64,000 nucleotides of DNA from Escherichia phage JS98. This document shows positions 1 to 64,000 of this stretch, piece after piece. A model generated the notes under the pieces. It had not been told where the DNA came from. It saw only the letters and a program-made list of their open reading frames with translations, and searched no databases. The stretch is taken from the sequence record NC_010105.1; one strand, 5' to 3'. Made by a program: the position numbers and the translations under genes. Numbering within the stretch: the stretch's first letter is position 1; the number at the start of each line of letters is the position of its first letter.

Positions 1-161
1 AGACGAGTTACTTCATATTTACCCAGTTCAGATTTTTTTGCTTCAATACGCGTTGCGGCTAGATTAGCAGCCTCTAGTGAAGAAAATTGGACCACTTGGG
101 AAGTATTCTGCCTTACACCACCTTGTGGGTGAGTAACAAAAACAATAAGAACATTATACAT
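1..161 (-). CDS. hypothetical protein, N-terminal part only (ORF runs off the left edge)
   Basis: ATG at 161 is preceded by a GAGGAAA SD. The frame MYNVLIVFVTHPQGG... stays open to position 1. It is absent from the ORF track because it is truncated. Confidence 0.45.
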   Translation of the reverse strand, partial: MYNVLIVFVTHPQGGVRQNTSQVVQFSSLEAANLAATRIEAKKSELGKYEVTR

Positions 162-182
162 AATATTTTCCTCAGAGTAAAC

Positions 183-422
183 TTAAATTTCAGCAACGTA
201 ATCGTTATGCAATTCCCACATATCATCAGAATTATTCTTAATGATAGGAATTATCTCATTAGAGATTTCTTCTGCATAAGGGTCATTGATACAGTGGGCA
301 TCTTCAAAACGAACACCGTAATCAGACTTCTTATAGGCAAAGCCATAAATCTTTTTAAACTTAGCACGACTAATTCGTACCGGCTCATCAGACTTATCAG
401 ACAGCGGAGAGTAATACCACAT
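183..422 (-). CDS. hypothetical early protein (79 aa)
   Basis: ORF track. The ATG sits behind a conserved early-promoter leader ending GAGGAGAACACTATG. No motif recognised. Confidence 0.6.
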   Translation of the reverse strand: MWYYSPLSDKSDEPVRISRAKFKKIYGFAYKKSDYGVRFEDAHCINDPYAEEISNEIIPIIKNNSDDMWELHNDYVAEI

Positions 423-450
423 AGTGTTCTCCTCATGTTGGTGTACGGTA

Positions 451-479
451 ATAGTATCACGGTTTTCTAGAGTTGTACA
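451..479 (-). promoter_or_regulatory. T4-type early (sigma70) promoter
   Basis: Minus strand TGTACA-17 nt-TACTAT, followed by the leader TTACCGTACACCAACATGAGGAGAACACTATG. Confidence 0.55.
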
Positions 480-796
480 TCACTTCTACAATATTCTAAA
501 AATAATTTATCGTTGTCTACTGTATCCCAACGTCGCCAAGATGGATTCCAGACCAAAGCGTTGTCACCACAATCATTGAGCTTAAAATGGTCATAGTACA
601 TAGCTATGTGTCTAGTCTCGTCACCAGAGAACCCTAGTATAGGCTCGCCGTGGGTATGATACATATGATGGTGCATTGAGAGGTCGCATTTATAAAACAT
701 CTCACGTTTACCACGGACGAACAAGAAAGCTTGCCCATTCATATAGAATTCTTTATCCGTTTTCAAAAGGTATTTGAATACTGAATCTTTATGCAT
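467..796 (-). CDS. hypothetical His-rich protein (109 aa from ATG 796)
   Basis: Start moved to the ATG at 796, which has a GGTAGGAGG SD. Contains the cluster HHHMYHTHGE. Confidence 0.55.
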   Translation of the reverse strand: MHKDSVFKYLLKTDKEFYMNGQAFLFVRGKREMFYKCDLSMHHHMYHTHGEPILGFSGDETRHIAMYYDHFKLNDCGDNALVWNPSWRRWDTVDNDKLFLEYCRSDVQL

Positions 797-826
797 AAGT
801 CCTCCTACCACATCCTTGTGGTTAAA

Positions 827-1054
827 TTATTTTCCTAACGAAATACGAGTAGGTTTTTTGCCAAAATATTCTTCATAAGAACCATCTAAACGACCTGCTT
901 TAGACCGACAATACGAATCGTACTTTTTGTAATAAGTCATCTCAGTATTATAACGCGGGTGTCTATCGGCCATAATAATACTTAACGGCCAACCTTTGGC
1001 ATAATCACGAAGACCGTTTATTTTACGAATGTATCTTTTCTTTAATTTTAGCAT
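827..1054 (-). CDS. hypothetical basic protein (75 aa)
   Basis: ORF track. The start overlaps the stop of the upstream gene by 7 nt. The SD is weak. Confidence 0.45.
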   Translation of the reverse strand: MLKLKKRYIRKINGLRDYAKGWPLSIIMADRHPRYNTEMTYYKKYDSYCRSKAGRLDGSYEEYFGKKPTRISLGK

Positions 1055-1272
1055 GAGCTCGGGTACCAGATTTTACCATCGGGACGAGCAACGAAGGTGC
1101 GACCAGCTTCTTCGCCGTAACAAGAGCTATTCAGCCAATCTTCAAGACGAACTTCACCATCGTAATCGTCTAACTCAACACCAAAACTTTGAGCAGAAGC
1201 CATATCTTTTACTTTCTTATACAGGGCAGCCAGTTCAAGAGCAGCTTTTTCTAATTCATCAATATCAGTCAT
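1048..1272 (-). CDS. small acidic protein, member 5 (most divergent) of the WxSSSxxC-tail paralog family
   Basis: N-terminal amphipathic helix, acidic core, C-terminus ...KIWYPSSC. Tandem with four paralogs. Confidence 0.65.
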   Translation of the reverse strand: MTDIDELEKAALELAALYKKVKDMASAQSFGVELDDYDGEVRLEDWLNSSCYGEEAGRTFVARPDGKIWYPSSC

Positions 1273-1282
1273 TTTTTATTCC

Positions 1283-1492
1283 TTAGCAAGACATAGAGGA
1301 GCTAAACCAGAAACCTTCACCTTCTGGGATACCGTAGTCATCACGGACCCATTCGTAATCATCATATTCCGGACTAGAAGCCGGAATATATTCTTCGCCA
1401 CCAGCGTGGAAGTGCTGACCTGTTTCGTCAGCCACGGACTGGCCTTTACGTACTAATTCACGGATTTGTTTTTCGATTTCATCAATAGTCAT
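1283..1492 (-). CDS. small acidic protein, WxSSSxxC-tail paralog family
   Basis: Ends ...GFWFSSSMSC. TAAGGA stop/SD junction with its neighbour. Confidence 0.7.
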   Translation of the reverse strand: MTIDEIEKQIRELVRKGQSVADETGQHFHAGGEEYIPASSPEYDDYEWVRDDYGIPEGEGFWFSSSMSC

Positions 1493-1501
1493 TTTATTAC
1501 C

Positions 1502-1699
1502 TTAGCATTCGTAAGAGGATGATACCCAAGAGGTACCACTAATAGTAATACAACCGTTATAAAGCGTGATATGTCGTTCTAAGTCACGAACACCATCGAT
1601 ATAGATATCAGCTTCTTCGCGTTCTTCTTTACAAATCTGGATAACGTTTTCAATAGCTGCGGCGGCAGTACGGATTGCACAATCTAATTCACGAGACAT
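1502..1699 (-). CDS. small acidic protein, WxSSSxxC-tail paralog family
   Basis: Ends ...TSWVSSSYEC. Tandem coupled arrangement. Confidence 0.7.
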   Translation of the reverse strand: MSRELDCAIRTAAAAIENVIQICKEEREEADIYIDGVRDLERHITLYNGCITISGTSWVSSSYEC

Positions 1700-1708
1700 A
1701 ATATTTCC

Positions 1709-1990
1709 TTAACATTCAGAAGAAGAGGACACCCAACCACCATTTTCCAGGTCAGTTGTATAGTCATGAGTATTAACAATAGCCCATTCAGGATGACCAT
1801 CTTCTTCCCAATGGGCAAGGTCAGCTTTCAAGGCACCAGGAGAATAATAGTCACCGCCCATACCGCGAGCAGGGTATATATTAAAATGAGTCTCATATTT
1901 GTCTGCAATTTCCTCGGCACGACGAATAGCTTCATGAATTTCTTTTACTGCGGCCAGAAGCTCTGGGTTGTTATGATTATCATTCATCAT
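1709..1990 (-). CDS. small acidic protein, WxSSSxxC-tail paralog family
   Basis: Ends ...GGWVSSSSEC. Shares AEEIADKYETHF with the next paralog (CEAIADKYGIQF). Confidence 0.7.
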   Translation of the reverse strand: MMNDNHNNPELLAAVKEIHEAIRRAEEIADKYETHFNIYPARGMGGDYYSPGALKADLAHWEEDGHPEWAIVNTHDYTTDLENGGWVSSSSEC

Positions 1991-1999
1991 AGCTTTTCC

Positions 2000-2290
2000 T
2001 TAGCACATTGCTGAAGAGGAGACCCAGGCACCAACTGTAACGACACCGTTTTCAACTTCACCGCCATTGTTTTCAATTTCATCTTTAAACCACTGGGAGC
2101 ATTCATAACCAACAGGGTAGTATGTACGTCCTGAGCCATAATCACCTGTTCCGAATTGAATACCATACTTATCGGCAATAGCTTCACATTTGTGTTCGAT
2201 GATATCCACTTTATTCAGAAGAGCATAGATAGCCTTTTCTGCAGATTTCTCGTCGTTGTATTCAGGGATTTCAATTTCAATTTTATTCAT
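2000..2290 (-). CDS. small acidic protein, WxSSSxxC-tail paralog family
   Basis: Ends ...GAWVSSSAMC. ATGA overlap with the upstream membrane-protein gene. Confidence 0.7.
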   Translation of the reverse strand: MNKIEIEIPEYNDEKSAEKAIYALLNKVDIIEHKCEAIADKYGIQFGTGDYGSGRTYYPVGYECSQWFKDEIENNGGEVENGVVTVGAWVSSSAMC

Positions 2291-2640
2291 GATTTACATT
2301 CCTTAATAAAGGTTTCAAGGTCATTACGGTTGGTTTGTTTTACATACTCATTATAATTAGCCATCTCTAAAGCATATCTCTTACGGATGGGAGCATTCAA
2401 AGCATTTGTATGGCAAATATCATACACGAGAGGGATAAAATAAGCCACGACGGCCGGAGCGATTATCATATAGAAACCCATCTCAATAGGCATGACTCCT
2501 TCGATTGCAGCCATAACTGTGGTCATTACCAGACCAACCAGACCGCCGAGCATACCTGTGACAATTCCCGTGAATAAGGAAATAGCAATATCATATTCAG
2601 CCAATTGATAAACATGCGATGAAAGACTAGGCCGTTCCAT
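2287..2640 (-). CDS. small integral membrane protein (2 predicted TM helices, 117 aa)
   Basis: Start set at ATG 2640 (AAGAGG SD). Hydrophobic stretches IAISLFTGIVTGMLGGLVGLVMTTVMAAI and GFYMIIAPAVVAYFIPLVYDI. Confidence 0.6.
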   Translation of the reverse strand: MERPSLSSHVYQLAEYDIAISLFTGIVTGMLGGLVGLVMTTVMAAIEGVMPIEMGFYMIIAPAVVAYFIPLVYDICHTNALNAPIRKRYALEMANYNEYVKQTNRNDLETFIKECKS

Positions 2641-3169
2641 TTTGAACCTCTTTAGCGTATTCACGGCATTCAGCAATAAAACGATTAAGCTTCCGTTGTT
2701 GTTTACGACTTTCTAATGTGTACTCAGCAGTTAAGATACCAAGCTCGGCTTTATCATAATTTTTAATATCGGTGTAAGATGGCCGACGGTCGACCATTCC
2801 AAATACATCACCATTTTCTAAAGCCACATAGCATACTAAATGGTAATCATCGTCTGCCATATTAAGAAGCACACAATCATTGCTCTCATTTAAAGAATAT
2901 ACTGAATAACGTAGTCCAGCGAATTCCACTCGTTGAATAGCCAGATTTACGTCAATAATTTCCAAAGCATCTTCAAAAGAAAGGTCTTCAGCTAAAGCAA
3001 AAATAAAAGGTAATTTGGTAGTATCGCCACGGCTAGATGTTCTGCTTAAGAAATCGTTTGAATAGCCTAGGTCTTGGCGAATTCTATAAAGAACTGAATT
3101 GGTTTCATGGGAAAGACCACTATTTTTAAACCAATCAATATTTGATATAAGGTTATCATATAAACTCAT
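2627..3169 (-). CDS. hypothetical protein (180 aa)
   Basis: ORF track. Strong SD GGAGGAGAGGAG upstream of the ATG. No motif recognised. Confidence 0.65.
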   Translation of the reverse strand: MSLYDNLISNIDWFKNSGLSHETNSVLYRIRQDLGYSNDFLSRTSSRGDTTKLPFIFALAEDLSFEDALEIIDVNLAIQRVEFAGLRYSVYSLNESNDCVLLNMADDDYHLVCYVALENGDVFGMVDRRPSYTDIKNYDKAELGILTAEYTLESRKQQRKLNRFIAECREYAKEVQNGTA

Positions 3170-3192
3170 AATATTCTCCTCTCCTCCAAATA

Positions 3193-3210
3193 GGGAGACC
3201 GAAGTCTCCC
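3193..3210 (-). terminator. GC-rich stem-loop (weak terminator or RNA-stabilising hairpin)
   Basis: GGGAGAC-CGAA-GTCTCCC, with a poor U-tract on the minus strand. Confidence 0.35.
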
Positions 3211-3217
3211 GGTAACA

Positions 3218-3811
3218 TTACTTAAGTGAATTAATGTAGTCTTCGATATCGGCTGAAGTCGTGTCCATTCCAACTTGTGGGCCTTTAAACGTTTCTACAC
3301 GCAGCAGAGTATCTTCAATATCAATCTTAGTCAGTGCAGCTATTTCAACCACATCATCGGCAGTAGCAATACCAAGGGCGGCCATATTACGAGTTTCACG
3401 GATGTACTCGAGCTTAACAGCCAGTTCCTGACGAGAGTCATCAAGTTCCTTGACCTTCAGTTTAATTTCATTACGCATTTCGATATAATCGTCAGCTTTC
3501 TTACGAAGTTGAGTGGCTGTACGACGATAAAGGAGGCCGAGTTTAGCATGTACCTGAACATCGGCGCCTTCGGCAATCAGTTTACGAATTTCGCGTTCTT
3601 TAGAAGCAGCCAGTTGGTCTTTTTCATTTGCCAATGCACGAATGCGTTTTTCTTCATTCACAGACTTAACATGAGCAGTCTGGAGTTCGGTAATTTTATC
3701 AATCAGGGTAGAAGCAGCTTTAGTATACTGGTCTTCGATTGACAGGTTCTGAGTCATTGCGGTACCCAGTTTAGAACGGATGAACTCAACAATTTTCTTT
3801 AAAGTATTCAT
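3218..3811 (-). CDS. all-helical coiled-coil protein, possibly PspA/IM30-like (197 aa)
   Basis: Start set at ATG 3811 (GAAGGAAA SD), downstream of early promoter 3855-3883. Long heptad-rich helices whose length and layout resemble PspA. The family assignment is unverified. Confidence 0.6.
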
Positions 3812-3854
3812 AGTATTTCCTTCAGTCGGTTGGTATTTTGTAATCCATGAGGAC

Positions 3855-3883
3855 ATTATACCCTGTCCTCTGAGGGTTGTAAA
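3855..3883 (-). promoter_or_regulatory. T4-type early promoter
   Basis: Minus strand GTTTACA-17 nt-TATAAT, upstream of the coiled-coil protein gene. Confidence 0.7.
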
Positions 3884-3887
3884 CATT

Positions 3888-4286
3888 TTATTTCATTTTA
3901 GCGAGGCAGATTTCATTGGCTTCCCATTGAGCTTGCTTAATAATAGCTTTGGATACAGGAACCTTTTGACCATAAGTTTTTGACGTTGAGAGAACAATAT
4001 ATTTGTTTGCCTCATTATGCCAACCTAGTGATTTTTCGCCATGACTACCTTTAACCACAGCTGACACCTCAACAGAGCAACCACCATCAGAAATCTTGGT
4101 TTCTACAATCCATTCATTTCTCTCGGCAGCTTCAATTTCCGATCTCCTTTTTTCTTCATACATGGTGGCCCAATCGGTTTTTGCCAAGTTGAAAGCAAGA
4201 GCTTTCTCTAATTCTTTGGCAGCTTTTTGTTGTTCAGGTGTTAATGAATTATATAACTCTTGCATTTCTTTATCTTCGATATTCAT
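3888..4286 (-). CDS. hypothetical early protein (132 aa)
   Basis: ORF track. GAGGAGAACATAATG leader behind early promoter 4312-4340. Confidence 0.6.
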
Positions 4287-4311
4287 TATGTTCTCCTCAA
4301 ATTACGGGCTC

Positions 4312-4340
4312 ATAATATCTCAATCATGGGCCCATGTAAA
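4312..4340 (-). promoter_or_regulatory. T4-type early promoter
   Basis: Minus strand GTTTACA-17 nt-TATTAT. Confidence 0.65.
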
Positions 4341-4343
4341 CAA

Positions 4344-4607
4344 TTATTTCATATTATTGAAATAATCTTCTGCATTAAAATCGTTATCATGGTAAACTTT
4401 GGTAGACGTTTTGGCGTAGCCTTCAGCTGAGAACATATTAATCACAACTTTAATTGTATACCACTGTCCATCTTCGTTACCCATTACTGCATAGGTTTCA
4501 TACACTGGGTGTTCAGGACCGATAACCTTAATATCGTTAACAGTAGCACCAAATTCTTCAGGAACGCATTTCATAAAGAAATTAAACAATTCACCATAAT
4601 TATCCAT
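4344..4607 (-). CDS. hypothetical early protein (87 aa)
   Basis: Start moved to ATG 4607 (AAGGAGAG SD), behind early promoter 4642-4669. Confidence 0.55.
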   Translation of the reverse strand: MDNYGELFNFFMKCVPEEFGATVNDIKVIGPEHPVYETYAVMGNEDGQWYTIKVVINMFSAEGYAKTSTKVYHDNDFNAEDYFNNMK

Positions 4608-4641
4608 TTTACTCTCCTTCACACTGTTGTTTTGATAGGTC

Positions 4642-4669
4642 TATAGTATCATGTTTAAAGGAGGTGTAA
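4642..4669 (-). promoter_or_regulatory. T4-type early promoter (cassette family TACTATAGxCCTATCAAAACA)
   Basis: Minus strand GTTTACA-16 nt-TACTAT, plus a conserved initial transcribed region. Confidence 0.65.
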
Positions 4670-4706
4670 ACAACTTTGTGAAATTATTTTTAGTTTAAAC
4701 CCCCTA

Positions 4707-4728
4707 AAAGGAGACCAAAGTCTCCTTT
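4707..4728 (-). terminator. rho-independent terminator
   Basis: AAAGGAGAC-loop-GTCTCCTTT, followed on the minus strand by TAGGGGGTTT. Lies 3 nt after the stop at 4731. Confidence 0.6.
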
Positions 4729-4730
4729 CA

Positions 4731-5348
4731 TTATTTACGGGTCTTTTCGAACTGTGCTGCGTCACCTGCAAGGCGGCGGGCTTGACGAAGTTTGTTATCA
4801 ATTTCTTCGTGCATAGGCTGGGTATACTTAAGGCCTTCAACCGTCAGGTAAAGACGATAGAGGTCCGGGGTATCTAGGTTGTTAATGTGCTGCCCATTAC
4901 GAAGGGCGTTGAATTCTCGAACGAGTTGTTTAGTTTCGGATTCGATTTCAGAAACCAAAGAAGCCAGCTGGTTATATTTTTTAACAATAGTGCTGGTGTC
5001 GAACTTGATTTTAGGTTTAGGAGCTTCTTTTACAGGCTCTGCTTTAGGTGTAGGTTTCGGCGCTGCAACTTTGGTCTGAGCCGCGGGTTTAGAAACAGGA
5101 GCTTTAGCTGGTTTAGCAGGCTTAGTAGAGCCACCGGCTACGATATCTTTAAAAGCTTTGGAAGCTTTGTAATATTCTTTCTGGCTACTAGTATCAAAAC
5201 CATACATATCATAAACGTTTTTAAAGAACTCGGTAGTGGTTTTAGTCCCGGAAATTTTATCATAAGCAGCTTGCCACATATCTTTAGTCATGCGCACGCC
5301 GGCTTCATTCAGAACGCTTTCGTTCAAAAATTCATTGTAAGTTTTCAT
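4731..5348 (-). CDS. internal head protein-like (IPIII-like) with capsid-targeting leader
   Basis: N-terminus MKTYNEFLNE matches the T4 IP leader MKTYQEFIAE, including the L-x-E prohead-protease site. Lys/Pro/Ala-rich basic core. TATAAATA late promoter upstream. Confidence 0.7.
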   Translation of the reverse strand: MKTYNEFLNESVLNEAGVRMTKDMWQAAYDKISGTKTTTEFFKNVYDMYGFDTSSQKEYYKASKAFKDIVAGGSTKPAKPAKAPVSKPAAQTKVAAPKPTPKAEPVKEAPKPKIKFDTSTIVKKYNQLASLVSEIESETKQLVREFNALRNGQHINNLDTPDLYRLYLTVEGLKYTQPMHEEIDNKLRQARRLAGDAAQFEKTRK

Positions 5349-5366
5349 TATTGTTTCCTGTGTTAA

Positions 5367-5374
5367 TTAACTTA
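5367..5374 (-). promoter_or_regulatory. late promoter TATAAATA
   Basis: Exact TATAAATA 19 nt upstream of the ATG at 5348. Part of the repeated cassette. Confidence 0.7.
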
Positions 5375-5380
5375 TCTATT

Positions 5381-5402
5381 TATACAAAAAGGCCCAACCT
5401 TT
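5381..5402 (-). terminator. rho-independent terminator (repeat cassette copy 1)
   Basis: GGCCC..CCTT-loop-AAGG..GGGCC, then TTTTTG on the minus strand. Confidence 0.65.
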
Positions 5403-5417
5403 CGGAAGGGCCGTAAA

Positions 5418-5972
5418 TCAGTTCTTGTAGAACCGGAACGGGTTCACGTGGAAGGCCAACATAGCTTTAGGGATTTTACGAGACAAAAGACTCTTAAGCT
5501 TCCAGCCACAGTACACGCGAAGGTAAAATGTGATTCCGCCGACCTTAAGATAAGGAACTGAAGCAAATACACCCCAGGCGTCATCATTCCACATCCACAA
5601 CCAACCATGGTGAGCTTTATCAGGAGAACCTGATTCTACGTCAGGATTACCACGATAATGGAATTCCGAGCTACAATCACGGCCTAGTTTATGATAAGCA
5701 AAGTTATAAGCTTTATTTCGCCATAGCCAAGCTACTCTCTGGAGATAAACACCACCAGGCATTTTCCTGATTTTAGCCCAACGTTTAATATGACCTTTAT
5801 CGCCGTCAATTGGATTATCGTATGTCATCATCCAATCAAAACCGTATGGCAATTTACCAGTCTTTTTATTATGAAAAGGAACCACAAAAGGCGCAAGGAT
5901 AACGGCTAGAACCATAGAGATAAAATCTAGTGGGACCAACAGAATCCAACTCAAATATTTTAAAAGTTTCAT
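5418..5972 (-). CDS. N-terminally membrane-anchored Trp-rich protein of unknown function (184 aa), late-expressed
   Basis: ORF track. TM segment LSWILLVPLDFISMVLAVILAPFVVPF. Own TATAAATA promoter. Flanked by repeated terminator cassettes. Confidence 0.65.
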   Translation of the reverse strand: MKLLKYLSWILLVPLDFISMVLAVILAPFVVPFHNKKTGKLPYGFDWMMTYDNPIDGDKGHIKRWAKIRKMPGGVYLQRVAWLWRNKAYNFAYHKLGRDCSSEFHYRGNPDVESGSPDKAHHGWLWMWNDDAWGVFASVPYLKVGGITFYLRVYCGWKLKSLLSRKIPKAMLAFHVNPFRFYKN

Positions 5973-5998
5973 ATTATTTCCTAAGTTAGTTTACTGTA

Positions 5999-6006
5999 TA
6001 TTTATA
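5999..6006 (-). promoter_or_regulatory. late promoter TATAAATA
   Basis: Exact TATAAATA 27 nt upstream of the ATG at 5972. Part of the repeated cassette. Confidence 0.7.
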
Positions 6007-6013
6007 CAAAAAA

Positions 6014-6035
6014 GGCCCAACCTTTCGGAAGGGCC
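6014..6035 (-). terminator. rho-independent terminator (repeat cassette copy 2), end of the tRNA/ncRNA transcript
   Basis: Hairpin identical to 5381-5402, followed by TTTTTTG on the minus strand. Confidence 0.65.
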
Positions 6036-6039
6036 TTTA

Positions 6040-6205
6040 ACCTAGGGTAACCTTGTCGGGGTTCCACCTGCTAGGCAAGTGTTCTGTGCGCCGTTTCAGC
6101 TGTGAGATAAGGGACTTTAAGAGGAACTCATGTACTCCTTAAAGTCGGGTCTTATTCAGGGAACTTCAGTCCGACGACTTACCGGTAGCGACCCGGTTTC
6201 TTGTT
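6040..6205 (-). ncRNA. candidate stable structured RNA(s), positional analogue of T4 rnaD/rnaC
   Basis: About 165 nt non-coding stretch between tRNA-Arg and a terminator. Several hairpins, e.g. GACTTTAAGGAG...CTCTTAAAGTC and CACTTGC-CTA-GCAGGTG. In T4, stable RNAs follow tRNA-Arg. Confidence 0.35.
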
Positions 6206-6281
6206 TGGTCGAGACAGTAGGGATCGAACCTACGACCTACGGTTTAGAAGACCGTTGCTCTTCCTTCTGAGCTATGCCTCG
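6206..6281 (-). tRNA. tRNA-Arg (anticodon UCU)
   Basis: Hand-folded cloverleaf. Acceptor CGAGGCA/TGTCTCG, anticodon arm ACGGT-CTTCTAA-ACCGT, T-loop GTAGG-TTCGATC-CCTAC, encoded CCA. Confidence 0.85.
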
Positions 6282-6285
6282 TATT

Positions 6286-6360
6286 TGGCGGACATGCATG
6301 GATTCGAACCATGGACCAATTGATTAACAGTCAACTGCTCTACCGCTGAGCTACACATCC
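6286..6360 (-). tRNA. tRNA-Asn (anticodon GUU)
   Basis: Hand-folded cloverleaf. Anticodon arm GTTGA-CTGTTAA-TCAAT, T-arm CATGG-TTCGAAT-CCATG, encoded CCA. Confidence 0.8.
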
Positions 6361-6364
6361 AAAT

Positions 6365-6438
6365 TGGTGGCCCTGGGTGGAATCGAACCACCATCCAGCG
6401 ATTATGAGTCGCTCGCTTGACCGTCCAGCTACAGGGCC
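6365..6438 (-). tRNA. tRNA with CAU anticodon (elongator Met or lysidine-type Ile2)
   Basis: Perfect acceptor GGCCCTG/CAGGGCC, anticodon arm AGCGA-CTCATAA-TCGCT, T-arm GGTGG-TTCGATT-CCACC, encoded CCA. Lacks initiator features. Confidence 0.8.
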
Positions 6439-6443
6439 TTAAT

Positions 6444-6710
6444 TTAAATTACAAATCCAGCAGGAGCATTATCGTCTTTAGCCATGTGCTGAATTGTATG
6501 ATAAGTCATTTCTTCAGGAGCAACCAGATAAGCCGCAGCATTAACTAGTGGAATTATTTTTGGTTTAGCGAATGTGCTATCGGCAATTGCCATAAAGGGC
6601 TCGCCGTCGGTCTCAACTTCGCCAAATTGGCATTCATATGAAATAGAACAACGTTTAGTAGTTGTTGTCTTGGTTTCTGGGTCATAAAAAGCTAATTTTA
6701 ATACTAACAT
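6444..6710 (-). CDS. hypothetical protein (88 aa)
   Basis: The ORF-track start is a GTG. The ATG at 6710 has a GAGG SD 5 nt upstream. Confidence 0.55.
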   Translation of the reverse strand: MLVLKLAFYDPETKTTTTKRCSISYECQFGEVETDGEPFMAIADSTFAKPKIIPLVNAAAYLVAPEEMTYHTIQHMAKDDNAPAGFVI

Positions 6711-6839
6711 AAACACCTCAAATAAAATTAAGTAAAGTAAGTTTGATTAATAGACCTTGTCTATTATGAAAGGCTCTTTGAGGGAAGAACCTTTGGTAAT
6801 AGAGGGTATTAATGATAGAGTAATAATATCACATAATTC

Positions 6840-7325
6840 TTAAAGCATATCAAGTGCTTTCACATCAGGGATTTTAATTTCTTCTTCAATAATATACAGC
6901 TTAACGTAAGAAATTACACGGATGAAATCACCATCATATTCACAAGCCATACCAAGGAGCTCAGTAAGGGCTTCATTCAAGTAGTATTCTTCTTCGTCAT
7001 CGTTCAGCAAGGCTTCTAAGTCTTGGATACCGAGGACTTTATCTAAAAATTCAGGAGTCAATTGGCCTGATTTTACACCAGATTCAATGTGGGCAATAAC
7101 CAGATGCTTAACTACGTCCCATTCCGAATTACCACATTTATCCGGGTTGTTGCAATGAGAACCATGGAAAAGTTCTAGGATATATTTGTACTGTTGGATT
7201 TCATGTTCTTCTACGCCAAATACAGTCTGGGTTTTATAGTTATCGCCATCATTTTCCCAGGTTTCAATTTCAATTGCATAACCTTTAGGGATAATTTGTC
7301 CGAATTTAATATTCATTGTGGCCAC
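6840..7325 (-). CDS. hypothetical acidic protein (161 aa)
   Basis: ORF track. Overlaps and is coupled with the upstream gene. Confidence 0.6.
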   Translation of the reverse strand: MATMNIKFGQIIPKGYAIEIETWENDGDNYKTQTVFGVEEHEIQQYKYILELFHGSHCNNPDKCGNSEWDVVKHLVIAHIESGVKSGQLTPEFLDKVLGIQDLEALLNDDEEEYYLNEALTELLGMACEYDGDFIRVISYVKLYIIEEEIKIPDVKALDML

Positions 7326-7603
7326 ATATTAATGTAATCAAGTTTAATAGAAGCAATTTTCAAAGGATTTTTAAAGATGTCATATTCGACCAACCCATTT
7401 TCATTTGCCGTATAAAAAGTAAAGTTAACAGAATTATAGCGTTGGCTGTTAACTTTGAGTTTAACATCGCTTGAACTACGGCCAATATTAACCTGTTGAA
7501 CATCAAGCACAGCATCTTTGCCGTAATTTCGAATCAACAACTCAGCTGCAACCTGATCGGATTTATAGCCATTCTCTGGATTAGTAACCTTAACGTATAA
7601 CAT
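7313..7603 (-). CDS. hypothetical protein (96 aa)
   Basis: ORF track. Abuts the upstream gene stop. Confidence 0.55.
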   Translation of the reverse strand: MLYVKVTNPENGYKSDQVAAELLIRNYGKDAVLDVQQVNIGRSSSDVKLKVNSQRYNSVNFTFYTANENGLVEYDIFKNPLKIASIKLDYINMWPQ

Positions 7604-8005
7604 TTAACCCTCGTCTACAATAGTGTGGGTATTGGCATTAACAATCTGCCACCAGCCAAAACGATTAGAACCGTAAAGAGGCTTATTCTCGTTTTCTTTA
7701 ATGATATCGCGCAGTTCATCTTCAGAGAAGGCTTTAGCGATTAAATCAGTATACCCACCGCGTGGATAATAATTATCACCCGCAAACAAAAGGAAATTTA
7801 CCTTTCCGGAAGGAACATATGCTTCCTTAGGATACTTGTTTCCTGCGTGGTCGACAACTTCAATATAACGGTAAGGAATATCAGTACTTTCAACCCATTG
7901 CCATGCTGCTGCAGGGGATTCAAAAGCATCAACACCTAAACGATTATCTTCATCTTTAGACGGATTATTTTCGTAATCCGCATATACATAATATTCAACG
8001 TTCAT
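7604..8005 (-). CDS. hypothetical protein (133 aa)
   Basis: ORF track. The start overlaps the stop of the small membrane protein gene. Confidence 0.6.
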   Translation of the reverse strand: MNVEYYVYADYENNPSKDEDNRLGVDAFESPAAAWQWVESTDIPYRYIEVVDHAGNKYPKEAYVPSGKVNFLLFAGDNYYPRGGYTDLIAKAFSEDELRDIIKENENKPLYGSNRFGWWQIVNANTHTIVDEG

Positions 8006-8190
8006 TATTCACCTTTAGAGATTTTATCCATAACGAAAGAGATTGAACCAATTAAGAATGCCACTACTAAAGAGATTGTATTCTCGGAAGTTGTAAGCAA
8101 ATCCAACATGAATCCTGCAAACATACTAAAGCCAAAAGCAGTAACGGCGGTCAGTGCAGTAACATTTCTAATTAATTCACAACGTTTCAT
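8005..8190 (-). CDS. small 2-TM membrane protein (61 aa)
   Basis: Start set to ATG 8190 (GGAGAATAAA SD; the track start is a TTG). Two hydrophobic helices. Early promoter 8227-8256. Confidence 0.55.
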   Translation of the reverse strand: MKRCELIRNVTALTAVTAFGFSMFAGFMLDLLTTSENTISLVVAFLIGSISFVMDKISKGE

Positions 8191-8226
8191 TTTATTCTCC
8201 AATCACTCATTTGTTTTGATAGGGCT

Positions 8227-8256
8227 ATAGTATCATCAACTAAAGCCCGTTGTAAA
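8227..8256 (-). promoter_or_regulatory. T4-type early promoter (same cassette family)
   Basis: Minus strand GTTTACA-18 nt-TACTAT, then AGCCCTATCAAAACAAA. Confidence 0.6.
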
Positions 8257-8259
8257 CAA

Positions 8260-8553
8260 TTATTTTGTAATTTCTTTGATTTTAGAAACTACTTTATCTT
8301 TGGTAAGACCGGAAAAAGTCTTATATTTTGTAAAGTGGATATCATCACCAAGATTAATATAATATTTCTTTTTAACCGTATTGAATGCTATACTAACAGG
8401 TTTACCATTTACTGTAATAGTAATTTGCTGAGCCTTATCAACATCACCTGAGCCAAAGGCTCTTTTAATATCGCTACTAATATCGGCCATAGCCGCTTTG
8501 TTAATGGAATACAAATCTGTCGATTCTTTGATAAATTCTTGATAAGTTTTCAT
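8260..8553 (-). CDS. internal head protein candidate with capsid-targeting leader (97 aa)
   Basis: N-terminus MKTYQEFIKE is nearly identical to the T4 IP leader MKTYQEFIAE, with an I-x-E cleavage site. Confidence 0.7.
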   Translation of the reverse strand: MKTYQEFIKESTDLYSINKAAMADISSDIKRAFGSGDVDKAQQITITVNGKPVSIAFNTVKKKYYINLGDDIHFTKYKTFSGLTKDKVVSKIKEITK

Positions 8554-8592
8554 TTTTTGTTTCCGTTAGGTTGGGTTTGTTTTGATAGGGCT

Positions 8593-8620
8593 ATAGTATC
8601 ATGCCTATAGACCTTGTAAA
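8593..8620 (-). promoter_or_regulatory. T4-type early promoter (same cassette family)
   Basis: Minus strand GTTTACA-16 nt-TACTAT, then AGCCCTATCAAAACAAA. Confidence 0.65.
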
Positions 8621-8632
8621 CATCTTTTTAAA

Positions 8633-9516
<884 letters not shown>

Positions 9517-9524
<8 letters not shown>

Positions 9525-10278
9525 TTTTATTTCCTAATAATTTATCAATAGTAGTGTATAGTTCAGAAAGAGTGCCGTTATTTTCAACAACAACGTCACC
9601 AGGTAAAATTGGTAGACCCGCTTCAGTGATGTGCGAGTCTTGTACTTGACCGGTTTCAGCGCGAACTACATGAATAATCGTAGCACCCATCGCTCTGAGC
9701 GAATCAATTTCATGTGTTTGACGAACATCAGGTACGACATAGTATTTCGCATCAGAGTATATTTTATCAAAATAGTCTAAAGCGAACAACTTAACCCAAT
9801 ACATCTTATCAAATTGGTTAACAATAATATCAGTCCCAAGGGTCTGCATGAGACGACGTACTGACCAATTGTTATTTTTATTTATTACTTCAAATAGCTG
9901 GTCTTTTGTTTCTTCAGACAGATACTGGACCGGGGTAAGACCATAATGATATGCGGTAAGAACATCAATTCCTGGAATAGGAAGGATATTATTCAGTTTA
10001 ACAATAGCATGTTCAAAAATATCAACCACATCATATGGTTTTAAAGGAAGGATTTCTTCACGGTCGTAACCGATACCTTCAAAACAGTTAAAATCAAGTT
10101 TAGGCATATAACTACGGTCGAATACAGGGTCATCAGATATGTATTCATAAGCTTCAGCCAGATACTTTTTAATAGGACCAGCGAGTTGGAATTTTACGGA
10201 ATCCATATTCTCAATTACATAGTTAGCAACGGTATCCTTACCGCTACGTTTGATTCCTACAATTGATATTAGTTTCAT
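9517..10278 (-). CDS. 1: gp1 deoxynucleoside monophosphate kinase
   Basis: P-loop GIKRSGKDT. Synteny between 57A and 3. Confidence 0.85.
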
Positions 10279-10868
10279 TATTTTCTCATAGATGGATGCA
10301 TAGACATACGAGCCACACGTTGTTCGGCATACGAATCAATTTGTGGACGACCTGTAACTATTGTACCATCTATTTCTACAGCAAACGATTTGAAGTTGAA
10401 TGTTGCTGTAGCGATTATCGCAGGGTCGGAATCTTCTTTATAAGAGTACTGAATCTCGGAAAGGTCGGATGGCCAACCGCCGTAGTAATGAATGCTCATT
10501 ACGATTTTCTGTTTGTTGTTATCAAGAATGTGGAGGGTGATAGCCTCAGGCTGGCCTTTAGGATGCCAGGCTTCTGAATCATGGGTTACATAGTTGTTTA
10601 ATGACAGCATCCACTTATAAACGTCAAGCCATGATTTCAATTCACGGTCTACAAGAAAGTTCACAATCAACGGGTCGAATTCTACTGTAGAACCTGGCAT
10701 CTTAGCACGGTGTATGCCCTGGGTCGATCCTGGGACGTCTGAGACCGGAATATGGATACCAGGTAGTGTTACATCTTGCACGTTTAATTTGAATGCCTGC
10801 GTCATTCCTGCGTCACTAACCTCTAAGATAAAGTTGGTAGTGTTAGTTTGGTTAAATAAACCGTTCAT
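10278..10868 (-). CDS. 3: gp3 tail completion / sheath stabiliser
   Basis: From MNGLFNQTNTTNF... it aligns with T4 gp3 (LPGI.IPV, PGST.E.DPLIV.F). The ORF-track N-terminal extension overlapping gene 2 is discarded. Confidence 0.8.
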   Translation of the reverse strand: MNGLFNQTNTTNFILEVSDAGMTQAFKLNVQDVTLPGIHIPVSDVPGSTQGIHRAKMPGSTVEFDPLIVNFLVDRELKSWLDVYKWMLSLNNYVTHDSEAWHPKGQPEAITLHILDNNKQKIVMSIHYYGGWPSDLSEIQYSYKEDSDPAIIATATFNFKSFAVEIDGTIVTGRPQIDSYAEQRVARMSMHPSMRK

Positions 10869-10881
10869 ATGATTCCTATAT

Positions 10882-10907
10882 TGCTTAAGTCCTAGCCAGT
10901 GTATAAT
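10882..10907 (+). promoter_or_regulatory. MotA-box middle-type promoter pointing antisense into genes 2 and 4
   Basis: Plus strand TGCTTAA-13 nt-TATAAT, followed by GGTCCTAGG. The -10 region is identical to the uvsY promoter. Confidence 0.5.
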
Positions 10908-10953
10908 GGTCCTAGGTCTGTTCCATTCAATAACTGGCTGGGATAATAGATTA

Positions 10954-11781
10954 TTATGCGTTCTTCCATACTTTCTGAGCTGAGTAACGCTTACCTTTAG
11001 ATACAAATTGCTGAAGCGGAAGCATGACTACATTAGCCCAATCAGAAGGTTTTATCTCTACTAAAGGACCCTTGATATTTCCAGGGATATAAGCCTTAAT
11101 CATCACGTCAGCGCCAGCGAATCCTTTTACCTTACTCCAATCGATTTTTAATTTAGTCGAGTTCGTAATGGTAGGCGTACTCGCGTATTGCTTCAGCAAT
11201 TCTTCTAGAAATTGCTGGCGTGCTTTAGGCGGAATATAGTGTAAGTTCAACCCGTACATCAGATTATGCTTACCAAGCCCAAGATAAATGATTAAAGGAT
11301 ATTTGTCCCAGTAGGGTAATGTGTCCTTGTGTTTAGCATCATAGATATAAGCATAAAGCTTACCAGGAGATGGTTTAGATACCTGGTGTCCACGAATTCC
11401 TTTCTTTAATGTTTCTGTAAACCATTTAGCTGATTTATTGTTTACAGCAGCGCCTTCGTTAGCAATCTTATCACGAATACTCTTTCTAAAACTATTCACC
11501 AAAATTAATTGACGCTCAGCTTTGGTTAATTTATTGCCAGGTTTCTTCTGGAGTTTTTCGACCTGTACAGCAGTTTTAATTCGACTCGAGTATCGAGACA
11601 TCGCAGATGTAAAGCTAGAATACTTAATGCCTTTATCTTCAGCGAATTTCTTAGCCGAGACGCCTTTGGCCTTAGCTTTGGCATATTCAACACCTAAAGC
11701 TATCCATTGTTGCTCTGAACGAGTAGGCTTAGAACCTTTTGTGGTTTCAGTGGCCTCATTGATGTAGGAAAATATACTCAT
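10954..11781 (-). CDS. 2: gp2 DNA-end protector protein
   Basis: Synteny and size. Start set to ATG 11781 (ATGA overlap with the gene 4 stop). Confidence 0.8.
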
Positions 11782-12227
11782 CCTTTCCATCCTAATTTTT
11801 TCAGTGAGTTTTCAGTTATCAATCTAAAATTGATTCCCATTTTATCTGCTGTAGCTTTAGCAGCTTTCCATTTATCTTTATTTACACTCCATGTATAATG
11901 TTCGTTGATATATCTCTTTTTAGCGGCTGTAGTCATTTTAGCAGGAGCCGCTGGAGGATGGGTTTCTTTAAAAGGTTTGACTTCAAAAAAGAATTGTTGG
12001 CCGTTATCAAACTTAACCCAGAAGTCCATAAAATATCGACGTTTCTTTCCATCAGCATTACTAAAATACGGAATAACTACCTCTTCAGAGTTCCATTGGA
12101 CTACGTTAGGATGATTGTCAAGCCAACGCATGAGCCATGCTTCCCATGAGGAACGATATTGGATTTTCTTCCAGTCACCTTTATATTTTTGTAAGTTGGT
12201 AGGTTTAAATTTCCCTGAGTAAGCCAT
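11778..12227 (-). CDS. 4: gp4 head completion protein
   Basis: Synteny (divergent from 53), size, and a TATAAATA promoter at 12254-12261. Confidence 0.8.
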
Positions 12228-12238
12228 AGTTGCCTCCT

Positions 12239-12246
12239 TATAAATA
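12239..12246 (+). promoter_or_regulatory. late promoter TATAAATA (gene 53)
   Basis: Exact octamer 28 nt upstream of the ATG at 12274. Confidence 0.75.
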
Positions 12247-12253
12247 TTAATAT

Positions 12254-12261
12254 TATTTATA
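12254..12261 (-). promoter_or_regulatory. late promoter TATAAATA (gene 4)
   Basis: Exact octamer on the minus strand, 27 nt upstream of the ATG at 12227. Confidence 0.75.
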
Positions 12262-12273
12262 CTCGGAGGCCCT

Positions 12274-12876
12274 ATGCTCTTCTCATTTTTCGATCCTATC
12301 GATTACGAATCAAAAACAGTCAAGCCAGATTCCGGCTCATTAACAAATGCCGATGTATTGAGCGTGCCGATGACTGATATATTTAGAAATTATAAAGAAT
12401 ACTTTGATAGAGTGGCTAAAAATTATACACTAAAAACTTATTATATCAATGGAGCCCCGCGTCCGGAAGAATTAGCCCATCTTCTTTATGGCAATGTCCA
12501 ATTATATTGGGTTCTACTGATGTGTAATAATATATACGACCCGTATTATGGATGGATTACCGGCCAAGAAGCCGCCTACCAAGCAGCCATCCAAAGATAT
12601 TCTACTGCTGGTGGAAACCAGGTCCTTTACCATGTAAACGAAAAAGGCGAGAAATTCTGGAATCTTGTCAACACACCGGAAAATCCGTATACTTGGTATG
12701 ATAAAGGCGATACAGAAAAACGCTATCCTCAATACGAAGGCCCATTGGCCGCAGTAGATATTTACGAGGATGCTATTCGCAAAAATGAATATAAGCGCGA
12801 AATAAAAATTATAGACCCTAATGATATTGAGTCTTTTATTTCTGCTCTTATTCGTGAAATGGAGAAAGCCCTCTAA
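12274..12876 (+). CDS. 53: gp53 baseplate wedge protein
   Basis: Synteny immediately upstream of gene 5, size, and a late promoter at 12239-12246. Confidence 0.85.
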   Translation: MLFSFFDPIDYESKTVKPDSGSLTNADVLSVPMTDIFRNYKEYFDRVAKNYTLKTYYINGAPRPEELAHLLYGNVQLYWVLLMCNNIYDPYYGWITGQEAAYQAAIQRYSTAGGNQVLYHVNEKGEKFWNLVNTPENPYTWYDKGDTEKRYPQYEGPLAAVDIYEDAIRKNEYKREIKIIDPNDIESFISALIREMEKAL

Positions 12877-14618
12877 TGATTAACATGTCTGATAATTTAA
12901 GTTGGTTCGTCGGTGTAGTTGAAGACCGAATGGACCCACTCAAACAGGGCCGAGTACGCGTACGCGTCTGGGGTATGCATCCATATGAAAAAGTACAAGG
13001 TCCTGTAAAAGGCCTTCGTACAGAAGATTTACCATGGATGTCGGTATTAATGCCTACATCTTCTGCCTCTGTTTCAGGTATCCAAACCGCTATGACTGGT
13101 ATGGTCCCAGGTACACAAGTTTATGGCCATTTTCTTGATAAGTGGAAATTAAACGGGCTTGTCCTCGGCACATATGGTTCAGCTTCAAAACAAAAGGCAA
13201 ATCCAAACGAAGGTTTTAGTGACCCAACAGGACAGTATCCGCTTTATTTAGGTAATGATGCCGCTGCACTAAACCGAGGCGGTGAAGTTGGATATGATGC
13301 CACTTCTAACGTAATACAAGATGCAAACACTGATGTAGGTATTAATCCTGACGGTTTGGATTTAAGCCAAGTTAAGCCTGATGATAATCCTAATTTCACA
13401 ATAGAAAACATGCTTCATCGTGATGAGGGTCTTCGTCTGAAGGTATATTGGGATACCGAAGGATATCCTACCATAGGTATAGGTCACCTTATTACTCCAC
13501 AACCTATTAGAGATATGAATCAGATAAACAAAATATTATCTAATCAAATAGGTCGAGAAGTTAAAGGTAACCCTGGTGCAATATCAATGGACGAGGCTTC
13601 TAAGTTATTCCAAGAAGACCTTAAAAAAGTTCAAAACGATATAGGCCGGCATAGTGTTGTAGGTCCTGTTTACAATAAAGAAAACCGTTCAAGACAAATG
13701 GCTCTTGAAAACATGGCTTTCCAAATGGGTTTAGGTGGACTTGCTAAATTTAAAACGATGCTCGGTGCAATGTTAGTCGGAGATTATAAGAAAGCATTTG
13801 ATGCCGCTCGTGATTCTGTATGGTTTAACCAAACTAAAGGCCGTGCCTCAAGGGTATCAATGATTATCCTTACAGGTAATATGGAATCATACGGTATTAT
13901 GGCCCCTAAAGAAAGAGAATTTAATGGCCGTTCTTATAGGATGATTCAAACCTTTGCAGCCCCTACAAATTCTGACCCTGCCGACCCGTGGACTCCGGAA
14001 GATACAAGGATTCTTTTTAAAGAACCTGATTCTAGTTATAAAGGCGAATACCCATATGTCCAAACCATGCAAACTGAAGGCGGGCATATCCAAGAATTCG
14101 ATAACACCCCAGGGCAAGAACGTTACCGATTAATCCACCCTACAGGTAGTTATGAAGAAGTCGCTCCTGACGGACGTAAAACTTCTAAGACGGTAGCCGA
14201 CGGGTATTATATGACCCAAGGCGATTCTAATACTTATGTTGGTGGTAATAATAAAGTCAATATAGGTGGCGATGAAACCTATTATAATATGGCAAACGTT
14301 CGACGTCAAACTGACGGTTCTGAAAGCATCCATATTCGTGGTAATGAAACCAAAACGGTAGAAGGCGACGGGACCCTTATTGTTAAAGGAAATGTTACGG
14401 TTATTGTTGAAGGCAATGCTGATATAACTGTTAAAGGTGATGCAAAAACCTTAGTCGAAGGCAACCATGATTATACAGTAAATGGAAATGTTAAGTGGTC
14501 GGTAAACGGAAACGTCGATATGACTGTTGCCGGTAATTGGTCTGAAACTATGTCGACTATGAGTTCTATTGCGTCCGGTCAATATACTATTGATGGTTCG
14601 AGGATTGACATTGGCTAA
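12876..14618 (+). CDS. 5: gp5 baseplate hub / tail lysozyme / cell-puncturing device
   Basis: Near-identical blocks to T4 gp5: WFVGVVEDRMDPLK, lysozyme core EGLRLKVYWDTEGYPTIGIGHLI, C-terminal VxGxxxxx beta-helix repeats, and the end QYTIDGSRIDIG. Confidence 0.97.
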   Translation: MINMSDNLSWFVGVVEDRMDPLKQGRVRVRVWGMHPYEKVQGPVKGLRTEDLPWMSVLMPTSSASVSGIQTAMTGMVPGTQVYGHFLDKWKLNGLVLGTYGSASKQKANPNEGFSDPTGQYPLYLGNDAAALNRGGEVGYDATSNVIQDANTDVGINPDGLDLSQVKPDDNPNFTIENMLHRDEGLRLKVYWDTEGYPTIGIGHLITPQPIRDMNQINKILSNQIGREVKGNPGAISMDEASKLFQEDLKKVQNDIGRHSVVGPVYNKENRSRQMALENMAFQMGLGGLAKFKTMLGAMLVGDYKKAFDAARDSVWFNQTKGRASRVSMIILTGNMESYGIMAPKEREFNGRSYRMIQTFAAPTNSDPADPWTPEDTRILFKEPDSSYKGEYPYVQTMQTEGGHIQEFDNTPGQERYRLIHPTGSYEEVAPDGRKTSKTVADGYYMTQGDSNTYVGGNNKVNIGGDETYYNMANVRRQTDGSESIHIRGNETKTVEGDGTLIVKGNVTVIVEGNADITVKGDAKTLVEGNHDYTVNGNVKWSVNGNVDMTVAGNWSETMSTMSSIASGQYTIDGSRIDIG

Positions 14619-14652
14619 TATTTTACCTATGAGCACAGATTTAGGAGACTCC

Positions 14653-15150
14653 ATGGAAGGAGCCTCAATCGATGTTACGTTTACCGCTCAATTAGAAACA
14701 AACGAAACATTAGTTGAAATAAATATAACAGAATATGAGCCAACAGAAGGCATTATTGTCGATGGGGCTCGTTTATACGGAACCTATGAATCGGTATTCG
14801 GATTTTCTGAAGATGCGTTAAAATATCGATTAGGCGATGAATTTAAAACAGCAGGTTCATGGAAAGATTTACCAGAGGACAAGAGCACTCAATTATACCT
14901 CTGGAAAGCCCCTGGTAATCTTCAGAAGACTTTTTCCTATACCGTCACATTAATCTATGACTTTCAGGAAGAGTCATCAGGAGGTGATACAGGGAGCTCA
15001 GGAGGAAGTAATTCTAGAGCCGGTAACGAAACAGACCCTCCTCCAGCACCAGTAAGAAAAACTCTTACTAAGGTTTATACCAAGGTTATAGTGGGTAATT
15101 GGAGCAAATGGGCTAATCAACTCAGAGAATATGTATATGCGAGGCCATAA
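14653..15150 (+). CDS. 5.1: gp5.1-like protein
   Basis: Position between 5 and 5.4. Start set to ATG 14653 (AGGAG SD). Contains a Ser/Gly/Pro-rich linker. Confidence 0.55.
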
Positions 15151-15443
15151 TGTCGGGCTTAAGTTATAACCAATGCGTAACAGCAGGTCATGAAGCATGG
15201 CCTCCTACAGTAATAAATGCCACCCAGGGTAAAGTATTTACAGGCGGTATTCCTGTATTAGTCGATGGGGACCCAATAACTCCTCATACAGAAATTAAAA
15301 AACCATATGAAACCCACGGTGGGGTAACCCAACCTAGAACATCAAAGGTATATGTTACAGGCAAAAAGGCTGTCCAAATGGCAGACCCTATTTCGTGCGG
15401 AGATACAGTCGCACAAGCCTCATCTAAAGTATTCATAAAATAG
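15150..15443 (+). CDS. 5.4: gp5.4 PAAR-repeat spike tip protein
   Basis: 97 aa. Position after 5.1 and small Gly/Pro/His-rich PAAR-like sequence (GHEAWPP, PHTE, CGD). Confidence 0.8.
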
Positions 15444-15451
15444 GAATTAAA

Positions 15452-17410
15452 ATGGCTACTCCTACGAATTACCAATTAACAAGAACCGTTAACGCTATCC
15501 CAAAAGTATTTGTGGGAGCTACGTTTGAAGAAATTAAAAAGAATATTATCGATTGGCTTTCCAGCCAGGAAGAATTTAAGGATTACGATTTCGTTGGTTC
15601 TCGAATGAATATCCTTATTGATATGCTTGCTTATAATACTCTTTATATACAGCAATTTGCTAACACAGCTTTATACGAGTCTTTTATAGGAACGGCAAAC
15701 CTTCGTTCTTCGGTTGTCCAAGCTGCACAAGATAACGGATATCTTCCTAGTTCTAAATCAGCGGCAAAAACAAGTATTATGTTGACCTGTACTCAGGCCC
15801 TGAATGAAAAGAATATTCGTATCCCACGTGGTACTAAATTCTTGGCCTATGCTCGTGATACTTCAGCAGACCCGTATGCTTTTGTTACCACGGAAAACGT
15901 TATTGCCGTACGTGATGTTAATAACCAATATCTCCCTATTGTATCTTTAGCACAAGGTCGTATTATTCGTACCGAACTTAAGTATGACCCTAAAACTCCT
16001 ATTCTTATTCGTGACCCGGATATTGATAGACAAGAAGTTAAACTTTATGTCGATGGTGCAGAATGGACTAACTGGACTAATAAATCCATGGTTCATGCTG
16101 GTAGTACATCAACCATTTACTATATGCGTGAAACCGTAGATGGTAATACTGAATTCTTCTTTGGTGAAGGCGTTGCCGAAAAATCAGTTGCGGGTGGTGT
16201 ATTAGAAGCTAACTATATTGGTGGTTTAAAACCTGTTAAAGATGCTACCATTGTTATAGAATATCTTCGTACCGACGGTGAAGTTGCTAACGGAGCAGTG
16301 GACTTTAGTTATGCGGATTCTTTGGCATATATTACGGTTGAAAAAATTACAGAAAACTATGATGGGAACCCGGATTATGTAGGTGCTGATGGTGGTGGTG
16401 ACCCTGAAGATATCGAACGTATTCGTGAACTGGCTGTAGTTAAACGCGAAGCCCAGATGCGTGCCGTAACTGGTACGGATTATGATACATTCGTTTCAGA
16501 ACGATTTGGTTCTATTGTACAAGCAGTACAAACATTTACAGACCCAAATAAACCAGGTTACGCCTTTGTTACTATTAAACCTAAATCAGGATTGTATTTG
16601 ACTGCGGTTCAACGTGAAGATATCCAAAATTATCTTTCAGAATTTAACTTGGCGCCTATTACTCCTTCGGTTATTTCTCCAGACTACTTGTTCTTAAAGC
16701 ATAAAATTAAGGTTTCATATGCACTGAACAAATTACAGGAATCCGAACAATGGCTAACGGCTCAAATCCTTTCCCAAATAGACCGTTATTATATTAACGA
16801 AGTTGAAATATTCAACCATGGATTTGCCAAGTCTAAAATGCTGACTTATATTGATAATGCAGACCACAGTATCCTTGGCTCTTCGGCTACGGTAACAATG
16901 GTTCGCGAGGTATTAAACTTCTTCAAAACACCTGAAGCGGGTATTAAATACTATAATCAATACACCAACCGTTCTGTAACTTCTAGTGAATTTGAGTTCG
17001 TCCCAACAAACGTATCGGATGATATTAAATCTTATAACGTACGTATTGTTGCCACAGATAAAGACGAACGAGGCGATGGTAAAATGGTTATAGGTCCTTT
17101 CCGTCCAGGTGATGTAATTGAAAACCAATACATCCAACCTTATACCGGAGATGACTTCGATAAAATGGCAGCTCCTGCAGACCAATCGGTCTACTATGTT
17201 ATTGGCGAAATTGATTATTACTCAGACTTTATTTTCTGGGATATCGCCGCAATAGGCCTTACTTCCGACCGTTTTGAAGTCCAGTCTATTGAACTTTATG
17301 CAGGACCAGACCAAGACAACATCTTTACCAAAGACGGTTCTTTAATCGTATTTGAAGATGACCTTCGTCCTCAGTACACAACTATAGAGTTGGAACCAAT
17401 TACAATATAA
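15452..17410 (+). CDS. 6: gp6 baseplate wedge protein
   Basis: Synteny and size (652 aa). Confidence 0.9.
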   Translation: MATPTNYQLTRTVNAIPKVFVGATFEEIKKNIIDWLSSQEEFKDYDFVGSRMNILIDMLAYNTLYIQQFANTALYESFIGTANLRSSVVQAAQDNGYLPSSKSAAKTSIMLTCTQALNEKNIRIPRGTKFLAYARDTSADPYAFVTTENVIAVRDVNNQYLPIVSLAQGRIIRTELKYDPKTPILIRDPDIDRQEVKLYVDGAEWTNWTNKSMVHAGSTSTIYYMRETVDGNTEFFFGEGVAEKSVAGGVLEANYIGGLKPVKDATIVIEYLRTDGEVANGAVDFSYADSLAYITVEKITENYDGNPDYVGADGGGDPEDIERIRELAVVKREAQMRAVTGTDYDTFVSERFGSIVQAVQTFTDPNKPGYAFVTIKPKSGLYLTAVQREDIQNYLSEFNLAPITPSVISPDYLFLKHKIKVSYALNKLQESEQWLTAQILSQIDRYYINEVEIFNHGFAKSKMLTYIDNADHSILGSSATVTMVREVLNFFKTPEAGIKYYNQYTNRSVTSSEFEFVPTNVSDDIKSYNVRIVATDKDERGDGKMVIGPFRPGDVIENQYIQPYTGDDFDKMAAPADQSVYYVIGEIDYYSDFIFWDIAAIGLTSDRFEVQSIELYAGPDQDNIFTKDGSLIVFEDDLRPQYTTIELEPITI

Positions 17411-17411
17411 G

Positions 17412-17423
17412 CCTCTTCGGAGG
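17412..17423 (+). terminator. short hairpin after gene 6
   Basis: CCTC-TTCG-GAGG followed by TTTAAGG. The stem is only 4-5 bp. Confidence 0.3.
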
Positions 17424-17437
17424 TTTAAGGAGATTTA

Positions 17438-20400
17438 ATGTCTGTACAAGCGCCTTATGTTACTAGTCTGAGAATTGATAAGCTCTCGGCTAACCATGTG
17501 AGCATTCTTTGGGATGACGTAGGCGCCAACTTCTATTATTTCGTAGAACTGGCCCAAACGAAGGATGCGGGTGTAGAAATTCCCGACGATAGATTATTTT
17601 GGAGAAATTTAGGTTACACCCCTAATAACGAATGGTTTGAAGAGGCATTCATTTCTCCTAATTCATTTTATAAAATGCGAGTTGCGGTAGCTGCTCAGGG
17701 GTTTGAGCAGTCTGAGTGGGTTTACACTGAAGAATTTGAAACTTTCTCTACCAACGCATATACATTTGAGCATATGCGCGAATTCACGTTGTCTAATAAA
17801 TTTATTGAAGAAAAATTCACAAAAAATAATCAGAATTATGTGAACTTTAATACTGATGCCATTATGGCTTCCTTAATGACGGAAGATTTTAACTTTACGC
17901 CGGCGTATTCGCATTTGTCATCTATATCAAATTATGTTTTAAAAGCCGACCGATTCCATGAAATCCAAGGAAGCATTCAAGCAGTTTGTAAAGACCCTAG
18001 ACGTTCTATTTTAATGGAACTTGGTGGAGTTCTGTATCTTTTAGAAAGATTCCAAAGCACAGCTAAAGTTTCTAATGATAAAGGACAAAACTGGCACTAT
18101 ATTAGATTGTTTAACGATAGAGTGGGTAATCCAGTATCTAGAACGGCTCATTACCAAACAGAAACTACTACATACGTACTAGGTTATGACCAAATATTTT
18201 ACGGGCGTAAATCAAGTGATATTAGATGGTCTGCTGATGACGTTCGCTTTAGTTCTCAGGACGTAACATTTGCTAAAATCGGTAGTGATATAGACCTTCC
18301 GTTTGAAATAGAAATATTTGGGTCATACGCAAAACTCCCATTGCCTATTTCCACTATTGCCGAAGCTATGTGTGCTTCTGACGATTTCATTTATGTTGCG
18401 GGTAGAGACAGAGTTTATAAAGCAAAAACATCAGAGGCCCCTATAGACACTGACCCTAGCTCACCAACTTACGGCGAGAAGATATTTGAAAGCGGATATT
18501 CAACTATAACAGGGAACCCTAAAGCTGTTTGCTATAAATTAGATTCTATCCAAGGGCATACGTTTGCTTTAATTACAGGTGAAGTTAAAGAAGAAAAAAT
18601 GGACCCTACAGTAGAGGCTAATGTAATTGATTCTGAATCTAAAGGTGTCTATTGGTTGGATGTAGAAACAGATACTTGGACTCGCGTATTCGGAAATACT
18701 GAAGAAGAACGTCGTCGTATAGAGCATGGTTATACTAGCATGTCTACAGATGGCGAAGAGTTATTTTTCAGTTCAAGCAACTTTAGATATGAAGTAGAGG
18801 TTGATTCTGAACTTCCTTGGAAATATCCTGAAATTGTTACTTCGGCTGTTAAATACGTTAAAGACGAACAGTGGATTCATAATAAGCATTATTTGATGAT
18901 GAGCTTTAGGTCTAACTCTAAATCAGATTTTAAAGAATTTAAACCAGGTCGTATGGCTTATTATGCTGAACCATTCTTCAGTTGGTCACGTCGTGATGGA
19001 ACCCGTTCTTGGATTACTACAGGTGACCATGCGATGGTTGTTTATAACGATGCTTTGTATCAGAAAATAATCGACCTTAATAGTGGTTCATCGCCGGAAC
19101 GTATTGTTCACGAGATTTGGAATAAAGGATTTTGCAAAGTTACATCCCCTAATATCGAATTTAATGGCTTTAAAAAATATTCCTCTGGTATGATGATTCA
19201 CAAATCTACAGGTGAATTAGTTGGTTATTTTGAATTCGACTATCGTGTGCGTGATGAAGTCCGTGTTATTTGGAAGCCTAAAGAAATTATGTTTACGGCA
19301 GAGCTCCAAAACCAAGAGCATGAAATTCCATGGGCCCCTAAAGAAGAGACCGGCGAACAAGACCCTGATTTGAAACCGTTATTGGTCAAAATGGTTCCGG
19401 ATAGTTATTTACTCCAAGATTCCAATTTTGAAAAATTCTGCGAATATTATCTACAGTTTATTAGTGATGGTTCTGGCACTCATTATAATAATTTGTTAAA
19501 CCTTATTCGTAATCAGTATCCTCGTGAAGAAGACTCATGGGAATACCTATGGTCTGAAATTTATAAACGTAATATCTATTTGTCAAAAGAAAAACGCGAC
19601 GAAGTTGTTAGATTTTTCCAAGCTCGTCAGTCTGATTTTTGGTCAACTAAAGGTACTGAGGCTTCATATAAATTCCTGTTTAAATTGCTTTATAATGAAG
19701 ATGTCGAAATTGATATCGAGTCCAAGAACTCTATCGAATATGATATCATCGTAGAATCCGACAATATCAGTGAAGATATCGTAGGCCAAACAATTTATAC
19801 TCCTACAGGAAGAAGTAATGTTACTTATATAGAACGAAATTACAAAGATGGTAAATTGCAATGGCGTTTAACCATTCATAATCTTTTAGGTCGTTTTATA
19901 GTCGGTCAGGAAATCAAATCTGAACGTACTTCATTTAAGGGTATGATTGTTCAAGGCGTTCGTGGTAAAGAGCTTTTGAGTAACAATATCGATTATATCA
20001 ACCGTAACCGTTCTTACTATGTGATGACTATCAAGTCTAATCTCCCGACCTCTCGTTATCGCAATGACGTTTTGAGATTTGTTCATCCGGTAGGTTTCGG
20101 CTTTATAGGTATAACTTTGCTTTCTATGTTTGTTAACGTTGGTTTAACACTAAAACATACAGAAACCATTATTAATATCCTTAAGAACTATAAATGGGAC
20201 TCAGGTTTGCCATCTGAATGGTACGATAGAGTTGCTGTAATAGGTTTTGATGGTAATATAGAACGAGACCCTCGTACAGGTGCTCCGATGTACAACGTTG
20301 GACCTAAAGCAGGTGAACCGTTTGATATTCCTGCCGATTATGATGCAGAAAATGATTTCTCTGTATTCCAAGGTCAATTACCACACGAACGTATTAAAAA

Positions 20401-20533
20401 GCATAGTCCATTGTTTGACCAAAGTGCTGTGACTTTTGCCAATTGGCGTGCACTGGTTGATAAGCGTCTTAAAGACGATATTGGAAATCCTAGAGACCCT
20501 AAAGTTCCAACTCAGGTAAAAATTAATGATTAA
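17438..20533 (+). CDS. 7: gp7 baseplate wedge initiator
   Basis: Synteny and size (1031 aa). Confidence 0.9.
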   Translation: MSVQAPYVTSLRIDKLSANHVSILWDDVGANFYYFVELAQTKDAGVEIPDDRLFWRNLGYTPNNEWFEEAFISPNSFYKMRVAVAAQGFEQSEWVYTEEFETFSTNAYTFEHMREFTLSNKFIEEKFTKNNQNYVNFNTDAIMASLMTEDFNFTPAYSHLSSISNYVLKADRFHEIQGSIQAVCKDPRRSILMELGGVLYLLERFQSTAKVSNDKGQNWHYIRLFNDRVGNPVSRTAHYQTETTTYVLGYDQIFYGRKSSDIRWSADDVRFSSQDVTFAKIGSDIDLPFEIEIFGSYAKLPLPISTIAEAMCASDDFIYVAGRDRVYKAKTSEAPIDTDPSSPTYGEKIFESGYSTITGNPKAVCYKLDSIQGHTFALITGEVKEEKMDPTVEANVIDSESKGVYWLDVETDTWTRVFGNTEEERRRIEHGYTSMSTDGEELFFSSSNFRYEVEVDSELPWKYPEIVTSAVKYVKDEQWIHNKHYLMMSFRSNSKSDFKEFKPGRMAYYAEPFFSWSRRDGTRSWITTGDHAMVVYNDALYQKIIDLNSGSSPERIVHEIWNKGFCKVTSPNIEFNGFKKYSSGMMIHKSTGELVGYFEFDYRVRDEVRVIWKPKEIMFTAELQNQEHEIPWAPKEETGEQDPDLKPLLVKMVPDSYLLQDSNFEKFCEYYLQFISDGSGTHYNNLLNLIRNQYPREEDSWEYLWSEIYKRNIYLSKEKRDEVVRFFQARQSDFWSTKGTEASYKFLFKLLYNEDVEIDIESKNSIEYDIIVESDNISEDIVGQTIYTPTGRSNVTYIERNYKDGKLQWRLTIHNLLGRFIVGQEIKSERTSFKGMIVQGVRGKELLSNNIDYINRNRSYYVMTIKSNLPTSRYRNDVLRFVHPVGFGFIGITLLSMFVNVGLTLKHTETIINILKNYKWDSGLPSEWYDRVAVIGFDGNIERDPRTGAPMYNVGPKAGEPFDIPADYDAENDFSVFQGQLPHERIKKHSPLFDQSAVTFANWRALVDKRLKDDIGNPRDPKVPTQVKIND

Positions 20534-21530
20534 TTCTACAGTAGTTTATCGTTCTATTGTTACTTCAAAATTTAGAACGGAAAAAATGTACAACTTTTAC
20601 AGAACAATAGGTGATGGCGAAGACCAGAACACTATGTATGTATCTTTCGGAAGGGCCCGACCATGGGCCGATAACGAAAATGACCCTGGTTTTGCACCAC
20701 CCTATCCTGTAGATGATTCTGAAGGCGTAGAAGACGTCTGGACCAACATGATGGGTTGTGTTAAGGTTTATAAGAGTATGCTGGATTGTGTTGTCCCACG
20801 CAAAGACTGGGGTGACACAACTTATCCTAACCCATTTACTTTCCAGATCGGCGAAATTGTGGTAGCGAATAGCCAGCCACAAAACCGTACTGATGTAGGT
20901 GCCGGGTGGATGGTTTATCGTTGTGTAGATATTCCTGAATCAGGTACATGTTCTATTTTGTCCCTTGATAATAAAACCGAGTGTATTAAACTTGGTGGCA
21001 AATGGACTTCAAATGTGCAATCAGTTAAAGCCCCAGCAGGACAGGGTGATACGGAAGGTATGGTGGATACTGGTGATGGATATCTCTGGGAATATTTGTA
21101 TGAGATTCCACCTGATGTAAGTATTAACCGATGCACTAATGAATATATTGTAGTTCCATGGCCAGAAGAAATTGCTGAGGACCCAGAACGTTGGGGATAT
21201 GAGAATAACCTCACTTGGCAACAAGACGATTATGGATTAATTTACCGTATTAAAGCCAATACTATTCGCTTTAAAGCATTCTTAGATTCGGTTTATTTCC
21301 CTGAATTTAGTTTGCCAGGCAACAAAGGTTTTAGACAGCTTTCGATAATTTCTAACCCGTTAGAAGCTAAAGCTCACCCATCCGATCCGATCATTAAAGC
21401 CGAAAAAGAGTATTATGATGTTATAGACCTCTCCCGCCACTCCGGTGAAATGATTTATATGGAAAACCGTCCTCCGGTTATTCGTTCCATGGACCAAACA
21501 GAAGAAATTAACATTGTCTTCGAATTCTAA
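20526..21530 (+). CDS. 8: gp8 baseplate wedge protein
   Basis: Long identical blocks to T4 gp8 (IVTSKFRTEKM, EIPPDVSINRCTNEYIVVPWPEE, HSGEMIYMENRPP). Confidence 0.95.
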   Translation: MINSTVVYRSIVTSKFRTEKMYNFYRTIGDGEDQNTMYVSFGRARPWADNENDPGFAPPYPVDDSEGVEDVWTNMMGCVKVYKSMLDCVVPRKDWGDTTYPNPFTFQIGEIVVANSQPQNRTDVGAGWMVYRCVDIPESGTCSILSLDNKTECIKLGGKWTSNVQSVKAPAGQGDTEGMVDTGDGYLWEYLYEIPPDVSINRCTNEYIVVPWPEEIAEDPERWGYENNLTWQQDDYGLIYRIKANTIRFKAFLDSVYFPEFSLPGNKGFRQLSIISNPLEAKAHPSDPIIKAEKEYYDVIDLSRHSGEMIYMENRPPVIRSMDQTEEINIVFEF

Positions 21531-21531
21531 T

Positions 21532-21549
21532 AAGGGCCGCAAGGCCCTT
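21532..21549 (+). terminator. rho-independent terminator after gene 8
   Basis: AAGGGCC-GCAA-GGCCCTT, then TCGGGTTT. Confidence 0.6.
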
Positions 21550-21557
21550 TCGGGTTT

Positions 21558-21565
21558 AATAAATA
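21558..21565 (+). promoter_or_regulatory. possible late promoter (AATAAATA, 7/8) for gene 9
   Basis: Near-consensus octamer 27 nt upstream of the ATG at 21592. Confidence 0.35.
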
Positions 21566-21591
21566 CAGTATATCAATAATGAGGCATACCT

Positions 21592-22452
21592 ATGATTAAG
21601 CAAACTGGTAAAGAACTAATTGACGTCGGTGAAATTGGTAATGCCAGCACCGGCGACATTCTTTATGACGGCGGTGTTAAACTGAACACTGACTTAAACA
21701 ACATCTATAATACTTTCGGCGACCAACGTAAAACAGCTTTAACCGGCGAATTGACCGGCCAGAAATTACACGCTACAGGGTATTATCAAAAATTTGGTGA
21801 TATGGACCAAGCAAGCTCGGTTGATTTAGGCTCTTTGGTGGATATCGATGCTTCTAGCGGTTCTATCGTATTAACCACTGTAAAGGGTGCAGTTGGTGAA
21901 GGAATTGAGATTATCAACTCTAACGGAAGTATTTCATCTACTAACTATCTTGAAATCCGTATATTAGATACTTTTGCAAGTCATCCTACTTCAACCCTGC
22001 GTATTGTAACCCCTTATACCCGAGTTCTTTTATGGTGCGTATCGGATACAAACGGTGTTGCGGTATGGGATTATTCAATTGAAAGCATGTTTGGTGATAA
22101 ACGAGTTCCATTAAATAAGACATATAATATATCTTCTGTCGCTCGTGATATCCCGGTGGTTTATTCAGGTCAGTATTCATTGGTCAAACTTTTAGTTACT
22201 GCAGTGAATGCCAACGAAACCATTTACAAAGCTTCAGAATATCTTGTGTTTATCGACAACCAAGCTAAAAAGATTTATTCCACTGAATACGCAGTTATTA
22301 AACGTGGACAAACTTCAGATGATGACGAAATTTATTCTCTAGATTTTAAATTCGATACATCAAACTATATTATCGCGACCGCTTCTTCTGTCAATCCTAT
22401 GAGGCTTGCAATTAAGGTCGTAGAAACCCAAACTATTGGAGTTCCAGTATAA
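21592..22452 (+). CDS. 9: gp9 baseplate wedge / long tail fibre socket
   Basis: LIDVGEIGNASTGDILYDGG...YNTFGDQRK matches the T4 gp9 N-terminus. Confidence 0.92.
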   Translation: MIKQTGKELIDVGEIGNASTGDILYDGGVKLNTDLNNIYNTFGDQRKTALTGELTGQKLHATGYYQKFGDMDQASSVDLGSLVDIDASSGSIVLTTVKGAVGEGIEIINSNGSISSTNYLEIRILDTFASHPTSTLRIVTPYTRVLLWCVSDTNGVAVWDYSIESMFGDKRVPLNKTYNISSVARDIPVVYSGQYSLVKLLVTAVNANETIYKASEYLVFIDNQAKKIYSTEYAVIKRGQTSDDDEIYSLDFKFDTSNYIIATASSVNPMRLAIKVVETQTIGVPV

Positions 22453-24263
22453 TGAAACAAGACTTAAAAGTAGGTTCCGCTGTTGATGACGGGTCCGGTG
22501 ATTACCTGCGTGCAGGTGGTCTTAAAATTAATAACAACTTCAATGAGCTTTATTACCAATTAGGCGACGGCAATAACCCACATGCCGCAGGCGCTTGGAA
22601 ACAACATTCTACTGAAGACGGTGCTTTGTTGAATGCCGTAATGGGCCATAGCTATACCCTTAATACCCAGGGTGGGCGTATTAACGTCCAGCTTCCTAAA
22701 GGCTCTCCTGAAGAATATAACTTTGTTATCCGTGTACGTGACGTGTATTCTTCATGGCAAGCTAACCCAGTAACCTTAATCCCTGCCACAGGTGATACCA
22801 TTAAGGGTTCAGCTACTCAAGTTGAAATTGCTCGCAACTTCTCTGACCTTGAATTGGTTTATTGTGCGCCTGGTCGTTGGGAATATGTTGAAAATAAGCA
22901 AGTAAACCGTATTCCAAATAACGACCTTGCTACCGTAGCAACTAAACAGTTTATTGCAACTGAAGGTCAAACAGATTTTCTAGATGTTTTCCCTGGCCTT
23001 TCTTACAACGTAGCAAGTTTAAGCGTTTCACAACGTGGTAACAATTTGTTCTATGGTGTTGATGATATTTTTGATGCTGCTACCGCAGAGTTTGGTTCTC
23101 CAGGTGCTCAACCAGGCGAATTGGTTGCCTTGAATGGTAAGGACATTCGTTTAAAATATCCATGCGAAGCAGGTGATACTGTTATTATCAAATCGTATAA
23201 TGACGGACTTGCCCAATGGCGCAGTTCTTATAACCGCCGTGATATAACAATCAAAAGTTCAGAATTGACTAAAGACGTTTCTGTTCCTGGCTCTTCTTTC
23301 GTGGGTGATTTGAGTACTTCACATGTTATATCAGCAGCTGATTTGAATATTTCCGTTAACAGTCCTATCAACCCAAATGCTTGCCAAGTCATGCTTAATA
23401 GCACATTACTTCATCAAGCTGGTACTGCTGGCCTTCCTTCGTTTTATTGTGAAGGTGCCGACGGACGTACTGCTACCGAGTGTTTTAATGCAGGTGGGCA
23501 ATGGACCCAATCTAAATCAGACTATATTTTTAATTTGACCCCTGAAGATAAGATTGAATCCATCGAATTTGGACGTGACTTTGAACATGGTGATATTCTT
23601 ACGGTAATTTGGTATAATAACGATATCGGCACCACCATGGAAATTGATGAGATTTTGGATTATACCAATAACATCTATATTTCTAAAGGCCCTTCTATTG
23701 ATATATCAGGCCAGGTTCGTATCACTGATGTAGATAATCCTTTTGCACCTAACGTTGAACCTGTCGCCCCATCTAATATTACAATAGATACAGCATCGAC
23801 ATTTTTTGATTTAATTTACCCTGTAGGAACCATCTATGAGAACACGGTGAACCCTAATAACCCTAAAACTTATATGGGCTTTGGTTCATGGAAGCGTTTA
23901 TCTGATGTGTTCTTGGTAGGTTGGTCTCCTGACGCTGGTTCTTTGTTTAATGCAAATAATAACGACCTGGATTCAGCGGGTGTTCCACAATCAACTGCAG
24001 GCGGGACTGGTGGTGCTCATGTGGCTAATTTGAAATATGAGAATATCCCAGAACTTAATACAGATGATAAAGTCCTTATTGCTGATAACGATGGCCCTAT
24101 TTTTGTAGGTGGATGTTTAGTTGACCCTGATTCACAAGGACCGGCTTATACAAAATATCGTGAAGATAAAGCCAGTATTAATAAGGCTCAAGGGACCACT
24201 CCTATCCCGGTTAATACTCTACCACCATACTTAACTGTTCATCGCTGGATGAGGATTGCATAA
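22452..24263 (+). CDS. 10: gp10 baseplate wedge / short tail fibre attachment
   Basis: MKQDLKVGSAVDDGSGDYLRAGGLKINNNFNELYYQLGDG matches the T4 gp10 N-terminus. Confidence 0.92.
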   Translation: MKQDLKVGSAVDDGSGDYLRAGGLKINNNFNELYYQLGDGNNPHAAGAWKQHSTEDGALLNAVMGHSYTLNTQGGRINVQLPKGSPEEYNFVIRVRDVYSSWQANPVTLIPATGDTIKGSATQVEIARNFSDLELVYCAPGRWEYVENKQVNRIPNNDLATVATKQFIATEGQTDFLDVFPGLSYNVASLSVSQRGNNLFYGVDDIFDAATAEFGSPGAQPGELVALNGKDIRLKYPCEAGDTVIIKSYNDGLAQWRSSYNRRDITIKSSELTKDVSVPGSSFVGDLSTSHVISAADLNISVNSPINPNACQVMLNSTLLHQAGTAGLPSFYCEGADGRTATECFNAGGQWTQSKSDYIFNLTPEDKIESIEFGRDFEHGDILTVIWYNNDIGTTMEIDEILDYTNNIYISKGPSIDISGQVRITDVDNPFAPNVEPVAPSNITIDTASTFFDLIYPVGTIYENTVNPNNPKTYMGFGSWKRLSDVFLVGWSPDAGSLFNANNNDLDSAGVPQSTAGGTGGAHVANLKYENIPELNTDDKVLIADNDGPIFVGGCLVDPDSQGPAYTKYREDKASINKAQGTTPIPVNTLPPYLTVHRWMRIA

Positions 24264-24928
24264 TGACTTTAACTGAAATGAAAAGCGGGTTAAAATCCCG
24301 CTTAGCTGACTATTTGGAATTATCTTACACCAGTGACAAGCCTACTGCTGTTGCTGACCAACGACCTATCGGTGGGCCTTCTGCAAACCAAACCCAGAAG
24401 GGTGTTTATTTTCCTACAGTCCAAAGTGCAATAGATGATATTGCATTTAGAACAGAGCTTCCTGTGAACTCTGTTATTATTACCACAGAAAACAGAGCAC
24501 CTGGATTTATCCAACAATCTGATAAAATTACATTCACCGGTTCTATTTCTTCAGGCGGCGAACTTGGAGACCCGGTTATTATTAAAGTGTTTGGACTTCC
24601 TGTAGAGGTCTTAGTTGGTGATTCATCTGTATTGGTTGCATCTAAAGTAAATGATGTATTTTTAGACGCCATTGCTAATAGCTATATTTTAGCCGAAACA
24701 GCTATTGACGCCTTAGACCAATCTACCTTGAATATTAAATACAATGACTATCAGAATCATATTTTTTCACCATATAAACAATCGGGTTGTACAATTTCCC
24801 ATACTATAGTCCAGCAGCCAAGGGCCGGATATGGTAAGTGGGAATACTTAGGTAACTCTACCCAATCGTTAGCAGGTGGTACAGTTAACGGCACGATTCC
24901 TTTATATTACTATAAGAGATTATATTAA
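24263..24928 (+). CDS. 11: gp11 baseplate wedge / short tail fibre connector
   Basis: Synteny and size. ATGA coupling with 10 and 12. Confidence 0.88.
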   Translation: MTLTEMKSGLKSRLADYLELSYTSDKPTAVADQRPIGGPSANQTQKGVYFPTVQSAIDDIAFRTELPVNSVIITTENRAPGFIQQSDKITFTGSISSGGELGDPVIIKVFGLPVEVLVGDSSVLVASKVNDVFLDAIANSYILAETAIDALDQSTLNIKYNDYQNHIFSPYKQSGCTISHTIVQQPRAGYGKWEYLGNSTQSLAGGTVNGTIPLYYYKRLY

Positions 24929-26454
24929 TGTCAACAAACACACTAAAACACATTAGTGATAAATCGGAATTCAAATCATTCGACCCTACTGGGTCGAATT
25001 TCCCGCCTGATATTACTAATGTTCAAGAAGCATTGGCGGCTATTTCATTAATCGGTGTCACGGGTAATGTTCCTTCAGCCACAGAAACATCCCAAGGTAT
25101 TATTCGTCTTGCCACAACACAAGAAGTAATGGATGGGTTGGATGCTTATAGTGCAGTGACTCCAGCAACTTTAAAAGCACGTTTAGATATTCCTACTCAG
25201 GCAACAGAAACTTATGTAGGTATTACCCGTTATGCTACTAATGCTGAAGCTATAGCAGGCACAGAGCCCCAGGCTGCAATCGTAGCAACCTCTTTGAAAG
25301 CGGTAATGGATTATACATTTGAGAACCGTTTATCAACAGAGAACACTACAGGCGTTATCAAGATTTCAACTACACCTGCTGCATTAGCTGGTACCGATGA
25401 TACCACAGCAATGACCCCGCTTAAAGTATCTCAAGCAATTGGTGCGGCCACAGCAGCGTTACCGGTTTATTCTACGGCAACGACCACAAATGAAGGTTTG
25501 GTTCGTTTAGCTACTAATGCTGAAGTTGGCAATGGAAGTCTTTCGGTAGGTATTGCTATTTCTCCAGCCGGATTAGCCACATTAACTTCCACCGAAGCCA
25601 GAAGTGGTATTATTAAACTCGCAGGTTGGGATATGGTATCTAATGGTACTGACCATACTGCCGCTGTTACTCCGGCATCTTTGCTAGCTCGTACAGGTAA
25701 TACAGGACGAATTGGCTTGGTGCGTTTAACTACTACAGTAGGACAAGGCGATGGTAATACGGCCCTGGCTTATAATGCTAACGTTATTTCTACTTCAGGT
25801 GGTGAAATATGGGGTACTTTAAACGTTAATGGCGCATTACGTCGTAATGGTGTTGATGTTGTTACCCATGACCAATTATCAGATAGCGTTCCAGTAGGTA
25901 CTATTTGTATGTGGGGTGGACATGAAGGTAATATCCCAGGCAAATGGCGAGCTTGTGTAGGTGGGACTTATACTGGTGGTGCATATTTAAATGCTGTTGG
26001 TGGACGTTGGGGATGGTGGGGTGCTATTCCAGATTTCCGTGGATTGTATCCTCGCGGCGCTAACATGGTTGGTGGATATTCTGAAGGTGAAGTTAACCCA
26101 CATATTGCCGGTAACCGAGGAGAAGACGGTAAAGGTAAAGCCCGTTTAGGTAACGGTGTAGGTTCGTTCCCACAATCTTCTGTTCAAGCCCAAGCATTAC
26201 GTTATCATAAACACGCCGGTGGTTTTGGTGAACATGATAACTATGGTGCTTTTGGTAACACCGCTAACTCTGGGTATGTTGGTACTCGTAAAGGACTTGA
26301 CTGGGATAACCGTAGTTATTATACTAACGAAGGGTTTGAGACCACTGAACCTTGGAACCGTGATGGCCATACCACACTGAATAGTGAAGGACTTATTGCA
26401 AATGAAACACGTCCTTGGACAATGTCCGTTCTTTTTATTATTAAAGTAGAATAA
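24928..26454 (+). CDS. 12: gp12 short tail fibre
   Basis: N-terminus FDPTGSNFPPDITNVQEALAAIS and repeated xGIIRLAT/VGITRYAT motifs as in T4 gp12. Confidence 0.92.
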   Translation: MSTNTLKHISDKSEFKSFDPTGSNFPPDITNVQEALAAISLIGVTGNVPSATETSQGIIRLATTQEVMDGLDAYSAVTPATLKARLDIPTQATETYVGITRYATNAEAIAGTEPQAAIVATSLKAVMDYTFENRLSTENTTGVIKISTTPAALAGTDDTTAMTPLKVSQAIGAATAALPVYSTATTTNEGLVRLATNAEVGNGSLSVGIAISPAGLATLTSTEARSGIIKLAGWDMVSNGTDHTAAVTPASLLARTGNTGRIGLVRLTTTVGQGDGNTALAYNANVISTSGGEIWGTLNVNGALRRNGVDVVTHDQLSDSVPVGTICMWGGHEGNIPGKWRACVGGTYTGGAYLNAVGGRWGWWGAIPDFRGLYPRGANMVGGYSEGEVNPHIAGNRGEDGKGKARLGNGVGSFPQSSVQAQALRYHKHAGGFGEHDNYGAFGNTANSGYVGTRKGLDWDNRSYYTNEGFETTEPWNRDGHTTLNSEGLIANETRPWTMSVLFIIKVE

Positions 26455-26463
26455 GGGTAAAAA

Positions 26464-28719
26464 ATGATTAACAAATTGGAACTTAGTGAGTTACCATTTG
26501 TTGACGGCGTACCTGATGCTCCTCAAAAGCGTATCCAATGGATACGCGAGGGTGATTGTATGTCTGCAGCAAAAACAAAATACGGCAATGAAGGTAATTT
26601 GAACGCTGCTGCTTTAGGAGTTCAGAAAAACGTAGAAGCTCTTGATGCCAACGATTTAAAAACTGCTGATAAAGTTAATGAGCTTATAGAAAACGTTAAT
26701 AATATCAATGACGCTTTAGAAATGTCAACAGATATTTCTATCATTCAACAAATAGAGAAAAACCGTGTTGATATTGTAGACCTTAAAAAAGTCACCGAAG
26801 ATACAACAGAAAAATTAGACACCTTAACAACCAATTTTGATTTCTTGCGTGAAGATGTTGGATACCATGACCCTTTACAAGACGGCCCATATTTAACTGT
26901 ACGTGAAAATATTGTTCTTCTTAAAAATGAAATTGGTCACTATGAGGACCAGGATATAAACGGTAATCCTTTACCTCCGGGTGAAACTAGTGAAGCCACT
27001 GGTATAAAACGCCGCATCATGGATAATACCACTGAATTGGTGGACCACCGTCTTCGTATTGATACCCTTGAAAGAAACTATGAAGATTCTGATGTTGGGC
27101 AATTAGGTATTAAACTAAATGAAATTCGTGCCGAATTAGGACCACATTCTGATACGGTAGGTAAACAACCCGCTTACACCCGAATTTCAGTATTAGAAAC
27201 GGCTGCAGTTAATTTTAATACGGCTATTGACGAAATTAAGGATAATATTGATTTCTCTGGTATGCCTATAAAGGACCGAGTAACTACTTTAGAAAGCAAA
27301 ACCTTTACCTTAGAAAATTCAGTTAACGTTGATTTAAAACCTAGAGTAACTTCTATAGAAACTCAAATCGGTTCTGAGTCTGCACCAGCATCTATTAATG
27401 GACGTTTAAGTGGGCTTCGTACTGATGTAAATGATTTAAAAACCGTTGTTGGTAATAGTTCTAGTGAAGGGCTTCGTTTCCAGGTTTCCGATATTAATCG
27501 ACGCCTTGGTAGTGAAGTGTCTCCTGCAGCTGGCACTATTAATAAGCGTTTGAATGATGTTATTATTCAAGCAAACCAATCTACCTCATCCATCCAGGAT
27601 ATTCAGGTAGAAATTGGTAACAACCAATCCGGTATAAAAGGTACTTTGCTTAAGCTCACAAATAAGGTTGACGGAACGAACCCTAACGGAGCTACCGTAG
27701 AAGAACGTGGTCTTATTAATGCGGTTACTTCTTTAGAAACCCAGATGCAAGGTAAATTAGGTGACGCGCCTTCTGATGGTAAACTCTATGCACGTCGAAA
27801 TGCGGCATGGGCTGAAGTTGTTAATAATTCCACAGAAATAGAAACTGTTAAAGCCGATTTGGTTGTTACTAATGGTAAAGTGACCGCTTTAACTTCTAGA
27901 GTAGATGATAACGATACTTCTATTTCATCTCTTAATACTCGCACCACTGCTCTAAATACTTCGGTTGGTGAGATTAAAGCCGATATAGTTACTATAAAGG
28001 CCAAAGATGTTGAACAGGACGGTCGTTTAACTTCTTTGGAAGAGGCTGATGTTACTATTAACGGTAAAATTGCTGCTCTTGAAACTAAGACAGATACCAC
28101 TGATGATGATGTCACAGCACTGGCTTTAGACGTTTCTTCTTTAGAGAACCAATTGACTCCTATAAAAGCCGATATTACCAAAAACAAAGGTGATATTGTT
28201 GCCTTAACTGGTCGAGTGGCTTCTACTGAAGGTGAAATTACCGCAATTAAAGTTGATACAGCCAAAATTGCTCCTTTAACAACTAGAGTTACTACGGCAG
28301 AAGGTAAAATCACTACTTTAGAAACAGGGCTTGCCGCTGTTAAAGTCGAATCCGATAAAGTAGCAGGAATCAATACCCGCCTTGGCACTGCAGAAGGTGA
28401 CATCGGAACACTTAAAACAGGGTTGGCTGAAGTTAAGGGTGAATCCGATAAAGTAGCAGCTATAGATACCCGTTTGGGTGTTGTTGAAGGCGAAGTTGGT
28501 ACTCTTGAAACAGGTTTGGCTGCTGTTAAAGTTGAATCTGATAAAGTTGCTGACTTAGGAACCCGTTTAACCGCTGCCGAAGGTAAAATTACAGCCTTAG
28601 AAACAGAATTATCTAAACGTCCACCGGTGGCTCCTGCCGCAGACGGACTTCCGTATGTTCTGGTTGATAACGCATGGGTATTATTGTCTGATTTTGTGAC
28701 TTTAAACTCAGCACCATAA
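26464..28719 (+). CDS. wac: fibritin (whisker/neck fibre), enlarged
   Basis: Position between 12 and 13. Segmented coiled coil. C-terminal foldon-like GLPYVLVDNAWVLLSDFV. Confidence 0.88.
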   Translation: MINKLELSELPFVDGVPDAPQKRIQWIREGDCMSAAKTKYGNEGNLNAAALGVQKNVEALDANDLKTADKVNELIENVNNINDALEMSTDISIIQQIEKNRVDIVDLKKVTEDTTEKLDTLTTNFDFLREDVGYHDPLQDGPYLTVRENIVLLKNEIGHYEDQDINGNPLPPGETSEATGIKRRIMDNTTELVDHRLRIDTLERNYEDSDVGQLGIKLNEIRAELGPHSDTVGKQPAYTRISVLETAAVNFNTAIDEIKDNIDFSGMPIKDRVTTLESKTFTLENSVNVDLKPRVTSIETQIGSESAPASINGRLSGLRTDVNDLKTVVGNSSSEGLRFQVSDINRRLGSEVSPAAGTINKRLNDVIIQANQSTSSIQDIQVEIGNNQSGIKGTLLKLTNKVDGTNPNGATVEERGLINAVTSLETQMQGKLGDAPSDGKLYARRNAAWAEVVNNSTEIETVKADLVVTNGKVTALTSRVDDNDTSISSLNTRTTALNTSVGEIKADIVTIKAKDVEQDGRLTSLEEADVTINGKIAALETKTDTTDDDVTALALDVSSLENQLTPIKADITKNKGDIVALTGRVASTEGEITAIKVDTAKIAPLTTRVTTAEGKITTLETGLAAVKVESDKVAGINTRLGTAEGDIGTLKTGLAEVKGESDKVAAIDTRLGVVEGEVGTLETGLAAVKVESDKVADLGTRLTAAEGKITALETELSKRPPVAPAADGLPYVLVDNAWVLLSDFVTLNSAP
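28276..28620 (+). repeat. 3.7 tandem copies of a 93-bp (31-aa) unit inside wac
   Basis: Units start at 28276, 28369, 28462 and 28555. Peptide unit is xxTRLxxAEGxIxTLxTGLAxVKxESDKVAx. Confidence 0.85.
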
Positions 28720-28720
28720 T

Positions 28721-28742
28721 AAAAGGGCTTCGGCCCTTTTTT
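28721..28742 (+). terminator. rho-independent terminator after wac
   Basis: AAAAGGGC-TTCG-GCCCTTTTTT. Confidence 0.8.
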
Positions 28743-28744
28743 GC

Positions 28745-28752
28745 TATAAATA
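28745..28752 (+). promoter_or_regulatory. late promoter TATAAATA (gene 13)
   Basis: Exact octamer just after the wac terminator, 22 nt upstream of the ATG. Confidence 0.75.
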
Positions 28753-28773
28753 CGGTTATTAGAGGAATAAAAC

Positions 28774-29709
28774 ATGGCAAGTGAATCATATAACCCTAAG
28801 CAACTCAAGGACGCTATTCTGCGCCGCCTGGGTGCACCGATTACAAATATTGAAGTAACTACTGACCAAGTATATGATTGCATCCAGAGGGCTCTAGAGC
28901 TCTACGGCGAATACCATTATAACGGGTATAACAAAGGTTATCAGGCTTTTTATATCGGCCATGACGATGAAGAAAAATTCCGTAATGGCGTATTCGACCT
29001 TAAAGGACGTAATATATTTGCAGTAACACAAATTTTGAGAACTAATGTAGGTTCTTTAACATCTATGGACGGGCAAGCAACTTATCCATGGTTTACAGAT
29101 TTTGTACTAGGTTTGGCAGGTATTAATGGTGGTCTTGGGTCTTCATGTAACAGCTTTGGACCTAATGCCTTCGGCGCTGACCTTGGTTATTTTACACAAT
29201 TAATGCAATATCGTTCTATGATGCAGGACCTTTTGGTTCCACTGCCTGATTATTGGTATAATGATGCCACTGAACAATTGAAGGTAATGGGCAACTTTGT
29301 TAAAGGCGACTTTATTGTAATTGAAGTTTATACCCGTTCATTTAATGGCGTTGATTCCATGGTCGGGAATACAGCAGGATATGGATACGCTTCCGGTGGC
29401 TGTGACGAAAATGAATGGAGTCCTGGGGCTATTTGGGACAATCCTGCACGTCGAATTTCAGGAATGAGAGCTGGTGAGGACCTTGGACTACAAGATGGTG
29501 CGTATAATAACCGTTGGGTCAAAGATTACGCTACGGCATTAGTTAAAGAGGTCAATGGTAATATTTTAGCCAAACACCAAGGTATGCAATTAGCTGGCGG
29601 AACCACTGTAGATGGCATTCGATTGATTGAAGAAGCTCGTTTAGAAAAAGAACGTCTTCGCGAAGAATTAGATTTGCTCGACCCACCAACACCTATTTTA
29701 ATTGGATAA
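28774..29709 (+). CDS. 13: gp13 neck protein
   Basis: Synteny and size. Late promoter at 28745-28752. Confidence 0.88.
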
Positions 29710-29711
29710 TT

Positions 29712-30485
29712 ATGGCTACTTTCGATTCGAGTTTATTTGCTAAGCTGGAAAATAACACCGGCTATGCTAACACGAACGAAACTGAAATAATGAACCCTTT
29801 CGTCAACTTTTATCGCCATGAGAACACTCAAACATTGGCTGATGCTTTAGTTGCTGAGTCTATTCAAATGCGTGGTATCGAGCTTTATTATATACCACGC
29901 GAATACGTTAATCCTGACCAGCTATTTGGCGAAGACCTTCAGAACAAATTTACTAAAGCCTGGAAGTTTGCGGGTTATTTGGATTCCTTTGAAGGTTATT
30001 CCGGTGACAATACTTATTTCAGTAAGTTCGGTATGATGGTTAATGATGAAGTAACAATCACAATTAACCCTAACCTTTTTAAACATCAATGCAACGGTAC
30101 TGAACCTGTTTCAGGTGATTTGATTTATTTCCCAATGGATAACAGCCTATTTGAAATTAACTGGGTTCAGCCTTATGACCCATTCTATCAAGTCGGTACA
30201 AACGTCCAGCGTCGCATTACTGCTACCAAGTTCATTTATAATGGTGAAGAACTTCGTCCTGAATTACAGAGAAATGAAGGCATTAATATTCCTGAATTCA
30301 GTGAGCTTGATTTAATGCCTGTTAAGAATATTGATGGGTTGGCTGATATCTCTGATATCCAATATGAAGAGGTTAATGAGATTAATGCTGAAGCGGCGGA
30401 ATTCGTACACCCTTATGTAGTGATTAACGGTAGAGGAGAAGATGCTCCTCCTACAGCATTTGATGATGCTTTTTTAGATGATTAA
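29712..30485 (+). CDS. 14: gp14 neck protein
   Basis: Synteny and size. Confidence 0.88.
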
Positions 30486-30492
30486 ATAATAC

Positions 30493-30514
30493 ATGGCGCA
30501 TCCCGCGCCATTTT
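30493..30514 (+). terminator. rho-independent terminator after gene 14
   Basis: ATGGCGC-ATCCC-GCGCCAT, then TTT. Confidence 0.6.
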
Positions 30515-30524
30515 AGGAGGTTTG

Positions 30525-31387
30525 ATGTTTGGACATTGGTATAATAGTTCGCTACGTCGCTATATTGTTTTGATGGGTGATTTATTTTCCCATGTTCAAG
30601 TAGCACGTCAAAGAGAAGATACAGGGCTTAAATTTATTAAGGTTCCTATTACGTATGCTTCTAAAGAAAGATTTATGGCTAACTTAGGTAAATGGACGGC
30701 AGTACAGAATATCCCAAATCCTAATATGACGCCAAAAGAAAGGGCTGAACAAAAAGCTAAGGTGGAAACTGTTCTTCCACGTATGAACCTCCAAATGGTT
30801 GACATGCTTTATAACTCACAATACAAAACAGCTCTTCAAAATAGAACACAAATTCAATTTGAGAATGGGGACCCTCGTAAACGAGTCAGCCAATATTCTC
30901 CTACTCCAGTAAAAATGATTTTTGAACTGGGTATTTACACTAGAACTCAAGATGATATGTTCCAGATTGTGGAACAAATTATGCCGTATTTCCAACCTCA
31001 CTTTAATACAACAATTACCGAACTCTATACAAACGAAATTAAATTTGACCGTGATATTCGTATTGTGTTCCAATCTATAGCAATGGACGAACAATTAGAA
31101 GGCGATACCACTTCACGTCGTCGCTTAGAATGGTCTATGATGTTTGAGGTTAACGGATGGCTATATCCTCCTGTTAAAGAAATGGAAGGCGAAATCAAAA
31201 CCATTTATCTTGATTTCTTTGCCAACTCTAAAGAACTCGCTCCTGAAGGTAATTTTGAATCGGTTGATAGCGAAGTAGTTCCTAGAGGTGTAGAAGAAAA
31301 AGAATGGGACGGTAAGTCCATTCAAACGTATTCACAAGATATTCCGGTGCCTGTTGAACCAGAACCTCCAGCACCAAGGAGAAACCC

Positions 31388-31391
<4 letters not shown>
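30525..31391 (+). CDS. 15: gp15 tail sheath stabiliser / tail terminator
   Basis: [13 protein letters not shown]...VPITYASKE...[19 protein letters not shown] matches T4 gp15. The track start at 30522 is a TTG. Confidence 0.93.
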
Positions 31392-33701
<2,310 letters not shown>

Positions 33702-33730
33702 ACAATAAAGCATAACCAAGAGGATTCAAA

Positions 33731-35713
33731 ATGGCTTTATTATCACCGGGCATTGAGCTCAAAGAAACGTCCGTACAGAGTACTGTCGTTCGTAACGCAA
33801 CGGGTCGTGCAGCGCTGGTTGGTAAATTCCAGTGGGGCCCTGCTTTCCAGGTAACTCAGATTACCAATGAAGTTGAACTGGTTGATTTGTTTGGAGGTCC
33901 TAATAACGAAGTAGCAGATTACTTTATGTCTGGTATGAACTTCCTCCAGTATGGTAACGACCTTCGTACAGTTCGTGTCGTTAGTCGCGAATTTGCTAAA
34001 AACGCATCTCCTATCGCTGGTAATATTGAAACCACTATTACTACGGCTGGTTCCAACTATGCTGTAGGCGATAAAATTAATATTAAATATAACCAAACTG
34101 TAGTCGAATCTGAAGGTCGTGTGACTTCTGTAGATACAGACGGTAAAATTCTTTCTGTGTTTATTCCGTCAGCAAAAATTATTGCTTACGCACGTTCTTT
34201 AAACCAGTATCCTACCCTAGGCCCGGCTTGGACTGCTGAAGTTACTTCCGCCTCTTCGGGTGTTTCTGGTACTATTACCGTAGGTAAAATTGTTACGGAT
34301 TCCGGTATTCTTTTGACTGAAGCCGAGAATAGTGAAGAAGCTATTACTTCTCTTGAATTCCAAGCGGCCCTTAAGAAATTTGCTATGCCAGGCGTAGTGG
34401 CCCTTTATCCTGGTGAAATTGGTTCTACTCTGGAAGTAGAAATCGTTTCTAAAGCAGCTTATGAAGCTGGTTCTTCTAAAATGTTGGATGTTTATCCTGG
34501 TGGCGGTACCCGTGCTTCTATTGCCAAGGCAGTATTTAATTACGGACCTCAAACAGATGACCAATACGCAATTATCGTTCGTCGTGATGGCGCTATCGTA
34601 GAATCCGTCGTACTTTCTACCAAAGAAGGTGAAAAAGACGTTTACGGTAATAACATTTATCTTGACGACTATTTCGCTAAAGGTACTTCTAATTACATCT
34701 ATGCGACCTCGTTAAACTGGCCGAAAGGATTTAGTGGTATCATTAATCTGTCTGGTGGTATTTCCGCCAACGATAAAGTTACTGCAGGCGATTTGATGCA
34801 GGGTTGGGATTTGTTTGCCGACCGTGAAGCACTCCATATTAACCTGCTTATTGCTGGTGCTGTTGCTGGTGAAGGCGATGAAGTGGCTTCTACTGTTCAG
34901 AAACACGTTGTGAGTATTGCTGATGAACGTCAGGATTGCTTAGCATTTATTTCTCCTCCTAAAGGTCTGTTGGTTAACGTTCCACTGACTCGTGCAGTAG
35001 ATAACCTTATCGACTGGCGTACCGGTGCCGGTACTTTCGATGCCAACAACATGAACATCAGTACCACTTATGCCGCTATTGATGGTAATTATAAATATCA
35101 ATACGACAAATATAACGACGTAAACCGTTGGGTACCACTGGCTGCCGATTTGGCTGGTTTGTGTGCACGTACTGATGATGTGTCTCAACCTTGGATGTCT
35201 CCTGCCGGTTATAACCGTGGTCAGATTCTTAACGTTCTGAAATTGGCAATTGAACCACGTCAAGCACAACGTGACCGCATGTACCAGGAAGCTATTAACC
35301 CGGTTGTTGGTTTTGCTGGTGGTGATGGTTTCGTATTGTTTGGTGATAAGACTGCAACTAAAGTTCCATCTCCGATGGACCACATTAACGTTCGCCGTCT
35401 GTTCAACATGCTTAAGAAAAATATCGGTGATGCCTCTAAATATAAACTGTTTGAATTGAACGATAACTTCACTCGTTCAAGCTTCCGTATGGAAGTTTCT
35501 CAGTACTTAGATGGTATTAAGGCACTTGGTGGGATTTATGAAGGACGTGTGGTTTGTGATACTACAGTGAACACCCCTGCGGTTATCGACCGTAATGAGT
35601 TTATTGCTAATATCTATGTTAAACCTGCTCGTTCTATTAACTACATCACGTTGAACTTCGTTGCAACGAGCACTGGTGCTGATTTTGATGAATTGATTGG
35701 ACCTTTAGTATAA
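33731..35713 (+). CDS. 18: gp18 contractile tail sheath
   Basis: Synteny and size (660 aa). TATAAATA at 33694-33701. Confidence 0.93.
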   Translation: MALLSPGIELKETSVQSTVVRNATGRAALVGKFQWGPAFQVTQITNEVELVDLFGGPNNEVADYFMSGMNFLQYGNDLRTVRVVSREFAKNASPIAGNIETTITTAGSNYAVGDKINIKYNQTVVESEGRVTSVDTDGKILSVFIPSAKIIAYARSLNQYPTLGPAWTAEVTSASSGVSGTITVGKIVTDSGILLTEAENSEEAITSLEFQAALKKFAMPGVVALYPGEIGSTLEVEIVSKAAYEAGSSKMLDVYPGGGTRASIAKAVFNYGPQTDDQYAIIVRRDGAIVESVVLSTKEGEKDVYGNNIYLDDYFAKGTSNYIYATSLNWPKGFSGIINLSGGISANDKVTAGDLMQGWDLFADREALHINLLIAGAVAGEGDEVASTVQKHVVSIADERQDCLAFISPPKGLLVNVPLTRAVDNLIDWRTGAGTFDANNMNISTTYAAIDGNYKYQYDKYNDVNRWVPLAADLAGLCARTDDVSQPWMSPAGYNRGQILNVLKLAIEPRQAQRDRMYQEAINPVVGFAGGDGFVLFGDKTATKVPSPMDHINVRRLFNMLKKNIGDASKYKLFELNDNFTRSSFRMEVSQYLDGIKALGGIYEGRVVCDTTVNTPAVIDRNEFIANIYVKPARSINYITLNFVATSTGADFDELIGPLV

Positions 35714-35751
35714 TCTATTATCCCAGGCTGTAATATAAAGAACCTAAAACC

Positions 35752-35777
35752 ATTATACCATGTGTTTGGTTACAGCG
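35752..35777 (-). promoter_or_regulatory. MotA-box-like middle-type promoter pointing antisense into gene 18
   Basis: Minus strand CGCTGTA-13 nt-TATAAT, followed by GGTTTTAGG. Confidence 0.4.
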
Positions 35778-35838
35778 TACATCACGTAGAATTGCGCCTG
35801 GGAGTGATTAACTATCAGGAATATGATTTATCAACTGT

Positions 35839-35846
35839 TATAAATA
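35839..35846 (+). promoter_or_regulatory. late promoter TATAAATA (gene 19)
   Basis: Exact octamer in the 18-19 spacer. Confidence 0.7.
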
Positions 35847-35859
35847 AATTAATCAGAAC

Positions 35860-35880
35860 GTTCCTGGTGTGGCCAGGAAC
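35860..35880 (+). promoter_or_regulatory. 5'-UTR hairpin of gene 19 mRNA
   Basis: Perfect 8-bp stem GTTCCTGG/CCAGGAAC with a 5-nt loop, between the late promoter and the SD. Confidence 0.5.
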
Positions 35881-35898
35881 TGACTTATGAGGCATCCC

Positions 35899-36390
35899 AT
35901 GGAGTTGACAGATATCACTCGTGCGTTTGAGTCAGGTGACTTTGCACGCCCTAACCTTTTCGAAGTGGAAATTCCATTTCTTGGTAAAAACTTTAGCTTT
36001 AAATGTAAAGCAGCACCTATGCCGGCAGGCATTGTAGAAAAAGTACCGGTTGGCTACATGAACCGTAAAATTAACGTAGCTGGCGACCGTACGTTTGATG
36101 ATTGGACCATTACCATTTATAACGATGATGCCCATGACACCCGTCAGGCAATTGTTGATTGGCAAAACCTCTGCCATGGTATGACCAATGAAATTACAGG
36201 TGCAGCACCTGCAGAATATAAGAAACAAGCAGTTGTTCGTCAGTTCCATCGTGACGGTAAGACTGTGACTAAAGAAGTTACAATTTATGGCTTATGGCCT
36301 ACTAACGTTGGTGAAGTCCAGATGGATTGGGATTCAAACAACGAGGTAGAAACTTTCGAATCTACGTTCGCTATCGATTGGTGGGAATGA
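35899..36390 (+). CDS. 19: gp19 tail tube
   Basis: ITRAFESGDFARPNLFEVEI...GLWPTNVGE.Q.DWDSNNE matches T4 gp19. Start set to the second ATG (GAGG SD), giving 163 aa. Confidence 0.95.
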   Translation: MELTDITRAFESGDFARPNLFEVEIPFLGKNFSFKCKAAPMPAGIVEKVPVGYMNRKINVAGDRTFDDWTITIYNDDAHDTRQAIVDWQNLCHGMTNEITGAAPAEYKKQAVVRQFHRDGKTVTKEVTIYGLWPTNVGEVQMDWDSNNEVETFESTFAIDWWE

Positions 36391-36391
36391 G

Positions 36392-36399
36392 TATAAATA
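36392..36399 (+). promoter_or_regulatory. late promoter TATAAATA (gene 20)
   Basis: Exact octamer 2 nt after the gene 19 stop. Confidence 0.7.
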
Positions 36400-36407
36400 G
36401 AATTATA

Positions 36408-36425
36408 AAGGAGCTTCGGCTCCTT
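36408..36425 (+). terminator. hairpin between 19 and 20 (terminator or 5'-UTR structure)
   Basis: AAGGAGC-TTCG-GCTCCTT with no clear U-tract. Lies downstream of the gene 20 late promoter. Confidence 0.4.
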
Positions 36426-36447
36426 ATCCCATTCATCGGAGACTCTA

Positions 36448-38022
36448 ATGGCAAACTTTAATACAATATTAAGTTTTCTTAAGCCATGGGCTAATGAAGA
36501 CGAAAAAGAATATAAACAACAAATTAATAACAATTTAGAGTCTGTCACTGCACCTAAGCTTGATGATGGCGCTCGCGAAATTGAAACCCAAGAGCAAAAT
36601 ATTCCTTATAACGCTCTTATGCAACAAATGTTTGGTAGTAATGAGCCTGAAGTTAAAAACACCAGGGAACTCATTGATACCTACCGTAATTTGATGAACA
36701 ACTATGAAGTCGATAACGCAGTTCAAGAAATTGTGTCTGACGCTATTGTCTACGAGGATGATAAAGAAGTAGTTGCATTAAATTTAGACGGGACAGATTT
36801 CAGTCAATCAATTAAAGATAAAATTTTGGCTGAATTTAGTGAAGTTTTGAATCTTTTAAATTTCCAACGTAAAGGCACTGACCATTTCCAACGTTGGTAT
36901 GTAGACTCGAGAATATTCTTTCATAAAATTATAAACCCTAAAAAAATGAAAGATGGCGTACAAGAGCTTCGACGCTTAGACCCGCGCCAAGTCCAATATA
37001 TTCGTGAAATTGTTACACGTATGGAAGATGGTGTTAAAATTGTAGATGGGTACCGCGAGTTTTTCGTTTACGATACTGGTCATGAAAGTTATTGTGCTGA
37101 TGGACGCATTTATTCAGCCGGGACTAAAGTTAAAATTCCTCGTGCTGCTGTAGTTTATGCACATTCTGGATTATTAGATTGTTGTGGTAAAAACATCATT
37201 GGCTATTTGCAACGTGCTATTAAGCCTGCAAACCAGCTTAAATTGATGGAAGACGCAATGGTCATCTACCGTATTACACGTGCTCCTGACCGTCGTGTGT
37301 TTTATATCGATACAGGTAATATGCCTTCACGTAAGGCTGCAGCACAAATGCAACATATCATGAACACGATGAAAAACCGTGTGGTATATGATGCTTCGAC
37401 CGGTAAAATTAAAAACCAGCAACATAATATGTCAATGACTGAAGACTATTGGTTGCAACGTCGAGACGGTAAAGCGGTAACAGAAGTTGATACCATGCCT
37501 GGCGCCACAGGTATGAGTGATATGGATGACGTTCTTTATTTCCGCACAGCACTTTATCGTGCACTGCGTATTCCAGAGTCACGTATCCCTAGTGAATCTA
37601 ATTCAGGCGTTATGTTTGATGCCGGTACAGCAATCACTCGTGATGAGTTGAAATTTGCTAAATGGATTCGACAGCTCCAAAATAAATTTGAAGAAATTTT
37701 CTTAGACCCATTAAAAACAAACCTCATTCTTAAAAAGATTATTACAGAAGATGAGTGGGAAAGAGAAATAAATAATATTAAAGTTACGTTCAACCGTGAT
37801 AGCTATTTCAGTGAAATGAAAGATGCGGAAATCATGGAACGCAGAATCAATATGCTAACGATGGCTGAACCATTTATTGGTAAGTATATTTCACATCAAA
37901 CGGCTATGAAAGATTTCCTTCAGATGACTGACGAAGAAATTAATCAAGAAGCTAAGCAAATTGAAGAAGAGTCTAAAGAGGCTCGTTTCCAAAACCCAGA
38001 TGAAGAAGAAGAGGATTTCTAA
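36448..38022 (+). CDS. 20: gp20 portal protein
   Basis: Synteny and size (524 aa). Late promoter at 36392-36399. Confidence 0.93.
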
Positions 38023-38297
38023 TGGAAGATTTAATCGAAGCTATTAAATCAAACGACCTCGTAGCAGTTCGTAAAGCAGCAGGCCCGCTTATCGAATCTC
38101 GAGTAGCCGCTTTGATTGAAGCCCGTAAAGCAGAAATTGCTCGCTCCGTTATGATTGAAGGCGAAGAAGCCGATAAAGATGACGAAGACGAAGATAAAGA
38201 CGAAAAATCCGATAAAGCAGATAAGAAAGACAAAAAAGAATCTGACGATGCGGATGAAGGTGATGACGACGATGAAGACGACGAGGACGACGAATAA
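38022..38297 (+). CDS. 67: gp67 prohead core protein with poly-acidic tail
   Basis: Position after 20. C-terminal run [17 protein letters not shown]. Confidence 0.8.
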
Positions 38298-38725
38298 TGT
38301 TCCTTATCCCTGATGATTACGAATTAACTCTAGAAAGCGTAGAGGCCAAAATTCCAGAAGCACAGGGACGTTTTGCTACTCTTTCTGAAGCCCTCGAGAA
38401 AAGCGATATAAATAATCTTGTAGAGAACATGATTGCTGATGGTGATATCGATACAGCTATCGCCATTGCCTCTTTAAATGAAAATATGGCTCTTAACGAA
38501 TTTATCGTTAAGCATGTCTCTTCTAAAGGTGAGCTTACTCGTACTAAAGATATTAAAACCCGTCAACGCAACGCTTATCAAACGACTGGGTTGTCTAAAG
38601 CAAAACGCCGTCAGATTGCTCGCAAAGCGTCTAAAACCAAACGTGCTAACCCGTCTACTCAAGTACGTGCTGAACGTAAGCGTAAGAAAGCTCGTTCTAA
38701 ACGTAAAGCCTTTGGACTTAACTAA
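38297..38725 (+). CDS. 68: gp68 prohead core protein
   Basis: Synteny and size. Basic C-terminus. Confidence 0.8.
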
Positions 38726-39360
38726 TGAAACCTGAATTGCTCATCGAACATTGGGGACAACCAGGTGAAATTATCGATGGGGTTCCGATGTTGGAATCTC
38801 ATGATGGAAAAGATTCTGGACTTGCCCCGGGCCTTTATATAGAAGGCATATTCATGCAAGCCGAAGTGGTTAACCGTAATAAACGCCTTTATCCAAAACC
38901 TATTTTGGAAAAAGCTGTTGCTGATTATATGGCAGAACAGGTTGCTACTAAACAAGCTTTAGGAGAATTAAATCATCCGCCTCGTGCTAACGTCGACCCT
39001 ATGCAAGCCGCTATTATTATTGAAGATATGTGGTGGAAAGGTAATGACGTTTATGGACGTGCTCGTATTATTGAAGGCGACCATGGTCCTGGTGATAAAC
39101 TAGCTGCTAATATTAGAGCCGGTTGGGTGCCTGGTGTTAGTTCTCGTGGTCTAGGTTCTTTAACCGAAACCAATAAAGGATATAAGCGTGTAAACGAAGG
39201 TTATAAATTAACCGTCGGTGTTGATGCAGTATGGGGTCCATCTGCTCCTGATGCTTATGTAACTCCTAAACAAATTACAGAATCACAAACGGTAGATACC
39301 GATACCAGTGCCGATGACGCCTTTATGGCTCTCGCAGAGGCCATGAAAAAAGCGTTATAA
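38725..39360 (+). CDS. 21: gp21 prohead core protease
   Basis: Synteny and size (211 aa). Confidence 0.9.
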   Translation: MKPELLIEHWGQPGEIIDGVPMLESHDGKDSGLAPGLYIEGIFMQAEVVNRNKRLYPKPILEKAVADYMAEQVATKQALGELNHPPRANVDPMQAAIIIEDMWWKGNDVYGRARIIEGDHGPGDKLAANIRAGWVPGVSSRGLGSLTETNKGYKRVNEGYKLTVGVDAVWGPSAPDAYVTPKQITESQTVDTDTSADDAFMALAEAMKKAL

Positions 39361-39363
39361 ATA
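39356..39363 (+). promoter_or_regulatory. late promoter TATAAATA (gene 22)
   Basis: Exact octamer overlapping the gene 21 stop. Confidence 0.7.
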
Positions 39364-39390
39364 TTATTATCTAAACAACAGGACTACAAA

Positions 39391-40206
39391 ATGCTTAAAG
39401 AACAACTGATCGCCGAAGCACAGAATATTGATGCTTCCGTTGCTCTTGACAGTATTTTCGAATCAGTTAATATTTCTCCGGAAGCAAAAGAAACTTTCGG
39501 CACTGTATTCGAAGCTACCGTCAAGCAACACGCCGTTAAACTGGCTGAATCTCACATCGCTAAAATCGCTGAAAAAGCGGAAGAAGAAGTTGAGAAAAAT
39601 AAAGAAGAAGCTGAAGAAAAAGCTGATAAGAAAATCCAAGAAGCTGCCGGTCGTTTCCTTGACCACGTCGCTAAAGAATGGATGGCTGAAAACCAGCTGG
39701 CTGTTGATAAAGGTATTAAAGCCGAACTGTTCGAATCCATGTTGATGGGTATGAAAGAACTGTTTGTTGAACACAATGTGGTTGTTCCAGAAGAAGCAGT
39801 GGATGTTGTTGCTGAAATGGAAGAAGAACTCCAAGAGCAGAAAGATGAAACCGCTCGTCTGTTCGAAGAAGTTGGTAAGCGTGATGCATATATTAATTAC
39901 GTACAGCGTGAAGTTGCGTTGACTGAAGCAACTAAAGACCTGACTGAATCTCAGAAAGAAAAAGTTAGTTCTCTGGTAGAAGGCATGGATTATTCCGATG
40001 CATTTGGTAAAAAAATTGGCGCTATCGTTGAAATGGTTAAAGGCCAGACTGACGTTGAAAAACCAATCACCGAAGCCGCTATAAATAAAACTGAAGACGA
40101 TGCTGCAGCACTGAATTATATTTCGGAAGCAGTTGAAGAAAAAGGCACTAAGCCTACCCTGTCCTTCGCGGACCTGTCTGCAATCGCAGCATCTCGAATT
40201 TCTTAA
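39391..40206 (+). CDS. 22: gp22 prohead scaffolding core protein
   Basis: Synteny. Highly charged helical Glu/Lys/Ala-rich sequence. TATAAATA at 39356-39363. Confidence 0.9.
   Translation: MLKEQLIAEAQNIDASVALDSIFESVNISPEAKETFGTVFEATVKQHAVKLAESHIAKIAEKAEEEVEKNKEEAEEKADKKIQEAAGRFLDHVAKEWMAENQLAVDKGIKAELFESMLMGMKELFVEHNVVVPEEAVDVVAEMEEELQEQKDETARLFEEVGKRDAYINYVQREVALTEATKDLTESQKEKVSSLVEGMDYSDAFGKKIGAIVEMVKGQTDVEKPITEAAINKTEDDAAALNYISEAVEEKGTKPTLSFADLSAIAASRIS
40080..40087 (+). promoter_or_regulatory. late promoter TATAAATA inside the 3' end of gene 22 (gene 23)
   Basis: Exact octamer about 140 nt upstream of the gene 23 ATG. Confidence 0.55.
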
Positions 40207-40227
40207 TTTAATAAGGTTATACAACAC

Positions 40228-41787
40228 ATGAAAAAGAATGCATTAGTTCAAAAATGGTCCGCTCTGCTGGAAAACGAAGCTCTTCCTGAAATCGTTGGTG
40301 CTTCTAAACAAGCTATCATCGCTAAAATTTTCGAAAACCAGGAACAAGACATCCTGACTGCTCCAGAATATCGTGACGAAAAAATCTCCGAAGCATTTGG
40401 TTCTTTCCTGACTGAAGCTGAAATCGGTGGTGACCACGGTTATGATGCTACCAATATCGCAGCTGGCCAGACTTCTGGTGCTGTAACTCAGATTGGGCCG
40501 GCAGTAATGGGTATGGTTCGTCGTGCTATTCCTCATCTGATTGCTTTTGATATTTGTGGTGTTCAGCCTCTGAATAACCCTACCGGTCAGGTATTTGCAC
40601 TGCGTGCAGTATATGGTAAAGACCCTATCGCTGCAGGCGCTAAAGAAGCTTTCCATCCGATGTATGCTCCGAACGCTATGTTCTCTGGTCAGGGTGCTGC
40701 TGAAACTTTCGAAGCACTGGCTGCAAGCAAAGTTCTGGAAGTTGGTAAAATTTATTCTCACTTCTTCGAAGCTACCGGTTCTGCACACTTCCAGGCTGTT
40801 GAAGCTGTAACCGTTGATGCAGGCGCTACTGATGCCGCTAAACTGGATGCTGCTGTTACCGCTCTGGTTGAAGCTGGTCAGCTGGCTGAAATCGCTGAAG
40901 GTATGGCTACTTCTATCGCAGAACTTCAGGAAGGTTTCAACGGTTCTACCGATAACCCGTGGAACGAAATGGGCTTCCGCATCGACAAACAAGTTATCGA
41001 AGCTAAATCTCGTCAGCTGAAAGCAAGCTACTCTATCGAACTGGCACAGGACCTTCGTGCAGTACACGGTATGGATGCAGATGCTGAACTGTCCGGTATC
41101 CTTGCTACCGAAATTATGCTCGAAATCAACCGTGAAGTTATCGATTGGATTAACTACTCTGCACAGGTTGGTAAATCTGGTATGACCAACACCGTTGGCG
41201 CTAAAGCTGGTGTGTTTGACTTCCAGGACCCGATTGATATCCGTGGTGCTCGTTGGGCCGGTGAGAGCTTTAAAGCCCTTCTGTTCCAGATTGATAAAGA
41301 AGCAGCCGAAATCGCTCGTCAGACCGGTCGTGGTGCTGGTAACTTCATCATCGCTTCCCGTAACGTAGTTAACGTACTGGCTGCAGTTGATACTTCTGTA
41401 AGTTATGCAGCTCAAGGTCTGGGTCAGGGTTTCAACGTTGACACAACCAAAGCAGTATTTGCCGGTGTTCTTGGTGGTAAATATCGTGTTTACATCGACC
41501 AGTATGCTCGTTCCGATTACTTCACCATCGGTTATAAAGGTTCCAACGAAATGGACGCAGGTATCTACTATGCTCCGTACGTTGCGCTGACTCCGCTGCG
41601 TGGTTCCGATCCGAAGAACTTCCAACCGGTAATGGGCTTCAAAACTCGTTACGGTATCGGTATTAACCCGTTCGCTGACCCAGCTGCTCAGGCGCCTACC
41701 AAACGTATTCAGAATGGTATGCCTGACATCGTTAACAGCCTCGGTCTGAATGGTTACTTCCGTCGCGTATATGTTAAAGGTATCTAA
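40228..41787 (+). CDS. 23: gp23 major capsid protein
   Basis: Very long identical blocks to T4 gp23 (SKQAIIAKIFENQE, FGSFLTEAEIGGDHGY, GAVTQIGPAVMGMVRRAIP, the end YFRRVYVKGI). Confidence 0.99.
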   Translation: MKKNALVQKWSALLENEALPEIVGASKQAIIAKIFENQEQDILTAPEYRDEKISEAFGSFLTEAEIGGDHGYDATNIAAGQTSGAVTQIGPAVMGMVRRAIPHLIAFDICGVQPLNNPTGQVFALRAVYGKDPIAAGAKEAFHPMYAPNAMFSGQGAAETFEALAASKVLEVGKIYSHFFEATGSAHFQAVEAVTVDAGATDAAKLDAAVTALVEAGQLAEIAEGMATSIAELQEGFNGSTDNPWNEMGFRIDKQVIEAKSRQLKASYSIELAQDLRAVHGMDADAELSGILATEIMLEINREVIDWINYSAQVGKSGMTNTVGAKAGVFDFQDPIDIRGARWAGESFKALLFQIDKEAAEIARQTGRGAGNFIIASRNVVNVLAAVDTSVSYAAQGLGQGFNVDTTKAVFAGVLGGKYRVYIDQYARSDYFTIGYKGSNEMDAGIYYAPYVALTPLRGSDPKNFQPVMGFKTRYGIGINPFADPAAQAPTKRIQNGMPDIVNSLGLNGYFRRVYVKGI

Positions 41788-41800
41788 TATACACCTTATT

Positions 41801-41830
41801 ATGGGAGACTTCGGTCTCCCATTCTTGTTT
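41801..41830 (+). terminator. rho-independent terminator after gene 23
   Basis: ATGGGAGAC-TTCG-GTCTCCCAT, then TCTTGTTTC. Confidence 0.75.
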
Positions 41831-41835
41831 CTATA

Positions 41836-42102
41836 CTATGCAATCTTAACACGACGGTTGATGATATCACGGAAGTCAATACGATTTTCTTGGATTTTCA
41901 GCCAGTTACCAGATTTGTCTTTGGTATGGGTAGAGTATTCACCGTTCCACCAGAAGTCGGTAGCATAAGCCATGGCTTCGTATTTCTTAACTAGTGCATT
42001 CACTGCATTACCGTTAGGATTGGAACCATATTTTTCTACCAGGGCTTTGATGTCTTTATCAAGAGCGGAAAGAGTAGTACGAATAAAGTTTAACTTGTTC
42101 AT
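41836..42102 (-). CDS. hypothetical early protein (88 aa) inserted antisense between 23 and 24
   Basis: Start set to ATG 42102 (GAGGAGATTAAAA leader), behind early promoter 42132-42160. Occupies the T4 segD position but has no endonuclease motifs. Confidence 0.55.
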   Translation of the reverse strand: MNKLNFIRTTLSALDKDIKALVEKYGSNPNGNAVNALVKKYEAMAYATDFWWNGEYSTHTKDKSGNWLKIQENRIDFRDIINRRVKIA

Positions 42103-42131
42103 TTTTAATCTCCTCATGTTTTGATAGGTCT

Positions 42132-42160
42132 ATAGTAACATGTGATAACCTTGCTGTAAA
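42132..42160 (-). promoter_or_regulatory. T4-type early promoter (same cassette family)
   Basis: Minus strand GTTTACA-17 nt-TACTAT, then AGACCTATCAAAACATGAGGAG. Confidence 0.65.
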
Positions 42161-42167
42161 CAACTTT

Positions 42168-42175
42168 TATAAATA
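42168..42175 (+). promoter_or_regulatory. late promoter TATAAATA (gene 24)
   Basis: Exact octamer 29 nt upstream of the ATG at 42204. Confidence 0.75.
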
Positions 42176-42203
42176 AACATATACCCTCAATAAGGAAAGC
42201 GCA

Positions 42204-43484
42204 ATGGCAAAGATTAACGAATTACTGCGCGAGTCAACAACTACTTCTAGCAACTCATTGGGTCGCCCTAATCTTGTTGCTTTGACCCGTGCTACAACCA
42301 AATTGATTTACCGTGATATTATTGCTGAACAACGTACTAGCCAGCCTATTGCTGCATTGTATGGTGTCAAATATCTTACTCCTGATAATGAATTTAGCTT
42401 CCAAACTGGTGCCGTTTATGGCGGTGAAGTTGGTTCTAAAGACCGTGAAACTATCCCAGAACTCACAGATAAGGCCCAGGCTATTGCCAAGGGTGAATAT
42501 TTCAAGTATCAGAACATAGTTTATAAGGCTCTTCAAGCAAGCCCACTCGCATCCACTAGCGCTACAGAATTGGCTGAGGCCCTTCAAGAAGGTTTGGTGT
42601 CATTAACATGTCGTCTGGTTCCTGATGCGGCTCACACAGAGAAATTCGAAGCAGGTGATGTTGAAATTAGTAATGCAGTATTCCAGGTTAATAAATGGAA
42701 CGCACCTGTTAAGTCTCGTAAACTTAAAACCGCTTTGACTGTAGAACTAGCCCAAGACATGGAATCCAATGGCTTTGACGCCCCTGCGTTCTTAGAAGAC
42801 CTTTTAGCCACTGTAATGGCTGATGAAATCAATAAAGACGTACTACAATCCTTGATTACCGTATCTAAACGTTACAAAGTAACTGGTGTATCTGATAATG
42901 GTATTATTGATTTGTCCTATAATTCCGCCCCAGAAAGTGCACGTAAATTATATGAAATGGTTTGTGAGATGAATTCTGAAATTCAGAAAACCACTTCTTA
43001 TTCAGGTACGTTTGTTGTCGCATCTAGTCGTGCTGCTGCTATGCTCGCTGGTTCAGGTTGGTTGAAACATAAACCAGAAGATGAAGCTTGGCTCCCAGAA
43101 ACTGCTTACGGTTATTTGATTAATGGATTGCCTGTATTCTGTGATGTTAATAGTCCTTTAGATTATGTTATCGTAGGCGTTAAAGAAGATTACGGCGGTA
43201 ATGAAGTAGTTGGTTCTATTTTCTATGCTCCATATACCGAAGGTCTGGATTTAGACGACCAAGAACATGTTGGTGCGTATAAAGTTATTGTAGACCCTGA
43301 TAGTTTACAACCGGCTATTTCTCTGATGGTTCGTTATGCACTTTCAGCAAACCCATATACCGTTGCTAAAGATGATAAAGAAGCTCGTGTTATAGACGCA
43401 ACTAATATGGATTTAATGGCAGGTCAGAGTAACATGTCTTATCTGCTTGGTGTTAAACTTCCTCCGATTATTTACGAGGCATAA
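42204..43484 (+). CDS. 24: gp24 capsid vertex protein (T4-orthologous copy)
   Basis: MAKINELLRESTTT.SNS.GRPNLVALTRATTKLIY and many further blocks match T4 gp24. Confidence 0.96.
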   Translation: MAKINELLRESTTTSSNSLGRPNLVALTRATTKLIYRDIIAEQRTSQPIAALYGVKYLTPDNEFSFQTGAVYGGEVGSKDRETIPELTDKAQAIAKGEYFKYQNIVYKALQASPLASTSATELAEALQEGLVSLTCRLVPDAAHTEKFEAGDVEISNAVFQVNKWNAPVKSRKLKTALTVELAQDMESNGFDAPAFLEDLLATVMADEINKDVLQSLITVSKRYKVTGVSDNGIIDLSYNSAPESARKLYEMVCEMNSEIQKTTSYSGTFVVASSRAAAMLAGSGWLKHKPEDEAWLPETAYGYLINGLPVFCDVNSPLDYVIVGVKEDYGGNEVVGSIFYAPYTEGLDLDDQEHVGAYKVIVDPDSLQPAISLMVRYALSANPYTVAKDDKEARVIDATNMDLMAGQSNMSYLLGVKLPPIIYEA

Positions 43485-44768
43485 ATGAAAAAGATTAATG
43501 CATTAATACAAGAATCAACTTTGACGGCGGCCAACCAGGTCGCCCGTCCTAATCTTCTTTCATATACCCAGGCAACTAATAAAAGAATTTTTAAAGCCCT
43601 TGTTGCTGAACAAAAAACTACTCAACCTGTTGCAGCATTATATGGTGTCCGTGTTTTAAACCCAGACGATAAAATGACTTATCTCGGCGGAGCCACTTTT
43701 GCAGGCGAAATTGGTATGTTCGAACGTAAAAACATTCCTGAGTTCACCGATAAAGACGAAGCATATGCTGTTGGCGATATGTTCCAATTCGAAAGTGTGG
43801 TTTTCAAGGTATTAGAAGCTTCTCCGTTTGCAGGAACAACTGAAACCGATTTGAGTGAAGTTATTTCAGAAGCTATTGCCGCGGGCCATATTCGTATGAT
43901 GTCTGATGCAGCCTTTACCAATAAATTTGAAAAAGGTCATCCTGAGATTGCTGAAGCAGGGTTCCGTATTGATAAGTGGCAGACTGAAGTTAAATCGCGT
44001 AAACTTAAAACTTCTTTGACTGTGGAACTGGCCCAGGATTTAGAATCCAACGGGTTTAATGCACCGGACTTTATAGACAATATTTTGGCTATTCAAATGG
44101 CTGAAGAAATTAATAAAGACGTATTACAGTCCTTAATTACAGTAAGTTCTCGTTTTAAAGTCCAAGGAGTTTCTGAGAAAGGTGTCTTGAACTTAACAGA
44201 CCCACAATACGATAACGCCCAAGACCGAGCACGTACCTTGTATTACTATATGTGTGAAATGAATTCTGCTGTTCAACGCCAGACTTCGTTTGCAGGTACT
44301 TATGCAGTAGCTTCTTCTCGCTGCGCTGCTATTTTAGCTGCATCCGGTTGGGTTGAGAAAAAAGAAGACCAAGACGAATTAGCTTATGGCGTATTAAAGA
44401 ACGGTCTACCACTTTATGCTGATATGAACAGCCCGTGTGATTATGTTATTGTCGGTGTAAATGCTCAGATGGGTGAAGGGCAGACGGTCGCATCTTTGTA
44501 TTATGCGCCTTATACGGAAGGGCTCGAAGAGGTTGATGATGAAGGTGATACTTCAGTAGGTGAATTCAAGGTTATTGTAGACCCGGATTCATTGCAACCT
44601 ACCATATCTTTATTGGCTCGGTATGCATTGACTGCGAATCCTTATACCGTCGCTAAAGACGACAAAGAAGCTCGTATTATTGATGGTGCGGATATGGACA
44701 AAATGGCTAATCAAAGTCAATTGAGTTCTTATCTTGGTGTAAAACTTCCTCCATTGGATAAAAACTAA
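43485..44768 (+). CDS. gp24 paralog (second, divergent capsid vertex protein)
   Basis: Full-length collinear similarity to the preceding gene (KSRKLKT.LTVELAQD.ESNGF, EINKDVLQSLITVS, KVIVDPDSLQP, ANPYTVAKDDKEAR), with roughly half the positions differing. Confidence 0.9.
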   Translation: MKKINALIQESTLTAANQVARPNLLSYTQATNKRIFKALVAEQKTTQPVAALYGVRVLNPDDKMTYLGGATFAGEIGMFERKNIPEFTDKDEAYAVGDMFQFESVVFKVLEASPFAGTTETDLSEVISEAIAAGHIRMMSDAAFTNKFEKGHPEIAEAGFRIDKWQTEVKSRKLKTSLTVELAQDLESNGFNAPDFIDNILAIQMAEEINKDVLQSLITVSSRFKVQGVSEKGVLNLTDPQYDNAQDRARTLYYYMCEMNSAVQRQTSFAGTYAVASSRCAAILAASGWVEKKEDQDELAYGVLKNGLPLYADMNSPCDYVIVGVNAQMGEGQTVASLYYAPYTEGLEEVDDEGDTSVGEFKVIVDPDSLQPTISLLARYALTANPYTVAKDDKEARIIDGADMDKMANQSQLSSYLGVKLPPLDKN

Positions 44769-44790
44769 AAAGGGACCTTACGGTCCCTTT
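44769..44790. terminator. bidirectional terminator between the 24 paralog and rnlB
   Basis: AAAGGGACC-TTAC-GGTCCCTTT, with T-runs on both strands. Confidence 0.75.
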
Positions 44791-44796
44791 GTCGTC

Positions 44797-45801
44797 TTAT
44801 GACACTAATTCAATCCATACGGCTCGTAAGGTATCTTTTACGCACTCAACGAGCTGCTTTTTAACTTCAACAGGATTTTCGGCATCAGTTAATTCTAATT
44901 CTTCACGGGCAGCTTCTTCAAGGATATCTTGAACTGTCAAGCCCATTACCTTTCCAAAATCCTTTTTAGATACTTCACCAATCTTACTGATGACATTATT
45001 AATGCGGTTAACAGTCACATAATCAGTGAATTGCCACATCAAATCCATATCATCTTGGGATAAAACCACTGCAGCTTTAATAGGCTTATCAGACTTTTTC
45101 TTCTCGCTGAATTTAGAGTTCTTACATTTAATCGCTACACGATTTCCATTAGGAAGCCAGGTAGGAATATCAGGTTTAAGTACAAAGCCTTCAGCCGTGA
45201 ATACTTTACCTTCTACCTTAGGAATAAAGTCTGTCGAGTTTGCAATAGTTAAGCCAGCGTTATCCACCGCAAAATTGTAATCTGGGATAACAGAATCAAA
45301 ATCATTAGGAAGTTTAATAAGGTCTTCAAAGCTACCAGTAGCCAAACATGGAGCTACCTTAAACTTATGGATAATACAGAAGGCTTCCATCAATGTATCG
45401 GTTAGAACAGATTCAGTGCCATCTTCCTTAGTAACTCGGATATCGAACACATAAAAGTCTTTATCACCGTAGTCCACATTCTTCTGGATACCTGGCCCAG
45501 CTAATTCGCCATAAATCTGGTATGACTGGTAATTAATCGATTCAATTAGATGTTGAACAGATTTAATAGAATCAGCGTAGTTCTTGAGTACAATTTCATA
45601 ACCATAGAAATCTTCAGCAGGGAGGATAGGGCCAGTGCGCTTGGCGCATGTGACTGCGTCACGTTCTATGATTAAACTAAAGTTGGTTCCATGAATCTTC
45701 TCACGTGCTACCCATTCACCACCAGTCAAACCGTTAGTACGGAGTTTTTCGATAAACTTACTGTTGTAGTGGTTTTCGAGACTGCTATATTTCTTGAACA
45801 T
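44797..45801 (-). CDS. rnlB: RNA ligase 2
   Basis: [20 protein letters not shown]...[10 protein letters not shown] contains the nucleotidyl-transferase motif I KxHG. 334 aa. Synteny after 24. Confidence 0.92.
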
Positions 45802-45887
45802 AAATCACCATAATAAATATAATTAAATAGAAGAGCTAGTAGTCTTCTGTCACCAAGCCAAATGGTTTAACGGAAGGACCTAGACCC

Positions 45888-45913
45888 ATTATAACACACC
45901 TAAATTTAAAGCA
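45888..45913 (-). promoter_or_regulatory. MotA-box middle promoter for rnlB
   Basis: Minus strand TGCTTTA-13 nt-TATAAT (with TGTGT upstream), followed by GGGTCTAGG. Confidence 0.6.
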
Positions 45914-45915
45914 TA

Positions 45916-46125
45916 TTAATTTGAACTAGAACGCGCTTTGCGCCGAACCTTGTTGTTCAATCTTTTACGATAAACAATCTTTTCTTTCGCTTTAAATTTG
46001 GCCTTGGCTTGTTCTACATCAACCCATGCTTTGGCCATGTCCTTAGCGGTCCCGCCCATTTTTTTAGCAATTTCTATAAAATTCAACCCAGATTCGTGTA
46101 AAAAATGTACTTTAACCTTATCCAT
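45916..46125 (-). CDS. small basic protein, possible helix-turn-helix (69 aa)
   Basis: ORF track. LNFIEIAKKMGGTAKDMAKAW is HTH-like and the tail is Lys/Arg-rich. Early promoter 46156-46184. Confidence 0.5.
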   Translation of the reverse strand: MDKVKVHFLHESGLNFIEIAKKMGGTAKDMAKAWVDVEQAKAKFKAKEKIVYRKRLNNKVRRKARSSSN

Positions 46126-46155
46126 AACAATTCTCTCGTTGAGTCGGTAAAACTC

Positions 46156-46184
46156 ATCTTAACATAGAATTTTTAACTTGTAAA
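46156..46184 (-). promoter_or_regulatory. T4-type early promoter
   Basis: Minus strand GTTTACA-17 nt-TAAGAT. Confidence 0.55.
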
Positions 46185-46211
46185 CAGGAATTTTGTACTT
46201 TAATGCAAAAT

Positions 46212-46225
46212 GGGCCTTGCGGCCC
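46212..46225 (-). terminator. rho-independent terminator after hoc
   Basis: GGGCC-GCAA-GGCCC, then ATTTTGC on the minus strand. Confidence 0.6.
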
Positions 46226-46229
46226 TTAA

Positions 46230-47078
46230 TTAATAAACGTAATCGTATATAATACCAGCTTCTAAAGCGGTGCGATGAATAATTCGTCCATTACGAGATT
46301 CTTGTACATCAACCTCCGGATAATCGGTAATCATTTTTTGAAGTGTATATCGGTGCAAATAATACGGGCTATCTGGGTCATCAGTTTTCCAGTCTTGTCC
46401 GGCAAGAGTCATTTTCTGAATTTCATCCATAACCCACCAACCACACCAGATATAAGCTGAATTACGTACTGGCAATGGATGAACGTAAGGTAATTCGCCA
46501 TCTGGAACAGGTGCGACTTTAGCTGTGACTGTTACATTACCAGTTTTTGTGACAGTTGCCTGGTTATAATCTGTAGCAGATACAACAACAGAAACTTCAA
46601 TTAACTGGGAACCTTCGGCGCTTGTGTCGATTGCTAAAGTATCCGTGGTGCCAACTACAGGAGAACCGTCTTTCTTCCAAGAATAGGCAAAAGTAGCACC
46701 AGCAGGCGCACCGGCTACAGTAGCTTTAAAAGAAGCCGGAGTTCCTTCAGGAACATTAATTGATTCTGGGGTTAATGTAACAGAAACACCTGACATTGTT
46801 TTATTCTGGATAGTTAAAGTTGTCTCAGCCTCAGCAGTTTCCGGTTCACCGTCTGCCGGAGTGGTAGTTGCAACAACTTTAATAGTCTTACTGCCTGCTG
46901 GACCAACAGCGACATAAGCCATTGCTGCAGTTACAGAAGATTGAGGAACGCCATCAACGGTCCAGACAAATGATTCGGTACCTTCAGCTGCAGCACCGGA
47001 ACCAGTCGCAGTGAAATTGGTTGTTGCTCCAATAACGGCCGTAGCCGCCAAAGGAGCAATATCTACGGTATAAGCCAT
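46230..47078 (-). CDS. hoc: Hoc head outer capsid decoration protein (short form)
   Basis: C-terminal block GELPYVHPLP.R.SAYIWCGWWVMDEIQKMT...YYLHRYTLQKM is nearly identical to T4 Hoc. Ig-like repeats at the N-terminus. Confidence 0.93.
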   Translation of the reverse strand: MAYTVDIAPLAATAVIGATTNFTATGSGAAAEGTESFVWTVDGVPQSSVTAAMAYVAVGPAGSKTIKVVATTTPADGEPETAEAETTLTIQNKTMSGVSVTLTPESINVPEGTPASFKATVAGAPAGATFAYSWKKDGSPVVGTTDTLAIDTSAEGSQLIEVSVVVSATDYNQATVTKTGNVTVTAKVAPVPDGELPYVHPLPVRNSAYIWCGWWVMDEIQKMTLAGQDWKTDDPDSPYYLHRYTLQKMITDYPEVDVQESRNGRIIHRTALEAGIIYDYVY

Positions 47079-47087
47079 AATAAACCC

Positions 47088-47759
47088 TTATTTTAAAGTG
47101 ATAAAAGATGAGTTACGAGTTTCTCGTACTAGAACAGACCCATTACGATTGATGTAATAAATCAAGCTGAATAGCGTTTGGTGTGCGGTAGGATGTTGGA
47201 AACTGGTTGGACGTTCTTTCCAGTCCGGAGTCTCAGAAATCCACTGATAAATCCACCATGGAACAGTACAGAATCCAGGGTTCTTACCGATAAGCAAAAG
47301 ATTAGGACTGAAGTTTTCGGGTAAAGAGAACACAGGTTTTTCCGATTCAATAACCTTGGTTACAGCCTCTTTGAATTTCTCTTCGACAAACGGGACATCC
47401 TCTTCAATAATCTCTACCTTAGGAAGTTCGGCTACCTCTATTACTTCAACAACCGCCTCAGGAGCATCGAACAGCACGGTTGCTTCTTCTTTAGCTGGTT
47501 CTGCACCTTCGATAAAATCGTTATCACCGGTGAGTTCGTCAGCAGCATCAATCAAATCAGAAATAGACAAACCTTCGGTTTCTGGGAGTGGTTCGTCAGC
47601 CAAGGCTTTAAGCCCTTCAGAGATATCGATAATCAAATTATCAAACGAACGGGTTTTCTTAAGTTTTAAACCGAACTGTTCGCCGTATTCGATTAACTTA
47701 GCTTTAGCTTCTTTTTTATCTTCGAGTGCACGAAGCTCTTCAATATATTGAGTATCCAT
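47088..47759 (-). CDS. inh: Inh-like inhibitor of prohead protease
   Basis: Synteny between hoc and uvsW, size, acidic sequence, and a late promoter at 47793-47800. Confidence 0.7.
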   Translation of the reverse strand: MDTQYIEELRALEDKKEAKAKLIEYGEQFGLKLKKTRSFDNLIIDISEGLKALADEPLPETEGLSISDLIDAADELTGDNDFIEGAEPAKEEATVLFDAPEAVVEVIEVAELPKVEIIEEDVPFVEEKFKEAVTKVIESEKPVFSLPENFSPNLLLIGKNPGFCTVPWWIYQWISETPDWKERPTSFQHPTAHQTLFSLIYYINRNGSVLVRETRNSSFITLK

Positions 47760-47778
47760 AATTAGTCTCTTGTTGGTG

Positions 47779-47786
47779 TATAAATA
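47779..47786 (+). promoter_or_regulatory. late promoter TATAAATA (uvsW)
   Basis: Exact octamer 29 nt upstream of the ATG at 47815. Confidence 0.7.
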
Positions 47787-47792
47787 TAGTTA

Positions 47793-47800
47793 TATTTATA
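47793..47800 (-). promoter_or_regulatory. late promoter TATAAATA (inh-hoc)
   Basis: Exact octamer on the minus strand, 33 nt upstream of the ATG at 47759. Confidence 0.65.
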
Positions 47801-47814
47801 ACTGAGAATTACTT

Positions 47815-49311
47815 ATGCAAATTCAAGTACATTTTGATAATTTTAGTCATGTCCGTATCGAGTGTGATGAATCTACATTCTACGAACTCAGAGACTATTT
47901 TAGCTTTGAAGCTGATGGGTATAAATTCAACCCTAAATTTCGTTATGGGCAATGGGATGGACGTATTCGTCTTCTGGATTATAACCGTAAACTGCCTTAT
48001 GGACTTGTTCCTCAAATTAAAAAGTTCGCTGAACAATTTGAATATTCTCTGTGGATTGACCCACGTATTCTTGAACAGGAAGATATTTCTCGTGAAGATT
48101 TTGACTCATGGGTAGCTTCTCAAGAAATTTATTCAGGGTCTACCAAGATTGAGCCTCATTGGTATCAGAATGAAGCCGTATACAACGGCCTGACAAAACG
48201 TCGCGCAATTCTGAATTTACCTACATCCGCAGGTAAATCATTAATCCAGGCACTCCTGAGTCGATATTACGTTGAGAACTATGAAGGTAAAATCCTTATC
48301 TTAGTTCCTACTACTGCACTTGTCGACCAGATGATTAATGACTTCATTGATTATCGTTTGTTCCCTAAAGATGCTATGCTTGGTATTCGTTCAGGTACTG
48401 CTCGTGATTCCGATGCAATGATTTATGTTTCAACTTATCAAACGGCTATTAAACAACCTAAAGAATGGTTTGCTCAGTTTGGTATGTTTATGAACGACGA
48501 ATGCCATTTGGCAACAGGTAAATCAATTTCTACTATCATCGAAGGCCTAACCAATTGTATGTTTAAATTCGGTTTGTCTGGTTCTTTAAAAGATGGTAAA
48601 GCCAATTTAATGCAATATATGGGTTTATTTGGTGATGTGTTTAAGCCAGTATCCACTTCGCAGTTAATGGAAGAAGGACAGGTTACAGACCTTAAAATCA
48701 ACAGTATTTTCCTTCGGTACCCAGACGAATTCACTGTTAAGATGAAAGGTAAAGATTACCAATCAGAAATAAAGGTCATTACTAAGGCTACTCGTCGTAA
48801 TAAATGGGTTGCTAATTTAGCTGTTAAACTCGCTAAGAAAGAAGAGAACGTATTCCTGATGTTTAAAAACATCGAGCACGGTAAAACTCTTTTTGAAATG
48901 GTTAAAGAGCAACATAAAGAAGTTTATTACGTATCAGGTGAAGTTAATACCGAAACGCGTAATGCTCTGAAAGTAATGGCGGAAAATGGTAAGGGTATTA
49001 TTGTTGTGGCAAGTTATGGTGTGTTCTCTACTGGTATTTCCGTTAAGAACCTTCACCATGTTGTATTTGCTCATCCGGTAAAATCCAAAATCATTGTACT
49101 CCAGACAATCGGTCGTGTACTCCGTAAACATGCTTCTAAATCAACAGCACAAGTTTGGGACATTATAGACGACATGGGCGTTAAGCCTAAATCAGCAAAT
49201 GCTAAAAAGAAATATGTTCATTTGAATTATGCATTAAAACATGCCTTAGAACGTATTCAACGTTATGCTGACGAGAAATTTAATTACGTAATGAAACAGG
49301 TGGATTTATGA
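47815..49311 (+). CDS. uvsW: UvsW DNA/RNA helicase
   Basis: SF2 helicase motifs PTSAGKS (Walker A) and NDECH (DExH). Synteny. Late promoter at 47779-47786. Confidence 0.92.
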   Translation: MQIQVHFDNFSHVRIECDESTFYELRDYFSFEADGYKFNPKFRYGQWDGRIRLLDYNRKLPYGLVPQIKKFAEQFEYSLWIDPRILEQEDISREDFDSWVASQEIYSGSTKIEPHWYQNEAVYNGLTKRRAILNLPTSAGKSLIQALLSRYYVENYEGKILILVPTTALVDQMINDFIDYRLFPKDAMLGIRSGTARDSDAMIYVSTYQTAIKQPKEWFAQFGMFMNDECHLATGKSISTIIEGLTNCMFKFGLSGSLKDGKANLMQYMGLFGDVFKPVSTSQLMEEGQVTDLKINSIFLRYPDEFTVKMKGKDYQSEIKVITKATRRNKWVANLAVKLAKKEENVFLMFKNIEHGKTLFEMVKEQHKEVYYVSGEVNTETRNALKVMAENGKGIIVVASYGVFSTGISVKNLHHVVFAHPVKSKIIVLQTIGRVLRKHASKSTAQVWDIIDDMGVKPKSANAKKKYVHLNYALKHALERIQRYADEKFNYVMKQVDL

Positions 49312-49535
49312 AGTCCTTTAAAGAAGTTATCTATGAAGCCTCTATCGAGAGCTTCATGTCTAAAATTAGTTCCTGTCAGACCATGGAAGGTCTGGAGGAA
49401 TTAGAGAAGTATTACAAAACTCGTAGTAAGGAAGCCGAACTTCGTGATTCGGATGATATCAGCGTACGCGATGCATTGGCTGGTAAGAGAGCCGAATTGG
49501 AGTCGATGGACGACGAGGAAGAGGAAGATTTCTAA
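49308..49535 (+). CDS. uvsW.1: UvsW.1-like small acidic protein
   Basis: ATGA-coupled to uvsW. 75 aa. Ends DDEEEEDF. Confidence 0.7.
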   Translation: MKSFKEVIYEASIESFMSKISSCQTMEGLEELEKYYKTRSKEAELRDSDDISVRDALAGKRAELESMDDEEEEDF

Positions 49536-49542
49536 ACAAAAA

Positions 49543-49565
49543 GGGCCCAACCTTTCGGAAGGGCC
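49543..49565. terminator. terminator hairpin (repeat cassette copy 3) between uvsW.1 and the uvsY-side genes
   Basis: GGGCCCAACCTTTCGGAAGGGCC, with CTTTTTG on the minus strand. Same hairpin as at 5381 and 6014. Confidence 0.6.
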
Positions 49566-49595
49566 AATAACCATAAAATGGCTATACACACTAGA

Positions 49596-49763
49596 CTAAA
49601 GTAATAATTGTGTTTCGTTCAGCTGTTCTTCAGTGTTTTCCGTAACAGGCATGCTTTGAACGTAATTATAACATGAACCCGGATGAACCGGACCTTTTTC
49701 TGTTTCAACAACCAATGCAGCATCGATTGGAGTTTTACAGACAACGCAAATCTTATCTGACAT
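49596..49763 (-). CDS. small Cys-containing protein (55 aa), uvsY.-2 position
   Basis: Manual ORF below the track cutoff: MSDKICVVCKTPIDAALVVETEKGPVHPGSCYNY.... CxxC plus HxxxC suggests zinc binding. A terminator lies downstream. Confidence 0.45.
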   Translation of the reverse strand: MSDKICVVCKTPIDAALVVETEKGPVHPGSCYNYVQSMPVTENTEEQLNETQLLL

Positions 49764-49791
49764 GATTGTCTCCTTAGTTTAACTTACATAT

Positions 49792-49890
49792 CTATTTATT
49801 ACTTGCTAAAGCGGCATTAATGAATTCTTGGAGAAGTTTCATCTTATTGGCATCTACTTTAATGGGTTTGGTATTTTTAGTACGTCTCAT
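49792..49890 (-). CDS. possible 32-aa basic micro-ORF, uvsY.-1 position
   Basis: MRRTKNTKPIKVDANKMKLLQEFINAALASNK. The ATG overlaps the uvsY stop (TAATG). Confidence 0.3.
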   Translation of the reverse strand: MRRTKNTKPIKVDANKMKLLQEFINAALASNK

Positions 49891-50324
49891 TATTTGCCAG
49901 CCTCAAATTGTCTCATTTCATGCATGGTCTTAAGGTTAAAACCTCGCGCCTTAATAGCATCCAGTGCCGAACTACAAAAGTCCTGTAATAAAGCCCAATA
50001 CTGGATTGATGTATCTATTTTAATCACGCTAGAATCTGCGGCCATTACAGTCTTTAATTCTGACTTCTCGTATTGGTCCATACAAACCTCATCACCAGGC
50101 TCTCCACGTCCCGTGTAGAAATCTAATCGCTTCTTAAGAGAGGTCTTTTTCTGGATTTCTAATCGCATTATCTCTTTCTTACAATTCGTATACAGCCTTA
50201 GCCATTTGCTGTGCAGCAAAACGTTATTCTGTACTTCATACTGTAAACGAGTCCCATCAATCTTTAAATCTTCATCCAAAGCATCTTGGAATGATTCCAA
50301 TTTATATTCAATCTCTTTACTCAT
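49890..50324 (-). CDS. uvsY: UvsY recombination mediator
   Basis: KIDGTRLQYEVQNNVLLHSKWLRLY...DRYEKSE.KTV...QYW.LL.DFCS.ALDAIK.RGF matches T4 UvsY. Start set to ATG 50324 (AGGAAA SD). Confidence 0.93.
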   Translation of the reverse strand: MSKEIEYKLESFQDALDEDLKIDGTRLQYEVQNNVLLHSKWLRLYTNCKKEIMRLEIQKKTSLKKRLDFYTGRGEPGDEVCMDQYEKSELKTVMAADSSVIKIDTSIQYWALLQDFCSSALDAIKARGFNLKTMHEMRQFEAGK

Positions 50325-50355
50325 CGCATGTTTCCTGTGTAATAACCATAGGACC

Positions 50356-50381
50356 ATTATACACTATTCATTTGAACAGCA
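50356..50381 (-). promoter_or_regulatory. MotA-box-like middle promoter for uvsY
   Basis: Minus strand TGCTGTT-13 nt-TATAAT, followed by GGTCCTATGG. T4 PuvsY is a classic middle promoter. Confidence 0.55.
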
Positions 50382-50382
50382 A

Positions 50383-50772
50383 TTAACCACTCTGTGAGAG
50401 CTGGATTCTAATTTGCTCTAATGTATCCGGGTCATCAACAATACTAAACTGGACGGTTACTATAATAGAGTTGTCATCATAAACAGGGGTAACGCCTACG
50501 GCAAGGGCAGAAATTCTAGGTTCGAAGTTCCGCACAGCGGAAACTATATTACGCTTAATGGTATCCGTAATTAATGGGGTGATATTCTCAAATAGTTGAT
50601 TACTGATATCACAACCAAATTCAGGCATAAAAGGGCGAGAACCTTTACGAGTAGTAATAATGCCTAACAAACTATTTTTTACTGCACGGGCCCCTGTAGC
50701 TTTAGCGACGTCTCTATTCCAAGACGTCCTCATTTCAGGGTCTAAATCTGAATACATTTTATCGATATTCAT
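50383..50772 (-). CDS. 25: gp25 baseplate wedge (LysM/gpW-like)
   Basis: Synteny and size (129 aa). Confidence 0.88.
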   Translation of the reverse strand: MNIDKMYSDLDPEMRTSWNRDVAKATGARAVKNSLLGIITTRKGSRPFMPEFGCDISNQLFENITPLITDTIKRNIVSAVRNFEPRISALAVGVTPVYDDNSIIVTVQFSIVDDPDTLEQIRIQLSQSG

Positions 50773-51395
50773 TACATCACCTTAAAGAACTCTTTAAGTC
50801 CCTCAATAACGTGGACGGTATGCTCACCACATTCACAAGAAATAGGTATGGCCAAAATAGGCTTAGGGGCGACTAGAGCATCATAAATTTCTTTTACATC
50901 TTTTTCTGTTATCACAGAATAAAGGTCGTCTAGTTCCGCATCACTTAAATCAGAAAGAAGAAGCTTTTCGCCTGCAGAAGTTAAAATATAATCGATACAT
51001 CCTGCAACCATCATAGCCCTATTTTTGTCTTCAAAGAGCTTAGGATATCTGAACACTATTTTAAAGTTGCCGAAGTCCTTAATAATATCAGGCTCTTTAC
51101 CTAATGTAGCGCGAGTTAACGTCATAGGGACAATCTGTGAGCGACCACAACTACAAACCCACTCACGTTCTATATTCACTTCAGCTAGTGAATGGGCCCA
51201 CAGGTTTATCACCAGGAGCTCAGATTCTTGCTTGTTTAAACCACGAGCATCTGTGCAATTCAAAATGAGTTCATTGATAAAGGGCTCTATTCTGTCTTCT
51301 AATTTAGCTTGGAGCAAGTCCTTATACTCTCTGAGGGTAAATGCTCTGCATTTTATGGTCTTGTTTTTAATTTTTACGTCAAAAGTATAATTCAT
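50772..51395 (-). CDS. 26: gp26 baseplate hub subunit
   Basis: Synteny and size (207 aa). Late promoter at 51414-51421. Confidence 0.85.
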   Translation of the reverse strand: MNYTFDVKIKNKTIKCRAFTLREYKDLLQAKLEDRIEPFINELILNCTDARGLNKQESELLVINLWAHSLAEVNIEREWVCSCGRSQIVPMTLTRATLGKEPDIIKDFGNFKIVFRYPKLFEDKNRAMMVAGCIDYILTSAGEKLLLSDLSDAELDDLYSVITEKDVKEIYDALVAPKPILAIPISCECGEHTVHVIEGLKEFFKVM

Positions 51396-51413
51396 TGTCT
51401 TCTCCTTTAAGCT

Positions 51414-51421
51414 TATTTATA
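51414..51421 (-). promoter_or_regulatory. late promoter TATAAATA (26-25)
   Basis: Minus-strand octamer within the palindrome TATTTATAAATA. Confidence 0.7.
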
Positions 51422-51425
51422 AATA
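51418..51425 (+). promoter_or_regulatory. late promoter TATAAATA (gene 51)
   Basis: Plus-strand octamer, overlapping the minus-strand one by 4 nt. Confidence 0.7.
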
Positions 51426-51445
51426 CATCAATAAGAGGATACCCT

Positions 51446-52198
51446 ATGGCTAATATAGTACGTTGCGAAATGCCTGATGGAGTCCACCGATTTAAACCTT
51501 TTACAGTAGCTGATTATCGTGATTTTATTTTGATTCGAAATGATATGAATAATAAATCACCTGAAGAGCAAAAACAAATTTTAGATGAGTTACTGGAAGA
51601 ATACTTTGGTGAGTACCCTGTGTCATGGCGCCCATACATGTTTATTGAATTGTATACGTCATCTCTCGGCAAGACCAAAATTCCTATCCGATACACTTGC
51701 AGTAAGTGTGAAAAGGATAAACAAGTCTTATTCAATTTGAAGCAGGCCAAGTTAGATAACCCTACAATTGAAGTGGCTGGCTTGAAACTAACATTCAAAT
51801 TTCCGGAAATAGAATATCACGACAAATCTGAATTGATTTTGAACACCCTCCAAACAGTAGAAGATGAAAATGGGACCTATAATTGGACTGACCTTTCTGA
51901 AGAAGACCAGTTAGCCGTAATAGATGCTATAGACTTATCTACTTTAGAGGATATAGTCAAACAAACAAGCCCTATTCATTTCGAGCTCAAATACGGGTGC
52001 TGTAATCGTAGAACAATTACATACACTGACATTTTAGAAGTGTTTAAACTTATAGTCAATCCGGATGAGATATTTTTATTTTACCAAATAAACCATTTAC
52101 TGGTAAAGAACAATTATTCATTAGAAAGCATTATGCAGATGATTCCAATTGAACGCGGCATTGCTTTGTCTTTGGTTGAAAAGGACCTTAAGAAATGA
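51446..52198 (+). CDS. 51: gp51 baseplate hub assembly catalyst
   Basis: Divergent from 26. Start set to ATG 51446 (AAGAGGA SD), downstream of TATAAATA at 51418-51425. Confidence 0.8.
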
Positions 52199-53364
52199 GT
52201 TCAAAAACTATGCAGCGTGAAGGCTTTCCTAATATTAGTATACGCCTTTACGAAGATTATGACGCCTGGTTAGAGCATCGTTTTGTTGAACTAGGCGCGA
52301 CATTTACTACCCTAACAATGCGAGATGGTCTTTATGGTAATAATGAAGGATTGCTCCAGTTTTATGATGCAAAAAACCTTCATACTAAAATGGATGGTGA
52401 ACAAATTATCCAAGTTTCTGTTAAGAATGCCAACTCGGAACGTACCCAATCAAGAATTTACGGAAGTAAACACTTTGCAGTAGGGGTGGATTCTAAGGGC
52501 GACAATATCATAACAATACAACTCGCCCCTATCCACTTTTTAGAAAATCTTAAATTCGGACGTATGTTCTTCCCTAGTGTTCAAGAAACATTAACCGAAA
52601 TGATTGGGGTTATTTATCAAGACCGACCACTCCTTGCACCTCCATTGAACGGGATAAACGTTTATGTTCCTAATGTTCCTTGGTGTGATTCTATGGACAG
52701 ATATATGGAATTTGTGCGAGAAGTAGGTATGGCTGTTGAATCCGATAAATTTGTATTTGTCTGGGAAGATATAGATGGTATTTCTATCATGGACTACGAA
52801 TTTATGGTTAATCAAGAGCCTATCAATTTTGTGGTTGGCGAGCCTCGTTTAATAGGCCAATACGTTCAAGATATGGATACTCCTATTGCATTTGATTTTG
52901 AGTGGTTAACTAAAGCCAACCAACATACCCGAAAACCGTACGAAAATGCTACAGTATATGCCCATTCGTTCCTAGATAAAAACGCCACACGAATTACTTT
53001 TGGTGATGGGCAAAACAGTATATTGGTTTCTCGTTCAGGTGGATATTCTGATTATACCTACCGAAACGGGTTTGAAGAAGCTGATAGATTGGTTACTATG
53101 GCCCAGTATGATGGGTACGCTCATTGCAAGGTATATGGGAACTTTGAATTAACTCCGGGTGATAAGATTAATTTCTACGACCCTAAAAACCAGTTCCAAT
53201 ACGATTTTTATGTAGACGAAGTTATTCATGAAGTGAGTAACAATACATCAATTACAAACCTTTATATGTTTACTAATGGTAAGCCTATTAAGATTGAAGA
53301 GCCACCGAAGGTTAAAAATGAACTTAAAACTGATACTCCCGATCAAGAAAATAACGCTGGGTGA
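52195..53364 (+). CDS. 27: gp27 baseplate hub subunit
   Basis: Synteny and size (389 aa). Confidence 0.88.
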
Positions 53365-53839
53365 TAAAGAGATTTCCATTCCTAAATTGGGTCTTAAACA
53401 CCAAAAATTGGTTAAAGATGAAAAAGACCCTTATAAAGCTCTTCATATATTAATGAGTTCCATTTATAAGGGTTTAACTGCAGCCGAAACCGATTTCGCT
53501 GCTCTTCATCTTTTAGAATTCAACGGACGGCTAAAAGAAAAGGTAACTAAGGATGGGTTTACGTATAACCTAAATGACCTTTATATCTGCCAACGTCTTG
53601 AATTCCAATTCCAAGGTAAAACATTTAAATTTAAATCACATGAACCGTTCCAAACATTTGGTCCTGTTGATAGTGTATTACAATCCCTTTACCTTGGGGA
53701 CGATGTACCAGATTTTCTGGATATGCCTGCCTTTGTTGCTACATGGGCCGACGATATAACTTCTACTGTAGCTATCCCTGGTCCTAATGGTCCTATTAAA
53801 GGATTGCTTAAAATCATGGATATCTTAAATGAAGAATGA
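53318..53839 (+). CDS. 28: gp28 baseplate hub distal subunit
   Basis: Synteny. Start set to ATG 53318 (GAAGG SD), overlapping the end of gene 27. Confidence 0.75.
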
Positions 53840-55565
53840 ATCTAATCAGAATAGTTTTCGTCGCAATAAACTGATTGAAGAAATGGCTCCTCAGCGTCGT
53901 GCTGAGGCGCTAGCCCAAACCCAGAACGACGAATTAGGAAATATAACAGAAGCTTTATCAGAAACCCAGGCGGCGTCTGAATTGCTCTCTGAAGTTGTTG
54001 AAACAAAGTCTAATCAGATTATTAATTCTATAGACCGAGTAGATAAAAGTGTTCAAGATGTTGTCGCCGGAACAGAATTAACGGCTGAAGCTATATCAGA
54101 GCAAACCCAACAATCTAAAGCTCTTTCGGATGCATTAAACGAAAAGATTAATAAGCTTTCTAATATGTTGGAGGCTAAATTCTCTGGTATTTCTATTCCG
54201 CCGGAAGGGAGCTCGTTAAAGGTTATTGAAGACTCTATTCCTGAAGAACCTAAGGCTGAAACTCCTAAAGTTCCTGCTGTTATTGAAGATATTCTTCCGC
54301 CTGAAGATAATAAACCTGACGCTGAATTTGTACCAGAGCCTCCTAAAAATTCGGATGAAGGTAAAGAAGGTGATAAGTCTTCTCTTTCCGATAAAATCGA
54401 AGCCCTTACAAAAATAACCGAAAAAGGATTTAAAGCTTCTATAGGCGTCGCTGATAGAATTTCAGGTATGCTTTTTAAGTATACTATTACTGCCGCCGCT
54501 GAAGCTGCTAAACTCGCCGCAGGCCTAGCCCTTTTAATATTTGGTATAGATGCTATTCGTGTATACTTCCAATATTTCATGGACCAATTTAATGAAGGAT
54601 GGAAAAAATTTAACGATAAGTTTAAAGAGTGGGGACCCGTACTTGAAGGCTTAATGACCTGGGCCAAGAATGCTGAAGCTATGTTTAGCGAAAGAAATTG
54701 GCTAGGTCTGGCTGAAGCTATTATTCGCGGTATGGTTAATCTTACCAAAAATATGGCACAACTGTTAATGCTCGGTATTTCTAAATTGATTTCTGCTATT
54801 TTAAGTAAAATACCGGGTATGGGTGATTTGGCTGAAAACGTAGAGGCATCCGCTTTAATGTCGTATCAACAAAATACCGGAGCCACTTTAGATGACGAAG
54901 ACCAAACTAAAGTAGCCAAGTACCATGATAGACGTTCAGCTGAGGCTTTAGAAACAGCCGAGAAAATGAATAAGAAGTATAAGGGTAAACCTGAGCTTAT
55001 AAACCAGGCAGAGAAATACGGTAACCTTACTAAAGAACAAGCCGACCAATTACGCGCTGGTGGAATTGACACAAGCTTCCGTGACCTCCCTGAAGAAGAA
55101 CGTTTAGAGTATTTTAAGAAACGTGATAAAGCCCAGGCTGATATTATTCGTTTAACTCAAACCGCCGATAATATAATGAAGCCTGATTCTAAAGATATCG
55201 AAAATGCCAAGGCATTTAAAGCGGATATCGAGAAACAATTGGCTGACCCTATTATGGCTAAAGGTGGAGCACCTAAGGACCTTAATATCCAGCAATTACT
55301 TGATAAGATGAATAAATCTTTAGAGAAATTTAATGAAGCTGAAAAGCCTAAACCTGCTTCTGTAGCGGAATCTCCTGAAAATACTCAGGTTAAAAAGGTT
55401 GACGAGCAAATGAGAGCAAAGGAAAATGCTAAATATAGTCAGCAAGCTCCAACTCAAATAAATCAGCAAACGAATATCAAGAAAACGAGTAAGACTAGTT
55501 ATAATTTACCACCACAGTCTTCCACTCCTGCTCCTGGTATGCGTCAAGCTACTAAAGTTAATTAG
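53829..55565 (+). CDS. 29: gp29 baseplate hub / tail length tape-measure
   Basis: Synteny and size (578 aa). Extended helical low-complexity sequence. Confidence 0.88.
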   Translation: MKNESNQNSFRRNKLIEEMAPQRRAEALAQTQNDELGNITEALSETQAASELLSEVVETKSNQIINSIDRVDKSVQDVVAGTELTAEAISEQTQQSKALSDALNEKINKLSNMLEAKFSGISIPPEGSSLKVIEDSIPEEPKAETPKVPAVIEDILPPEDNKPDAEFVPEPPKNSDEGKEGDKSSLSDKIEALTKITEKGFKASIGVADRISGMLFKYTITAAAEAAKLAAGLALLIFGIDAIRVYFQYFMDQFNEGWKKFNDKFKEWGPVLEGLMTWAKNAEAMFSERNWLGLAEAIIRGMVNLTKNMAQLLMLGISKLISAILSKIPGMGDLAENVEASALMSYQQNTGATLDDEDQTKVAKYHDRRSAEALETAEKMNKKYKGKPELINQAEKYGNLTKEQADQLRAGGIDTSFRDLPEEERLEYFKKRDKAQADIIRLTQTADNIMKPDSKDIENAKAFKADIEKQLADPIMAKGGAPKDLNIQQLLDKMNKSLEKFNEAEKPKPASVAESPENTQVKKVDEQMRAKENAKYSQQAPTQINQQTNIKKTSKTSYNLPPQSSTPAPGMRQATKVN

Positions 55566-55567
55566 GA

Positions 55568-56662
55568 ATGATAATGAAAGTAAAAGAAATTGACATTGAC
55601 GTAGCCTCCTTATTTAAAGGAGGTTCAAAAACCTCCGCGGGCCAATCTAAAGCTAAACCGGCCCAAACTACGGTAACTGCCCAGTATCCGGCCGAAAGGG
55701 CCTCCGGCAATGATACCTCTACAGATATGGTGTTAAACGATTTATATAAAAATGGATTACTTTTTACGGCATATAATTTTAGCTCTCGCGTATCACCTGA
55801 TTTACGTAACGACCGCTCAAGCCAAATGACCAAAAAGTTTTCAAAAGCTGCAGGTAAACTTACCAGTAATACTGGAGGGTTCAGTGCTGTTAAAAACCTG
55901 TTTAGTAACAACTCTAAAGGAGTTAAATTTGATAGCCAGGCTTTAGCCAATATTTTGCTCCCTCGTTCTAAATCTGATGTTGATTCGGTTACGCATAAAT
56001 TTAATGATGTAGGCGAATCATTAATTACTAAAGGTGGTGGTACTGCTACGGGTATTTTGAGTAACGTTGCCAGTACTGCTGTATTTGGTGCATTGGAATC
56101 TGTAACTAACGGTGTAATGGCCGATTCCGGTGAGCAAATATACACAACCGCACGTAGTATGTATGCAGGACCAGATAACCGTACTAAGGTATTCACTTGG
56201 GAAATGACCCCTAGAAACGCCCAAGACCTTATTCAGATTATTAAAATATACGAAATCTTTAATTACTATTCTTATGGTGAAACAGGCAACTCTGCCTTTG
56301 CCGGTGAATTAAAAGAGAAGATTGATACTTGGTACCGTTCCACATTTAAAAAAGAAGCTATTGATAACTTTGACGGCAAGCTATTAGGAGAAGGTATCAC
56401 AAGTTTCCTTTCTAATGTTATTGTGGTAAGTAACCCAACTATTTGGTATATTCGAAACTTTGGTAATACAAGTTCATATGACGGACGTGAAGATATTTTC
56501 GGACCGTGCCAAATCCAAAGTATACGATTTGATAAAACTCCCGACGGACATTTTAATGGTTTGGCTATTGCTCCTAACTTACCATCCACGTTTAGTTTAG
56601 AAGTTACTTTCCGTGAAATCATTACTTTGAACCGTGGCTCACTTTATACGGAAGGATTCTAA
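55568..56662 (+). CDS. 48: gp48 baseplate-tail tube junction protein
   Basis: Synteny and size (364 aa). Confidence 0.88.
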   Translation: MIMKVKEIDIDVASLFKGGSKTSAGQSKAKPAQTTVTAQYPAERASGNDTSTDMVLNDLYKNGLLFTAYNFSSRVSPDLRNDRSSQMTKKFSKAAGKLTSNTGGFSAVKNLFSNNSKGVKFDSQALANILLPRSKSDVDSVTHKFNDVGESLITKGGGTATGILSNVASTAVFGALESVTNGVMADSGEQIYTTARSMYAGPDNRTKVFTWEMTPRNAQDLIQIIKIYEIFNYYSYGETGNSAFAGELKEKIDTWYRSTFKKEAIDNFDGKLLGEGITSFLSNVIVVSNPTIWYIRNFGNTSSYDGREDIFGPCQIQSIRFDKTPDGHFNGLAIAPNLPSTFSLEVTFREIITLNRGSLYTEGF

Positions 56663-57615
56663 TGTATACTTTACAAGAATTTCAAAACCAGGCAATTAAT
56701 ATTGACCTACAAAGGAATAACCTGTTTAGTGTAGTATTTGCTACAGTTCCTTCTTCTAAATCCCAAGCGCTCCTCGACCAGTTCGGTGGAGCTTTATTTA
56801 ACAATATCCCGTTGAATACCGATTTGTTTGGAATTACCCAAGGAGATTTAACCCAAGGTGTTACGACATTAGTGACAGCGGGCACTCAGAAGTTGATTCG
56901 TAAGTCAGGCATAAGTAAATATCTGATTGGAGCTATGTCATCCAGGGTTGTGCAGAGCTTACTAGGTGAGTTTGAAGTCGGAACTTATCTTATGGATTTT
57001 TTCAATATGGCTTATCCTACGGCGGGTCTTTTAGTCCATGCCGTTAAAATTCCGGATAATACTTTGAACTATGAAATGGATTTGAACCACAACTCGCCTA
57101 ATATCAAAATTACCGGAAGAGAATATTCCCCATTGGTATTAAGCTTCCGTATGGATTCTGAAGCTGCTAACTACCGTGCTTTTAATGATTGGGTCAATAG
57201 TGTCCAAGACCCTATTACACAATTAAGAGCATTGCCTGAAGATGTTGAAGCTGACATCCAAGTCAACCTTCATTCTCGTAATGGATTGCCACATACGGTG
57301 GTAATGCTTAATGGATGTGTTCCTGTTAGTGTTTCATCGCCGGAATTATCCTATGATGGTGATAACCAAATTGCTTCGTTTGATGTTACATTTGCTTATA
57401 GAAGTGTGCAGACAGGTGCAGTTGGTAAACAAGCTGCTTATGAATGGCTGGAAGATAAAGTCCTTAAAGGCGTAGCAGGTATAAGTGAGAGTAACTCATT
57501 AAGTGCTTCTGTAGCTAAATTAAGCCGACTTTCAGGAGCTTCTAGTGGATTGACCGGATTGGTTAATACATTTGGTGGGCGTGCTATTAATAATGGAATA
57601 TCCAGGTTGCTATAA
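56662..57615 (+). CDS. 54: gp54 baseplate-tail tube initiator
   Basis: Synteny and size (317 aa). Confidence 0.88.
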   Translation: MYTLQEFQNQAINIDLQRNNLFSVVFATVPSSKSQALLDQFGGALFNNIPLNTDLFGITQGDLTQGVTTLVTAGTQKLIRKSGISKYLIGAMSSRVVQSLLGEFEVGTYLMDFFNMAYPTAGLLVHAVKIPDNTLNYEMDLNHNSPNIKITGREYSPLVLSFRMDSEAANYRAFNDWVNSVQDPITQLRALPEDVEADIQVNLHSRNGLPHTVVMLNGCVPVSVSSPELSYDGDNQIASFDVTFAYRSVQTGAVGKQAAYEWLEDKVLKGVAGISESNSLSASVAKLSRLSGASSGLTGLVNTFGGRAINNGISRLL

Positions 57616-57619
57616 CAAA

Positions 57620-57643
57620 AAAGGAGAGCGTAAGCTCTCCTTT
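57620..57643. terminator. bidirectional terminator between gene 54 and the minus-strand early gene
   Basis: AAAGGAGAGC-GTAA-GCTCTCCTTT, flanked by A-run and T-run. Confidence 0.75.
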
Positions 57644-57649
57644 AGGGGT

Positions 57650-57940
57650 TTATTTACGGAACGAAATGAAACCTGCTGCTGTCATTAATGGCTGCTTTTT
57701 AACAAAGACCGTAATAGAAATAGGAGCTTCAGATTCAAGCTGGCCGGTTACTACACCATTAAAGATATTTTCAGTTTGTTCGGGTTGTGAAAAATTTTCA
57801 ATTGGACGTAAGTCGAACTGCTTGTCTTCGCCGAAAACTCGACGTAATTCATTACCGACTGCACTGTCGAACTCTTCAGAAGCAGGGATAACGTTTTCAA
57901 CTACCAGTTCTTGACCGTTAAAGCGGAATGCAGATTTCAT
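57650..57940 (-). CDS. hypothetical early protein (96 aa) downstream of alt
   Basis: ORF track. Early promoter 57969-57997 with a conserved leader. Lies at the position of the T4 alt.-x small genes. Confidence 0.6.
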   Translation of the reverse strand: MKSAFRFNGQELVVENVIPASEEFDSAVGNELRRVFGEDKQFDLRPIENFSQPEQTENIFNGVVTGQLESEAPISITVFVKKQPLMTAAGFISFRK

Positions 57941-57968
57941 AATGTTCTCCTCATGTTTGTGTAAGGTA

Positions 57969-57997
57969 ATAGTACCACATCCTTGTGGTGTTGTAAA
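57969..57997 (-). promoter_or_regulatory. T4-type early promoter
   Basis: Minus strand GTTTACA-17 nt-TACTAT. The leader is 34/37 identical to the one at 420-456. Confidence 0.65.
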
Positions 57998-60124
57998 CTA
58001 CATTTTGAATTTATTTGGTAAAGAAGAGATGTCCAAAGATGCAGCAAGGATTTCCATAGCCTCATTACTTTCTGAAACAGATTCTGAAACTAGGAATTCT
58101 TTAAACCCGTTCATCAATTTAACTTCACCGGTTTCCATCAGATGGTCACCATCGTAAACGGACTCACTGAGTTCTGAAGGAGATGTCACTGTAGCTTCCA
58201 TAAGGTATTTGTGAGATACTCTATCATTCATAGCAAAAGCCGCTACTTTATCAACCTTCAACAATAATCCTCGCGGAAGGATAATTTCTGCTTCTTCGGA
58301 ATATTCTGTAAGGTCACCAGGAGCGATAACTTTAACTGCTTCAGCACCTCGAATAACCATACCGATTTCAGCAATCCTGTCTGCAGGGCCTTCAGGTGCA
58401 ATTGGATTACCGAACTCGTCTTCTTCCCATTCTACCTCTTCATCATCAACTTCGCCTACATCAGATGAACTACCACTGGCTAATTTAAACAACTCATCAG
58501 CGGAGGATAAAGAACCTTCATCACCAACAAAAACTGCTTGGTTGTCGAGGGCCATATAATTTTTACCAAATTCGCCAAAGATATTAGGCTTTAATGAAGC
58601 AGACACAAAGTTCTTAAAGTAAAATGTTTTGTTATCAATATTATGGCGCAGAATTTTGTATGGTAAATCCTGACCACGATACAAAATAGTACCCTTAGGA
58701 AGTTTAATACCCTTGGTAAATGCTGAGTCTAAATCCTTAATCAATTTAATAGCTGTTGTATTGTTTTCGGATTCAGGTTTACCTAAAAGGAATAAGTTCA
58801 TAGGAGCATATTCAGCCGCACAATATTCAATAATGGCATTGCTTTCGTCTTTGGTCAAGCCCTTAGGTTTAATGAGCTCGCCTGAATAAGCATATGCATC
58901 GCTAATAGAATCGTTAATCAGTTTATAAACGGCTTCCATAGCGAAAGCAATTCGGGATGCTTTCTCTGAAGGAGACCCCTGAAAACGGGCACTCAGGTTA
59001 TTAACAATTCTCTTAATAATATCCAGACTATTGGTAGTATTGATTTGAGAAAGGCCACTTAAAAGTCTATCGACTTCCGTATTAAAAAATGCCATATTAT
59101 TAGAGTAAATTTCAAACCCTTGTTTATCTCTATTAGCATAATTTAGTTTAAATTTACTATCAGTCATTAAAGCGTGCGTGAGAGCAATGGTGTATCTAAA
59201 GTTGGCAAGGTCCTCACTCTTAGATTTAAACTGAGAGGCCTGACGCATTTTAGTAATAGCACCTTTTTTAAAGTTCTGACTAATCTGCTCAATACCTTCG
59301 TTCTCAGGGCCTTCGGCCGAGTGAACAGGGACAGAAGCTTCAAACTCGTTATAAACCTGCAATTCTTTAGGTGATAAAGTTTCAGGTTCGGCAGTAGAAT
59401 ACTGCGCTGCTGCAGCCATACGACGGGAAATCTTAGTACGAGAAATAACAGCCTTATCGGTACGTTTCTCTTCAACCTGTGCAATAGATGCTGCTACGGC
59501 TTCGACCTTACTTACAGCCTGGCCGGTTTTCTTAGAAACATAAACTTCACCGACTTTAGACTCAACCTTGGTATAAAGGTCCGCATCAATTTCAGGCATA
59601 CCCTTGATATCTTCGATATTAGTGCCACGACGTGCTAAAAGAACGTATGTATGTTTACCACTAAACTGGAACATATCATCGACAACTTTAAACTTACCAC
59701 CGGTACGGGCCATCGCCAAACGAGCTAATACACGCTGAACAGTAGGGCCTTTACCTTTCATTTTCTTGGTAGGGAAACGGAATAAAACCGCATCCATTTT
59801 AAGTTTATTTACTTGTTCGTATATCGTATCGAAAATAGTATTCAATGTACCAAGTGGGTCGGAACCAAGGCCACCTTTGAGTTCAGCCGGGGCACCCTTG
59901 CTCGACAAACTCATTAAAATAACATGGACATATTTGTCGCCTGGCTTAACCATTTTAATAGCGTCTCCTTGAGACGCATAAGATACCATACGAGCAACCA
60001 GGTTATCGTTACCCGGTGCATGGATAGAGAAAATCTGTGGAATACCGGAACCCGGTTTAAGATTTGTTACTGGATAGTTTTTAGCGGAATCACTATCAAA
60101 AACCTCGTTTAAATTTTCCATCAT
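57998..60124 (-). CDS. alt: Alt-type ADP-ribosyltransferase, copy 1 (708 aa)
   Basis: N-terminal and middle blocks match T4 Alt (ELFTKVESKVGEVY..K.TGQ.V.K.EA.AASIA). R-S-E ART triad candidates LYRGQ, FVSASL, EAEIILPRG. Confidence 0.9.
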   Translation of the reverse strand: MMENLNEVFDSDSAKNYPVTNLKPGSGIPQIFSIHAPGNDNLVARMVSYASQGDAIKMVKPGDKYVHVILMSLSSKGAPAELKGGLGSDPLGTLNTIFDTIYEQVNKLKMDAVLFRFPTKKMKGKGPTVQRVLARLAMARTGGKFKVVDDMFQFSGKHTYVLLARRGTNIEDIKGMPEIDADLYTKVESKVGEVYVSKKTGQAVSKVEAVAASIAQVEEKRTDKAVISRTKISRRMAAAAQYSTAEPETLSPKELQVYNEFEASVPVHSAEGPENEGIEQISQNFKKGAITKMRQASQFKSKSEDLANFRYTIALTHALMTDSKFKLNYANRDKQGFEIYSNNMAFFNTEVDRLLSGLSQINTTNSLDIIKRIVNNLSARFQGSPSEKASRIAFAMEAVYKLINDSISDAYAYSGELIKPKGLTKDESNAIIEYCAAEYAPMNLFLLGKPESENNTTAIKLIKDLDSAFTKGIKLPKGTILYRGQDLPYKILRHNIDNKTFYFKNFVSASLKPNIFGEFGKNYMALDNQAVFVGDEGSLSSADELFKLASGSSSDVGEVDDEEVEWEEDEFGNPIAPEGPADRIAEIGMVIRGAEAVKVIAPGDLTEYSEEAEIILPRGLLLKVDKVAAFAMNDRVSHKYLMEATVTSPSELSESVYDGDHLMETGEVKLMNGFKEFLVSESVSESNEAMEILAASLDISSLPNKFKM

Positions 60125-62212
60125 TTACCCTTGGATGAATTTTTCTGGTATGCCATAGAGGTCTATGCATGAAGCCAAAAGAGGCAGTACGTCAAACCGT
60201 GTAGATTTAACAAATGAATCAAAAGATACAGGGCTTTCGGAAGTATCGAAGTCATCTTGGTATACGACCAACTCACCAGTTTCCATTAGTACGTCACCAT
60301 CATACACTACAGATTCTTGAAGCTCATCTGATGTCATAACTTCAGCTTGAATAAATTTATTGTTAGACACCGCCCCAGAACCAGTATTGGCTGATGCATC
60401 CACGATTTTATCTATTTTTACAAGTAGCCCGCGTGGTAAAATTATTTCCTTTTCGTTGGCATGCATGCTTAATTGGCCAGGATAAATCACGTTAACCTTA
60501 TGAGCGCCACTAATAGCCCAGCCAACATCAACACGGATTTGATCCGGTGCATACATATGTGTACGCACTTGACTAGCCGAGATGGTAACGCCTTCGTCAT
60601 TATTATCAATGTTTAATTCTTTTCGAACATCATCGGAAGCAAGACCAATAGCCGCATTCTCTTTAAAGCCACCAAAAATGATTGGAGCCAATGAGGTTGA
60701 AACATAGTTTCTAAAATAGAATACCTTATTTTTAACTAATGCTTCGTAGATAGGCGCGCGCAAAGATTGTGCTCTATAAACCATTATTCCTTCAGGTAAA
60801 CGGTCACCATTTTTAAAGGCAGAATCCATTCCATCAATAGCACGTTTAACTTCGCTTTCGTCCAAAACTTCATAAAAGCCCGGTTTATAACGGCCAAGAA
60901 GGACATTGTTAATATCAATATAAGCTGAAGAGGCGTATTCTCTGATAGCTCGTTTTTCTGCAAGTGTATATTGTTTAGGGTCTCGAGATGTTGTTATATT
61001 AAGAATTTCTCTAGTTGATTCTATAGCGTATGTATACATTATCTTAGACAAGAATGAAGACTTACGTTGTTTCCATACTCTTTCACTGTTTTCATTCAAT
61101 ATCTCTTTTTCCAAATGGAAATTGTCTTTTCTATAATCTTCAAACCAATCACTTTTAATAGATTCTGCGATTTCATTAGCAGCTTCAACAAAGGCGGCTA
61201 AAGCTTTAACTGACGTGGTTTTTTCATTTTTAATTTTTTTGACAAATTTTTCTAAAGAAGAGTTAATTTTATCACCGTAAGAAACTTCATCCGCAAATTT
61301 AAATGAATCATCCATAGTATTATAAATTTTAAAATCAATAGCCGTAGCCAGCTTATCCTTAGCTGTTTCGGATGATAATGATAATTCAACTTCGGCTGCT
61401 TGTGGAATTAATTCCGCCGTAGCAGGCGCACTGAACTCATTGGCAGTTTGTTCATATTTCTGAAATAATTCACCTTCATTACGGTCTGCTTCTAATGACT
61501 GGCTTGCCGCAATCGCACGACGAGAAATCTTAGTCTTGGTTATAACCATTTTATCAGTGCGACGTTCTTCAACTTTAGCAATACTGCCGGCAATAGCGGT
61601 TTCTTTAGTAACCTGAGCGCCTTCTTTTTTAGAAATATAAACTTCACCAACATCAGAATCTACCTTAGTATATAATTCGGCATTAATTCCAGGCATACCT
61701 TTGATATCTTCGATATCAGCTTGTTTACGAACTACTAGGATATAAGTATGTTTACCGGTAAATTGGTACATGGCTGGAACTACTTTAAAACGTCCACCGG
61801 TTTTCTGTGCTACCAAACGTTGGATAATCCGTTGGACAATAGGTCCTTGTCCTTTCATTTTCTTGGTTGGAAAACGGAACATCACAGCATCCATACGAAG
61901 CTTTTTAACTTGTTCGAATACTACGTCGAAAATGGTATTAATAGCATCAATAGGAGTAGGGCCTAATCCACCTTTAAGTTCGGCTGGAGTACCTTTAGCT
62001 GATAAACTCATCAAAATAACGTGGGCATATTTATCACCTAATTTAACCTGTTTAATAGCATCGCCTTCAGAGGCATAAGATACCATACGAGCAACTAATT
62101 GGGATTCGGCGTCGCCAATCTTCCAAATCTGGGGTACTTTAAGTTTTGGGTTTAAGTTTACAGTAGGCAGGGTGCCTTCGGACTCAAACACCTCATTCAA
62201 TTGTTCGGTCAT
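60125..62212 (-). CDS. alt: Alt-type ADP-ribosyltransferase, copy 2 (695 aa)
   Basis: Collinear paralog of the adjacent gene. ART triad candidates VYRAQ, YVSTSL, EKEIILPRG. The central roughly 250 aa are divergent. Confidence 0.9.
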   Translation of the reverse strand: MTEQLNEVFESEGTLPTVNLNPKLKVPQIWKIGDAESQLVARMVSYASEGDAIKQVKLGDKYAHVILMSLSAKGTPAELKGGLGPTPIDAINTIFDVVFEQVKKLRMDAVMFRFPTKKMKGQGPIVQRIIQRLVAQKTGGRFKVVPAMYQFTGKHTYILVVRKQADIEDIKGMPGINAELYTKVDSDVGEVYISKKEGAQVTKETAIAGSIAKVEERRTDKMVITKTKISRRAIAASQSLEADRNEGELFQKYEQTANEFSAPATAELIPQAAEVELSLSSETAKDKLATAIDFKIYNTMDDSFKFADEVSYGDKINSSLEKFVKKIKNEKTTSVKALAAFVEAANEIAESIKSDWFEDYRKDNFHLEKEILNENSERVWKQRKSSFLSKIMYTYAIESTREILNITTSRDPKQYTLAEKRAIREYASSAYIDINNVLLGRYKPGFYEVLDESEVKRAIDGMDSAFKNGDRLPEGIMVYRAQSLRAPIYEALVKNKVFYFRNYVSTSLAPIIFGGFKENAAIGLASDDVRKELNIDNNDEGVTISASQVRTHMYAPDQIRVDVGWAISGAHKVNVIYPGQLSMHANEKEIILPRGLLVKIDKIVDASANTGSGAVSNNKFIQAEVMTSDELQESVVYDGDVLMETGELVVYQDDFDTSESPVSFDSFVKSTRFDVLPLLASCIDLYGIPEKFIQG

Positions 62213-62234
62213 AATAATTCCTCTTTAATAACCG

Positions 62235-62242
62235 TATTTATG
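62235..62242 (-). promoter_or_regulatory. possible late promoter (CATAAATA, 7/8) for the alt genes
   Basis: Near-consensus octamer 22 nt upstream of the ATG at 62212. Confidence 0.4.
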
Positions 62243-62248
62243 CCATAA

Positions 62249-62264
62249 AAGGCCCGAAGGCCTT
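62249..62264 (-). terminator. rho-independent terminator upstream of the alt promoter
   Basis: AAGGCC-TTCG-GGCCTT, then TTTATGG on the minus strand. Confidence 0.55.
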
Positions 62265-62433
62265 AAAGTGGTAGCAACGTACGATATACTTCGAATGTCG
62301 GGCCTTTTTCATAGCCGTCAAACACGTCTTTAAAATCGGCAAAAGCTATTTCATCCTCAAACTCTAGGATGATTTGAGAGGCCGCAGTGTTATTTGTGTT
62401 TGTTACAACAATTGTTTCTAAATAAGCTTTCAT
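62263..62433 (-). CDS. hypothetical small protein (56 aa)
   Basis: Start set to ATG 62433, 1 nt after the ligase stop. The longer track ORF would overlap gene 30. Confidence 0.45.
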   Translation of the reverse strand: MKAYLETIVVTNTNNTAASQIILEFEDEIAFADFKDVFDGYEKGPTFEVYRTLLPL

Positions 62434-62434
62434 A

Positions 62435-63958
62435 TTATAGTCCAGTTTGAGACCAATCACCAAATACATCTTCAAATGTATCAGCTTCAGTTTTATCGAA
62501 ACGCCAACCTTTAATAATTGGAAGGAAAATACCTACAGTATCAGTACGTCCTTTAGAATGAACCCAACCATTACATTCACAGTCAGCAATACGTCCAATC
62601 AACTTACCTTCACGAGCTTGTTTCATAAGAAGTTCACGGTCTAAATCAGGGCGGTCTTCTAATGGAATCAACACCTTTTTACCTGATTTATCTTTCTTAT
62701 GGGTAGTATCTTTAAAGCCTGAGCCGCAGTCACTTGTAATTCGACGACAACGTGATACCAACTCGACACCGCCAAGTTTGTTAGGGTCCTTCGAGTGTTC
62801 ATAATAACCTACCACTTCTAAAGCGATATCGATTACTTCTTTGAACTTGATAAGATTCTTAGAACGGCGGTTTTCCCAGTAGGAGTCCATGTTCTTAAGG
62901 ATAATACCTTCCAGGCCTTGGTCGACATATTTCTTATAAACGACTTTAGCTTCGTCAAGATTATTGACCCATTGGTTTTCGATAGCTTCAACACGCGTTG
63001 TACCATGCAATACGACATTATGAGCAACCATAAGTTCTAAGGCAGTAAAGCGTACATCGTACTTATCGCCTTTAATTTTACCTTCGGAATATACGACATC
63101 CAATGGGACATAATCCCACGCCTGTAACACCATACCTGCTGCTTCGGTTGGGGTAATAGTTCCTTGAAGAGCCTTGTTAGCCAACCCGTTTGAAGTAGAA
63201 CGATCGGCTACGGTTTGGAATTCCTTGGCTTTACTTAATTCAGGAAGTTCCTCATCAAACATACTAAACAAATCATTAGATGCTTTAGGTTCTACTTTAG
63301 GAGTGTGGTAAACTAATTCGCCATCAATCATAACACCATTAGGATGGCGCTGTCGAGCTTCTTCGGTCATGGCCATTAATTCGGCCGCCAAAAGATTAAG
63401 CCCTTGGTATTCATTACCACCACGAGTAAGGAATGTTACGCCATCGTTACGAACTTCAGCAAAACAACGAGCACCGTCAGCTTTTAATTGGGCGAACGCG
63501 GGCCATTTAATATTTTTCTTAATCAAATCTTCATCATAAGAACTAGCCAACATTTGAGGTTGTTCAGGGATTAAACCTTTCCAAACCTTGTTAGCAATAG
63601 AAATCGATGCACCACATTCAAGGTCACGCATCATTACGCGACGTAATACCTCAGCGTCAGGACCCTTGGCATCAGCAATAATTTGGGCAAGCTCTTCAAT
63701 AGCAGCATTACCCGTAATCTTACGGGTGGCTAATGTGAACTCAGCGAAATCAAGAAGGTCTTCAAGTGTAATCATACCAAAGGATTGAGACGTAAATCCA
63801 GGTTCAGGCCACTTTTTAATACCGTAGTTCAGACGACGGGTATAAGCCATACGATATACACGTTTCAGAAGCTCGTTATCCTTTTCACGAGCAATAATAG
63901 CTTCTTTAGCTTTAGTAGAATCAATAGAAGCAATTTCGTTTAAAATATCTAAAATCAT
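62435..63958 (-). CDS. 30: gp30 ATP-dependent DNA ligase
   Basis: MILDILNEIASI.STK.K.AI...KDNELLKRVY and the adenylation motif AQLKADGARCF match T4 DNA ligase. Confidence 0.97.
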   Translation of the reverse strand: MILDILNEIASIDSTKAKEAIIAREKDNELLKRVYRMAYTRRLNYGIKKWPEPGFTSQSFGMITLEDLLDFAEFTLATRKITGNAAIEELAQIIADAKGPDAEVLRRVMMRDLECGASISIANKVWKGLIPEQPQMLASSYDEDLIKKNIKWPAFAQLKADGARCFAEVRNDGVTFLTRGGNEYQGLNLLAAELMAMTEEARQRHPNGVMIDGELVYHTPKVEPKASNDLFSMFDEELPELSKAKEFQTVADRSTSNGLANKALQGTITPTEAAGMVLQAWDYVPLDVVYSEGKIKGDKYDVRFTALELMVAHNVVLHGTTRVEAIENQWVNNLDEAKVVYKKYVDQGLEGIILKNMDSYWENRRSKNLIKFKEVIDIALEVVGYYEHSKDPNKLGGVELVSRCRRITSDCGSGFKDTTHKKDKSGKKVLIPLEDRPDLDRELLMKQAREGKLIGRIADCECNGWVHSKGRTDTVGIFLPIIKGWRFDKTEADTFEDVFGDWSQTGL

Positions 63959-64000
63959 TTTACCGTCCTTACAGTTTGTGTACTTCTATTATAAGCTACT

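Follow-up and report, generated by a model that had tools for sequence, protein, structure and literature searches.

Two tandem Alt-family ADP-ribosyltransferase genes with sequence-unrelated centres at the alt locus of Escherichia phage JS98

Alt is the textbook case of a phage enzyme that is injected into the host together with the DNA and, to our knowledge, almost everything known of it comes from bacteriophage T4, which lost a second paralogue. The T4 protein (gpAlt, NAD+--arginine ADP-ribosyltransferase, UniProt P12726), encoded between gene 30/alt.1 and alt.-3/gene 54, is processed at both ends: cleavage at ITE-6 has been mapped by mass spectrometry, and a cut after LTE-619 removes 63 residues (PMC5694885). 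The mature mass recomputed from both cuts, 68.2 kDa, equals the published value.

The ADP-ribosyltransferase (ART) core of Alt, YR...S-T-S...E-x-E, is common to the C3/VIP2/binary-toxin enzymes (PF03496); the Alt-family profile matches BECa (E = 2e-4), Certhrax and SpvB, and the YR and ExE motifs align with those of BECa. This similarity is confined to parts of the ART core; Alt has an extra N-terminal (N) domain and a helical centre, and is delivered via the phage head and tail. T4 ModA and ModB, each of about 200 aa, have no counterpart of the Alt N domain, centre or propeptides known to us. Both belong to the R-S-E ART clade that includes Alt (PMC5512222), but are expressed early instead of being injected out of the head (PMC5512222, PMC10468400); RNAylation is efficient with ModB and only slight with Alt (PMC10468400). 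A different type of likeness is found with the T4 internal proteins IPI-III and with polymorphic or polyvalent effectors, which, as Alt appears to do, combine a conserved targeting part with a highly variable, horizontally exchanged payload; the prohead-protease processing logic and action as infection begins are further points in common (PMC3012670, PMC5512222). IPI-III are nevertheless targeted by a 10-aa capsid-targeting sequence (CTS), where Alt has a folded domain of approximately 235 aa, kept on the mature protein, and two propeptides, and the payload of Alt, by contrast with those of IPI-III and the polymorphic effectors, is always an ART.

The tandem alt genes and their family

The window analysed, a 64,000 nucleotide stretch of Escherichia phage JS98 (NC_010105.1), shares 99.1% identity with Escherichia phage MN04 (Dhakavirus JS98). 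Its list of open reading frames (ORFs) agrees exactly with the initial annotation in placing an ORF of 708 aa (57998-60124, minus strand) beside one of 695 aa (60125-62212, minus strand). Both are flanked by gene 30 (ligase) on one side and gene 54 on the other and are read from the strand that does not encode the baseplate genes, and the gene order, gp29-gp48-gp54 / alt.-3-altB-altA-alt.1-gene 30, is that of T4. We identify the region as a Dhakavirus alt locus of the JS98 type, in which altA (60125..62212, minus strand), encoding a 695-aa A-type Alt ADP-ribosyltransferase and adjoining alt.1 and gene 30, is the counterpart of T4 alt. Downstream, altB (57998..60121, minus strand) encodes a 707-aa B-type paralogue corresponding to the long Alt.-2 of RB27, RB32 and RB51. 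The two genes had been described as having no spacer, and the TAA stop codon of altA does directly abut the ATGATG of altB; yet since the equivalent junction is conserved as TAA-ATN-ATG in T4, RB27 and KIT01, the start of altB is placed at the second ATG (60121), leaving a 3-nt spacer as in the MN04 and JS10 annotations, with the in-frame ATG at 60124 as an alternative.

Such pairs are not peculiar to JS98. As the records of JS10 and IME08 name the two genes alta and altb, the tandem arrangement is a previously known feature, annotated in public genomes and common among T4 relatives, some of which have three alt copies; for the JS98 window itself, this is an ordinary gene pair, annotated before.

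Both proteins match T4 Alt, as first proposed: PHROG 802 ('Alt-like RNA polymerase ADP-ribosyltransferase') covers them end to end, spanning residues 1-694 of 695 in altA (E = 1e-257) and 1-708 in the longer altB ORF (E = 9e-252), and in full-length BLASTP comparisons altA is 43% and altB 33% identical to T4 Alt. Against a PF03496 cut-off of 23.4 bits, altA scores 100 bits (E = 1.3e-28) and altB 65 bits (E = 7e-18). The ART domain of altA (60314..60976, minus strand; aa 413-633) contains R480, S505-T-S507 and E587-K-E589, and that of altB (58163..58861, minus strand; aa 421-653) R482, S507-A-S509 and E610-A-E612, such that altB has S-A-S in place of S-T-S. Every motif originally quoted, including the R-S-E candidates, is present in the pair (LNEVF, LVARMVSYAS.GDAIK, YRAQ/YRGQ, STS/SAS and E.EIILPRG). 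Across 130 homologues, the Arg column is conserved in 129, and the Ser and each Glu of E-x-E in all 130. T4 E577, the mutation of which to alanine inactivates Alt (PMC11404850), aligns to the second Glu of EME, and hence of E-x-E. Proper alignment therefore reveals no loss of catalytic residues from either copy, and altA and altB are both classed as full-length arginine ADP-ribosyltransferases of the Alt family in which the R, S-x-S and E-x-E residues are intact, from which we infer that both are enzymatically active.

Full-length altA and altB contained no Pfam domain besides PF03496, and neither MuF nor other polyvalent-protein domains; the isolated N domains had no match in a Pfam search, PF26846 being the precomputed assignment for all homologues. 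Any resemblance to MuF-fused or polyvalent effectors is one of logic only. Membership of the binary ADP-ribosylating toxins (VIP2/iota/C2/BEC) was likewise rejected, as prediction gives the centres an all-helical and not an ART-like structure, and no gene for a B component or translocation partner was found in the altA/altB neighbourhood.

Signals for processing and transcription

At positions aligned with the T4 cleavage sites, both proteins retain prohead-protease motifs of the form (L/I)xE: LNE-7 and LQE-633 in altA, and LNE-6 and LSE-653 in altB. The predicted N-terminal propeptide of altA (62192..62212, minus strand) is MTEQLNE, cut before V at the site corresponding to ITE-6 of T4 Alt, and its predicted C-terminal propeptide (60125..60313, minus strand) comprises 62 aa past LQE-633, which aligns to T4 LTE-619, plus the stop codon. 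Similarly, altB is predicted to lose MENLNE (60104..60121, minus strand), again before V, and the 54 aa past LSE-653 (57998..58162, minus strand, including the stop codon). The N-terminal cleavage motif is LNEV in 94 of the 130 homologues.

Upstream of altA lies a late-promoter-like element (62235..62264, minus strand), consisting of a hairpin, AAGGCCTTCGGGCCTT, followed by CATAAATA, and then a Shine-Dalgarno sequence, AAAGAGGAA. The same hairpin occupies this position in T4 and RB27, where the canonical late promoter TATAAATA comes after it; the CATAAATA of JS98 differs from TATAAATA by one mismatch. Past alt.-3, a strong intrinsic terminator with a 10-bp stem and a T run (57620..57643, minus strand) ends transcription of the alt unit opposite gene 54. 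Because the (L/I)xE sites, the Alt N domain and the late-promoter-like element are all kept, altA and altB would both be expected to be packaged into the head by analogy with T4 Alt. An Alt protein of Mosigvirus has been detected in virions (PMC6563131), and its centre is 68% identical to that of altA. The initial annotation had also counted three CTS proteins in the window, but a strict capsid-targeting sequence of the T4 type was found in just two ORFs.

Regional divergence and exchange of cassettes

Overall, altA and altB are 41% identical (E = 7e-152), with similarity distributed unevenly: the shared N-terminal region that was noted at the outset extends over approximately 238 aa at 65% identity (74-83% at the nucleotide level), while the ART core is 41-48% and the C tail 34% identical. 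The N domains (altA 61499..62191, minus strand, aa 8-238; altB 59396..60103, minus strand, aa 7-242) are presumed to be lineage-specific modules for virion incorporation and delivery. They are followed by the A-type cargo centre of altA (60977..61498, minus strand, aa 239-412), a variant common to KIT01 and Mosigvirus, and the B-type cargo centre of altB (58862..59395, minus strand, aa ~243-420). These had been described as essentially unrelated over some 250 residues; they are indeed only 11-16% identical, but over a length closer to 175 residues. Comparing the altB centre with A-type centres generally gives 10-16% identity, and hhalign of the altB centre against an A-type profile found no homology at the profile level (probability 0.5%). 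AlphaFold2 models both centres as eight helices, with a mean pLDDT of 82 for altA and 68, indicating moderate confidence, for altB. Both are thus predicted to be all-helical, and the similar eight-helix patterns mean they could represent one fold diverged past sequence recognition, in which case different binding targets would not be required. The ART domain holds another variable stretch, from S-x-S to E-x-E, in which altB has a very acidic insertion of around 40 residues, longer than in the Tequatrovirus long Alt.-2 and altb proteins used for comparison. The predicted mature proteins have pI values of 7.75 (altA) and 5.91 (altB).

Each type of centre is widespread. The altA centre is homologous to the canonical alt centres of 782 phage records, although nearer the Mosigvirus variant (67% identity) than those of T4 and RB27 (23-34% identity; T4 alone 23-24%). 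B-type centres, which cluster together by BLAST, are present in 444 of the 1,200 phage records carrying an Alt N domain (~37%). JS10 altb and altB are 99% identical. Relative to the long Alt.-2 of RB27, altB is 47% identical over its full length, with 67-69% identity in the ART core and 44-47% in the centre, and its centre is 42-44% identical to that of RB32 alt.-2. It shares a KFKM C terminus and a position downstream of alt with the long Alt.-2 of Tequatroviruses (RB27 YP_009102398, RB32, RB51, ime09) and with altb of JS10 and IME08, but differs from the former in having a Dhakavirus-type N domain. On this basis, altB is classed as a member of a second, old cargo lineage found in many Tequatroviruses and deleted in T4. 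The T4 alt.-1 and alt.-2 ORFs, noted earlier as alt paralogues by Nolan 2006 (PMC1524935), match the first 116 codons of the long Alt.-2 gene and are recognisable as the remnant of a deletion of about 1.7 kb (~1.69 kb), leaving T4 with one full-length copy where JS98 has two. It is mainly through this loss that the B type has been little studied, the searchable literature holding no experimental data on either JS98 Alt or on any B-type Alt.

The N domains and ART domains group differently. In the N-domain tree, sequences group by phage lineage, with the A and B copies of Tequatrovirus together (94% bootstrap), whereas in the ART tree they group by cargo type, with 100% bootstrap for both the A clade and the B clade, the latter including RB27 long Alt.-2. 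The altA N domain, 65% identical to that of altB, is only 42-47% identical to Tequatrovirus copies of either type, and that of altB 42-45%. Close relatives can also carry different centre and ART cassettes behind the same N domain. For instance, JS10 altA is 98% identical to the window's altA in the N domain and C tail, but between breakpoints at about aa 244 and 637 its centre is not alignable at the DNA level, and its ART core is 93% identical to that of RB27 Alt. Likewise, the same T4-like cargo follows an A-slot N domain in P0098 but one of the B slot in Bp7 P0006, and at least three sequence-unrelated centre families occur in the 130 homologues. As N domains follow lineage, ARTs follow cargo type and cassettes have been swapped, the alt locus appears to behave as a delivery module with exchangeable payloads.

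Function and origin of the pair

We consider it probable that altA and altB are two paralogous, head-packaged and injected Alt transferases, each joining a delivery part to an exchangeable payload, and most likely differing in their targets. Read one after the other from the late-promoter-like element, each gene would yield a precursor of ~78 kDa in five parts, as in T4 Alt: a short N-propeptide, an N domain of ~235 aa, a helical centre of ~175 aa, an ART domain representing a C3/VIP2-class arginine-specific mono-ADP-ribosyltransferase, and a C-propeptide of 54-62 aa. By analogy with T4 Alt, both precursors would enter the prohead core and be trimmed by the gp21 protease at the (L/I)xE sites to ~70 and ~71 kDa, remain in the head, enter the cell with the DNA and ADP-ribosylate host proteins ahead of any phage gene expression. 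The delivery part, which follows phage lineage, would be the N domain, joined by the C-propeptide where JS10 is compared, with the centre and ART as the exchangeable unit. Different substrate sets are most likely because the centres are unrelated and the S-x-S/E-x-E loop is variable; since T4 Alt modifies many proteins, some overlap between them is quite possible.

How the pair arose is less certain. Dhakavirus and Tequatrovirus may have duplicated alt independently, one copy in each later acquiring a B-type centre and ART horizontally, as opposed to a single old duplication after which the N domains were homogenised. Independent duplication is a credible though not a favoured history: it would account for the clustering of N domains by lineage, and cargo exchange between genera and slots is directly observed, yet a weak type signal persists in the N domains (altA 47% to RB27 Alt against 42% to Alt.-2, with 45% against 42% for altB), gene order is the same in both genera (A by the ligase, B by alt.-3), and the type-specific C termini, KF.QG and KFKM, are also the same in both. 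This history leaves the functional reading unchanged.

Less plausibly, altB could be a redundant dosage duplicate, sharing the targets of altA, chiefly RNA polymerase alpha, and supplying an extra injected dose or a back-up. The common architecture, catalytic motifs and similar centre helix patterns would fit such a role, and T4 grows without a second copy, but one would expect a dosage copy to remain similar, or to be homogenised, along its whole length, as the N domain is. Instead, the centres lack detectable homology, the ARTs form their two separate clades, each kept across genera, members of one type sharing 67-69% identity and the two types ~40%, and the predicted mature proteins differ in charge. 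It is very improbable that altB is not an injected enzyme at all, being either catalytically weak and mainly a structural core protein, as its S-A-S motif, its acidic insertion and the description of Alt as a head core protein besides an enzyme (PMC11404850) might suggest, or an ART made late that stays in the cytoplasm and never enters the head, given that the catalytic Arg, first Ser and both Glu are intact in a domain well recognised by PF03496, that its N domain and both protease sites are kept as in the packaged T4 protein, and that the B type is conserved in so many records.

If the B-type enzyme does have host targets of its own, host takeover in the earliest seconds of infection by most T-even-like phages would be broader than the T4 model implies. 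A more tentative extension, which we regard as somewhat short of an even prospect, is that the alt locus of T4-type phages constitutes a polymorphic injected-effector system, with an N-domain chassis, with or without the C-propeptide, carrying shuffled centre and ART cassettes of which the B type could have targets of its own, possibly in a defence system rather than RNA polymerase; cassettes may then move between slots, species and genera, a genome having a single slot or as many as three or more. The chassis-plus-payload layout points to natural junctions, near aa 240 and at the site of C-terminal cleavage, which could serve in engineering proteins for delivery from T4-type heads.

The tandem alt genes of JS98

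Towards the end of the window, the + strand carries gp29 (53829-55565) followed by gp48 and gp54, which is the T4-type gene order, and on these converges a series of genes on the - strand: alt.-3 (57650-57940), encoding a 96 aa homologue of T4 Alt.-3, lies just 3' of altB (57998-60124; 708 aa as an open reading frame), and is followed by altA (60125-62212; 695 aa), alt.1 and the DNA ligase gene gp30 (62435-63958). The initial annotation identified altB and altA as tandem Alt ADP-ribosyltransferase (ART) genes with no intervening spacer; its coordinates, lengths and quoted motifs are all correct, and the lack of a spacer holds for the ORFs, as TAA is directly followed by ATGATG. Because the counterpart of this junction in T4, RB27 and KIT01 is TAA-ATN-ATG, the conserved start of altB is the second ATG (60121, giving 707 aa), which is also the start chosen by annotators. 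Both proteins match PHROG 802 (Alt-like ART) from end to end (E values of 1e-257 for altA and 9e-252 for altB) and score well over the cut-off for Pfam PF03496, with 43% and 33% identity to T4 Alt, respectively; no NCBIfam model matched altA, altB, alt.-3 or alt.1. The pair is therefore real and correctly identified, but also ordinary, being already annotated in Dhakaviruses and many other T-even relatives. Over positions 57600-62500 the window shares 99.1% identity with Escherichia phage MN04 (Dhakavirus JS98) and 90-97% with other Dhakaviruses. The MN04 annotation of each ORF is 'NAD(+)--arginine ADP-ribosyltransferase'; in JS10 and IME08, the ligase-side gene is named alta and the gene 54-side gene altb.

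In an alignment of 130 homologues, of which 120 came from a database search and the rest are the copies in the window, JS10, KIT01, RB27 and T4, only one sequence lacks the catalytic Arg, and the first Ser and both Glu of the E-x-E motif are invariant. These correspond to R480, S505-T-S507 and E587-K-E589 in altA, and to R482, S507-A-S509 and E610-A-E612 in altB; with R, S and E-x-E intact in each, neither copy is missing its catalytic residues, in keeping with the candidates initially proposed. The second Glu of the equivalent E-M-E in T4 is E577 (T4 record numbering), and T4 Alt carrying E577A is inactive in vivo (PMC11404850). The Alt family profile matches the binary-toxin ART BECa (E value of 2e-4), Certhrax and SpvB, with alignment of the YR and ExE motifs; such toxin ARTs were reached by the family profile only, as a phmmer search of altA against PDB sequences returned no match. 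The suggestion that one copy is a decaying pseudogene was rejected, since both ORFs are intact, their motifs are kept and the type is widely conserved.

Over their full lengths altA and altB share 41% identity (E value of 7e-152), and both have the same layout of an N domain of ~235 aa, a centre, an ART domain and a C tail. The initial annotation held that the central ~250 residues are essentially unrelated; the lack of relationship stands (11-16% identity), but the region is about 175 residues long (altA 239-412, altB ~243-420). When alignments of the A-type and B-type centres were compared profile to profile, the probability of homology was 0.5%. A second variable stretch lies within the ART domain, from S-x-S to E-x-E, where altB has a strongly acidic insertion of ~40 residues. 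This insertion, DVGEVDDEEVEWEEDEFGNPIAPEGPADR (approximately 58370-58500 in the window, residues ~540-585), is longer than that in the long Alt.-2 of RB27, and lowers the predicted mature pI.

AlphaFold2 predicted eight helices in the altA centre (mean pLDDT of 82, from a 41-sequence alignment) and eight in a similar order in that of altB (mean pLDDT of 68, from six sequences). Foldseek searches of viral models with the altA centre found A-type Alt proteins only, and those with the altB centre no significant match; likewise, no local Pfam match was found for the N domains or centres. Both centres are thus predicted to be helical domains of no recognised family. A reading of the centre as a second, degenerate ART domain of the kind known from binary toxins was rejected, as an all-helical structure is predicted.

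Distribution of the A and B types and the remnants in T4

When the altA centre was used as a tblastn query, 782 phage records were found to carry the canonical alt gene; identity was 66-68% for Mosigviruses and 25-36% for Tequatroviruses, T4 among them. The altB centre matched 444 phage records, 42 at 95% identity or above (Dhakaviruses) and 402 at 42-45%; the latter are a second, full-length Alt gene of many Tequatroviruses, named 'alt.-2' in RB32, RB27 and ime09. The long Alt.-2 of RB27 is 47% identical to altB over its full length, and both end in KFKM. At this position T4 has only two small ORFs, alt.-1 (61 aa) and alt.-2 (67 aa), which match residues 1-56 and 62-116 of the long RB27 Alt.-2 at 96% identity; this stretch (6333-6718 of the T4 locus) corresponds to codons 1-116 of the RB27 B-type gene (22101-24158 of the RB27 locus), interrupted by a frameshift. 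DNA comparison shows that T4 lacks ~1.69 kb, 22449-24138 of the RB27 locus, and together with the remnants this indicates that the B-type gene was deleted in T4. T4 alt.-1 and alt.-2, along with extra ORFs in RB49 and 44RR, have been described as alt paralogues (Nolan et al. 2006, PMC1524935), and the B-type lineage has apparently not been characterised in the searchable literature. The placing of altB in a widespread Alt lineage that T4 has lost is hence context added to the existing annotation. Two PHROGs of 'unknown function', 23015 (61 positions) and 15247 (67 positions), match residues 2-58 and 66-117 of altB, respectively; being of the same lengths as T4 alt.-1 and alt.-2, they appear to have been built from such remnants.

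Searching with the N domain found 1,821 places in 1,200 phage records. Three alt copies are present in KIT01, UGJNEcP3/4, WG01, PSD9 and E33, among the 30 best records matching the alt region, and also in fDHCT2, from the N domain search; alt genes in tandem are thus frequent and have been recorded before. The third Dhakavirus copy (5526-7571 of the KIT01 locus) sits between altA and altB, and combines a B-like N domain, 89-90% identical to that of altB, and an A-like C terminus with a centre and ART domain of its own type, the centre being at most 23% identical to every reference. Two protein searches with the altB centre alone were unhelpful: a word-indexed search returned no match, even to JS10 altb, apparently because such an index handles short queries poorly, and an exhaustive HMMER search of 1.84 billion representatives returned six long proteins with 5-14 short matching stretches each, read as compositional and uninformative on distribution.

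Cassette exchange behind lineage-specific N domains

The N domains of paralogues within one genome are 65-68% identical, whereas those from different genera are 42-47% identical whichever types are compared. The centre and ART domain have the reverse pattern: between altB and RB27 Alt.-2, identity is 44-47% for the centre and 67-69% for the ART core, against 11-16% and 41% between altA and altB. Similarly, a neighbour-joining tree of N domains groups them by phage lineage, with the Tequatrovirus A and B copies together (94% bootstrap), while one of ART domains groups them by type, with 100% support for both the A and the B clade. Independent duplications followed by horizontal acquisition of cargo, that is of centre and ART domain, are a possible, if tentative, account of these groupings. 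Recent gene conversion between the altA and altB N domains was rejected, as their longest common stretches are just 74-83% identical.

Exchange of the cassette formed by centre and ART domain is evident from individual genes. The N domain and C tail of JS10 altA are 98% identical to those of the window's altA, but with RB27 Alt it shares 93% identity in the ART core and 65-67% in the centre; nucleotides 681-1937 align to RB27 alt at 79.6%, and the first 680 nt have no blastn match in RB27. Identity between the window and JS10 falls from > 90% to 42-79% across ~60300 to ~61480, corresponding to altA residues ~244 to ~637; the first of these lies at the close of the N domain, and the last is only a few residues away from where C-terminal cleavage is predicted. 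Likewise, T4-like cargo is found behind an N domain of the ligase-side slot in the metagenomic homologue P0098, and behind one of the gene 54-side slot in P0006 from Bp7. Their ART domains pair with 100% bootstrap, and their cassettes show matching identity levels against every reference, including 80-81% to the ART domain and 58-59% to the centre of T4 Alt; these two provide direct evidence of cargo movement between slots. Further cargo variants occur on Dhakavirus-type N domains (P0002, P0003/P0005, P0007, which is the middle copy of KIT01, and P0101/P0103), and BLAST clustering of the 130 centres gave three families (94, 17 and 9 members) and ten singletons.

As N domains track lineage, cassettes track type and cassettes are swapped, the locus can be described as a conserved delivery chassis with exchangeable payloads. 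It is this modular structure, with its clear cassette exchange, that goes beyond existing annotation. It is reminiscent of T4 internal proteins, which have a conserved CTS and a variable body (PMC3012670), and recalls the organisation of polymorphic or polyvalent effectors (PMC5512222), although a Pfam search of both proteins and their N domains found no MuF or similar domain. Precomputed matches to Pfam PF26846.1 accompany PF03496 in all 120 database homologues; we would guess that this family covers the Alt N domain.

Processing, packaging and putative targets

Mass spectrometry of T4 heads has shown that the prohead protease gp21 cuts Alt after ITE-6 and LTE-619, removing 6 N-terminal and 63 C-terminal residues to leave a mature protein of 68.2 kDa (PMC5694885); applying these cuts to the T4 sequence again gave 68.2 kDa. 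The aligned motifs are LNE-7 and LQE-633 in altA, and LNE-6 and LSE-653 in altB, and almost every one of the 130 homologues has (L/I/V)xE at each position. Cleavage there would give mature proteins of 69.9 kDa (pI 7.75) for altA and 71.1 kDa (pI 5.91) for altB. Upstream of altA, a hairpin, AAGGCCTTCGGGCCTT, precedes CATAAATA, and a strong Shine-Dalgarno sequence comes next; this hairpin is likewise present at the corresponding position in T4 and RB27, where the canonical late promoter TATAAATA follows it. An AAGGG precedes the altB start by ~7 nt, and as no promoter-like element of its own was seen upstream, translation of altB probably relies on the late transcript that carries altA. Alt has been found in purified Mosigvirus virions (PMC6563131), and the centre of this protein is 68% identical to that of altA. 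Taken together, the cleavage motifs, the late-promoter-like element and the Mosigvirus virion protein make packaging of both altA and altB proteins likely.

By analogy with T4, both precursors would enter the prohead core and be trimmed by gp21, and the mature forms would remain in the head until ejected with the DNA, whereupon they may ADP-ribosylate host proteins; RNA polymerase is among the host proteins targeted by T4 Alt (PMC5512222, PMC10468400). The anatomy of the proteins suggests that substrate choice is set by the centre and the variable loop from S-x-S to E-x-E, and the targets of altA and altB would therefore differ at least in part. As T4 Alt performs RNAylation only slightly (PMC10468400), this is less likely to be the main activity of altA and altB. 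It is improbable that altB is a redundant copy affecting dosage, even with a shared catalytic apparatus, as the ART domains of the two types fall into separate clades and the centres have no profile-level homology. That altB is unpackaged or largely structural is very unlikely, given both its cleavage motifs and its catalytic residues. The identification of altA and altB is unchanged by either of these alternatives, or by independent duplication.

Downstream, alt.-3 is preceded by a sigma-70-like TTTACA-17-TACTAT with an upstream TG, resembling a T4 early promoter (57969-57997), and followed by a strong terminator with a 10 bp stem (57620-57643); in T4, the CmdTAC defence system is evaded by mutants in which Alt.-3 is extended at its C terminus (PMC11618068). 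The initial annotation also counted three CTS proteins in the window. Two ORFs with a strict T4-type CTS were found, both on the - strand (4731-5348, starting MKTYNEFLNE, and 8260-8553, starting MKTYQEFIKE), but the pattern M[KR].[YFL].[ED][FLIM][ILV].E revealed no third. The late promoter octamer TATAAATA occurs 18 times in the whole window, against 7.7 expected and a count that no shuffle reached, with most copies on the + strand in the structural gene block at 28.7-47.8 kb.
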